From: Escherichia coli
Lineage (GTDB): Bacteria > Pseudomonadota > Gammaproteobacteria > Enterobacterales > Enterobacteriaceae
Reading direction: 5' to 3' (one strand)
Length of the DNA: 64,000 nt
NCBI RefSeq assembly: GCF_024502345.1
Contig: NZ_JALDNN010000001.1
In this document: positions 1-64,000 of the stretch, in pieces
Layout: every line of letters begins with the position of its first letter
Position numbering within the stretch: position 1 is the first letter of the stretch
The notes under the pieces: generated by a model
What the model saw: the letters and a program-made list of their open reading frames with translations, nothing else
What the model was told of the DNA's origin: nothing
Database searches by the model: none
Program-made: the position numbers and the translations under genes

Positions 1-26035: not shown

Positions 26036-26310
26036 TTTCGTCTGCAATCTGAATCGTTCGCCGGTTAATATTCCCATCATAGAACTTATTATTTTTACGT
26101 TATTTGCTTTCCCACTTACGATAATTCTCTTTCGTGCTCTGAGTCACGGCAATAGTATTGTTTTTATCAATTTTGGATAATTATCACAATTAAGATCACA
26201 GAAAAGACATTACGTAAACGCATTGTAAAAAATGATAATTGCCTTAACTGCCTGACAATTCCAACATCAATGCACTGATAAAAGATCAGAATGGTCTAAG
26301 GCAGGTCTGA

Positions 26311-27786
26311 ATGAATACCCAGTATAATTCCAGTTATATATTTTCGATTACCTTAGTCGCTACATTAGGTGGTTTATTATTTGGCTACGACACCGCCGTT
26401 ATTTCCGGTACTGTTGAGTCACTCAATACCGTCTTTGTTGCTCCACAAAACTTAAGTGAATCCGCTGCCAACTCCCTGTTAGGGTTTTGCGTGGCCAGCG
26501 CTCTGATTGGTTGCATCATCGGCGGTGCCCTCGGTGGTTATTGCAGTAACCGCTTCGGTCGTCGTGATTCACTTAAGATTGCTGCTGTCCTGTTTTTTAT
26601 TTCTGGTGTAGGTTCTGCCTGGCCAGAACTTGGTTTTACCTCTATAAACCCGGACAACACAGTGCCTGTTTATCTGGCAGGTTATGTCCCGGAATTTGTT
26701 ATTTATCGTATTATTGGCGGTATTGGCGTTGGTTTAGCCTCAATGCTTTCACCAATGTATATTGCGGAACTTGCTCCTGCTCATATTCGCGGGAAACTGG
26801 TCTCTTTTAACCAGTTTGCGATTATTTTCGGGCAACTTTTAGTTTACTGCGTAAACTATTTTATTGCGCGTTCCGGTGATGCCAGCTGGCTGAATACTGA
26901 CGGCTGGCGTTATATGTTTGCCTCGGAATGTATCCCTGCACTGCTGTTCTTAATGCTGCTGTATACCGTGCCAGAAAGTCCTCGCTGGCTGATGTCACGC
27001 GGCAAGCAAGAACAGGCGGAAGGTATCCTGTGCAAAATTATGGGCAACACGCTTGCAACTCAGGCAGTACAGGAAATTAAACACTCCCTGGATCATGGCC
27101 GCAAAACCGGTGGTCGTCTGCTGATGTTTGGCGTGGGCGTGATTGTCATCGGCGTTATGCTCTCCATCTTCCAGCAATTTGTCGGCATCAATGTGGTGCT
27201 GTACTACGCGCCGGAAGTGTTCAAAACGCTGGGGGCCAGCACGGATATCGCGCTGTTGCAGACCATTATTGTCGGAGTTATCAACCTCACCTTCACCGTT
27301 CTGGCAATTATGACGGTGGATAAATTTGGTCGTAAGCCACTGCAAATTATCGGCGCGCTCGGAATGGCAATCGGTATGTTTAGCCTCGGTACCGCGTTTT
27401 ACACTCAGGCACCGGGTATTGTGGCGCTACTGTCGATGCTGTTCTATGTTGCCGCCTTTGCCATGTCCTGGGGTCCGGTATGCTGGGTTCTGCTGTCGGA
27501 AATCTTCCCGAATGCCATTCGTGGTAAAGCGCTGGCAATCGCGGTGGCGGCCCAGTGGCTGGCGAACTACTTCGTCTCCTGGACCTTCCCGATGATGGAC
27601 AAAAACTCCTGGCTTGTGGCCCATTTCCACAACGGTTTCTCCTACTGGATTTACGGTTGTATGGGCGTTCTGGCAGCACTGTTTATGTGGAAATTTGTCC
27701 CGGAAACCAAAGGTAAAACCCTTGAGGAGCTGGAAGCCCTCTGGGAACCGGAAACGAAGAAAACACAACAAACTGCTACGCTGTAA
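26311..27786 (+). CDS. xylE: D-xylose:proton symporter (MFS)
   Basis: 491 aa MNTQYNSSYIFSITLVATLGGLLFGYDTAVISGTVESL...; MFS sugar porter signatures. Confidence 0.95.
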   Translation: MNTQYNSSYIFSITLVATLGGLLFGYDTAVISGTVESLNTVFVAPQNLSESAANSLLGFCVASALIGCIIGGALGGYCSNRFGRRDSLKIAAVLFFISGVGSAWPELGFTSINPDNTVPVYLAGYVPEFVIYRIIGGIGVGLASMLSPMYIAELAPAHIRGKLVSFNQFAIIFGQLLVYCVNYFIARSGDASWLNTDGWRYMFASECIPALLFLMLLYTVPESPRWLMSRGKQEQAEGILCKIMGNTLATQAVQEIKHSLDHGRKTGGRLLMFGVGVIVIGVMLSIFQQFVGINVVLYYAPEVFKTLGASTDIALLQTIIVGVINLTFTVLAIMTVDKFGRKPLQIIGALGMAIGMFSLGTAFYTQAPGIVALLSMLFYVAAFAMSWGPVCWVLLSEIFPNAIRGKALAIAVAAQWLANYFVSWTFPMMDKNSWLVAHFHNGFSYWIYGCMGVLAALFMWKFVPETKGKTLEELEALWEPETKKTQQTATL

Positions 27787-27796
27787 TCTTCCTGTC

Positions 27797-27832
27797 CAGC
27801 ACGCCGCGCCAGTTCGGCGTGCTGTCTTTTTA
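27797..27832. terminator. Hairpin terminator between convergent xylE and psiE
   Basis: CAGCACGCCG...CGGCGTGCTG stem followed by TCTTTTT; the T-tract overlaps the psiE stop codon. Confidence 0.65.
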
Positions 27833-28240
27833 CTCCCGCTTCAGCCGTTTCGAATTACACAGCCACAGGGTGATCACCAGTAACAGGATCGCAGCCGAGT
27901 AGATCAACACATCCAGTGGCGATTTATGATCGACGATGATCAAGCGCACAATGGCGGTGATCCCAATATAGACAAAGTAACGTAGCGGGAAGTGAAAACC
28001 GGACTGAAAGTATTTCACAATCAGCGCGATAAATTCGAAATAGAGAAAGTAAACCACCAGTCCTTCTACCAGCTCATATTTGCTGGTTTGTTCTGGCGCG
28101 AACAGCACATCTGCCAGATGCACCGTTTCTTTGCCGAGGAAGACAACCAAAATCAGGCCGAGGCACAGCAGGCCAAGATTGAGTACGGTCTGCAAAATGG
28201 TGGAGATAAACTCCACGCGCGGACGAGAGAGTGACGTCAT
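27830..28240 (-). CDS. psiE: Phosphate-starvation-inducible protein PsiE
   Basis: Internal start gives [47 protein letters not shown]... 136 aa membrane protein. Confidence 0.9.
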
Positions 28241-28354
28241 AGCAGTACCTCCTTCACAGTGGCGAGCTTCCTGTATAACGCAAAAATGTGACGGAGATCT
28301 ATATTTTTTGTGTATGTTTTGTTCAACCTGGATTTGGAGCGCGCCTCCACCAAA

Positions 28355-28410
28355 GCCGGATATACCTACCCGTAGGCCGGATAAGCCGCGCCTGGCGGCG
28401 CATCCGGCAA
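28355..28410. repeat. REP element
   Basis: GTAGGCCGGATAAGCCGCGCCTGGCGGCGCATCCGGCA. Confidence 0.7.
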
Positions 28411-28509
28411 GACAAACCGCACCCAAGCCGGTAATTCAAAAATCACCCATTCAGGTGATTCCCAGCCACCAGCAATGCGCGAAAAATCGACAATGTTCCT
28501 CTGGAACAA

Positions 28510-28788
28510 ATGAAACGTAACCTGATAAAGGTGGTAAAAATGAAGCCTTATTTTGCTGCTTTGATGTTATCAGTCTCTGTTCTTCCTGCTTATGCTGGTC
28601 CGCTCGGTACTGCTGATAAAGCCGACCTACCGCAAAGCAATGTCTCCAGCCCAATGATGGCCCAGTCGCTCAGGCAACCAGACCTGCAACCGATATCGAC
28701 GGACAGTAAGACAGAATGTTTTCGCCTTTACACACCAGATCGCAAACCGGGGGTGAACTGCGTTCCTGATGGCTCAACAGGCCATTAA
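28510..28788 (+). CDS. yjbT: Small secreted protein of unknown function (YjbT-like); start may be at 28540
   Basis: 92 aa ORF; from Met11 reads MKPYFAALMLSVSVLPAYA then GPLG... (signal-peptide-like); position between psiE and yjbH. Confidence 0.6.
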   Translation: MKRNLIKVVKMKPYFAALMLSVSVLPAYAGPLGTADKADLPQSNVSSPMMAQSLRQPDLQPISTDSKTECFRLYTPDRKPGVNCVPDGSTGH

Positions 28789-28834
28789 GAATGAGGGTGC
28801 CAGTGATTGCGAAAACTGGCACCCTTCCCATGAC

Positions 28835-30931
28835 TTAGCGGAAATTGACGCTACGGTCGCTGGTCATGTCATACAACTGGAACTTACGCCCAAGTTGCTG
28901 ACCACCGTCACGCGTCAGCGGCGTCCAGCCAATCGCCGCACGGCTGCGTGTCGGGCCAGACGAGAAGAGATCCAACGGTACCGAGACATACACGCCTTTG
29001 GTGAAGTCCCCTTCGCCGTACTCCTCTTTCGAAACGTTGGTGATCGTGGCATAGCCACCCACCACCACGCCGCTGTCAAAGCGTTTAGCGATCTCCAGCG
29101 TGCCGCCTTTATCCCCTGCCAGATACTGCCCGACGCTGGCTTTCACCAACACGTCCTGGGCGAAAGATGGCGTCCAGTAGGCGGTCAGATGTCCGGTTTT
29201 CACGCTGTAGTCGGTGAATTTCATCATATCTTTTGCACTACGCCAGTCGCGCTGTTTAACGTAGTTGGCATCCAGACCAAACGCCCAGTTACTGTCCAGC
29301 GGACGATACAACACTTCGGCCCCCGCACCGCCAAACATGGTTTCGAGATAACCTCCATAGACCTGACCGTAGAAGCCGTTGCCCAGATGCTGGAAGTAGT
29401 TGGCTTGCAGGTTATTCACATAGACATCGTTCTGCACATACTCGCGCACATGGGTACGAACGCGCGGTAAGTGCGAGTCCTGCGGCGGATTGGTGTAGTT
29501 AAACTTGTCGTAGTTGTTGGCAAGATTTGCAAACAGGCTGCCGGTGGTCAGCAGATGGTCCGTCAGCCACAAATCTGCCGTTCCCATCACGCCCAGCTGA
29601 TACATGTAAAAGTTTTCCGGGCCACCGACCGACTGGTTCAGCACCGGATCGATATGGAAATCAAAGCGTGATTTGTCGATATACCAGCCCTGCTCGGTGG
29701 ACTGCGGAACCACTGGCTCGACGCGTTTTTGCGCCAGCTTCGTTTCGTGGCCCAACGGCTCTCCGGCGAGATGATTTTTCAGGCTGGCGACATCGGTTTC
29801 CGTCGTCACCTGCGGCATGTTAAGACGATTTTCCGTAATGCGGATCGTTTTGATCCCATCCGGCAGATCGTTCATCACGATCCGATTCGCACGGATGATC
29901 CCTTCGCGCGAATCACGATATTTCACCTGCTCGCCGGTAACATACAGCGTATCGCCTTTCGCCTGGATCTGTGGATCGGCAAGTCCAGCATTGTATTTCA
30001 ACAGCGTTAACTGATTCGCCACCACCGAATGCTGCAAAATGGCATCCTGCGGCTGCGGTTGATATTGCGGGCGGGCGTTATCGTTGTAAGACGGGCGCAG
30101 ATCGTTAAAGTTGGTGCGCAACGTAACGCCAAACATAAAGGTGTTGCCACGTTCATAGCTAAGGTTAACGTCGGCCCAATCGGTAACGCGATAAATCGCA
30201 CCGACGTTAAACTTACTTTTTTGCTCCAGCTTCCCGGCAAAATCCTGCTGATAATTATTGCCTTCATACTCCAGTTTCAGGCGCAGCGGTTGCCAGGGCG
30301 TCTGGTATTCCACGCCGCCAAACAGTGAGGCAGGACCGTGGAAAATCTGGCTACCGTCGATAGATCCCGCCTGTTTGTAGCTGTTATCGCGATAGCAATA
30401 TTTATCACTGGCTGAACAGAGCGGATTTTTCACATTACCGCTGGTGCCCAAATATCCCCAGCCCAGGCCGAGCGTAAAATCGAACGGCCCCCAGGCTTTG
30501 CTGGCAACAAGATATTCCGCATCAAACAGCCCCGTACCGCCGATATCCCGCGCACCAACCGCCACTTGCGGCAGCCAGTAACTCTCTTCCCACAAACGCA
30601 GTTTGAGATCGAAGGCTTTATCTTTATACGTTTGATCGCCAGAGAACGCTTCGACGCTGCTGTACTGCCGGGTGCGCACGTCGGTGTAGCGCAGCGTTGT
30701 TTCCAGCCACGGGAAGAGTTGCACTGAAGCTGAGTAATAACGGTACTGATCGTTATCGCGATAGTTCAGACTCAACTCCCCTTCCCGTGCCATACGCGCG
30801 GTGGGCGTTTGTAATAATCCTACGCCACCGAAATCCGACTGCGACGGACCAATGGGCGCAGGATATGTTTCGCCGTAGCAAGCTGTGCTAATGCCCAGCG
30901 CCAGTAAGCTAAGCAGATGTCTTTTTTTCAT
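28835..30931 (-). CDS. yjbH: Outer-membrane-associated protein YjbH (yjbEFGH exopolysaccharide locus)
   Basis: 698 aa [59 protein letters not shown]... Confidence 0.9.
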
Positions 30932-31668
30932 TATTGAGGTATCCGCTGCGTCAGAGTCTGAAGAATGTCGGCGTTAAGGGCATCAGGCGTCTCACTCCAG
31001 ACGGAGTCCGCGAGGCCAACATAAATAATGCTGCCGGGCATCGGCTCTACGTGACGCTTGTTCCAGTAAGCCACCGGCGCTTTTTGCGTGCGTCCGTCCG
31101 GGTAAACCACCCACGCGTAGCTGCGATCCGCACCGCTGAGCAGGCTCTGGTCAGAGAGATAGCTCGCCACGTCGCGACCTGGAGTGAATGGCTGCTTGCC
31201 AGGACGGCTGATAAGCCCGAACAACGTGACCGTGGACGGCGGTGGTCCGACCCACAGCGTGTAGTTGCCCTGCAACGGCGGGTTACCGCGTTCGGCAACG
31301 CGGACGATATCGGGATCAAGATTGATTTTTTGCCTGCCCGTCACTTTCAACGCCTGAATTTGCTGGCGTAAGGCGTTAATCGCGGCGGCATCGTCGGCGC
31401 TGGAATCTGCAGCCAGTTCTGCCAGCCGTGTCAGCAACGCCTGCTGCTGCCGCAATGCTGCCGCCGTTGCCAGCTCTTCGCTAATCACCGCACCAGGCCA
31501 CCAACTGTTTGCCAGCCGCGGCTGGCCTACCAGATCGATTAAATACTCTGCGCCCGTCAGCGTTTTGGCCTCACTGCTGCCATTGCTGAATACCTTGACG
31601 GTTCCCGCCGCGAAGACCGATGACGCCCCCACACTCAAAATCAATGCGACAATAGTTTGTTTAATCAT
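30931..31668 (-). CDS. yjbG: YjbG periplasmic protein (yjbEFGH operon)
   Basis: 245 aa [37 protein letters not shown]...; stop overlaps the yjbH start. Confidence 0.9.
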
Positions 31669-32303
31669 TGTTTTGCCGCCTTGATGAGAGTGGTTTTCAC
31701 CGGGAAATAATCCGCGCCGAGATACTGTTCCGACTGGCGAATTTGCCCTTCGCTGTCGATCCAGTAGCGGTTATGCCAGCGCGCCTGGTCGGTGGAGACT
31801 TCTTCGTCCAGCACGCGAACCGGGGTTTCATCGCTGCCGACCTTGACGGTATCGGTGCCATCCCATTTGAAGACTGAGCGTGCGGTGGCGTAGCGTACCT
31901 GCTGGTACTCGGTCCAGCCCATCGTGCGCGTCCATGTTGCACCATCAACAATTTGTGCGGGTTTAATCAGCGGGTCGGCGGCAAGGTTATTCACTTCAAT
32001 CAGGTTGTCGCCGCCAAGCAAAGTCTTCACCAGACGACCATGTTGTGTGACAAGAGTGGCTTGATCCTGAGTGACCCATTTTTGTTGTCCGTCTTCAGCG
32101 AAGGCCAGCACCACAAACAATTGCGGCCCGCCATTAAGCTGCATGTACTGGCTGGCGTAGGGCATATTTTGAATATCATCGTCCGTCAGCTGTACGCCTG
32201 GCGTGCCGAACAGACTGTCCCACAGTGAATTGCCCAGCTCTTTAGTCGTGGCTGAACAGGCCTGTAATAGCAGGCAGATAAGAATGAGTGCAGGTCGCTT
32301 CAC
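31665..32303 (-). CDS. yjbF: Lipoprotein YjbF (yjbEFGH operon); probable GTG start
   Basis: ...VKRPALILICLLLQACSATTKELGNSLWDSLFG... with lipobox LLQAC; ORF track start at 32333 is probably an extension. Confidence 0.8.
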   Translation of the reverse strand: MKRPALILICLLLQACSATTKELGNSLWDSLFGTPGVQLTDDDIQNMPYASQYMQLNGGPQLFVVLAFAEDGQQKWVTQDQATLVTQHGRLVKTLLGGDNLIEVNNLAADPLIKPAQIVDGATWTRTMGWTEYQQVRYATARSVFKWDGTDTVKVGSDETPVRVLDEEVSTDQARWHNRYWIDSEGQIRQSEQYLGADYFPVKTTLIKAAKQ

Positions 32304-32416
32304 GACTCTTCTCCAGAGGGGCAGAATAACCACACCGGAGTGTGGTTATGGTAAATCCCTTCATACTTCAAGCCACAGATGCAATGACTCAAATTATTTT
32401 GGGGATACATACTTTA

Positions 32417-32659
32417 TTACTGGGTACTGGTGGTCGTGGTTGTGGTGGTCCCGGTATTAGAACCATCACCGCCACCGGTTGCCGCGAGCGCGACACCCAC
32501 CGCCGAGCTTACGGTGCTGACGCTGGTCGCGGAGGAACTCCCCGCCGAAACCGACGTTGCTGCCGACCCTGCCGCTTCGCCCACCTGTACAGGTGCAGCC
32601 CACGCAGAAGTCGCCGCAAGCGCAGATATGGCAAAAATGCCATACAGAACTTTTTTCAT
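32417..32659 (-). CDS. yjbE: Small secreted Ser/Thr/Gly-rich protein YjbE
   Basis: 80 aa [80 protein letters not shown]. Confidence 0.85.
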
Positions 32660-32965
32660 AACAATTTCCCTTCATTGAATGAATGGAGATTTACCCAAAA
32701 ACATTTCGGGCGGGATCGAGTATACACAACTAAAGCATGCGAATTACGGCGCGGGGAATTAGCGATGGCGTTTTAGGATAATTGGAATGAATATCAAATA
32801 TAAGTTTCAGCTTATATTTAAATAACAATAAAAATCACAAACTTAAAATAAAAACAAAAGTAATTAATCTGCGTATTTTCCGAAATAAACAACGATTAAA
32901 AATCTATTTTAGGATTAACCTCACGGTATGATTTCCGTTAAATCACAGACAAGGGGATTTATCTG

Positions 32966-32996
32966 ATAAAAAAATGCCGACATAACGTCGGCATTG
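32966..32996 (-). terminator. Rho-independent terminator downstream of pgi
   Basis: Minus strand AATGCCGACGTTATGTCGGCATT hairpin followed by TTTTTTT. Confidence 0.7.
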
Positions 32997-33067
32997 TTAT
33001 TAAGGTTATTTAATCAATCGTGCTATGTATTAATTGCCGAATACGATGTACATATCGGCATCGACCT

Positions 33068-33146
33068 GTAGGCCTGATAAGACGCGACCGCGTCGCATCA
33101 GGCATCGGTTGCCGGATGCGGCGTGAACGCCTTATCCGGCCTACAT
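33068..33146. repeat. REP cluster downstream of pgi
   Basis: GTAGGCCTGATAAGACGCGACCGCGTCGCATCAGGC and GCCGGATGCGGCGTGAACGCCTTATCCGGCCTAC. Confidence 0.8.
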
Positions 33147-33170
33147 AGCGGCATCAGGCATGAACGATGA

Positions 33171-34820
33171 TTAACCGCGCCACGCTTTATAGCGGTTAAT
33201 CAGACCATTGGTCGAGCTATCGTGGCTGCTGATTTCTTTATCATCTTTCAGCTCTGGCAGAATACGGTTCGCCAGCTGTTTACCCAGTTCCACGCCCCAC
33301 TGGTCGAAGGTGAAGATGTTCAGGATCACGCCCTGAGTAAAGATTTTGTGCTCATACAGCGCAATCAACGCACCCAAGCTGAACGGAGTGATTTCACGCA
33401 GCAGGATGGAGTTGGTCGGGCGGTTACCTTCGAACACTTTGAACGGCACCACGTAGTCAAGCGTTGCCGGATCTTTACCCTGATCGCGATATTCCTGCTC
33501 AACCACTTCGCGGGATTTACCAAACGCCAGCGCTTCGGTCTGAGCAAAGAAGTTAGACAGCAGTTTCTGGTGATGATCAGAGAGCGGGTTATGGGTGATA
33601 GCCGGGGCGATGAAATCGCACGGTACCATTTTGGTTCCCTGATGGATCAGCTGATAGAACGCGTGCTGACCGTTAGTGCCTGGTTCACCCCAGATAATCG
33701 GGCCAGTCTGGTAATCCACAACGTTACCGTTACGGTCAACATACTTACCGTTGGACTCCATATTGCCCTGCTGGAAGTACGCCGCGAAACGGTGCATATA
33801 CTGGTCATACGGCAGAATCGCTTCAGTTTCCGCACCAAAGAAATTGTTGTACCAGATGCCAATCAGCGCCAACAGTACAGGCAGGTTTTTCTCGGCAGGC
33901 GTGGTGGAGAAATGCTTGTCCATCGCGTGTGCGCCAGAAAGCAGTTCAACGAAGTTATCAAAGCCGATGGAGAGAACAATCGACAGGCCAATCGCTGACC
34001 ACAAAGAGTAACGGCCGCCAACCCAGTCCCAGAACTCGAACATGTTGGCGGTATCAATACCAAACTCGCCAACGGCTTTGGCATTGGTGGAGAGCGCCGC
34101 AAAGTGTTTCGCAACGTGTTTTTCATCACCCGCCGCTTTCAGGAACCAGTCACGCGCGCTATGGGCGTTGGTCATGGTTTCCTGAGTGGTGAAGGTTTTA
34201 GATGCTACCAGGAACAGGGTAGTTTCCGGGTTTACTTTTTTCAGCACTTCCGCGATGTGGGTGCCATCGACGTTAGACACAAAGTGCATGTTCAGGTGGT
34301 TTTTGTACGGACGCAGTGCTTCGGTCACCATGTACGGGCCGAGGTCAGAACCGCCGATCCCGATGTTCACTACGTCAGTGATTGCTTTGCCGGTATAACC
34401 CTTCCACTCACCGGAGATAATCGCTTCCGAGAAGGTTTTCATCTTCTCCAGCACCGCGTTGACTTCCGGCATTACGTCTTTGCCATCAACCAGAATCGGG
34501 GTATTGCTACGGTTACGCAGCGCTACGTGCAGCACGGCGCGGTTTTCAGTGCGGTTGATCTTCTCGCCAGAGAACATCGACTTAATCGCGCCCGCCAGAT
34601 CGCACTCTTTCGCCAGATCTTGTAATTTCGCCAGCGTCTCTTCAGTGATGCGGTTTTTGGAGTAATCCACCAGCATCTGATCGTCGAAGGTTGCGGAGAA
34701 CTTAGAAAAACGATCGCCGTCTTTAGCAAAAAGATCGGCGATCGTAACGTCTTTCATTTCATCGAAGTGTTTCTGTAGTGCCTGCCAGGCAGCGGTCTGC
34801 GTTGGATTGATGTTTTTCAT
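33171..34820 (-). CDS. pgi: Glucose-6-phosphate isomerase
   Basis: [58 protein letters not shown]... 549 aa from the internal start. Confidence 0.95.
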
Positions 34821-35059
34821 TAGCAATACTCTTCTGATTTTGAGAATTGTGACTTTGGAAGATTGTAGCGCCAGTCACAGAAAAATGTGATGGTTTTAGT
34901 GCCGTTAGCGTAATGTTGAGTGTAAACCCTTAGCGCAGTGAAGCATTTATTAGCTGAACTACTGACCGCCAGGAGTGGATGAAAAATCCGCATGACCCCG
35001 TCGTTGACAACCGCCCCGCTCACCCTTTATTTATAAATGTACTACCTGCGCTAGCGCAG

Positions 35060-35335
35060 GCCAGAAGAGGCGCGTTGCCCAAGTAACGGTGTTGGAGGAG
35101 CCAGTCCTGTGATAACACCTGAGGGGGTGCATCGCCGAGGTGATTGAACGGCTGGCCACGTTCATCATCGGCTACAGGGGCTGAATCCCCTGGGTTGTCA
35201 CCAGAAGCGTTCGCAGTCGGGCGTTTCGCAAGTGGTGGAGCACTTCTGGGTGAAAATAGTAGCGAAGTATCGCTCTGCGCCCACCCGTCTTCCGCTCTTC
35301 CCTTGTGCCAAGGCTGAAAATGGATCCCCTGACAC
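35060..35335 (+). promoter_or_regulatory. Lysine riboswitch (L-box) in the lysC 5' leader
   Basis: Leader begins AGAGGCGCGTTGCCCAAGTAACGGTGTTGGAGGAGCCAG... and contains GGTTGTCACCAGAAGCG; long structured leader directly upstream of lysC, a known lysine-riboswitch-controlled gene; boundaries approximate. Confidence 0.75.
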
Positions 35336-35344
35336 GAGGTAGTT

Positions 35345-36694
35345 ATGTCTGAAATTGTTGTCTCCAAATTTGGCGGTACCAGCGTAGCTGATTTTGACGC
35401 CATGAACCGCAGCGCTGATATTGTGCTTTCTGATGCCAACGTACGTTTAGTTGTCCTCTCGGCTTCTGCTGGTATCACTAATCTGCTGGTCTCTTTAGCC
35501 GAAGGACTGGAACCTGGCGAGCGATTCGAAAAACTCGACGCAATCCGCAATATCCAGTTTGCCATTCTGGAACGTCTGCGTTACCCGAACGTTATCCGTG
35601 AAGAGATTGAACGTCTGCTGGAGAACATTACTGTTCTGGCAGAAGCGGCGGCGCTGGCAACGTCTCCGGCGCTGACAGATGAACTGGTCAGCCACGGCGA
35701 GCTGATGTCGACCCTGCTGTTTGTTGAGATCCTGCGCGAACGCGATGTTCAGGCACAGTGGTTTGATGTACGTAAAGTGATGCGTACCAACGACCGATTT
35801 GGTCGTGCAGAGCCAGATGTAGCCGCGCTGGCGGAACTGGCCGCGCTGCAGCTGCTCCCACGCCTCAATGAAGGCTTAGTGATCACCCAGGGATTTATCG
35901 GTAGCGAAAATAAAGGTCGTACAACGACGCTTGGCCGTGGAGGCAGCGATTATACGGCAGCCTTGCTGGCGGAGGCTTTACACGCATCTCGTGTTGATAT
36001 CTGGACCGACGTCCCGGGCATCTACACCACCGATCCACGCGTGGTTTCCGCAGCAAAACGCATTGATGAAATCGCGTTTGCCGAAGCGGCAGAGATGGCA
36101 ACTTTTGGTGCAAAAGTACTGCATCCGGCAACATTGCTACCCGCAGTACGCAGCGATATCCCGGTCTTTGTCGGCTCCAGCAAAGACCCACGCGCAGGTG
36201 GTACGCTGGTGTGCAATAAAACTGAAAATCCGCCGCTGTTCCGCGCGCTGGCGCTTCGTCGCAATCAGACTCTGCTCACTTTGCACAGCCTGAATATGCT
36301 GCATTCTCGCGGTTTCCTCGCGGAAGTTTTCGGCATCCTCGCGCGGCATAATATTTCGGTAGACTTAATCACCACGTCAGAAGTGAGCGTGGCATTAACC
36401 CTTGATACCACCGGTTCAACCTCCACTGGCGATACGTTGCTGACGCAATCTCTGCTGATGGAGCTTTCCGCACTGTGCCGGGTGGAGGTGGAAGAAGGTC
36501 TGGCGCTGGTCGCGTTGATTGGCAATGACCTGTCAAAAGCCTGCGGCGTTGGCAAAGAGGTATTCGGCGTACTGGAACCGTTCAACATTCGCATGATTTG
36601 TTATGGCGCATCCAGCCATAACCTGTGCTTCCTGGTGCCCGGCGAAGATGCCGAGCAGGTGGTGCAAAAACTGCATAGTAATTTGTTTGAGTAA
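35345..36694 (+). CDS. lysC: Lysine-sensitive aspartokinase III
   Basis: 449 aa MSEIVVSKFGGTSVADFDAMNRSADIVLSDANVRLVVLSASAGITNLLVSLAEG... Confidence 0.97.
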   Translation: MSEIVVSKFGGTSVADFDAMNRSADIVLSDANVRLVVLSASAGITNLLVSLAEGLEPGERFEKLDAIRNIQFAILERLRYPNVIREEIERLLENITVLAEAAALATSPALTDELVSHGELMSTLLFVEILRERDVQAQWFDVRKVMRTNDRFGRAEPDVAALAELAALQLLPRLNEGLVITQGFIGSENKGRTTTLGRGGSDYTAALLAEALHASRVDIWTDVPGIYTTDPRVVSAAKRIDEIAFAEAAEMATFGAKVLHPATLLPAVRSDIPVFVGSSKDPRAGGTLVCNKTENPPLFRALALRRNQTLLTLHSLNMLHSRGFLAEVFGILARHNISVDLITTSEVSVALTLDTTGSTSTGDTLLTQSLLMELSALCRVEVEEGLALVALIGNDLSKACGVGKEVFGVLEPFNIRMICYGASSHNLCFLVPGEDAEQVVQKLHSNLFE

Positions 36695-36946
36695 ATACTG
36701 TATGGCCTGGAAGCTATATTTCGGGCCGTATTGATTTTCTTGTCACTATGCTCATCAATAAACGAGCCTGTACTCTGTTAACCAGCGTCTTTATCGGAGA
36801 ATAATTGCCTTTAATTTTTTTATCTGCATCTCTAATTAATTATCGAAAGAGATAAATAGTTAAGAGAAGGCAAAATGAACATTATCAGTTCTGCTCGCAA
36901 ACGAATTCCCGTACACTGAACTCTCTGGCTCACTGAGGGCACCATC

Positions 36947-37219
36947 ATGGCACTCCCGCGTATTACCCAAAAAGAGATGACTGAACGCGAGCAGCGTGAA
37001 CTTAAAACACTGCTGGATCGGGCGCGGATTGCGCATGGTCGCGTACTGACCAACTCCGAAACCAACAGCATTAAGAAAGAGTACATCGATAAATTAATGG
37101 TCGAGCGTGAGGCTGAAGCGAAAAAAGCCCGCCAGTTAAAGAAAAAGCAGGCTTATAAACCGGATCCTGAAGCGTCATTCAGTTGGTCGGCAAATACGTC
37201 GACGCGCGGCAGGCGCTGA
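36947..37219 (+). CDS. yjbD: Small uncharacterised protein YjbD
   Basis: 90 aa MALPRITQKEMTEREQRELKTLLDRARIAHGRVLTNSETNSIKKEYIDKLMVEREAEAKKARQ... Confidence 0.75.
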   Translation: MALPRITQKEMTEREQRELKTLLDRARIAHGRVLTNSETNSIKKEYIDKLMVEREAEAKKARQLKKKQAYKPDPEASFSWSANTSTRGRR

Positions 37220-38092
37220 TTAGCGCCCCTTCTTTTTACGCCCCGGCGAGGTAAAACGCTTACCGTTGGACGCCGGGCGACCGCCTTTTTCCGCCGTTTT
37301 TTCCATCTTAACGACTGGACGTTTGATGCCCGCCGTTTTCGGTTTAGCCTTCGCTTTAGGTTTTGCCTCGGAAGAGGAATTTTCAATGAGCTTAAAGAGG
37401 TCGATTAACTCATCGTCGGTTAAATCGCGCCACTCCCCCAGCGGAATGCCGCTTAAGCTGACGTTCATAATGCGCGTACGTTCCAGCTTTTTCACTTCAT
37501 AGCCGAAATGCTCGCACATGCGCCGGATCTGACGGTTCAGCCCCTGCACCAGGGTAATGCGGAAGACAAACGGCGCTTCTTTTTTGACTTTGCACTTTTT
37601 CGTCACCGTCCCGAGGATCGGCACCCCCGCCCCCATACCACGAATAAATTCATCGGTAATCGGTTTATCGACCGTCACCAGATACTCTTTCTCATGATCG
37701 TTACCCGCACGGAGGATCTTATTCACCAGATCGCCGTGATTGGTGAGGAAAATCAGCCCCTGGGAGTCTTTATCCAGGCGGCCAATCGGGAACACGCGTT
37801 TGCTGTGGTTAACGAAATCGACAATGTTATCGCGCTCGCCATCTTCGGTGGTGCTGACAATACCGACGGGCTTGTTCAGGGCGATAAGTACCAAATCTTC
37901 GGCTTCCCGAGGCTCAATCAACTGACCGTTTACTTTCACAATGTCGCCGGGTTTCACCTGATCGCCAATGGTGGCTCGCTTGCCATTAAGGAACACATTG
38001 CCTTGCTCGATATAGCGATCCGCTTCGCGGCGTGAGCAAATTCCGCTTTCGCTGATGTATTTATTTAAACGGACTGATGAGTCGGGCAGCAT
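37220..38092 (-). CDS. rluF: 23S rRNA pseudouridine synthase RluF
   Basis: 290 aa [56 protein letters not shown]... (S4 domain plus pseudouridine synthase). Confidence 0.9.
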
Positions 38093-38303
38093 AAATTCTC
38101 CTGTAAAACGCGGAATATACCGTACCTTTGGGTTGATAAAAAATAGTCATGAGCGAACTATTTGTTATTTCCATTGGCTTGAATTCGTTACCTGCTCAAA
38201 TCACTTTCCAGAAGCAATGTGCGACATCGTGAGCCATGTCAGTAAGTGGTTAAATTCGCAGTGGTAGCATTCCTTCCGTGATTTCTTACTAACCGGAGAA
38301 GTA

Positions 38304-38993
38304 ATGGAACTGCTTTTATTGAGTAACTCGACGCTGCCGGGTAAAGCCTGGCTGGAACATGCACTGCCGCTAATTGCTGAACAGTTGCAGGGTCGCCGCT
38401 CAGCGGTGTTTATCCCTTTCGCTGGCGTAACGCAGACCTGGGATGATTACACAGCGAAAACGGCTGCGGTTCTTGCTCCGCTGGGTGTTTCTGTCACCGG
38501 TATTCATAGCGTTGTCGATCCCGTTGCCGCGATTGAAAATGCTGAGATCGTGATTGTCGGCGGCGGGAATACTTTCCAGTTGCTGAAACAGTGCCGCGAG
38601 CGCGGGCTGCTGGCACCAATTACTGACGTGGTTAAACGTGGCGCACTGTATATTGGCTGGAGCGCAGGCGCTAACCTTGCTTGCCCAACCATTCGTACCA
38701 CCAACGATATGCCGATTGTCGATCCGCAAGGTTTCGATGCGCTAAATCTGTTCCCGCTGCAAATCAACCCGCACTTCACCAACGCGCTGCCGGAAGGCCA
38801 TAAAGGTGAAACCCGTGAACAGCGTATTCGCGAACTGCTGGTCGTCGCGCCAGAACTCACAATTATTGGTCTACCGGAAGGTAACTGGATCACAGTGAGT
38901 AAAGGTCACGCAACGCTGGGTGGCCCGAACACCACTTATGTGTTTAAGGCTGGTGAAGAAGCGGTTCCGCTGGAAGCGGGTCACCGTTTTTAA
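38304..38993 (+). CDS. pepE: Dipeptidase E (alpha-aspartyl dipeptidase)
   Basis: 229 aa [50 protein letters not shown]... Confidence 0.95.
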
Positions 38994-39000
38994 ATGAATT

Positions 39001-39070
39001 GCCGGATGCATGATCCGGCATCTTGTTCATAGTGCCTGATGCGACGCTTTACGCGTCTTATCAGGCCTAC
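39001..39070. repeat. REP-like palindromes between pepE and yjbB
   Basis: GCCGGATGCATGATCCGGC and GCCTGATGCGACGCTTTACGCGTCTTATCAGGCCTAC. Confidence 0.7.
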
Positions 39071-39082
39071 AGGGTCACGGTA

Positions 39083-40714
39083 TTAATACTCGTCCCGTCC
39101 TTCATCTTCATCCGGCTGTTCCAGCACACTGTAAGCCACCGAACAAAACAGCGAGTTCAGACGCTGCATATCTCCCAGTAAGCCTAAATGTAGCGAACTG
39201 GTTTCAATGCTCTGCACGTTTTGCTGATGCAGGCGATCGACGTGGGCGTGGGAATAGCGGCGATTAAGAATGCGAAAGCGATGCTTGCTGCGGCGCAAAC
39301 GACGGGCGCTGGTAACATCACCAGAGAAGAAAACCGACATTGCCAGTTTTAAATTACTGAGCAATTGCTCATAGAGCGCATCCAGTTCCTTCAAGCCATC
39401 AAGCGAAAATGCCCGCCGTGCTGCCAGCGATTTATCGGCAATTTCGCTCCCCATGCGCTCGACGATATCGGAGGCCTGTTCAAGGTTGAGCGACATTTCG
39501 ATGATCTCCGCCCAGCGGCGCGACTCTTCCTCCGCCAGCTCTTCTTTTGGCATCCGCGCCAGATACAGCTTAATGGCGGTATAGAGAACGTTGATATCAT
39601 CTGCCAGCTTACGCAGCTCTTTCTCCTGCCGTGGCTCGCCGTGCATCACTTTATTCAGCCCTTCCATCATCTGTTCCATGGCGTCGCCAATGCGCAGGGT
39701 TTCGCGCGCGGCGTTCGCCAGAGCAAGCGTGGGCGTATCCAGCGCGCTGACATCCAGATGTTTGGGTCGTAGCTGGGTATCCAGTTCCGGTTCATCGCGA
39801 ATAATCGTTTTGCAAAACCGTGCCATCGGGTCAACAAATGGCAGCATGACCAGGCAACGTACAAGGTTGTAGAAGACGTGGAAATAGATCACCAGTTCCG
39901 CTTTTGGCAATGGCAACTTCCCCATTGTCTCTGCCAGCAAATGGACAAACGGCAGGATAATCAGGCTACCCACCAGCTTAAACAGCAGACTACCCAGCGC
40001 GACACGGCGGGCTGCGGCATTGGCGGCACTGTTGTTGAGCATCGCCAGCAGGCCGGAACCGAGGTTAGCACCAATCACCAGACAGAGCGCCACGGGGAAG
40101 GAGATAATGCCTGCGGCGGTCAGAGTCGCAGTCAGCAGTACAGCAGCAAGGCTGGAGTAGCTGATAATGGCGAACATCGCGCCAATCAGCGCATCCAGCA
40201 GAATATCGCCGGTCAGCGAGGCAAAGATCACCTGAACGCCGTTTGCCTGGGTGATCGGCGTTACGGCCTGCACAATCAACTCCAGCGCCAGCAAAATCAG
40301 CCCAAGACCAATACCGACGCGGCCCAGTTGCCCGGCGCGTGACTGTTTGCGTCCGAGGAAAAAAATCACGCCGATAAAAATAAGTAACGGTGACAGCCAG
40401 GATAAGTCGAAGGTGAGAATACGCGCCATTAGCGCCGTCCCGACATCTGCCCCCAGCACAATGACCAGAGCCGGTGCGAGGGCTACCAGATCCTGAGCGA
40501 CGAACGAGGTCACCAGCATGGTGGTGGCATTACTGCTCTGTACCAGTGCGGTAACGCCGATCCCCGCGCAAAAGGCGAGCGGCTTTTTTTCGACGCTCCG
40601 GCTAAGGACAGTACGCAAACGCGCGCCGAAGACGCGCATTACGCCGGTTCGAACAATATGAGTCCCCCAGACCAGCAGGGCGACGGCAGAAAGCAGGTGA
40701 AGCAGCGTTAACAC
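39083..40714 (-). CDS. yjbB: Na+/phosphate cotransporter family membrane protein YjbB
   Basis: 543 aa MLTLLHLLSAVALLVWGTHIVRTGVMRVFGARLRTVLSRSVEKKPLAFCAGIGVTALVQSSNATT... Confidence 0.9.
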   Translation of the reverse strand: MLTLLHLLSAVALLVWGTHIVRTGVMRVFGARLRTVLSRSVEKKPLAFCAGIGVTALVQSSNATTMLVTSFVAQDLVALAPALVIVLGADVGTALMARILTFDLSWLSPLLIFIGVIFFLGRKQSRAGQLGRVGIGLGLILLALELIVQAVTPITQANGVQVIFASLTGDILLDALIGAMFAIISYSSLAAVLLTATLTAAGIISFPVALCLVIGANLGSGLLAMLNNSAANAAARRVALGSLLFKLVGSLIILPFVHLLAETMGKLPLPKAELVIYFHVFYNLVRCLVMLPFVDPMARFCKTIIRDEPELDTQLRPKHLDVSALDTPTLALANAARETLRIGDAMEQMMEGLNKVMHGEPRQEKELRKLADDINVLYTAIKLYLARMPKEELAEEESRRWAEIIEMSLNLEQASDIVERMGSEIADKSLAARRAFSLDGLKELDALYEQLLSNLKLAMSVFFSGDVTSARRLRRSKHRFRILNRRYSHAHVDRLHQQNVQSIETSSLHLGLLGDMQRLNSLFCSVAYSVLEQPDEDEGRDEY

Positions 40715-40877
40715 GAGTTCAGGTTCTCCTTATCGTTATATGTTCCTGAAGCAATTGAATGACCAAAGGACCGGAAACACGCTGACTGGCATCTTTACTG
40801 TGCCTTTTGACATTCATTTTTCCGGCTAAGATTATTCCAGCCTGTTTCCAGTATAAGTGTTTCATATTAATAAAGAG

Positions 40878-40902
40878 ACAGGGCACTCATTGAGCGCCCT
40901 GT
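40878..40902 (-). terminator. Possible terminator hairpin downstream of metH
   Basis: Imperfect palindrome ACAGGGCACTCATTGAGCGCCCTGT followed on the minus strand by CTCTTTATT. Confidence 0.45.
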
Positions 40903-40933
40903 TTGTTGTAAGGAAAAGTGACAGATTTGTGAA

Positions 40934-44617
<3,684 letters not shown>

Positions 44618-44816
44618 ACTTGCTCCCGACACGCTCAACCCAGATTTAATAAAAATTCAACAAACCATACTGGCATAAACGCATCTGTGGTAAAAGCGAC
44701 CACCACGCAACATGAGATTTGTTCAACATTAACTCATCGGATCAGTTCAGCAACTATTGCATTAGCTAACAATAAAAATGAAAATGATTTCCACGATACA
44801 GAAAAAGGAGACTGTC

Positions 44817-45641
44817 ATGGTCGCACCCATTCCCGCGAAACGCGGCAGAAAACCCGCCGTTGCCACCGCACCAGCGACTGGACAGGTTCAGTCTTTAACG
44901 CGTGGCCTGAAATTACTGGAGTGGATTGCCGAATCCAATGGCAGCGTGGCACTCACAGAGCTGGCGCAACAAGCCGGGTTACCCAATTCCACGACCCACC
45001 GCCTGCTAACCACGATGCAACAGCAGGGTTTCGTGCGTCAGGTCGGCGAACTGGGACATTGGGCAATCGGCGCACATGCCTTTATGGTCGGCAGCAGCTT
45101 TCTCCAGAGCCGTAATTTGTTAGCGATTGTTCACCCTATCCTGCGCAATTTAATGGAAGAGTCTGGCGAAACGGTCAATATGGCGGTGCTTGATCAAAGC
45201 GATCACGAAGCGATTATTATCGACCAGGTACAGTGTACGCATCTGATGCGAATGTCCGCGCCTATCGGCGGTAAATTGCCGATGCACGCTTCCGGTGCGG
45301 GTAAAGCCTTTTTAGCCCAACTGAGCGAAGAACAGGTGACGAAGCTGCTGCACCGCAAAGGGTTACATGCCTATACCCACGCAACGCTGGTGTCTCCTGT
45401 GCATTTAAAAGAAGATCTCGCCCAAACGCGCAAACGGGGTTATTCATTTGACGATGAGGAACATGCACTGGGGCTACGTTGCCTTGCAGCGTGTATTTTC
45501 GATGAGCACCGTGAACCGTTTGCCGCAATTTCTATTTCCGGACCGATTTCACGTATTACCGATGACCGCGTGACCGAGTTTGGCGCGATGGTGATCAAAG
45601 CGGCGAAGGAAGTGACGCTGGCGTACGGTGGAATGCGCTGA
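44817..45641 (+). CDS. iclR: Glyoxylate shunt repressor IclR
   Basis: ATG at 44817 preceded by AAGGAG; MVAPIPAKRGRKPAVATAPATGQVQSLTRGLKLLEWIAESNGSVALTELAQQAGLPNSTTHRLL... 274 aa. Confidence 0.95.
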   Translation: MVAPIPAKRGRKPAVATAPATGQVQSLTRGLKLLEWIAESNGSVALTELAQQAGLPNSTTHRLLTTMQQQGFVRQVGELGHWAIGAHAFMVGSSFLQSRNLLAIVHPILRNLMEESGETVNMAVLDQSDHEAIIIDQVQCTHLMRMSAPIGGKLPMHASGAGKAFLAQLSEEQVTKLLHRKGLHAYTHATLVSPVHLKEDLAQTRKRGYSFDDEEHALGLRCLAACIFDEHREPFAAISISGPISRITDDRVTEFGAMVIKAAKEVTLAYGGMR

Positions 45642-45957
45642 CTTTTTCTGGCGGGCAGAGGCAATATTCTGCCCATCATACCTGAGTGGCAATAGAATAA
45701 GGGTGTCTGTTAATCGCATTGACGCCAAAATAACTTAATGTCATACACTTCACACACTTTTATTAACTCAGCATTATTTTTAAACATCAAACCACTTAAT
45801 TATTAACAAAATCGCAAGATCTCATTCCACCGAAACTTTTACGGCTGCATTATGAGATTGAGCGATTTATGATATTTCTTTAGTTGTAATCATATTAAAT
45901 TTTTTCACTGTTCTGATAGTTAAAATTTAAGACATCAATAAACAATGAGATATTTAA

Positions 45958-49847
<3,890 letters not shown>

Positions 49848-49875
49848 TTAGCGCCCTCATCAGGAGCAGAGAATT

Positions 49876-50008
49876 GCCGGATGCGGCGTAAATGCCTTAT
49901 CCGGCCTACGTTCGGCAACGGCTGTAGGCATGATAAGACGCGCAAGCGTCGCATCAGGCATCGTGCACCGATTGCCGGATGCGGCGTGAACGCCTTATCC
50001 GGCCTACA
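49876..50008. repeat. REP/BIME cluster in the aceA-aceK intergenic region
   Basis: Three REP-like palindromes (GCCGGATGCGGCGTAAATGCCTTATCCGGCCTAC ... GTAGGCATGATAAGACGCGCAAGCGTCGCATCAGGC ... GCCGGATGCGGCGTGAACGCCTTATCCGGCCTAC). Confidence 0.85.
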
Positions 50009-50029
50009 GTCAGCAACGGTTGTTGTTGC

Positions 50030-51334
50030 TTAGAACTGCGATTCTTCAGTGGAGCCGGTCAGCGCGGTGACTGAAGACGTGCCGCCCTGAATAATAGTCG
50101 TCACTTTATCGAAGTAACCTGTACCCACTTCCTGCTGGTGAGATACGAAGGTGTAGCCATCTTTCGCGGCGGCGAATTCCGGCTGCTGCACTTTCTCAAC
50201 ATAGTGCTTCATACCCTCGCCCTGGGCATAGGCGTTTGCCAGGTCAAACATGTTGAACCACATGCTGTGGATACCTGCCAGGGTGATGAACTGGAACTTG
50301 TAGCCCATATCCGACAGCTGCTGCTGGAAGCTGGCAATAGTGTTGTCGTCGAGGTTTTTCTGCCAGTTGAACGACGGCGAGCAGTTATAAGCCAGCAGTT
50401 TGCCCGGATATTTCGCGTGGATAGCTTCCGCAAAGCGACGCGCCAGTTCCAGATCCGGCGTGGAGGTTTCACACCATACCAGGTCAGCATATGGCGCATA
50501 CGCCAGGCCACGGCTGATCGCTTGCTCAATGCCCGCATGAGTACGGAAGAAGCCTTCACTGGTACGCTCGCCGGTAATAAATTCGCTGTCATACGGGTCG
50601 CAATCGGAGGTGATCAGATCCGCTGCATCGGCATCGGTACGAGCAACCAGTAGGGTTGGAACGCCCGTCACGTCAGCTGCCAGACGCGCCGCGACCAGTT
50701 TCTGAATAGCTTCTTGAGTTGGCACCAAAACTTTGCCGCCCATGTGACCACATTTCTTCACTGACGCCAGCTGATCTTCGAAGTGAACTGCCGCTGCACC
50801 GGCTTCAATCATCGCTTTCATCAGTTCAAAGGCATTCAGGACACCGCCAAAACCGGCTTCCGCATCGGCAACGATCGGCAGGAAGTAATCGACATAGCGC
50901 GGATCGCCCGGCTCAATGCCCGCGGACCATTGGATCTGATCCGCACGGCGGAAAGTATTGTTGATCCGCTCCACCACAGCTGGCACCGAGTTTGCCGGAT
51001 AGAGCGACTGATCCGGATACATGCTGGCCGCCAGGTTAGCGTCCGCCGCTACCTGCCATCCCGACAGATAGACTGCTTCAATACCCGCTTTCGCCTGTTG
51101 CAGCGCCTGACCGCCAGTCAGTGCACCGAGGCTGTTGATGTAGCCTTTTTTCGACTCGCCATGCAGCAGACGCCACATTTTCGCCGCGCCCAGTTGCGCC
51201 AGGGTGCATTCAGGATTGACTGAACCGCGTAATTTCACCACATCTTCCGCGCTGTATGGGCGAGTAATGCCTTCCCAACGCGGTTGAGTCCACTCTTTCT
51301 GTAATTCTTCAATTTGTTGTGTACGGGTTTTCAT
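50030..51334 (-). CDS. aceA: Isocitrate lyase
   Basis: Internal start gives [59 protein letters not shown]... 434 aa. Confidence 0.95.
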
Positions 51335-51363
51335 GTGCAGATGCTCCATAGTTATGTGGTGGT

Positions 51364-52965
51364 TTACGCTAACAGGCGGTAGCCTGGCAGGGTCAGGAAA
51401 TCAATTAACTCATCGGAAGTGGTGATCTGTTCCATCAAGCGTGCGGCATCGTCAAAACGCCCCTGGGAGAAACGTTCTTCGCCCAGTTCGCTGGCAATGA
51501 CTTTCATCTCTTCGCCCAGCATCTGGCGGAACAAGGCTTTAGTTACCGGTTTGCCATTGCTCAACATTTTTTGATGATGGATCCACTGCCAGATTGAGGT
51601 ACGGGAAATTTCAGCCGTCGCCGCATCTTCCATCAGGCCATAAATCGGCACACAGCCGTTGCCAGAGATCCACGCTTCGATGTACTGCACGGCTACGCGA
51701 ATATTTGCGCGCATACCTTCTTCGGTGCGTTCACCGTCACAAGGTGCCAGTAGCTGATCGGCAGTAATCGGCGCGTCTTGTTCGCGCATCACTTCAAGCT
51801 GATTTTTACGGGAGCCGAGAATGTCGTTGAATACCGCCATTGCCGTATCCGCAAGGCCTGGGTGAGCGATCCATGTGCCATCGTGACCGTTATTGGCTTC
51901 CAGCGATTTATCCGCTTTTACTTTGTTGAGCACCTGGTTATTGTGCTCTTCATCTTTGCTCGGAATAAACGCCGCCATGCCGCCCATCGCAAAAGCACCG
52001 CGTTTATGGCAGGTTTTAATCAACAGGCGTGAGTAAGCATTCAGGAATGGTTTATCCATCGTCACTGCCTGTCTGTCTGGCAGGACGCGATCGGGATAGT
52101 TTTTCAACGTTTTGATATAGCTGAAGATGTAATCCCAACGACCGCAGTTCAGACCAACAATATGGTCACGCAGCACGTGAAGGATTTCATCCATCTGGAA
52201 CACGGCGGGCAGCGTTTCAATCAGCAACGTCGCCTTGATGGTGCCGCGCGGCAGATTAAAGCGATCTTCTGCATAGCTGAAGACTTCGCTCCACCAGGCC
52301 GCTTCCTGCCAGGACTGGGTTTTCGGCAGATAGAAATAGGGACCACTGCCCTTTGCCAACAGAGCCTGATAGTTGTGGAAGAAATAGAGCGCAAAATCAA
52401 ACAGGCTGCCGGGGATTGCCTCACCACGCCAGGTGACATGTTTTTCCGGCAAGTGCAGACCGCGTACCCGACAAATCAAAACCGCTGGATTGGGCTTGAG
52501 CTGGTAAATTTTGCCTGCTTCATTGGTATAGCTGATGGTACCGTTAACTGCATCACGCAGGTTAATTTGCCCGTCGATCACTTTGTTCCAGTCTGGTGCC
52601 AGTGAATCTTCGAAATCGGCCATAAAGACTTTCACATTGGCGTTCAGTGCGTTGATCACCATCTTGCGCTCAACCGGGCCAGTTATCTCGACTCGACGAT
52701 CTTGTAAGTCCGCGGGAATACCACGAATTTTCCAGTCTGTATCGCGAATGGAAGCTGTTTCCGAAATAAAATCAGGCAACGTTCCGTTATCAATATCTTG
52801 CTGCTGCTGAATGCGCGCTGCCAGAAGTTTATTGCGTTGTGCCGTAAAATGCGTCACCAGCTCAGTCAGAAATTCTACCGCTTCGGCAGTAAGAATTTGC
52901 TTCTCCTGCTCGCCATACGGCCTTATGAAAGCCAGTTCATCGGTTGTTGTCGCCTGTTCAGTCAT
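51364..52965 (-). CDS. aceB: Malate synthase A
   Basis: Internal start gives [40 protein letters not shown]... 533 aa. Confidence 0.95.
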
Positions 52966-53110
52966 CGTGCAGCTCCTCGTCATGGATCCGAAAACTTCCC
53001 CACTGTGAACGAAGGATCGTTGTGCGCTTTTCGTTCAGCACAACTAAGACTACTCATTTAAAATGCAAAATCAAAAACAATTTCCATTTTAATTAAAAAT
53101 ACTTGATAAC
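52966..53110 (-). promoter_or_regulatory. aceBAK promoter region; an IclR operator is expected near the -35
   Basis: AT-rich block (minus strand AAATGGAAATTGTTTTTGATTTTGCATTTTAAATGAGTAGTCTTAGTTGTGCTGAACG) about 60-130 bp upstream of aceB; assignment from recalled aceB promoter sequence, sites not individually verified. Confidence 0.5.
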
Positions 53111-53165
53111 TTATTGATAACAATATGAATAAAATTTATTCACCTCCTGAGGTGCGTTTCGGAAA

Positions 53166-53196
53166 TAAAAAAGGCACCCGAAAGTGCCTGAGGTAA
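53166..53196 (-). terminator. Rho-independent terminator downstream of metA
   Basis: Minus strand AGGCACTTTCGGGTGCCT hairpin followed by TTTTTTATTTCC. Confidence 0.7.
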
Positions 53197-53233
53197 GGTG
53201 CTGAATCGCTTAACGATCGACTATCACAGAAGA

Positions 53234-54163
53234 TTAATCCAGCGTTGGATTCATGTGCCGTAGATCGTATGGCGTGATCTGATAGACGTAATAGTTGAGC
53301 CAGTTGGTAAACAGCAAATTACCGTGACTACGCCAGCTCGCTCGCGGTGTATTTTGCGGATCATTGTGCGGGAAATAGTTATACGGTACTTCCGGGTCTA
53401 GTCCGGCTTCCACATCGCGGAAAAATTCCTGCGCCAGCGTTTGCGCATCATATTCGGGATGGCCCGTCACAAAGGCAATGCGCTTATCTTTGCTGGCAAA
53501 CAGATATGCATCCCCTTCTTCCGTCTCTGCCAGAATTTCCAGATCGGTGTAATCACGAATCAACGCTGCCGGGAAGTCAGCATAGCGCGAATGCGGTGCC
53601 AGGAATGAATCATCAAAGCCACGCGTCAGAAGCGCATGAGGATGGAGAATGTGATGCTCGTAAACGCCAGAGAGTTTGTCGGTGCGGGTTTGCTTAGGAA
53701 TGCCGTAGAGGATATTGAGCGCGGCCTGGACCGCCCAACAGACAAACAGCGTCGAGGTGACGTGATCTTTCGACCACTCCAGCACCTGTTTGATCTGCGG
53801 CCAGTAAGCGACATCATTAAACTCCACCAGGCCCAGCGGCGCACCAGTTACAATCAAACCGTCAAAGTTCTGATCCTGAATATCTTCAAAGTTACAGTAG
53901 AAGTTATTCAGATGCTCTGCGGGCGTGTTGCGCGATTCACGGGAATCGATGCGCAACAGCTGAATATCGACCTGCAAAGGTGAGTTTGAAAGCAGGCGCA
54001 GAAACTGATTTTCAGTTTCAATCTTCTTCGGCATCAGGTTAAGGATCAGAACCTTAAGTGGACGAATTTCCTGACCAGACGCACGAGAAGTTGTCATCAC
54101 AAAAACGTTTTCTTCACGCAAGAAATTGACGGCGGGTAGCTCGTCCGGCACACGAATCGGCAT
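53234..54163 (-). CDS. metA: Homoserine O-succinyltransferase
   Basis: 309 aa [54 protein letters not shown]... Confidence 0.95.
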
Positions 54164-54198
54164 AACCTGATTACCTCACTACATACGCTTATACGTTT

Positions 54199-54214
54199 AG
54201 ACATCCAGATAGCT
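54199..54214. promoter_or_regulatory. Candidate tandem MetJ boxes upstream of metA
   Basis: AGACATCCAGATAGCT, two 8 bp units resembling the met box AGACGTCT, about 40 bp upstream of the metA start. Confidence 0.4.
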
Positions 54215-54319
54215 GAAGATAACCAGAAAATTTGCCAATGTCGAGCCTGCATGTTGAAGGTGAGAAAGTTTCAAGGAAAAGACTACGTTAGAATATAAGA
54301 ATGACTAAAAGGAGAGAAA

Positions 54320-54763
54320 ATGGTTATTAGTATTCGCCGCTCACGGCATGAGGAAGGGGAGGAACTCGTTGCGATTTGGTGTCGTTCTGTCGATGCCACT
54401 CACGATTTTCTATCAGCAGAGTATCGGACCGAGCTGGAGGACCTAGTTCGTTCCTTCCTGCCGGAAGCGCCGTTGTGGGTCGCGGTTAATGAGCGGGATC
54501 AGCCGGTTGGATTTATGTTGCTAAGTGGGCAGCATATGGATGCGCTGTTTATCGATCCTGATGTGCGCGGCTGCGGCGTAGGTCGGGTGCTGGTGGAGCA
54601 TGCGCTCTCGATGGCACCGGAACTGACAACCAACGTTAATGAGCAAAATGAGCAGGCGGTTGGGTTCTATAAGAAGGTGGGTTTTAAGGTTACGGGACGC
54701 TCTGAGGTGGACGATTTGGGGAAACCGTATCCGTTGCTGAATCTGGCGTATGTGGGGGAATAA
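54320..54763 (+). CDS. yjaB: GNAT-family N-acetyltransferase YjaB
   Basis: 147 aa MVISIRRSRHEEGEELVAIWCRSVDATHDFLSAEYRTELEDLVRSFLPEAPLWVAVNERDQPVGFMLL... Confidence 0.9.
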   Translation: MVISIRRSRHEEGEELVAIWCRSVDATHDFLSAEYRTELEDLVRSFLPEAPLWVAVNERDQPVGFMLLSGQHMDALFIDPDVRGCGVGRVLVEHALSMAPELTTNVNEQNEQAVGFYKKVGFKVTGRSEVDDLGKPYPLLNLAYVGE

Positions 54764-54835
54764 GCCGCCCCTGACGTGCCTGCCCAGGCTGGAGAAGACG
54801 CGCCAGCGTCGCACCCGGCATTTTTTTCACCAACG

Positions 54836-54865
54836 CAAAAAGGCCATCCTGACGGATGGCCTTTC
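54836..54865 (-). terminator. rRNA operon terminator downstream of 5S rRNA
   Basis: Minus strand AAAGGCCATCCGTCAGGATGGCCTTTTT hairpin plus T-run. Confidence 0.75.
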
Positions 54866-54875
54866 GCTTGATTTG

Positions 54876-54995
54876 ATGCCTGGCAGTTCCCTACTCTCGC
54901 ATGGGGAGACCCCACACTACCATCGGCGCTACGGCGTTTCACTTCTGAGTTCGGCATGGGGTCAGGTGGGACCACCGCGCTACGGCCGCCAGGCA
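54876..54995 (-). rRNA. rrfE: 5S ribosomal RNA
   Basis: Reverse complement is TGCCTGGCGGCCGTAGCGCGGTGGTCCCACCTGACCCCATGCCGAACTCAGAAGTGAAACGCCGTAGCGCCGATGGTAGTGTGGGGTCTCCCCATGCGAGAGTAGGGAACTGCCAGGCAT, 120 nt. Confidence 0.97.
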
Positions 54996-55087
54996 AATTC
55001 TGTTTTATCAGACCGCTTCTGCGTTCTGATTTAATCTGTATCAGGCTGAAAATCTTCTCTCATCCGCCAAAACACCTTCGGCGTTGT

Positions 55088-57990
<2,903 letters not shown>

Positions 57991-58183
57991 TCACAACCCG
58001 AAGATGTTTCTTTCGATTCATCATCGTGTTGCGAAAATTTGAGAGACTCACGAACAACTTTCGTTGTTCAGTGTTTCAATTTTCAGCTTGATCCAGATTT
58101 TTAAAGAGCAAATATCTCAAACATCACCCGAAGATGAGTTTTGAGATATCAAGGCAGGTGACTTTCACTCACAAACCAGCAAG

Positions 58184-58259
58184 TGGCGTCCCCTAGGGGA
58201 TTCGAACCCCTGTTACCGCCGTGAAAGGGCGGTGTCCTGGGCCTCTAGACGAAGGGGAC
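58184..58259 (-). tRNA. gltV: tRNA-Glu (UUC) in the 16S-23S spacer
   Basis: Reverse complement GTCCCCTTCGTCTAGAGGCCCAGGACACCGCCCTTTCACGGCGGTAACAGGGGTTCGAATCCCCTAGGGGACGCCA, 76 nt with CCA. Confidence 0.95.
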
Positions 58260-58344
58260 GTATCAGTCTGCTTCGCAAGACGCCTTGCTTTTCACTTTCT
58301 ATCAGACAATCTGTGTGAGCACTACAAAGTACGCTTCTTTAAGG

Positions 58345-59886
<1,542 letters not shown>

Positions 59887-60017
59887 AAAAGTTTGATGCT
59901 CAAAGAATTAAACTTCGTAATGAATTACGTGTTCACTCTTGAGACCTGGTATTCATTTTTCGTCTTGCGACGTTAAGAATCCGTATCTTCGAGTGCCCAC
60001 ACAGATTGTCTGATAAA

Positions 60018-60030
60018 TTGTTAAAGAGCA
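60018..60030 (-). promoter_or_regulatory. rrn leader boxA antitermination element
   Basis: Minus strand TGCTCTTTAACAA in the leader between P2 and the 16S 5' end. Confidence 0.7.
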
Positions 60031-60070
60031 GTTGCGACGCGGCTTTCAGCTCACTGTCGCGAGGTGGCGT

Positions 60071-60098
60071 ATATTACGCTTTCCTCTTTCAGAGTCAA
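60071..60098 (-). promoter_or_regulatory. rrn P2 promoter
   Basis: Minus strand TTGACT, 16 bp spacer, TAATAT. Confidence 0.65.
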
Positions 60099-60180
60099 CC
60101 CTGAATTTCAGGATTTTTCTCTTCAACCGAACCGGCTGTTTGTGTGAAGTAATTCACATCCGCCGTGTCGATGGAGGCGC

Positions 60181-60209
60181 ATTATAGGGAGTTCTCCGCA
60201 GGCCGCAAT
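60181..60209 (-). promoter_or_regulatory. rrn P1 promoter, with AT-rich UP-element-like sequence immediately upstream
   Basis: Minus strand TTGCGG, 16 bp spacer, TATAAT followed by GCGC discriminator; A/T tracts upstream. Confidence 0.65.
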
Positions 60210-60379
60210 AGAAAAATTGCAGAAAAATGACTGACTGCTGCATTCCCCAGCAAAACCCCGCTTTATACCTTTTTACGCACAGAGTTATCCACAATCATCA
60301 ATGTAATTTCTGTATTTTTCCCACGGTAACCACTGTCAAAATTGTGATCACCATTGAAAGAGAAAAATTCGCGAGCGTT

Positions 60380-60396
60380 GCGCAAACGTTTTCGTT
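60380..60396. promoter_or_regulatory. PurR operator (PUR box) upstream of purHD
   Basis: GCGCAAACGTTTTCGTT, a near-palindrome matching the PurR box consensus, about 110 bp upstream of purH. Confidence 0.7.
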
Positions 60397-60502
60397 ACAA
60401 TGCGGGCGAAAAATAAGGATGCCCCGTTAGGGGCGTTAGCTGAGTTTTTCGCGAAAAATTCAGCTAACGCTCTCTGTAATAGTCAAATCCAGGGGATTTA
60501 CC

Positions 60503-64000: not shown

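Follow-up and report, generated by a model that had tools for sequence, protein, structure and literature searches.

The open reading frame at positions 28510-28788 (plus strand) of the window, the 64,000-nucleotide stretch of Escherichia coli DNA analysed here, is the orthologue of the K-12 gene yjbT: it is nearly identical to the K-12 gene, it is flanked by psiE and yjbH, and it is convergent with the latter. Taken as a whole, the data are best explained by a genuine monocistronic gene (yjbT, b4620) that encodes, from a start at position 28540, an exported mini-protein with two cysteines, and we consider this account likely to be correct. The ORF is a named, annotated gene, so it is already known as a gene, and as a discovery the finding requires no further attention once tied to that name. 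What is new for yjbT is the probable correction of its start, the placement of the evolutionary constraint in a module of 25 residues with two cysteines, and the description of a portable regulatory cassette; the first-pass annotation of this DNA lacked the gene name and the Pfam family, the passenger status of the neighbouring REP element and the finding that constraint resides almost wholly in the last 25 residues. These results provide a starting point for work on yjbT, as they single out the 25 residues and two cysteines to target by mutation and the mature mass to seek, and they imply that a linkage to yjbEFGH should not be assumed.

As annotated, yjbT consists of 92 codons and a stop, with the ATG at 28510 and the stop codon at 28786-28788. 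The first-pass annotation had reported this ORF between psiE and yjbH from the letters alone, and conservation confirms that it is real. The 92-residue translation matches the Pfam family PF17089 (YjbT) over residues 1-92 of 92, with E = 1.3e-64 and a score of 214.6 bits against a gathering cut-off of 27 bits; the family is described in Pfam as “Uncharacterised protein family”, and all 10 of the 10 aligned homologues match it and no other family. The annotation of K-12 MG1655 places yjbT (b4620, “PF17089 family protein YjbT”) at the equivalent position, and the product name given to the ORF by PGAP in E. coli E24377A is “periplasmic protein”. A single residue, Ser66 for Arg, distinguishes the protein of the window from that of K-12. 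This codon (codon 66 of the 92-residue form, 28705-28707), which lies just ahead of the invariant C-terminal module described below, reads AGT (Ser) in the window and AGG (Arg) in 8 of 8 other Escherichia sequences. Searches of NCBIfam, PADLOC and PHROGs with YjbT gave no match, and a profile search of the PDB returned nothing at E <= 10. Full-text literature searches for yjbT, b4620 and PF17089 found no functional study and no experiment on the export, cleavage, disulfide or function of YjbT; the gene appears there as a neighbour label in a FlhDC SELEX table and as a taxon-correlated feature in one phenotype-prediction paper, and it is absent from the supplements of Term-seq and N-terminomics papers and from the part of the Cappable-seq material that was covered.

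A 591-bp region containing yjbT is found in 5413 of 5426 complete E. coli genomes (~99.8%), with identities of 90-100%. The gene is dispensable, since it has been lost in at least one strain, E. coli EC42405, where the gap between psiE and yjbH is reduced to 120 bp. At this locus (NZ_CP043414.1, 4725198-4727825), the yjbH and yjbG alleles carry protein accessions unlike those of other strains, and replacement by recombination is possible. Phage sequences contain 0 matches to yjbT, and none is located on a true plasmid: six “plasmid” matches belong to records of 0.65-4.9 Mb, which are chromosomes or mega-replicons given their size.

The length of the ORF is no evidence in itself because the same 5 kb contain many chance ORFs of similar size; the case for a protein-coding gene is made by the substitution pattern. 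Substitutions were counted by the Nei-Gojobori method between E. coli yjbT and the copies from Kluyvera georgiana and from a Kluyvera-like metagenomic contig. In the last 25 codons, 14-18 synonymous changes, near saturation, are accompanied by 0-1 non-synonymous ones (dN 0-0.018; dN/dS not computable). The 38 codons that follow the signal peptide contain 16-23 synonymous and 43-45 non-synonymous changes (dN 0.80-0.87; dN/dS ~0.6 where computable), and the signal peptide codons have ~7 and 11-12, respectively (dN 0.33-0.35; dN/dS ~0.46). For the whole gene in its 82-codon form, dN/dS against the Kluyvera-type genes is 0.14-0.20. This pattern implies that the ORF encodes a protein in the annotated frame and excludes both an RNA element and an overlapping frame as the source of the constraint; yjbT is under purifying selection, most of which falls on the last 25 codons. 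All 8 other Escherichia sequences examined have an intact frame and homologues exist in Kluyvera, Pseudocitrobacter, Buttiauxella and Shimwellia, so that the outcome named in the first-pass annotation as a refutation, a frame not conserved in close relatives, is not what is observed.

A chance ORF or a decaying, non-functional remnant could be suspected from the shortness of the ORF, its restriction to few genera, its loss in a few strains, a frameshift in one Shigella flexneri entry and the fold prediction, which yielded no result. Yet this reading, to which we assign next to no probability, is already refuted by the last 25 codons, where synonymous sites are close to saturated (18 changes) and 0 changes are non-synonymous; furthermore, the start, the Shine-Dalgarno sequence, the signal peptide and both cysteines are kept across five genera, 99.8% of E. 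coli genomes carry the gene, and it is transcribed in every condition tested. In the S. flexneri genome, the frameshifted YjbT is annotated as a fragment of 60 aa, which may be a pseudogene, in line with gene decay in Shigella. Databases also hold “frameshifted” YjbT clusters of 97-162 aa. Two homologues with apparently compensated frameshifts were considered as a sign that only the ends of the protein matter, and this idea was rejected because they are sequencing artefacts: for at least one cluster, indel errors are indicated by the source assembly (GCA_002230035.1), in which xylE and yjbH are fragmented as well.

The annotated start of yjbT is probably ten codons too early, as judged from the comparison of sequences. 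All YjbT homologues outside Escherichia, which are 75-85 aa long, begin at the equivalent of E. coli Met11, and a conserved Shine-Dalgarno sequence, AAGGTGG (28528-28534, plus strand), is located 5 nt ahead of the corresponding ATG at 28540. The predicted duplex with the 3' end of 16S rRNA amounts to -8.5 kcal/mol for this ATG, which places it in the top 1.7% of the 931 ATGs of the window, and to -3.3 kcal/mol, the 30th percentile, for the ATG at 28510. The DNA block (T)CTGAT-AAGGTGGTAAAAATG around the Shine-Dalgarno sequence and the start is kept across genera; outside Escherichia, the upstream ATG is absent or out of frame: it is replaced, by ATA in Kluyvera, and an indel breaks the frame. 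From the starts of the non-Escherichia homologues and the strong, conserved Shine-Dalgarno sequence, we infer that yjbT starts at 28540 and occupies 28540-28788 (plus strand; 82 codons and a stop), so that the first 10 codons of the annotated gene are probably 5' UTR. The first-pass annotation had also opted for Met11, a better choice than that of the databases because every homologue outside Escherichia starts there. The alternative that the annotated 92-residue form is the true product, with a start at 28510 and a 29-residue signal peptide bearing an unusually basic n-region (MKRNLIKVVKMK..), has some points in its favour: 9 of 9 Escherichia sequences retain the in-frame ATG at 28510, this ATG lies downstream of most of the mapped RNA 5' ends and inside the transcript, and it is the start used by K-12, PGAP and the Pfam model. 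However, Kluyvera, Pseudocitrobacter, Buttiauxella and Shimwellia either lack the extension or have it in another frame, its Shine-Dalgarno pairing is weak (-3.3 kcal/mol), and the ATG begins 2 nt after a conserved hairpin, all of which makes the longer product unlikely. Pairing of GCCACC with the Shine-Dalgarno sequence, seen in the fold of the E. coli sequence, was considered as an anti-Shine-Dalgarno element and discarded, since it is not conserved in other genera.

Starting from 28540, the protein opens with a predicted Sec signal peptide of 19 residues, MKPYFAALMLSVSVLPAYA (28540-28596, plus strand), that comprises an M-K n-region with one Lys, followed by YFAALMLSVSVL and P-A-Y-A/G, with a predicted signal peptidase I site after A-Y-A (..LPAYA/GP). 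The hydrophobic core peaks at 2.4 in the Kyte-Doolittle mean over 11 residues, Ala occupies positions -3 and -1, and the n/h/c layout is kept in 10 of 10 aligned homologues. A plausible signal peptide from Met11 had been proposed in the first-pass annotation, and its prediction of a small periplasmic or secreted protein is likewise supported by these Sec-type sequence features and by the PGAP name “periplasmic protein”. YjbT thus appears to be exported by the Sec pathway and cut by signal peptidase I. There is no lipobox, the residue after the predicted cleavage site being Gly and the first Cys being residue 60 of 82, and neither candidate N-terminus contains the RR of a twin-arginine motif.

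The predicted mature protein has 63 residues, ~6.7 kDa and a pI of 5.5, and is hydrophilic (GRAVY -0.73). Its description as Pro/Ser-rich in the first-pass annotation is only moderately accurate, with 8 Pro and 7 Ser in 63 residues (24%). Two parts can be distinguished in it. Residues 20-57 (28597-28710, plus strand) form a variable segment of 38 residues, rich in Pro, Ser, Asp and Gln, that is weakly constrained and poorly alignable across genera. It is followed by an invariant C-terminal module of 25 residues, TECFRLYTPDRKPGVNCVPDGSTGH (28711-28785, plus strand), which includes Cys60 (28717-28719) and Cys74 (28759-28761), presumed to be joined in a disulfide loop. These are the two cysteines pointed out in the first-pass annotation, and they prove to be invariant throughout the family, with a constant spacing of 13 residues; in a wider alignment, the core of the family reads T-x-C-[FY]-x8-[RH]-x-P-G-[VIL]-N-C-[VI]-P-D.

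These features suggest the following scheme. Translation from 28540 would give an 82-residue precursor, which the Sec pathway would export and signal peptidase I would cut after Ala19 (..LPAYA/GPLG..), leaving a periplasmic polypeptide of 63 residues and ~6.7 kDa. In the periplasm, Cys60 and Cys74 would be oxidised, presumably by DsbA, to close a loop of 15 residues. The conserved loop with its PGVNC[VI]PD motif may be the functional part, serving as a recognition or binding epitope for a partner in the envelope, and the 38 N-terminal residues of the mature protein would be a loosely constrained and probably disordered linker or pro-region. The notion of a binding loop is a conjecture because AlphaFold2 gave no confident fold: the full 82 residues (7 sequences) were modelled with a pLDDT of 51 and the C-terminal 37 residues (9 sequences) with a pLDDT of 61, in both cases with no secondary structure. 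A likeness to ecotin (SSP..MMA and C.PDG) was dismissed, as the BLASTP match had E = 0.44 over 5 residues.

Ivy, an inhibitor of lysozyme, is a periplasmic, larger folded protein with an invariant two-cysteine loop. By analogy, YjbT resembles it in being, as predicted, Sec-exported and in having a short invariant two-cysteine loop as the likely business end; it differs from Ivy in its smaller size and in the loop motif, and no relation in sequence or structure was found. The precursors of secreted peptides, such as the heat-stable enterotoxin STa, combine a signal, a poorly conserved “pro” middle and a conserved Cys-containing C-terminus within 70-80 residues. The similarity of YjbT to the STa precursor would be one of layout only, that is, a Sec signal, a variable middle and a short conserved C-terminus with cysteines; in contrast to STa, YjbT has two cysteines instead of six and shows no sequence match (PF17089 is the only family at E <= 1), and yjbT is a chromosomal gene that is core in E. 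coli, unlike the STa genes, which are borne on plasmids or transposons. This general layout of secreted precursors, with a signal, an unconstrained middle and an invariant Cys-containing C-terminus, would also fit a pre-pro-peptide from which the variable segment is removed, so that the disulfide-looped C-terminus TECFRLYTPDRKPGVNCVPDGSTGH of 25 residues is the active and possibly released form (a signal, an inhibitor or a toxin-like peptide). However, no conserved processing site precedes the module, the residues at this point being S/R-K, R-R, H-V, H-R, R-V and L-N, no maturation or export gene is located near the yjbT loci, and YjbT could not be related by sequence to any peptide family; we therefore regard such processing as doubtful. 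The related idea that the loop peptide acts as a periplasmic or released ligand or inhibitor, confined to a few genera and carried on a mobile promoter-to-terminator cassette, is similarly tentative and, in our estimate, improbable.

Turning from the protein to its expression, yjbT is bounded by psiE, which is divergent (minus strand, ATG at 28240), and by yjbH (28835-30931, minus strand), which is convergent, and therefore requires a promoter and a terminator of its own. An ORF at 27830-28426 on the psiE strand is a longer mechanical extension of psiE. Directional RNA-seq (PMC3734233) detected b4620 as expressed in 7 of 7 conditions and as a single-gene unit; together with the orientation of its neighbours, this bears out the suggestion of the first-pass annotation that the ORF is transcribed on its own, and yjbT is a genuine monocistronic gene. 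The 5' ends assembled for b4620 in that study, at U00096.2 4238085-4238100, correspond to 28489-28504 of the window after conversion with an offset of 1976 bp between genome versions.

Two palindromic blocks are conserved upstream of the gene. Block 1 (28442-28459, plus strand) contains the perfect palindrome ATCACC-N6-GGTGAT within AAATCACCC..GGTGATT, is the sole perfect match in the window and is shared by 8 of 9 homologous loci, non-syntenic ones included. It folds with -7.8 kcal/mol (z = -4.2), but the stem is broken in Buttiauxella, which indicates that the sequence and not the structure is conserved, and the block could be an operator or an activator site in the promoter region. An assignment to CRP or FNR was rejected because the half-sites are inverted relative to TGTGA-N6-TCACA. 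Block 2 (28494-28508, plus strand) is the palindrome TGTTCC-TCT-GGAACA, which coincides roughly with the start of the transcript, given the RNA-seq 5' ends at 28489-28504. Its GTTC/GAAC core persists in 8 of 9 loci, again including non-syntenic ones, its loop has 3-5 nt and its fold amounts to -5.8 kcal/mol. Since the length of the loop varies, a hairpin in the RNA fits better than an operator with fixed spacing, and block 2 is probably a 5'-terminal hairpin of the mRNA; alternatively, it may be an operator.

The promoter and terminator scan called neither a sigma-70 promoter nor a canonical terminator at yjbT. By eye, a candidate -10 hexamer, AAAAAT (28482-28487, plus strand), can be placed 17 nt from TTCCCA (28459-28464), giving a putative TTCCCA-17-AAAAAT promoter that matches at 8 of 12 positions, below the threshold of the scanner. 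Seven non-identical homologues have the upstream blocks, and in six of these a hexamer with A2 and T6 precedes block 2 by 6-9 nt (the A2/T6 hexamers at yjbT loci are AAAAAT, GATAAT, AACAAT, GAAAAT, TACGAT and AACACT); Buttiauxella izardii has TATGCT 11 nt before this block. Other sigma factors were considered by eye using consensus sequences: a sigma-E reading of GGAAC..TCTGA was rejected as its spacing is 4-5 nt too short, and sigma-54 and sigma-28 readings of the GGAAC and CTGATAA blocks were rejected as the -12 and -35 elements are missing.

At the other end of the gene, a GC-rich hairpin of 12 bp (28793-28826, on both strands) lies between the convergent stop codons of yjbT and yjbH, with folds of -22.4 kcal/mol (z = -5.7) on the plus strand and -21.3 kcal/mol (z = -3.7) on the minus strand. 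A hairpin is present 3' of the stop codon at every homologous yjbT locus, with differing sequences, and the one in the window is probably a bidirectional terminator shared by yjbT and yjbH; the terminator scan did not call it because it has no U-tract.

The distribution of the YjbT family is narrow, with 14 clusters of homologues recovered by a word-indexed protein search and 12 by a full HMMER pass over 1.84 billion representatives. According to source names and a genome scan, the family occurs in Escherichia (E. coli, E. albertii, E. whittamii and two further species) and Shigella and, outside these, in K. georgiana, Pseudocitrobacter, B. izardii, Buttiauxella sp. and Shimwellia pseudoproteus. 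Escherichia, K. georgiana, Pseudocitrobacter and one metagenomic lineage share the order psiE-yjbT-yjbH(GFE). In the K. georgiana locus, a gene for a hexapeptide-repeat (LbH) acyltransferase is inserted between yjbT and yjbH (positions 6377-6832 of that locus). Elsewhere, yjbT adjoins a CsbD-family gene in B. izardii, a DUF2767 gene in Buttiauxella sp. and a phospho-beta-glucosidase cluster on the Kluyvera-like metagenomic contig, and in Shimwellia it is flanked by a transporter gene and a NUDIX gene. No neighbouring gene is common to all the yjbT contexts compared. The upstream blocks, the Shine-Dalgarno sequence, the ORF and the hairpin stay together in these different contexts (Buttiauxella and the Kluyvera-like contig), which identifies yjbT as a self-contained gene unit that extends from the upstream palindromes through the terminator hairpin and travels into non-syntenic loci.

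The conserved order of psiE, yjbT and yjbH in Escherichia, K. georgiana, Pseudocitrobacter and the metagenomic lineage, and the terminator hairpin that yjbT and yjbH have in common, could suggest that YjbT serves the yjbEFGH exopolysaccharide system as an accessory factor in the periplasm, for example by binding YjbH in the outer membrane. This role is rather improbable: yjbT is convergent with yjbH, so the two are not co-transcribed, the contexts in B. izardii, Buttiauxella sp., Shimwellia and the Kluyvera-like contig are unrelated, EC42405 keeps yjbFGH without yjbT, and few lineages have YjbT at all (12 clusters among the 1.84 billion representatives). Neither a common transcription unit nor obligate co-occurrence, either of which would place yjbT in a yjbEFGH or gfc-type operon, was found, and as no neighbour is shared by all contexts, a functional tie to yjbEFGH has no support beyond inherited synteny. 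The reading that we retain is that of an independent gene for an exported two-cysteine protein.

Several observations concern the surroundings of this gene. Beyond psiE, further upstream of yjbT, the window contains xylE (26311-27786), which is also present in K-12 and E24377A and is absent in three other E. coli strains, in Kluyvera and in Pseudocitrobacter; in the three xylE-less strains, malG is followed directly by psiE. This distribution suggests that the malG-psiE interval carries xylE as a variable insertion. A small RNA, MalH (b4807), is annotated in K-12 immediately upstream of xylE, at the malG 3' end (around 26000 in the window). In the intergenic region between psiE and yjbT, a psiE-proximal block, CTGTATAACGCAAAAATGTGACGGAGATCTA (28262-28300), is kept in Pseudocitrobacter and in one metagenomic relative and is presumably the regulatory region of psiE, a gene that we take to be under the control of PhoB and CRP.

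The same intergenic region contains a REP element at 28372-28408, identified by its core, its imperfect palindrome (GCCGGATAAGCCGC / GCGGCGCATCCGGC) and its many copies. The exact REP core CTTATCCGGCCTAC is found at 28372-28385 and is one of 15 such matches in the window, where 0.3 are expected, the inverted repeat is located at 28376-28408, and the region gives a sub-threshold Rfam match to the REP-derived naRNA4. Its presence upstream of the ORF had been correctly recognized in the first-pass annotation. The element is located ~100 nt upstream of the yjbT ORF, between the yjbT unit and the psiE promoter, and it does not belong to the yjbT gene, as it is absent at the homologous loci outside Escherichia; it is an Escherichia-specific intergenic passenger. 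On the minus strand, PGAP annotates a “hypothetical protein” of 47 aa (WP_000487770.1; 28366-28509) in many E. coli genomes. This ORF has a TTG start, abuts the annotated ATG of yjbT and spans the REP element. A stop codon breaks its frame in Escherichia sp. MOD1-EC7003 and in E. albertii, and E. whittamii and the REP-less E. coli strain KK05-19 have a wholly different sequence there; since the frame is interrupted and the sequence is not kept, WP_000487770.1 is probably a spurious call.

Follow-up and report, generated by a model that had tools for sequence, protein, structure and literature searches.

The window analysed here is a 64,000-nucleotide stretch of Escherichia coli DNA. Its positions 28835 to 32659 hold, on the minus strand, the yjbEFGH operon of Escherichia and its relatives, which is Rcs regulated, has already been described and, according to the existing description, helps in the placement of surface polysaccharide. 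It stands alone and is paralogous to gfcABCD, which forms the accessory module within the group 4 capsule operon. The four genes are as follows:

32417-32659, minus strand: yjbE, an open reading frame encoding an 80-aa precursor.
31665-32303, minus strand: yjbF, with a GTG start, encoding a 212-aa outer-membrane lipoprotein.
30931-31668, minus strand: yjbG, encoding a 245-aa periplasmic GfcC-family protein.
28835-30931, minus strand: yjbH, encoding a 698-aa outer-membrane protein.

The coordinates and strand of the genes were confirmed by open reading frame calls, the sequence and the RefSeq annotation, with which our gene calls agree. The module order, a small secreted Ser/Thr-rich protein, a YjbF/GfcB lipoprotein, a GfcC-family protein and YjbH/GfcD, was matched by Pfam families PF11106, PF11102, PF20616 plus PF06251, and PF06082, all far above their cut-offs. 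The locus, whose neighbours are pgi and yjbT, is present in 5413 of 5426 complete E. coli genomes. The picture of a tightly packed operon applies to yjbF, yjbG and yjbH only, since a 113-nt spacer separates yjbE from yjbF. One further element lies beyond yjbH:

28795-28824, strand unassigned: a hairpin, GGGTGCCAGT-N10-ACTGGCACCC, located where yjbH and yjbT converge, found by direct reading of the sequence.

This hairpin was missed by the terminator scan because its loop is longer than 8 nt and its T-run is weak; it probably marks where the operon ends.

YjbF, which carries the lipobox LLQAC, matched Pfam PF11102 (E=6e-64) and the PDB entry 2IN5 of YmcC/GfcB (E=3e-43); its gene has a Shine-Dalgarno sequence, GGAG, at 32311-32314, and the GTG start is kept in all species but one. 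YjbG matched PF20616 and PF06251, together with the GfcC structure 3P42 (E=4e-55), and YjbH matched PF06082 (E=1e-270). An AlphaFold2 model of YjbH (pTM 0.79, with the YjbH part mostly at pLDDT >85) contains 12 strands in mature residues 32 to 254, an alpha/beta domain in residues 281 to 397 and 13 strands in residues 403 to 649. Judged from secondary structure and confidence only, the model agrees with two barrels and a central periplasmic domain. No solved relative of YjbH was found by PDB sequence search, and Foldseek TM-scores were ≤0.2. Published fold recognition has likened the C-terminal barrel to the porin PgaA and that at the N terminus to FapF (PMC9603273), and the export role of YjbH has been put forward from modelling only (PMC11494523). 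Exopolysaccharide production is attributed to the yjb genes by Ferrieres et al. (2007), as related in papers citing that work, and the structure of the Yjb polymer is undefined (PMC5461412). GfcB-GfcC has been reported to bind GfcD (PMC8592465). By extension from GfcB-GfcC-GfcD, a single outer-membrane complex would be built from YjbF as the lipoprotein, YjbG in the periplasm and YjbH, which contributes two blocks of beta strands.

The genes for this putative complex overlap at both junctions, exactly as the original prediction had stated:

31665-31668, minus strand: ATGA, shared by the yjbF stop and the yjbG start in a 4-nt overlap, read from the sequence and with conserved spacing.
30929-30933, minus strand: TAATG, in which the yjbG stop and the yjbH start have one base (30931) in common, read from the sequence and with conserved spacing.

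Among 81 loci, the yjbF/yjbG spacing was -4 in 72 and -1 in 7, and the yjbG/yjbH spacing was -1 in 54, -4 in 18, +2 in 8 and 0 in 1. The same overlaps have been noted and tied to translational coupling by Larson et al. in 2021 (PMC8592465). Since stop and start codons overlap, ribosomes ending one gene could restart on the next. The Shine-Dalgarno pairing of yjbH is the weakest, at -3.3 kcal/mol. Overlaps of 4 nt or 1 nt are common in bacterial operons and yjbG has a reasonable Shine-Dalgarno pairing of its own (-6.9 kcal/mol), so that the overlaps might reflect incidental compaction, with each gene translated independently. We consider this quite improbable, given that junction spacing stays between about -4 and +2 nt in nearly all of some 80 Enterobacteriaceae species from several genera, and in the gfc paralogue (4 nt at gfcB/gfcC and 1 nt at gfcC/gfcD), while the junction sequence itself turns over. 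Overlaps also occur in distant homologues, of 1 and 4 nt in one and of 8 nt in another. Moreover, many YjbH homologues are single-chain YjbG-YjbH fusions: an N-terminal extension of more than 200 aa was present in 51 of the best 150 representatives of the YjbH family, 33 of these 51 were detectably YjbG-like, and GfcC domains lay N-terminal to YjbH in 7 of the 8 proteins that were scanned. These fusions, which we take to show the importance of a 1:1 ratio, are new support for coupling and back a single fixed-ratio complex made from coupled genes. Translational coupling of yjbF, yjbG and yjbH is thus supported at the sequence level: yjbG and yjbH would be chained to the GTG-started yjbF through ATGA and TAATG by re-initiation of terminating ribosomes, which would yield near-equal amounts of the three proteins.

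The first gene is set apart from this unit by two features:

32304-32416, minus strand: the yjbE-yjbF spacer of 113 nt, lineage variable in length and content.
32326-32349, minus strand: a stem-loop, AUAACCACAC-UCCG-GUGUGGUUAU, immediately 5' of the yjbF ribosome-binding site.

The spacer measures about 63 nt in most genera and 63 nt in strain EC-1639, and reaches 186 nt in ABU 83972, where it contains an insertion resembling an ERIC/IRU element. The stem-loop (-14.8 kcal/mol, z=-5.6) is essentially invariant in about 60 species and shows no covariation because its sequence never varies. A REP-like palindrome of similar stability replaces it in about 10 species of the Citrobacter/Enterobacter group, and the gfcA-gfcB gap holds a stem-loop at the equivalent place. 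As its U-tract is weak, the stem-loop may not terminate transcription; it probably shields the yjbE part of the transcript or halts a fraction of transcription, and the output of YjbE would therefore be different, probably larger. Translation of yjbE would also be separate, from its own ATG and Shine-Dalgarno sequence. In a compendium of 1035 expression samples, yjbE alone of the four genes clusters with rcsA, wza and wca genes (PMC13401006).

Upstream of yjbE lies the entire pgi-yjbE intergenic region, 32660-33170, which spans 511 bp at 38.6% GC and holds the following elements:

33071-33141, strand unassigned: a GC-rich (66% GC), BIME-like REP pair, matching Rfam naRNA4 at 79.5 bits against a gathering score of 59.5.
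32973-32995, minus strand: the pgi intrinsic terminator, found by the terminator scan and the sole covarying structure in the region.
32910-32923, minus strand: an RcsAB-type box, TGAGGTTAATCCTA, lying 251-264 nt before the ATG of yjbE.
32856-33005, plus strand: a match to Rfam STnc430 (RF02053), at 77.7 bits against a gathering score of 47.
32771-32788, minus strand: a second conserved block, ATTCCAATTATCCTAAAA, seen in the conservation profile and sharing ATCCTAAAA with the RcsAB-type box.
32719-32724, minus strand: a -10-like element, TATACT, the best conserved promoter-like element of the intergenic region.
32660-32731, minus strand: a near-invariant block from -72 to -1, comprising the -10-like element, the predicted 5'UTR and the context of the start codon, defined by a 74-species alignment and by folding.

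This region had been described as an AT-rich leader of about 500 bp, a description that the analysis did not support. It is composite: only 233 bp (32732-32964; 30% GC) are truly AT rich, and the core promoter, as judged by conservation, lies some 60 nt from the ATG. The REP pair adjoins the end of pgi, lies outside the yjbE control region and is absent from most other genera, in which the intergenic region is about 365 bp long; the real upstream limit of the control region is the pgi terminator. Transcription most likely begins about 50 nt upstream of yjbE. The predicted 5'UTR of about 50 nt folds into two small hairpins, the second of which covers the Shine-Dalgarno sequence GAAGGG. The combination of a good -10 element with a poor -35 element suggests an activator-dependent promoter.

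A candidate site for such an activator is the RcsAB-type box. The original prediction had placed the locus under Rcs control and proposed a search of the leader for an RcsAB box; Rcs control is supported by the literature (PMC5461412, PMC5651002) and by the phylogenetically footprinted RcsAB-type box at 32910-32923. As seen in the alignment, the core of the box is kept at the homologous place in 73 of 74 species, with variation at positions 2, 5, 8, 12 and 13. All six core positions of T-AG-----TC--A match, although only 10 of 14 positions agree with the textbook consensus, and a search allowing ≤3 mismatches to that consensus did not recover the box. The core pattern alone occurs 17 times in the window, against 23 expected, and so shows no enrichment. 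RcsAB boxes usually lie nearer the promoter, about 100 bp upstream. The candidate shares the six core positions and the conservation pattern of a protein site with the RcsAB box of capsule promoters (Wehland and Bernhard, 2000), from which it differs in agreeing with the full consensus at no more than 10 of 14 positions and in lying unusually far from the predicted promoter; compared with the RcsB box TN(G/A)GAN4TC(T/C)NA (PMC7913699), it has one mismatch. From its sequence, the block at 32771-32788 may be a half-site. Expression of yjb has been reported to depend on RcsA-RcsB (PMC5461412; PMC5651002), and the yjb genes are coexpressed with rcsA, wza and wca (PMC13401006; PMC13098195). Overall, the RcsAB-type box, within the 233-bp AT-rich control region that starts at the pgi terminator, probably activates the yjbE promoter.

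The distance of about 190 bp between the box and the predicted -10 element, together with conserved blocks scattered over the full 300 bp upstream of yjbE, might point instead to a second Rcs-dependent promoter near the box and a long 5' leader of at least 150 nt, as in the colanic acid operon. The translation efficiency of yjbE does shift strongly at pH 4.4, pointing to leader-mediated control (PMC10746267). Nevertheless, the promoter scan found no sigma-70-like site on the yjbE strand near the box, no ops/JUMPstart element was found in 32660-33170 with one mismatch allowed, and the best conserved promoter-like element sits at 32719-32724, while the sequence upstream of 32965 consists of the pgi terminator and the REP pair. 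A long leader is thus unlikely, and we favor the promoter close to yjbE.

The original prediction had also named an unannotated gene in the leader as a finding that would count against it. Formally the STnc430 match is such a finding, since it scores above the gathering threshold; it lies opposite to the yjbE strand and covers both the RcsAB-type box and the pgi terminator. A real sRNA gene here would point away from yjbE, with its transcript stopping at the pgi terminator, whose hairpin could work on both strands, and a promoter-like ATAACA-16-TAAAAT at 32822-32849 stops 7 nt short of the match. However, the -35 element of this putative promoter is poorly conserved, and STnc430 is a computational candidate in Salmonella, marked "np" and with 0 reads in either library, control or Hfq coimmunoprecipitation (Sittka 2008, supplementary file 4). 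No paper reporting STnc430 expression was found in the literature collection searched. RNAalifold on 46 species detected no conserved or covarying structure in the STnc430 region except the pgi terminator hairpin, and conservation takes the form of short motifs amid variable, indel-rich sequence, the best of them being the RcsAB-type box. An sRNA gene is therefore distinctly unlikely, and the match is most likely conserved regulatory DNA. Annotators should be aware that this Rfam family may represent promoter DNA and not a gene for an RNA.

The product of the first gene is a secreted, disordered peptide. YjbE, identical to WP_000757333.1 and matching PF11106 (E=5e-33), has a signal peptide with predicted cleavage after AWA, leaving a mature peptide of 59 aa rich in Ala, Ser, Thr and Gly. 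AlphaFold2 gave no fold for YjbE, alone or tethered to YjbH, and no docking onto YjbH, the linker and YjbE part remaining at pLDDT 23 to 31. Two features mark its C terminus:

32420-32476, minus strand: the conserved motif, containing GDGSNTG-T7-ST-Q, identified by cross-species conservation.
32429-32449, minus strand: the T7 run, encoded by ACC ACC ACA ACC ACG ACC ACC.

The tail had been given as TTTTTTTST encoded by ACC-type repeats and as slippage prone; the seven threonines are there, the last residue is Q, and different Thr codons are interspersed, no more than two identical ones standing side by side. The run would be a contingency-type repeat if its length shifted readily and so modulated YjbE, and Tandem Repeats Finder does detect a period-3 array, at the minimum score of 30 only and with 78% matches. 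In addition, a mucoid clone from laboratory evolution carried a +9-bp insertion somewhere in yjbE (PMC8540638). Nevertheless, the tract has neither the long perfect repeat nor the frequent length differences among strains of a contingency locus. Almost all of the roughly 75 species compared have exactly T7, with free variation among synonymous codons, and the 121 bp around the run are at least 99% identical in 5118 of 5420 E. coli genomes (94.4%). Length variants, all expansions, were found in about 32 of these 5420 genomes (about 0.6%), namely, T9 through a 6-bp duplication in about 31 and T12 through a 15-bp duplication in one. Four single-codon gain or loss variants were matched by no E. 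coli genome searched. Slippage is thus largely refuted and very improbable. Strict purifying selection on GDGSNTG-T7-ST-Q argues for a functional element.

The tail would most likely serve the YjbFGH machine as a recognition element, as cargo or as an acceptor. A more specific proposal, which we regard as speculative and rather doubtful, is that YjbE is no accessory factor but a mucin-like peptide serving as cargo or acceptor of this machine, with the tail recognized or used as a glycan attachment site and the Yjb exopolysaccharide then at least in part a (glyco)peptide. If so, a separate first gene, a stem-loop and three coupled machine genes would supply cargo in abundance and machine in small amounts. 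Rcs and colanic acid production are induced when yjbF, yjbG or yjbH is mutated or an IS1 sits in the yjbE-yjbF gap (PMC8117528; PMC8540638), which speaks for a role in the envelope, and under the cargo proposal the activation in yjbF, yjbG and yjbH mutants could stem in part from YjbE stranded in the periplasm. Deletion of the whole operon has also been reported as mucoid in an rpoS mutant, in work cited in PMC8540638; going by that citation, toxic accumulation of YjbE would not be the sole cause of Rcs activation.

Overall, we are fairly confident in an explanation that combines a known paralogous operon, an Rcs-activated promoter, two translation regimes, coupled yjbFGH genes and a conserved YjbE tail. 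By itself this changes nothing, because the operon, its Rcs control, its Thr-rich first protein and the overlaps are all in the literature, and our additions are incremental. They supply coordinates for tests, namely, the candidate RcsAB operator at 32910-32923, the likely core promoter at 32719-32724 and the stem-loop at 32326-32349. The T7 tail, among the most constrained parts of the locus, offers a useful way into the function of YjbE and GfcA.

Of the known systems, gfcABCD is the closest, with the same four families in the same order. Its layout is also like that of yjb: gfcA, a 106-nt spacer with a hairpin, a GTG-started gfcB, a 4-nt overlap, gfcC, a 1-nt overlap and gfcD. Identities are 65% for YjbH/GfcD, 42% for YjbG/GfcC and 39% for YjbF/GfcB. 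A GDG-(S/T-rich)-R/Q C terminus is common to YjbE and GfcA, and a distant homologue has a related one; YjbE has 80 aa and one fixed T7 run, whereas GfcA has 101 aa and dispersed Thr-rich stretches. Unlike gfc, yjbEFGH belongs to the Rcs regulon, lacks adjacent wza-wzb-wzc homologues (gfcE-etp-etk) and is followed after yjbH by a hairpin and the convergent yjbT. We also considered yjbEFGH as the group 4 capsule operon proper and rejected this assignment, the real gfc operon being elsewhere in K-12. Outer-membrane exporters and porins such as the Wza/OPX family, PgaA, AlgE and the FapF amyloid channel were also compared: YjbG/GfcC has Wza-like domains, and the two-barrel architecture of the YjbH model has no counterpart among solved structures. 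Intra-operon stem-loops and REP elements set unequal expression, as in malE-malF. By analogy, yjb likewise has a stable stem-loop right after a small and presumably abundant first gene, and the REP-like palindrome at the yjbE-yjbF position in about 10 species would fit the same type.

The ORF listing, Pfam and RefSeq all identified the four genes as yjbEFGH, as the original prediction had it, an operon that is already known. The literature describes it as Rcs regulated, with a role in making an undefined exopolysaccharide, and as a homologue of gfcABCD in the group 4 capsule operon. The Pfam scores of all four proteins were far above the cut-offs.

32417-32659, minus strand: yjbE, 80 aa, from the ORF listing and direct reading; Pfam YjbE (PF11106)
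31665-32303, minus strand: yjbF, 212 aa, annotated start GTG at 32303; Pfam YjbF/GfcB (PF11102)
30931-31668, minus strand: yjbG, 245 aa; Pfam GfcC N- and C-terminal domains (PF20616, PF06251)
28835-30931, minus strand: yjbH, 698 aa; Pfam YjbH (PF06082)

The longest yjbF ORF listed extends to an upstream GTG at 32333. RefSeq gives the gene order pgi-yjbE-yjbF-yjbG-yjbH-(yjbT), and the synteny pgi-yjbEFGH was kept in nearly all of 80 Enterobacteriaceae loci. Of 5426 complete E. coli genomes, 5413 cover 80% or more of the 4.5-kb stretch, and the best full-length match to 28700-33250 among the 5426 reached 98.7% identity. Three shared positions of YjbG differ from all three E. coli strains compared. 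Convergent with yjbH lies yjbT (28510-28788, plus strand), which encodes an uncharacterised periplasmic protein of 92 aa (Pfam PF17089), and just past it RefSeq annotates a hypothetical protein of about 47 aa (WP_000487766.1).

Direct reading showed that the yjbF stop and the yjbG start share an ATGA at 31665-31668 and that the yjbG stop and the yjbH start form a TAATG with base 30931 common to both, as originally predicted. Short stop/start overlaps are common among bacteria, so that a single case means little, and conservation was therefore checked in other species.

Spacing at the two junctions (counts from 80 fetched loci of different Enterobacteriaceae species)
yjbF/yjbG: -4, 72; -1, 7; 0, 0; +2, 0; other, 2
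yjbG/yjbH: -4, 18; -1, 54; 0, 1; +2, 8; other, 1

The form of the junction varies (ATGA, TAATG, TGATG, TAATAATG); nonetheless, the spacing stays near zero, and overlaps were present too in two more distant loci. The predicted Shine-Dalgarno pairing was weakest for yjbH (-3.3 kcal/mol), with -5.3 for yjbE, -6.4 for yjbF and -6.9 for yjbG. Searching 1.84 billion cluster representatives (E ≤0.001) gave a YjbH family of 2660; of the best 150 of these, 51 were extended at the N terminus by over 200 aa, 33 of the 51 being detectably YjbG-like. Pfam placed GfcC domains before the YjbH domain in seven of eight proteins scanned. Given these extensions and domains, YjbG and YjbH are often a single polypeptide, in the order of the genes, and such predicted fusions suggest why equal dosage should matter.

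YjbE carries near its C terminus a run of seven threonines (32429-32449, ACC ACC ACA ACC ACG ACC ACC), which had been considered slippage prone. Across about 75 species, the tail reads GDGSNTG-T7-ST-(Q/R) nearly without exception, Kluyvera-like species with TTTTTSTTT being an exception, while the threonine codons interchange freely among ACC, ACG, ACA and ACT. The tail is fixed and its codons vary freely, and purifying selection therefore acts on the protein and its exact length. Tandem Repeats Finder detected the tract at its minimum score only. In E. coli, for which tract length is an estimate from identity bands, 5118 of 5420 genomes showed 99% identity or more in a 121-bp stretch with the tract at its centre; two of the approximately 5% below 99% were sampled, and both had substitutions only. 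Comparison across strains yielded few length variants. An allele with nine threonines, due to duplication of ACAACC, occurred in 29 genomes of one background and at least two of another (about 31 in total; locus L004:552-800), and one with 12, due to a 15-bp duplication, in a single genome, strain Res13-Lact-ER07-18 (locus L086:52-309). Queries constructed for the four simplest gains and losses of one codon matched no E. coli genome, and no contraction of the tail was matched among the variants tested. In the protein collection, where length variants were looked up exactly, even the canonical sequence was absent, and a homologue search gave mainly frameshifted or truncated entries. A laboratory mucoid clone has been reported with a +9-bp insertion in yjbE, its position unstated (PMC8540638). 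With seven threonines near-fixed across species, mixed codons and rare length variants, slippage proneness is refuted, and the comparison marks the tail as a constrained functional motif and no mutable tract.

The yjbE-yjbF junction, on which the original prediction was silent, is a 113-nt spacer with a variable distal part; in most genera, the spacer is only about 63 nt. In strain ABU 83972 (locus L003:1121-1306; also L033), it carries an insertion of approximately 72 bp that resembles an ERIC/IRU element and lies upstream of a conserved hairpin, and another strain has a 50-bp deletion. About 50 extra nucleotides (32351-32410), with an additional predicted hairpin, are present in Escherichia and some Citrobacter and absent from most genera. 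A 36-aa ORF in the spacer (32300-32410), whose stop overlaps the yjbF GTG and which would extend coupling to yjbE, was ruled out, as it contains a TAG in K-12 and is broken by an insertion or deletion in other strains. The conserved hairpin was located by folding.

32326-32349, minus strand: hairpin AUAACCACAC-UCCG-GUGUGGUUAU, just 5' of the yjbF GGAG and GTG

This hairpin (-14.8 kcal/mol, z = -5.6) is followed 3' by a weak U-tract and was practically unchanged across about 60 species; about 10 species of the Citrobacter/Enterobacter group have, in its stead, a REP-like palindrome that is about as stable (-16.7 kcal/mol). By analogy with stem-loops inside other operons, we infer that the hairpin may be an mRNA-stabilising or leaky-terminating element uncoupling yjbE from yjbFGH. 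In an expression compendium, only yjbE among the four genes groups with rcsA, wza and wca genes (PMC13401006), which lends weak support to such uncoupling.

Upstream of yjbE, the interval 32660-33170 had been described as an AT-rich leader of about 500 bp. This was a misreading: the interval is the entire pgi-yjbE intergenic region and is composite, with a REP pair, the pgi terminator, an AT-rich core and a block (-72 to -1) almost invariant in 74 species.

32719-32724, minus strand: -10-like TATACT with a poor -35, in the near-invariant block
32732-32964: AT-rich core, 233 bp, 30% GC
32771-32788: second block, ATTCCAATTATCCTAAAA, from the conservation profile, sharing ATCCTAAAA with the RcsAB-type box
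32856-33005, plus strand (opposite to yjbE): Rfam match to STnc430, 77.7 bits (gathering score 47)
32910-32923, minus strand (that of yjbE): RcsAB-type box TGAGGTTAATCCTA, the sole intergenic match to the core T-AG-----TC--A
32973-32995, minus strand: pgi terminator, from a terminator scan
33071-33141, both strands: REP pair, 66% GC; Rfam naRNA4 at 79.5 bits and, on the other strand, 54.8, both above threshold

The naRNA4 match says little on a specific RNA, because REP-derived families match many REP pairs. The only sizeable ORF of the interval, a 32-aa TTG ORF at 32730-32828, was ruled out, being intact in 4 of 74 species. An ops/JUMPstart element was absent from 32660-33170; the octamer GGCGGTAG, with one mismatch allowed, occurred 88 times in the whole window against 41.7 expected from shuffles, an excess that probably reflects codon usage (GGC GGT) and is unrelated to ops elements. 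From these elements, yjbE is predicted to have a short 5' untranslated region and an activator-dependent promoter. The approximately 50 nt before its ATG (32660-32712) were conserved far more than synonymous sites in the genes across the 74 species, and two small hairpins are predicted there, the second covering the Shine-Dalgarno sequence. In ribosome profiling, yjbE is among the strongest falls in translation efficiency at pH 4.4 (PMC10746267); this drop and the conservation point to translational control of yjbE.

The RcsAB box sought in this region was found in part. The full consensus, TAAGAATATTCCTA, had no match near yjbE at up to three mismatches, and the core-pattern site taken singly proves little, because the pattern is unenriched in the window (17 found versus 23 expected). 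A core match was kept at the homologous position in 73 of 74 species, however, with the six core positions invariant in the 73 sites and positions 2, 5, 8, 12 and 13 variable, and this comparison is much stronger support for the box than a single pattern match. The block at 32771-32788 may be a half-site. From the box to the predicted -10 downstream of it is about 190 bp, and RcsAB boxes of other promoters are usually nearer to theirs; because of this distance, a second start of yjbE transcription, upstream of the predicted -10, is possible. Against the RcsB box that crystal structures yielded, TN(G/A)GAN4TC(T/C)NA, the site shows a single mismatch (PMC7913699). Rcs control of the operon is thus supported both by the literature and by a concrete candidate operator at 32910-32923.

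Within the match to STnc430, a candidate sRNA family, no part is better conserved than this same box. That an sRNA gene truly lies here is improbable, even with a score above gathering and a promoter-like site ending 7 nt before the match. In Salmonella, STnc430 was proposed computationally for the pgi/yjbE spacer and had zero reads in both libraries (Sittka et al. 2008), and the literature searched held no report of its expression. In 46 species, RNAalifold predicted the pgi terminator hairpin, which covaries, and no other structure. The simplest reading is that the family represents regulatory DNA that is conserved, together with the shared terminator.

At the protein level, YjbF matches the GfcB/YmcC structure (2IN5) and YjbG that of GfcC (3P42); a search by sequence found no solved relative of YjbH. 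Mature YjbH was modelled with YjbE as a single-chain (GGGGS)6 fusion in AlphaFold2, with an alignment of both paired and unpaired sequences. The model (pTM 0.79) had a well-folded YjbH, in which a central alpha/beta domain stands between 12 strands and a further 13, and as a prediction it agrees with the two-barrel YjbH predicted in the literature (PMC8346858; PMC11494523). Foldseek against the PDB returned generic barrels only (TM ≤0.2). Tethered YjbE lacked secondary structure (pLDDT 23-31), and modelled alone it was also disordered (pLDDT 50.6, pTM 0.17), a result that speaks neither for nor against its docking onto YjbH. Among the best 150 of the 2660 YjbH representatives, 13 were extended at the C terminus by over 150 aa, and some homologues (our entries P0084, P0107 and P0126) have GfcC domains at the N terminus and a PAP2 phosphatase domain at the C terminus; a lipid-linked substrate would be consistent with such a fusion of the barrel to a lipid- or sugar-phosphate phosphatase. 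Rcs and colanic acid production are reported to be turned on by mutations in yjbF, yjbG or yjbH and by an IS1 inserted between yjbE and yjbF (PMC8117528; PMC8540638), in keeping with an envelope machine that disturbs the outer membrane when it is out of balance or missing. The IS1 reported to activate Rcs (PMC8117528) sits in the yjbE-yjbF spacer, as does the ABU 83972 insertion.

Several of these features recur in the gfc paralogue. GfcA ends in ...SGDGGSHNTSTTTSTTR, and a small protein beside a YjbH homologue that is only 50% identical has the end ...GGDGDGTSASATSTATTTATSTTTSTTR; since both have one, a GDG motif followed by a serine/threonine-rich C terminus seems to be shared by the family. 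The gfcA-gfcB spacer likewise holds a stem-loop (-16.2 kcal/mol). In K-12, gfcB and gfcC overlap by 4 nt and gfcC and gfcD by 1 nt. Overlaps of 1 to 4 bp, present in homologous operons too, were noted by Larson et al. (2021), who proposed translational coupling and reported that a GfcB-GfcC heterodimer binds GfcD (PMC8592465); the overlaps in yjbFGH, correctly predicted and conserved, are in that sense already published.

What the first reader, a model, noticed from the sequence alone, without database searches (positions are those of the whole stretch)
35060..35335. Lysine riboswitch upstream of lysC appears intact
The roughly 300 nt leader contains recognisable L-box elements, consistent with the well-known lysine-responsive control of lysC. 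It is listed because it is a structured RNA element that a protein-only annotation would miss, and an antisense ORF (35020-35565) overlaps it spuriously.
Basis: partly seen in the sequence, partly recalled or inferred. Interest (0 to 1): 0.3.

Follow-up and report, generated by a model that had tools for sequence, protein, structure and literature searches.

The report
Known E. coli lysC lysine riboswitch
This is the well-studied lysine-sensing RNA switch in front of the E. coli aspartokinase gene lysC; it is complete and letter-for-letter the same as in the laboratory strain, so it is real but ordinary.

Summary
Rfam's Lysine riboswitch model (RF00168) matches window 35057-35253 (+) over its full length at 99.5 bits (threshold 30, E 2e-26). 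The match lies 91 nt upstream of lysC (35345-36694). The window is E. coli. The leader is present in 5425 of 5426 complete genomes, RefSeq already annotates it as a riboswitch, and the transcribed leader is identical to K-12.

The published MG1655 mechanism therefore applies. Lysine binding locks P1. An SD-sequestering helix (35301-07/35333-39) then forms, and a C-rich tract (35264-35308) is exposed to RNase E and Rho. There is no intrinsic terminator, so this is not the Bacillus L-box attenuation mechanism.

In 55 Enterobacterales leaders, the aptamer helices and the L2-L3 kissing loop covary strongly. The expression-platform helices are conserved but too invariant to covary.

The antisense ORF 35020-35565 exists. 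It has no Pfam match, is unannotated, and stays open in only 6 of 110 relatives, so it is spurious.

The one mildly new item is a covarying 5' hairpin (35045-35060) that abuts P1 and lies outside the Rfam model.

Verdict: already known, low interest.

The parts
35004..35033 (+). lysC promoter: -35 TTGACA (35004-09), 18-nt spacer, -10 TATTTA (35028-33)
   Evidence: Read directly from the sequence. TTGACA is present 54-97 nt (mostly 60-66 nt) upstream of the aptamer core in 90 of 110 related leaders. The generic promoter scan did not call it because the -10 is weak. That it acts as the promoter is an inference.
35039..35039 (+). Transcription start (+1, G)
   Evidence: Derived from the numbering in PMC10946432. 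With +1 = 35039, +250-253 reads UCUU, +307-309 AUG, +349 G, +354-357 UUUU and +364 A, each as published. It was not measured here.
35045..35060 (+). 5' hairpin (CCUGCG / CGCAGG, loop CUAG) directly abutting P1; not part of the Rfam model
   Evidence: Across 55 leaders 84.5% of cells are paired and 5 of 6 pairs show compensatory changes; 0 of 500 shuffles reach the covariation score. In single-sequence folds, 79 of 94 distinct leaders form a hairpin of at least 5 bp ending within 2 nt of P1, with median z -2.2. The hairpin alone folds at -9.9 kcal/mol.
35057..35253 (+). Lysine riboswitch aptamer. P1 35061-67/35243-49; P2 35072-80/35127-35; P2a 35087-94/35113-20; P3 35139-50/35159-69; P4 35170-80/35187-96; P5 35198-204/35232-38, with an 18-nt lineage-specific insertion in the P5 loop
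   Evidence: RF00168 at 99.5 bits. Helix coordinates were parsed from the cmscan alignment. Across relatives 93% of cells are paired, 21 of 47 pairs show compensatory changes, and 0 of 500 shuffles reach that. RefSeq annotates a 'riboswitch' at the same place.
35100..35156 (+). L2-L3 kissing-loop contact: GCCA (35100-03) with UGGC (35153-56)
   Evidence: Two pairs are invariant C-G. Two pairs covary: one is paired in 48 of 55 leaders (G-C, A-U, U-A and G.U types) and the other in 51 of 55 (A-U swapping with G-C). 0 of 5000 shuffles reach either.
35228..35306 (+). Anti-P1 / antisequester stem of the ON state: 35228-32/35302-06, 35234-35/35300-01, 35237-41/35294-98, 35247-52/35282-87, with an apical hairpin 35257-65/35270-77
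   Evidence: It forms in unconstrained ViennaRNA folds and folds alone at -31.3 kcal/mol. It uses the 3' strands of P5 and P1 and the anti-SD strand. Across 55 leaders 86.6% of cells are pair-compatible, against 48-70% when the partner is slid, but there is no covariation power. It matches the 'anti-P1 stem' described in PMC10946432.
35264..35308 (+). C-rich, G-poor tract (+226..+270), the published rut site. It contains RNase E Site1 UCUU(CC) at 35288-93 and a second UCUUCC repeat at 35296-301, which I infer to be Site2
   Evidence: C is 43-50% and G 17-20% here, the only such stretch in the leader. PMC10946432 places the rut at about +240 and Site1 at +250-253, which is window 35288-91. The Site2 position is my inference from the repeat.
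35301..35339 (+). SD-sequestering helix of the OFF state: CCUUGUG (35301-07) with CACGAGG (35333-39), and a 25-nt loop
   Evidence: Each of the 7 pairs is a standard pair in 91-98% of 55 leaders, with no compensatory changes. In relatives the loop carries inserts of 0-60 nt between the two conserved strands. With the aptamer and this helix enforced, the SD is unpaired with probability 0.00, against 0.68 in the ON model.
35336..35347 (+). Shine-Dalgarno GAGG (35336-39) and AUG (35345-47). G35347 is the published pause and Rho/NusG termination site G309
   Evidence: PMC10946432.
35345..36694 (+). lysC, lysine-sensitive aspartokinase III (449 aa). The published early Rho termination sites G349, U354-357 and A364 fall at 35387-35402
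   Evidence: ORF. Pfam AA_kinase 1.8e-46 plus ACT domains. RefSeq annotation. Site mapping.
35020..35565 (-). Antisense 181-aa ORF, judged a chance ORF and not part of the mechanism
   Evidence: It is present. It has no Pfam family and no RefSeq CDS. An antisense frame is open over the equivalent span in 6 of 110 relatives, and the median longest open stretch is 96.5 of 187 codons.

Best explanation
This is the E. coli lysC lysine riboswitch, a cis-acting OFF switch in the 306-nt 5' UTR of the aspartokinase III mRNA.

Without lysine, the 3' strands of P5 and P1 pair with the downstream C-rich tract and the anti-SD strand. This is the anti-P1 stem, 35228-52 with 35282-306. The Shine-Dalgarno sequence is then free, the C-rich tract is mostly double-stranded, and lysC is translated.

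When lysine binds the five-helix junction, P1 (35061-67/35243-49) is locked. The anti-SD strand CCUUGUG pairs with CACGAGG and hides the SD, so translation initiation is blocked. The pyrimidine-rich tract 35264-35308 becomes single-stranded. RNase E cleaves it at the UCUU sites, and Rho loads on it as a rut site, terminating at the pause at G35347 and further into the ORF.

Shown here: the aptamer, its intactness, the mutually exclusive helices, the C-rich tract, the absence of a terminator, and identity to K-12. Taken from the literature for the identical sequence: lysine binding, RNase E cleavage and Rho termination. Inferred: that switching is kinetic (co-transcriptional), because thermodynamic models favour the ON fold.
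For: RF00168 matches over its full length at 99.5 bits. The helices carry compensatory changes in 55 Enterobacterales leaders: 21 of 47 pairs, with 0 of 500 shuffles reaching that. The L2-L3 kissing loop covaries. lysC follows directly on the same strand. An aspartokinase motif follows 111 of 120 pattern matches in other genomes. The leader 35001-35442 is identical to K-12 TG1, is present in 5425 of 5426 complete E. coli genomes, and is annotated 'riboswitch'. The anti-P1 stem appears in unconstrained folds. The ON and OFF models give SD unpaired probabilities of 0.68 and 0.00, and Site2 unpaired probabilities of 0.17 and 0.77. The C-rich, G-poor peak is at +226..+270. There is no terminator-like site on the + strand between the aptamer and the AUG. 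Five published positions fit the sequence exactly. The mechanism is described in PMC10946432 and PMC5499598. The aptamer-platform overlap of the E. coli translational variant is noted in PMC13273304.
Against: Nothing contradicts the identification. There are limits on what was tested here. The platform helices are too conserved to show covariation: anti-P1 was matched by 78 of 500 shuffles and the sequester helix by 496 of 500, so their evolutionary support is conservation only. In my ON model Site1 (35288-93) sits in an internal loop of the anti-P1 stem (unpaired probability about 1.0), whereas the literature says the stem protects it. ViennaRNA does not recover the aptamer fold unless constrained, and it prefers the ON-like fold by about 18 kcal/mol. 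The primary paper (Caron 2012) could not be read.
Confidence: 0.96

Rival explanations
1. Bacillus-type L-box. The same aptamer, but acting by transcription attenuation, with lysine promoting an intrinsic terminator hairpin followed by a U-tract.
For: The aptamer family is the same. Rho-dependent premature termination does occur here (PMC10946432), so control is partly transcriptional.
Against: No terminator-like stem plus U-run lies on the + strand between 35254 and 35344. The conserved downstream blocks are an anti-SD/SD pair rather than a terminator. The literature assigns translational, RNase E and Rho control.
Confidence: 0.02
2. In E. coli the SD is masked mainly by the extreme 5' end of the mRNA (ACUACCU 35041-47 pairing with AGGUAGU 35337-43), not by the CCUUGUG strand.
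For: This 7-bp pairing appears in ViennaRNA minimum-free-energy structures of the full leader, in both constrained and unconstrained runs.
Against: Only 64.6% of cells are pair-compatible in relatives, no better than shuffles (140 of 500) or a slide of +1 (55.8%). Three of the seven 5' bases (35045-47) belong to the covariation-supported 5' hairpin. The pairing would mask the SD in both states, which contradicts lysine-dependent translation.
Confidence: 0.04
3. The region is protein-coding on the minus strand: the 181-aa ORF 35020-35565 is a real gene overlapping the leader.
For: An uninterrupted ATG-started ORF of 181 codons exists.
Against: It has no Pfam family and no CDS in RefSeq annotations. 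The frame is open over the whole span in only 6 of 110 relatives. Leader alignments contain many indels that are not multiples of three. The span is G+C-rich (the aptamer match is 60% G+C), which favours long chance ORFs.
Confidence: 0.02
4. The element is a decayed relic that no longer regulates.
For: None found.
Against: The model match is full length and 47 of 51 pairs are canonical. There are no differences from the experimentally characterised K-12 leader, while the flanking pgi and lysC carry 28 and 12 differences. It is nearly universal in E. coli.
Confidence: 0.01

Closest known systems
E. coli K-12 (MG1655) lysC lysine riboswitch (Caron et al. 2012 PNAS; Bastet et al. 2017, PMC5499598; Ghosh et al. 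2024, PMC10946432)
   Same: It is the same element. The transcribed leader and the first 98 nt of lysC are identical to K-12 TG1. All published landmark positions fit. The aptamer, anti-P1 stem, SD sequester, UCUU RNase E site and C-rich rut are all the same.
   Different: One base differs upstream of the -35 (window 35000, G here and A in TG1). There are also synonymous-level differences within lysC and pgi.
Bacillus subtilis lysC L-box leader (Sudarsan 2003; Grundy 2003; from my own knowledge)
   Same: Same RNA family (RF00168), same five-helix junction and L2-L3 contact, same regulated gene type (aspartokinase), same OFF logic.
   Different: The Bacillus platform is an intrinsic terminator and antiterminator. 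Here it is SD sequestration plus RNase E and Rho, with no terminator. The E. coli platform invades P5 as well as P1 (noted in PMC13273304). E. coli also carries an 18-nt P5 insertion and a 5' hairpin outside the model.
Thermotoga maritima asd lysine riboswitch crystal structures (Serganov 2008; Garst 2008; from my own knowledge)
   Same: The fold is expected to be the same. The junction strands AGAGG / GCCGA / UGUCA / GGAG and the kissing loop are present.
   Different: The conserved GAAAGG of the family consensus reads GAGGGGG in E. coli and its relatives.
Other E. coli translational riboswitches that also recruit Rho (thiM, thiC, ribB)
   Same: SD masking is coupled to Rho-dependent termination (PMC5499598).
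   Different: lysC additionally exposes RNase E sites within the riboswitch itself ('nucleolytic repression', PMC10946432). The pause at the start codon is not ligand-modulated in lysC.

Membership tests
Lysine riboswitch (Rfam RF00168; L-box / LYS element) | Sequence-plus-structure match to the family covariance model above the curated gathering score | tested here: met
   99.5 bits against 30, E 2.4e-26, model positions 1-182 of 182, not truncated.
Lysine riboswitch (Rfam RF00168; L-box / LYS element) | Five helices P1-P5 around a junction with the conserved strands AGAGG, GCCGA, UGUCA and GGAG | tested here: met
   All helices were located and 47 of 51 model pairs are canonical. The junction strands are visible in the cmscan alignment.
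Lysine riboswitch (Rfam RF00168; L-box / LYS element) | Helices maintained by compensatory substitutions in orthologues | tested here: met
   In 55 leaders 93% of cells are paired, 21 of 47 pairs show two-sided changes (204 cells), 0 of 500 shuffles reach that, and slid controls give 40-49%. P1 and P5 are invariant and therefore uninformative.
Lysine riboswitch (Rfam RF00168; L-box / LYS element) | L2-L3 loop-loop (kissing) tertiary contact | tested here: met
   GCCA 35100-03 is complementary to UGGC 35153-56, and two of the four pairs covary (48 of 55 and 51 of 55 paired, 0 of 5000 shuffles). That this contact defines the fold is from my own knowledge of the crystal structures.
Lysine riboswitch (Rfam RF00168; L-box / LYS element) | Located in cis in the 5' UTR of a lysine biosynthesis or transport gene | tested here: met
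   It lies 91 nt upstream of lysC on the same strand. The same linkage holds in 111 of 120 pattern matches in other genomes.
Lysine riboswitch (Rfam RF00168; L-box / LYS element) | Direct, specific binding of L-lysine | not testable with these tools
   Reported for the identical K-12 sequence in the literature (PMC10946432 and the work cited there). Sequence identity is shown.
E. coli-type lysC riboswitch (translation + RNase E + Rho) | Mutually exclusive anti-P1 and SD-sequestering helices in this sequence | tested here: met
   Anti-P1 is 35228-52/35282-306 (-31.3 kcal/mol) and the sequester is 35301-07/35333-39. The two share the strand 35301-06.
E. coli-type lysC riboswitch (translation + RNase E + Rho) | Evolutionary support for the platform helices | tested here: inconclusive
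   The helices are highly conserved and pair-compatible (86.6% for anti-P1, and 91-98% for each of the 7 sequester pairs), but they are not distinguishable from column-preserving shuffles.
E. coli-type lysC riboswitch (translation + RNase E + Rho) | RNase E Site1 (UCUU at +250-253) within a C-rich, G-poor rut at about +240 | tested here: met
   UCUU is at 35288-91. C is 43-50% and G 17-20% at +226..+270.
E. coli-type lysC riboswitch (translation + RNase E + Rho) | Lysine-dependent RNase E cleavage and Rho termination in vivo and in vitro | not testable with these tools
   Literature only (PMC10946432, PMC5499598).
Bacillus-type L-box transcriptional attenuator | Intrinsic terminator (G+C-rich hairpin plus U-run) after the aptamer, overlapping an antiterminator | tested here: not met
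   There is no terminator-like site on the + strand between the aptamer and the AUG. The only + strand site in 34700-35500 is at 34790, inside pgi antisense.

The most novel reading that the evidence does not exclude
The covarying 5'-terminal hairpin (35045-35060, +7..+22) lies outside the Rfam model and is not mentioned in the one lysC mechanism paper I could search for it. It ends exactly where P1 begins in most Enterobacterales. It may be an undescribed functional module of the enterobacterial lysC switch. It could stack coaxially on P1 and so tune lysine sensitivity. Alternatively, it could shield the 5' end from 5'-end-dependent RNase E entry, so that decay depends strictly on the internal sites the riboswitch exposes. 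My evidence shows the structure is conserved. It says nothing about function or prior description.
Probability: 0.3. Interest if true: 0.3.

Novelty: already known. Interest (0 to 1): 0.08.

Why it matters
For the scan, it confirms that the first-stage reader can recognise a structured RNA from raw sequence and that a protein-only annotation would miss it. NCBI's pipeline already annotates it, however. Biologically nothing new follows: this is one of the best-characterised E. coli riboswitches, a model for multi-layer control by translation, RNase E and Rho, and a target of the lysine analogue AEC. The small added value is a coordinate-level map of every published part onto this window. The comparative data also show that the promoter, a 5' hairpin and the platform blocks are conserved across about 30 genera of Enterobacterales.

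Tried and rejected
1. Unconstrained ViennaRNA folding of the leader does not recover the aptamer. z is only -1.8 and the fold makes long-range pairings. It was used only to find candidate platform helices.

2. The 5'-end/SD pairing 35041-47/35337-43 suggested by those folds has no support in relatives.

3. Long-range pairing of the aptamer's AGGGGGU 35122-28 with AUCCCCU 35324-30 reaches 69.7% against 62.5% when slid, with no covariation. Rejected.

4. The local hairpin CCUUG/CAAGG 35301-05/35309-13 is pair-compatible (86%) but undecidable.

5. Covariation tests of the anti-P1 and sequester helices have no power because the columns are nearly invariant.

6. Caron 2012, Rodionov 2003 and Marbaniang & Gowrishankar 2011 are not in the held library. 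The position of RNase E Site2 and ArgP binding at the lysC promoter therefore rest on inference or memory.

7. The generic sigma-70 scan missed the promoter. It was located from the conserved TTGACA and the published numbering instead.

8. Six of the 120 genome pattern matches (Dehalococcoidia, Mesorhizobium, Bacillota, Planctomycetota, Woeseiaceae and a gammaproteobacterial MAG) are chance matches with no Rfam hit. They were excluded.

9. The sense-strand 57-aa ORF 35144-35317 lies inside the aptamer and has no Pfam match. It was disregarded.

Full report
**Observation.** A cmscan of window 33000-38000 against Rfam 15 gives one strong hit: RF00168 (Lysine riboswitch aptamer) at 35057-35253 on the + strand. 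It scores 99.5 bits against a gathering score of 30, with E 2.4e-26, covers model positions 1-182 of 182, and is not truncated. The hit is unchanged in a whole-window scan. I parsed the alignment into these helices:

- P1 35062-67/35243-48, which the sequence extends to 7 bp (CCAGAAG/CUUCUGG, 35061-67/35243-49)
- P2 35072-80/35127-35
- P2a 35087-94/35113-20
- P3 35139-50/35159-69
- P4 35170-80/35187-96
- P5 35198-204/35232-38

Of 51 model pairs, 47 are canonical. The only departure from the model is an 18-nt insertion in the P5 loop. The next ORF on the same strand, 35345-36694, is an aspartokinase (Pfam AA_kinase 1.8e-46 plus ACT domains).

**Identity of the locus.** The 574 bases around the leader match 5425 of 5426 complete E. 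coli genomes. In 5419 of them identity is at least 99%, and RefSeq already labels the spot 'riboswitch | lysC'. In K-12 strain TG1 the annotated riboswitch corresponds exactly to 35057-35253. A base-by-base comparison over 3.6 kb shows 42 differences from TG1. None falls between 35001 and 35442. The whole transcribed leader is therefore identical to K-12, while pgi carries 28 differences and lysC 12. Experiments done on MG1655 apply to this sequence directly.

**Mapping the published mechanism.** Ghosh et al. 2024 (PMC10946432) number the leader from the TSS. They report G309 as the last base of the AUG and a pause and Rho/NusG termination site. They also report Rho termination at G349, U354-357 and A364, RNase E Site1 at +250-253, and a C-rich rut at about +240. 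Setting +1 = G35039 reproduces every one of these bases (UCUU, AUG, G, UUUU, A), so the TSS assignment is secure although it was not measured here.

The paper, together with Bastet 2017 (PMC5499598), describes the mechanism. Without lysine, an anti-P1 (antisequestering) stem keeps the SD free and hides the RNase E and rut region. With lysine, P1 forms, the SD is sequestered, RNase E cleaves the exposed sites, and Rho terminates.

**What the sequence itself shows.** ViennaRNA folds contain a long irregular hairpin that pairs 35228-52 with 35282-306. The first strand comprises the 3' strand of P5, J5/1, the 3' strand of P1 and GGUG. The second comprises the C-rich tract and the first six bases (35301-06) of the anti-SD strand CCUUGUG (35301-07). 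Alone it folds at -31.3 kcal/mol. The alternative 7-bp helix CCUUGUG (35301-07) with CACGAGG (35333-39) covers the SD GAGG (35336-39) and shares strand 35301-06 with the anti-P1 stem, so the two are mutually exclusive.

Constrained ensembles give these unpaired probabilities:

| Model | SD | Second UCUUCC |
|---|---|---|
| ON | 0.68 | 0.17 |
| OFF, with sequester helix enforced | 0.00 | 0.77 |
| OFF, aptamer only enforced | 0.12 | 0.69 |

The only C-rich, G-poor stretch of the leader is +226..+270 (C 43-50%, G 17-20%), where the rut is published. No intrinsic-terminator-like site lies between the aptamer and the AUG, so the Bacillus-style attenuation implied by 'L-box' does not apply.

There are two caveats. 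In my ON model Site1 itself (35288-93) lies in an internal loop of the stem rather than in a helix. ViennaRNA also favours the ON-like fold by about 18 kcal/mol over the aptamer-enforced fold. That implies kinetic, co-transcriptional switching, or tertiary and ligand energies the program does not model. This last point is an inference.

**Comparative test.** One DNA-pattern scan of 100,044 species genomes used three aptamer-core strings (AGAGGCGC...CGCCGAGG...TTGTCAC). They break down as follows:

- 111 have an aspartokinase KFGGTS motif 226-411 nt downstream.
- 3 are truncated.
- 6 are chance matches with no Rfam hit.

Fifty-five non-redundant Enterobacterales leaders from about 30 genera were aligned (A1), and each candidate structure was tested on the alignment:

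| Structure | Window coordinates | Cells paired | Covariation result |
|---|---|---|---|
| Aptamer | P1-P5 | 93% | 21 of 47 pairs compensatory (204 cells); 0/500 shuffles; 40-49% when slid |
| L2-L3 kissing loop | 35100-03 : 35153-56 | 48/55 and 51/55 at the two variable pairs | 0/5000 shuffles |
| Anti-P1 stem | 35228-52/35282-306 | 86.6% (48-70% slid) | Almost no two-sided changes; matched by 78/500 shuffles |
| Sequester helix | 35301-07/35333-39 | 91-98% at each of 7 pairs | No compensatory changes |

The anti-P1 and sequester helices are therefore supported by conservation, not covariation. Relatives carry inserts of 0-60 nt between the two conserved strands of the sequester helix. That pattern fits a helix closing a free loop. 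[quoted passage not shown]

**The antisense ORF.** It has no Pfam family and no CDS in any RefSeq row inspected. In 110 related loci an antisense frame is open over the equivalent span in only 6, and the median longest open stretch is 96.5 of 187 codons. The leader alignment is full of indels that are not multiples of three.

**Things found beyond the finding.**

1. A hairpin at 35045-50/35055-60 (+7..+22; a perfect 16-nt palindrome in E. coli) ends right where P1 begins. It is outside the Rfam model. Across A1 it is 84.5% paired, with 5 of 6 pairs showing compensatory changes and 0 of 500 shuffles reaching the covariation score. In single-sequence folds, 79 of 94 distinct leaders form a hairpin of at least 5 bp ending within 2 nt of P1 (median z -2.2). 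The words 'hairpin' and 'stem-loop' do not occur in PMC10946432. I could not check the older literature. Its role (coaxial stacking on P1, or 5'-end protection against RNase E) is speculation.

2. The -35 TTGACA (35004-09) is present 54-97 nt (mostly 60-66 nt) upstream of the aptamer core in 90 of 110 relatives. An ATG-N9-CAT dyad (ATGAAAAATCCGCAT, 34979-93, -60..-46) resembles a LysR-type T-N11-A box. A relaxed form of it occurs in 42 of 90 relatives, against 10 control hits. This may be the ArgP site behind the 'promoter-level' lysine control mentioned in PMC10946432 and PMC6254735. It was not verified.

3. In E. coli WB61, an ISEcp1 element and a DUF4942 gene fragment sit inside the leader. 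The upstream copy of the leader stops at window 35337. A second copy restarts at 35229, immediately after the ISEcp1 outward promoter. lysC is therefore preceded by an aptamer-less leader. The junction contains an N, so an assembly artefact is possible.

**Rejected ideas.** The 5'-end/SD pairing (35041-47/35337-43) has no support in relatives. Neither does the aptamer/pre-SD pairing (35122-28/35324-30). Both were predicted by ViennaRNA. The local CCUUG/CAAGG hairpin remains undecided.

**Verdict.** This is the already-known, already-annotated and experimentally dissected E. coli lysC lysine riboswitch, intact and identical to K-12. Its mechanism is SD sequestration coupled to RNase E cleavage and Rho termination, not intrinsic termination. 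Novelty: already known. Interest: low (0.08). The most novel reading left open is that the conserved 5' hairpin is an undescribed functional part of the enterobacterial switch (probability about 0.3; modest interest if true).

Noticed in passing
window 35045-35060 (+): A 5' hairpin (perfect 16-nt palindrome CCTGCGCTAGCGCAGG) directly abuts P1 and lies outside the Rfam lysine model. It covaries across about 30 Enterobacterales genera (5 of 6 pairs compensatory), and 79 of 94 distinct leaders fold it. It is absent in Siccibacter, Franconibacter and the non-enterobacterial relatives.
   Followed up: yes
window 34979-35033 (+): The promoter is conserved: TTGACA is present 54-97 nt (mostly 60-66 nt) upstream of the aptamer core in 90 of 110 relatives, with a weak -10 TATTTA. 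Upstream, the dyad ATGAAAAATCCGCAT (-60..-46) looks like a LysR-type T-N11-A box. It is a candidate ArgP site for promoter-level lysine control, but it was not verified because the ArgP paper is not held.
   Followed up: partly
L002 (E. coli WB61, NZ_CP020025.1) 3511-5355; window 35229-35337: ISEcp1 plus a DUF4942 pseudogene fragment is inserted in the lysC leader, with a 109-bp duplication of leader sequence. lysC then sits behind the ISEcp1 outward promoter (TTGAAA...TACAAT) with a leader that lacks the aptamer. The assembly has an N at the junction, so this could be an artefact.
   Followed up: partly
window 35204-35227 (+); L003 (Enterobacter sp. BIGb0383): P5 carries an 18-nt insertion relative to the Rfam consensus that forms its own extension hairpin (GAAGCGUUCG/CGGGCGUUUC). 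One relative has a further insertion of about 29 nt after it.
   Followed up: no
window 35308-35332 (+); alignment A1 columns about 355-424: The loop of the SD-sequestering helix is 25 nt in E. coli. Relatives carry inserts of up to about 60 nt there, often with their own G+C-rich hairpin. The block CCUGAC just 5' of the SD strand is nearly invariant and has no assigned partner.
   Followed up: partly
window 33326-36899 versus L001: There are no substitutions between 35001 and 35442 relative to K-12 TG1, while pgi has 28 differences and lysC 12 in the same 3.6 kb. This is consistent with strong constraint on the leader, but the numbers are small.
   Followed up: partly
window 33071-33141, 18394-18464, 23400-23470, 49927-50004: Four matches to Rfam naRNA4 (REP/BIME-type palindromic repeats). 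The one at 33071-33141 lies just downstream of pgi.
   Followed up: no
window 32856-33005 (+): Match to the enterobacterial sRNA family STnc430 (77.7 bits, threshold 47) between yjbE and the 3' end of pgi.
   Followed up: no
window 54878-59886 (-): A complete rRNA operon (16S, a spacer tRNA at 58187-58259, a StyR-44 match at 57998-58106, 23S and 5S).
   Followed up: no
(E. coli genome search): One of 5426 complete E. coli genomes lacks the leader, and one genome carries a second copy on a plasmid. Neither was examined.
   Followed up: no
L025, L028, L029, L085: Alteromonadaceae, Zobellella, Idiomarina and Shewanella also have RF00168 hits (71-95 bits) upstream of an aspartokinase. Zobellella and Idiomarina have shorter leaders (aptamer core to start codon 226-232 nt, against 279 nt in E. 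coli), while the Alteromonadaceae and Shewanella leaders are longer (327 and 345 nt). None of the four shows the enterobacterial type of 5' hairpin next to P1, though the Zobellella leader has a different 5-bp hairpin there.
   Followed up: partly

What the first reader, a model, noticed from the sequence alone, without database searches (positions are those of the whole stretch)
49876..50008. High density of REP/BIME palindromes in intergenic regions, largest cluster between aceA and aceK
At least eight intergenic regions in the window carry one to three REP units (for example 871-901, 13758-13856, 18343-18464, 23348-23470, 28355-28410, 33068-33146, 39001-39070, 49876-50008). They are a major source of the hairpins in the window and can be mistaken for terminators or CRISPR-like repeats. 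The intra-operon positions (malE-malF, aceA-aceK) fit their proposed role in differential mRNA stability.
Basis: partly seen in the sequence, partly recalled or inferred. Interest (0 to 1): 0.2.

Follow-up and report, generated by a model that had tools for sequence, protein, structure and literature searches.

The report
Ordinary REP/BIME repeats between genes
The flagged hairpins are the well-known REP/BIME palindromic repeats of Escherichia coli, including a three-unit cluster between aceA and aceK; they are real and correctly identified but ordinary, and their number at this spot varies from 0 to 5 among E. coli strains.

Summary
The window is an E. coli/Shigella-type chromosome, the reverse complement of K-12 4.204-4.268 Mb. 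About 0.02 such matches are expected by chance.

The aceA-aceK cluster (49876-50007) is a BIME-2, arranged Y-Z2-Y. K-12 has the same 16 units at the same sites.

- "Largest cluster" is a tie. lamB-malM and malE-malF also hold three units.
- "High density" is 8 loci against about 4.9 expected (P=0.12).

Canonical REPs are not called terminator-like, because they lack a T tract.

Copy number at aceA-aceK is polymorphic. A systematic sample of 5,425 E. coli genomes gave 0, 1, 2, 3, 4 or 5 units. Five was the commonest; three, as here, made up about 19%. E. albertii has 11.

In 60 Enterobacteriaceae species this spacer is usually strongly structured, but by different palindrome families.

The most likely function is a 3' stabiliser and partial terminator for aceBA mRNA. 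It would act together with a terminator-like hairpin inside aceK. This is inferred, not shown. The finding is already known and of low interest.

The parts
49876..49909 (-). REP unit, type Y, aceK-proximal. It reads GTAG-first on the - strand, which is the mRNA-sense strand of aceBAK.
   Evidence: 32/34 matches to the Y consensus; nhmmer E=7.7e-11
49910..49923 (.). 14-nt tail-to-tail linker between Y and Z2 (GTTCGGCAACGGCT)
   Evidence: read from the sequence; conserved in K-12 and the 5-unit allele
49924..49959 (+). REP unit, type Z2, inverted relative to the flanking Y units
   Evidence: 34/36 matches to the Z2 consensus; nhmmer E=3.3e-8
49960..49973 (.). 14-nt head-to-head linker between Z2 and Y (ATCGTGCACCGATT)
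   Evidence: sequence; the other BIME-2 loci in the window have 7 nt here (coordinates)
49974..50007 (-). REP unit, type Y, aceA-proximal. It begins 22 nt after the aceA stop codon on the mRNA.
   Evidence: 34/34 matches to the Y consensus; distance to the stop codon. Together with the Z2 unit it is the Rfam naRNA4 RF02564 match at 49927-50004 (85.6 bits).
49488..49509 (-). Context, not a REP: an intrinsic-terminator-like hairpin plus T tract inside aceK, +338 to +359 from the ATG. It coincides with the 3' end of the K-12 sRNA AceK-int.
   Evidence: K-12 annotation of aceK-int at 4218879-4218963, mapped; PMC10687069
867..900 (+). Single Y REP 26 nt downstream of alr; the GTAG foot has degenerated to ATTG
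13758..13856 (.). BIME-1 between convergent plsB and ubiA: Y (13758-13791), a 36-nt L linker with a near-consensus IHF site (ATTCAATAAATTG), and Z1 (13828-13856)
18343..18467 (.). BIME-2 Y-Z2-Y between lamB and malM (intra-operon), 9 nt after the lamB stop
   Evidence: RF02564 78 bits
23348..23473 (.). BIME-2 Y-Z2-Y (third unit decayed) between malE and malF, 11 nt after the malE stop
   Evidence: RF02564 67.4 bits
28373..28409 (+). Single hybrid REP (Y-type arms, long loop) between the divergent starts of psiE and yjbT
33068..33144 (.). Z2-Y pair downstream of pgi (26 nt after its stop)
   Evidence: RF02564 79.5 bits
39001..39070 (.). Mini-palindrome TGCCGGATGCATGATCCGGCA (39001-39021) plus a Z2 unit (39034-39070) between convergent pepE and yjbB
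54784..54819 (+). Decayed Z2-like REP remnant between yjaB and rrfE, at the site where K-12 carries yjaA.
   Evidence: 29/36 matches; nhmmer E=0.007

Best explanation
The features are canonical E. coli REP (palindromic unit) elements organised as BIMEs. The aceA-aceK cluster is a three-unit BIME-2 (Y-Z2-Y).

At the DNA level they are non-autonomous repeats of the family recognised by the REP-associated tyrosine transposase (TnpA-REP/RAYT). Their tandem copy number changes by recombination between direct repeats. That step is inferred from a 98-bp Y+Z2 step between alleles.

At the RNA level the cluster is transcribed as part of the aceBAK mRNA and folds into very stable stem-loops just 3' of aceA. 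The folding is computed here. The most likely function is inferred by analogy with malE-malF and REP325, with probability about 0.5-0.6. On this reading the cluster acts as a barrier to 3'->5' exonucleases and as a partial, probably Rho-assisted, terminator. The aceB-aceA part of the transcript would then outlast and outnumber aceK.

Two other elements would act with it. One is an intrinsic-terminator-like hairpin inside aceK. The other is weak aceK translation.
For: Identity:
- Consensus matches of 27-34/34, 34-35/36 and 27/29 against 0.02 expected by chance.
- Profile E-values down to 3e-11.
- GTAG/CTAC foot present in all three aceA-aceK units.
- Alternating orientation and extragenic position.
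- K-12 has the same 16 units at the same sites.
- Rfam RF02564 matches above the gathering score at four Y-Z2 pairs.
- The definitions of Y/Z1/Z2, BIME-1 and BIME-2 in PMC3333891 fit these units.

Structure:
- The 191-nt mRNA-sense spacer folds at -86.4 kcal/mol, z=-5.6, and 0 of 200 shuffles fold as well.
- BIME windows rank 1, 2, 4 and 5 among all 44-nt windows by folding energy.

Copy-number change:
- Alleles differ by 98 bp, which is exactly one Y+Z2 unit.

Function:
- In 60 Enterobacteriaceae species with adjacent aceA-aceK, 41 spacers fold with z<-3, although the palindromes belong to different families.
- REP325 was shown to be both an upstream stabiliser and a partly Rho-dependent terminator (bioRxiv 10.64898/2026.03.23.713779).
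- aceK transcript is far below aceA in BL21 (PMC5435950).
Against: No experiment here or in the papers I could read shows an effect of these REPs on aceBAK mRNA.

About 14% of sampled E. coli genomes have no REP in this spacer and about 48% have five. The exact number is therefore not under tight constraint.

The published explanation for low aceK expression is inefficient translation plus premature termination within aceK. A terminator-like hairpin exists there (PMC5435950; PMC10687069).

Confidence: 0.85

Rival explanations
1. The REPs at aceA-aceK are selfish or neutral passengers. They would be REPIN-like elements spread by the RAYT transposase and expanded or contracted by recombination. 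They would be tolerated in a spacer that can accept them and have no role in aceBAK expression.
For: Copy number ranges from 0 to 5 in E. coli, 11 in E. albertii and 6 in E. whittamii. Several units elsewhere in the window are decaying: the GTAG foot is lost at 867, 13758, 18434 and 23440, and there is a remnant at 54784. Copy-number variation of BIME-2 between strains is a known general property (PMC3333891).
Against: The spacer is strongly structured in 41 of 60 species, using unrelated palindromes. This suggests selection for a hairpin, or at least a strong site preference. REPs at comparable intra-operon sites have measured effects (REP325: bioRxiv 10.64898/2026.03.23.713779; malE-malF: from my own knowledge of Newbury et al. 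1987).
Confidence: 0.3
2. The REPs act at the DNA level. They would be binding sites for DNA gyrase, Pol I, IHF or HU-naRNA that organise supercoiling or nucleoid contacts, rather than acting through mRNA.
For: Four Y-Z2 pairs match the Rfam naRNA4 family. The ubiA/plsB BIME-1 has a near-consensus IHF site in its L linker. The literature lists gyrase, Pol I and IHF binding to BIMEs (PMC3333891).
Against: The 2026 preprint found that deletion or overexpression of REP325/naRNA4 did not change nucleoid compaction, and that REP-REP contacts are not HU-dependent. BIME-2 units lack the IHF-binding L linker. Nothing in the sequence tests protein binding.
Confidence: 0.1
3. The REPs lower expression of the upstream gene by stalling terminating ribosomes when the hairpin lies within about 15 nt of the stop codon, triggering tmRNA action (Liang, Rudd and Deutscher 2015, cited from my own knowledge).
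For: Several REPs in the window lie in that range: lamB 9 nt, malE 11 nt, plsB 12 nt, yjbB 12 nt and the pepE mini-palindrome 7 nt.
Against: The aceA-aceK cluster begins 22 nt after the aceA stop. alr and pgi are at 26 nt. These lie outside the stated range. aceA is the most highly expressed product of the operon, which is the opposite of what stalling predicts.
Confidence: 0.05
4. The hairpins are Rho-independent terminators or a CRISPR-like array. The reader warned about these two misreadings.
For: They are stable G+C-rich hairpins. Y units recur at 91-98-bp spacing.
Against: No T tract follows any canonical REP, and the scan calls none of them. The repeats alternate in orientation. There are at most two direct copies per locus. 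The 'spacer' between them is itself a repeat (Z2) found at other loci.
Confidence: 0.01

Closest known systems
E. coli REP / palindromic units (types Y, Z1, Z2)
   Same: Sequence, length (29-37 nt), imperfect palindrome with conserved mismatches, GTAG foot, extragenic position and multi-copy occurrence
   Different: Nothing of substance. A few units are decayed: the GTAG foot is lost in 4 of 16, and there is one remnant.
BIME-2 (tandem Y/Z2 mosaics; Bachellier et al.; PMC3333891)
   Same: Alternating inverted Y and Z2 units, short linkers, and tandem copy number that varies between strains at the same locus
   Different: The head-to-head linker at aceA-aceK is 14 nt, against 7 nt at the other three BIME-2 loci in the window. 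I did not formally type the linkers as s, l or r.
BIME-1 / RIP-RIB (Y-L-Z1 with an IHF site)
   Same: The ubiA/plsB element (13758-13856) has Y, a 36-nt linker with ATTCAATAAATTG, and Z1
   Different: This does not apply to the aceA-aceK cluster. IHF binding was not tested.
REP325 / naRNA4 (Rfam RF02564)
   Same: The Y-Z2 pair at 49927-50004 matches the model over its full length (85.6 bits). Like REP325 in yjdMN, it is an intra-operon BIME-2.
   Different: It has 3 units rather than 12 and lies at a different locus. No evidence exists here for a discrete RNA product or for HU binding.
malE-malF REP stabiliser (Newbury et al. 1987; Khemici and Carpousis 2004; from my own knowledge)
   Same: An intra-operon BIME just 3' of a highly expressed upstream gene. 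The original element itself is in this window at 23348-23473.
   Different: For aceA-aceK the stabilising effect has not been demonstrated. Published work stresses translation and termination within aceK.
REPIN/RAYT systems (Bertels and Rainey 2011; Nunvar 2010)
   Same: Inverted REP doublets fold into one long hairpin. The Y-Z2 pair does so in the MFE structure.
   Different: E. coli BIME-2 units are tandemly amplified rather than dispersed as single doublets. The RAYT gene is not in the window.

Membership tests
E. coli REP (PU) Y/Z1/Z2 | Match to the Y, Z1 or Z2 consensus sequence | tested here: met
   15 units at 72% identity or more by Hamming scan, against 0.02 expected. The aceA-aceK units score 32/34, 34/36 and 34/34. 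The profile search recovers 16 units with E from 3e-11 to 4e-4.
E. coli REP (PU) Y/Z1/Z2 | Imperfect palindrome of 30-40 nt with conserved stem mismatches | tested here: met
   Among the 16 true units, 8-13 pairs with 1-3 mismatches per unit; most have 10-13 pairs and the short Z1 has 8. The alignment shows the GATG / TATC asymmetry.
E. coli REP (PU) Y/Z1/Z2 | Conserved GTAG tetranucleotide at the foot of the palindrome | tested here: met
   Present in all 3 aceA-aceK units and in 12 of 16 units in the window. Degenerate at 867, 13758, 18434 and 23440.
E. coli REP (PU) Y/Z1/Z2 | Extragenic location, usually 3' of genes | tested here: met
   All loci map between K-12 genes. They lie 7-43 nt after stop codons. 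The exception is 28373-28409, which lies between divergent gene starts.
E. coli REP (PU) Y/Z1/Z2 | High copy number in the genome | tested here: met
K-12 has 584 units by PMC3333891.
BIME-2 | Y and Z2 units alternating in inverse orientation with short linkers | tested here: met
   Y(-) 14 nt Z2(+) 14 nt Y(-) at 49876-50007
BIME-2 | Tandem copy number varies between strains at one locus | tested here: met
   Span classes of -134, -98, -58, 0, +33 and +98 bp in a systematic sample of 58 informative genomes. The aligned alleles show 0, 1, 2, 3, 4 and 5 units.
BIME-1 (RIP/RIB) | Y and Z1 separated by a long L linker with an IHF site | tested here: not met
   Not met for the aceA-aceK cluster, which has Z2 and 14-nt linkers. 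Met at sequence level only for 13758-13856.
naRNA4 (Rfam RF02564) | Covariance-model score above the gathering threshold | tested here: met
   85.6 bits against a gathering score of 59.5 at 49927-50004 (-). Three further hits. The model in effect describes any Y-Z2 pair.
naRNA4 (Rfam RF02564) | Discrete HU-associated RNA product | not testable with these tools
   Needs RNA and protein data. The 2026 preprint questions the proposed nucleoid role.
Rho-independent terminator | G+C-rich hairpin followed directly by a T/U tract | tested here: not met
   No canonical REP is called in the regions scanned, 13500-33400 and 38500-55000, which cover 15 of the 16 units. Only the mini-palindrome at 39000-39020 and unrelated sites are called. 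The unit at 867-900 was not scanned, but its flanks read show no T tract next to the hairpin.
CRISPR array | Three or more direct repeats separated by unique spacers of similar length | tested here: not met
   At most two direct Y copies per locus. The sequence between them is an inverted Z2 repeat shared with other loci.

The most novel reading that the evidence does not exclude
The aceA-aceK spacer may be a conserved 'structured-spacer slot' across Enterobacteriaceae. Different palindromic repeat families would have filled it repeatedly: E. coli Y/Z2 REPs, genus-specific GTAG REP pairs, and CCCTCTCCC...GGGAGAGGG palindromes. Within Escherichia, the BIME-2 copy number (0-5 in E. coli, 11 in E. 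albertii) would then act as an evolvable rheostat. It would set the AceA:AceK ratio, and with it the isocitrate dehydrogenase phosphorylation switch.
Probability: 0.15. Interest if true: 0.4.

Novelty: already known. Interest (0 to 1): 0.12.

Why it matters
REP/BIME elements are textbook features of E. coli. The same 16 units sit at the same sites in K-12, so the finding itself adds nothing new. Its practical value is for annotation hygiene: these hairpins should not be called terminators, sRNA genes (the Rfam naRNA4 hits) or CRISPR-like repeats.

One thing is mildly useful. The aceA-aceK spacer is a natural allelic series of 0 to 5 REP units within one species, and it is structured in most Enterobacteriaceae. 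That makes it a convenient natural test bed for an old, still unsettled question: whether REP number tunes the relative expression of genes within an operon.

Tried and rejected
- A fuzzy-regex scan silently dropped several Y units, so I replaced it with Hamming, structural and nhmmer scans.
- The repeat finder in inverted mode does not report single REP hairpins, because the conserved mismatches break its seeds. I ranked hairpins with a sliding ViennaRNA fold instead.
- I thought some loci had not reached /data. In fact several records share one file.
- Chung et al. 1993 (PMC204903) is not held. I used the summary of it in PMC5435950 and made no claim about a REP deletion.
- Literature searches for malE-malF REP and for REP/tmRNA stalling gave nothing usable. 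Those papers are cited from my own knowledge.
- H74, where only the aceA side matched, looked like a rearrangement at the REP edge. It turned out to be an ordinary 4-unit allele in an arpA-less strain.
- The terminator and CRISPR readings were rejected at sequence level.
- I considered calling the 48-nt REP-free allele ancestral. It does share ...TAAGGAGAGGCG-ATG with Phytobacter. But REP-bearing spacers share ...GATGAGG... with Citrobacter koseri and Klebsiella indica, so the direction of change is unresolved.

Full report
**What the window is.** The window aligns end to end with the reverse complement of E. coli K-12 MG1655 4,204,035-4,267,787 at 97.8-99.0% identity. The gene order runs tyrB-alr-dnaB ... 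malM-lamB-malK / malEFG ... pgi, lysC ... metH, iclR, arpA, aceK-aceA-aceB, metA, rrnE, purHD. Rfam confirms the rrn operon, the lysC riboswitch and other landmarks.

**Observation check.**
- A Hamming scan with the published Y, Z1 and Z2 consensus sequences finds 15 units at 72% identity or more. Fifty order-1 Markov simulations of the window give a mean of 0.02.
- A head/tail structural scan and a fuzzy scan add the hybrid unit at 28373-28409 and the indel-bearing Z2 at 39034-39070.
- An nhmmer profile built from the 16 units recovers all of them (E from 3e-11 to 4e-4). Its only other distinct locus above noise is a decayed remnant at 54786-54818 (E=0.007). The remaining listed matches are opposite-strand echoes of the same palindromic units or have E of about 2 or more.

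**Gene contexts**:

| Window position | Flanking genes | Arrangement |
|---|---|---|
| 867-900 | alr / tyrB | downstream of alr |
| 13758-13856 | plsB / ubiA | convergent |
| 18343-18467 | lamB / malM | intra-operon |
| 23348-23473 | malE / malF | intra-operon |
| 28373-28409 | psiE / yjbT | divergent starts |
| 33068-33144 | pgi / yjbE | downstream of pgi |
| 39001-39070 | pepE / yjbB | convergent |
| 49876-50007 | aceA / aceK | intra-operon |

**Anatomy of the flagged cluster.** The 182-nt aceA-aceK spacer (49848-50029) contains five parts:
- Y, 49876-49909
- a 14-nt linker
- an inverted Z2, 49924-49959
- a 14-nt linker
- Y, 49974-50007

All three units keep the GTAG/CTAC foot. This is the BIME-2 architecture as defined in PMC3333891. 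The ubiA/plsB element is instead a BIME-1: Y, a 36-nt L linker carrying ATTCAATAAATTG (one mismatch to the IHF consensus), and Z1.

On the mRNA-sense (-) strand the spacer folds at -86.4 kcal/mol, z=-5.6. The aceA-proximal Y and the Z2 pair into one long hairpin. That pair is what Rfam scores as naRNA4 (85.6 bits). The model in effect recognises any Y-Z2 pair and also hits the lamB-malM, malE-malF and pgi BIMEs.

- *'Largest cluster'* is a tie. Three loci have three units, and aceA-aceK is only 6-7 bp longer.
- *'High density'* is modest. K-12 has 355 annotated REP loci and 584 units (bioRxiv 10.64898/2026.03.23.713779; PMC3333891). That gives 4.9 loci and 8 units expected per 64 kb, against 8 loci and 16 units seen. 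Poisson P(>=8 loci)=0.12.
- *'Major source of hairpins'* is true for the extreme tail. BIME windows rank 1, 2, 4 and 5 among all 44-nt windows. It is not true for the bulk, where they account for about 12 of 204 windows at or below -17 kcal/mol.
- *'Mistaken for terminators'*: the consensus scan calls none of the canonical REPs, because they lack a T tract. It calls only the mini-palindrome at 39000-39020.
- *The CRISPR reading* fails on orientation, copy number and the repeated 'spacer'.

**Comparison with reference strains.** K-12 carries the same 16 units at the same sites.

The aceA-aceK locus is nonetheless length-polymorphic across 5,425 complete E. coli genomes. A systematic 'spread' sample gave 58 informative rows. 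Aligning one representative of each class shows the unit counts:

| Span relative to the window | Rows | Units |
|---|---|---|
| -134 bp | 8 | 0 (48-nt spacer with its own small hairpin and an AAGGAG Shine-Dalgarno) |
| -98 bp | 3 | 1 |
| -58 bp | 5 | 2 |
| 0 bp | 11 | 3 (window, K-12, O157:H7) |
| +33 bp | 3 | 4 |
| +98 bp | 28 | 5 |

- The 98-bp step is exactly one Y+Z2 unit, as expected for unequal recombination between direct repeats.
- The first Y of K-12 carries the SNPs of the first Y of the 5-unit allele. The first Y of the window carries those of the second Y. The two 3-unit alleles may therefore be different 98-bp deletions. This is an inference.
- Such inter-strain variation of BIME-2 is already described (PMC3333891).

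**Outgroups.** One DNA-pattern scan of species-representative genomes used the AceA C-terminus as the pattern. It gave 60 Enterobacteriaceae loci with aceK directly downstream. Spacers range from 48 to 542 nt.
- E. albertii has 11 alternating Y/Z2 units and E. whittamii has 6.
- Salmonella, most Citrobacter and Klebsiella have a spacer of about 100 nt with a genus-type GTAG-tagged REP pair.
- Kluyvera, Pluralibacter, Lelliottia and others have CCCTCTCCC...GGGAGAGGG palindromes. 'boxC-like' is my label from memory.
- 41 of 60 spacers fold with z<-3, with a median of -4.65 (mononucleotide shuffles).

A stable hairpin just 3' of aceA is therefore the conserved property, not the REP sequence. This could reflect selection for an RNA structure, or a site that attracts palindromic elements. 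The data do not separate the two.

**Mechanism.**

*Shown here:*
- sequence identity to REP consensus
- BIME-2 architecture
- predicted RNA stability
- copy-number polymorphism
- a structured spacer across genera

*Inferred:* the transcribed BIME protects aceBA mRNA from 3'->5' decay and partly terminates transcription before aceK.
- The analogy is with REP325. That element stabilises the upstream gene and is a partly Rho-dependent terminator.
- The second analogy is with malE-malF (my own knowledge of Newbury et al. 1987).

*Against a sole role for the REPs:*
- Published work assigns the roughly 300-fold AceA:AceK difference to inefficient translation and premature termination within aceK (PMC5435950 citing Chung et al. 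1993).
- The window does contain an intrinsic-terminator-like hairpin with a T tract inside aceK at 49509-49488.
- That hairpin coincides with the 3' end of the K-12 sRNA AceK-int. This 3' end is conserved across genera (PMC10687069).
- The ribosome-stalling mechanism is proposed for REPs within about 15 nt of a stop codon (Liang et al. 2015, my own knowledge). It could apply to lamB (9 nt), malE (11), plsB (12) and yjbB (12). It does not apply to aceA (22 nt).

**Verdict.** The element is a known kind at a known place, so novelty is 'already known' and interest is low.

The only mildly new material is the natural 0-to-5 (to 11) allelic series and the cross-genus structured spacer. Together they would make the old question of REP dosage and operon polarity directly testable.

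**Side observations.** They are listed under Noticed in passing: lamB::IS1, the absent yjaA, the broken arpA, a K-12-specific palindromic insert, and others.

Noticed in passing
window 19341-20108: A 768-bp IS1 copy is inserted in lamB, with a 9-bp target duplication (ACCGAAGCC), so the phage lambda receptor / maltoporin gene is disrupted. The lamB/IS1 junction is found in none of the 5,426 complete E. coli genomes. This suggests a Shigella or otherwise unsampled lineage.
   Followed up: partly
window 54759-54870: yjaA, a marker used in Clermont phylogroup typing, is absent. 112 bp replace 521 bp of K-12. The replacement holds a decayed Z2-like REP remnant (54784-54819) and the rrnE terminator hairpin (54839-54864).
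   Followed up: partly
window 45958-48142: arpA/espL4, intact at 728 aa in K-12, is split into three ORFs (45958-47265, 47355-47789, 47786-48142). It is therefore probably a pseudogene, as annotated in the closest E. coli hit, FDAARGOS_943.
   Followed up: no
window 37211-37220 (K-12 4231235-4231358): K-12 carries an insert of about 113 bp between rluF and yjbD that the window lacks. The insert contains a CCCCTCACCC...GGGGCGAGGGG palindrome (boxC-like, my label). This is a strain difference in a different small-repeat family.
   Followed up: partly
window 49488-49509 (- strand): An intrinsic-terminator-like hairpin plus T tract lies inside the aceK coding region, +338 to +359 from the ATG. It matches the 3' end of the annotated K-12 sRNA AceK-int and the reported premature termination within aceK.
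   Followed up: partly
window 28373-28409: A REP sits between the divergent 5' ends of psiE and yjbT rather than 3' of a gene. This is an unusual position for a REP. The same unit is present in K-12.
   Followed up: no
window 60433-60470: A 38-bp near-perfect palindrome (GCGTTAGCTGAGTTTTTCGCGAAAAATTCAGCTAACGC) lies about 33 nt upstream of the purH start. It is the third most stable 44-nt window in the sequence. It is not a REP, and its function was not examined.
   Followed up: no
loci L012, L074, L032, L011, L019, L022, L024 (one search set): In 60 Enterobacteriaceae species the aceA-aceK spacer ranges from 48 to 542 nt and is usually occupied by a palindromic element of some family. E. albertii has 11 Y/Z2 REPs. 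Salmonella and Citrobacter have a genus-type REP pair. Kluyvera and Pluralibacter have CCCTCTCCC...GGGAGAGGG palindromes. 41 of 60 spacers fold with z<-3.
   Followed up: partly
L010 (E. coli FDAARGOS_1288) vs L024 (Phytobacter): The REP-free 48-nt E. coli allele ends ...TAAGGAGAGGCG-ATG, a canonical Shine-Dalgarno, exactly like the 48-nt Phytobacter spacer. REP-bearing alleles end ...GATGAGGGCGCTAA-ATG. Two old spacer lineages seem to coexist within E. coli.
   Followed up: partly
window 18394-18464, 23400-23470, 33071-33141, 49927-50004: Rfam family naRNA4 (RF02564) scores above its gathering threshold at every Y-Z2 pair. An automatic annotation would therefore call four 'sRNA genes' here that are simply BIME-2 repeats.
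   Followed up: yes
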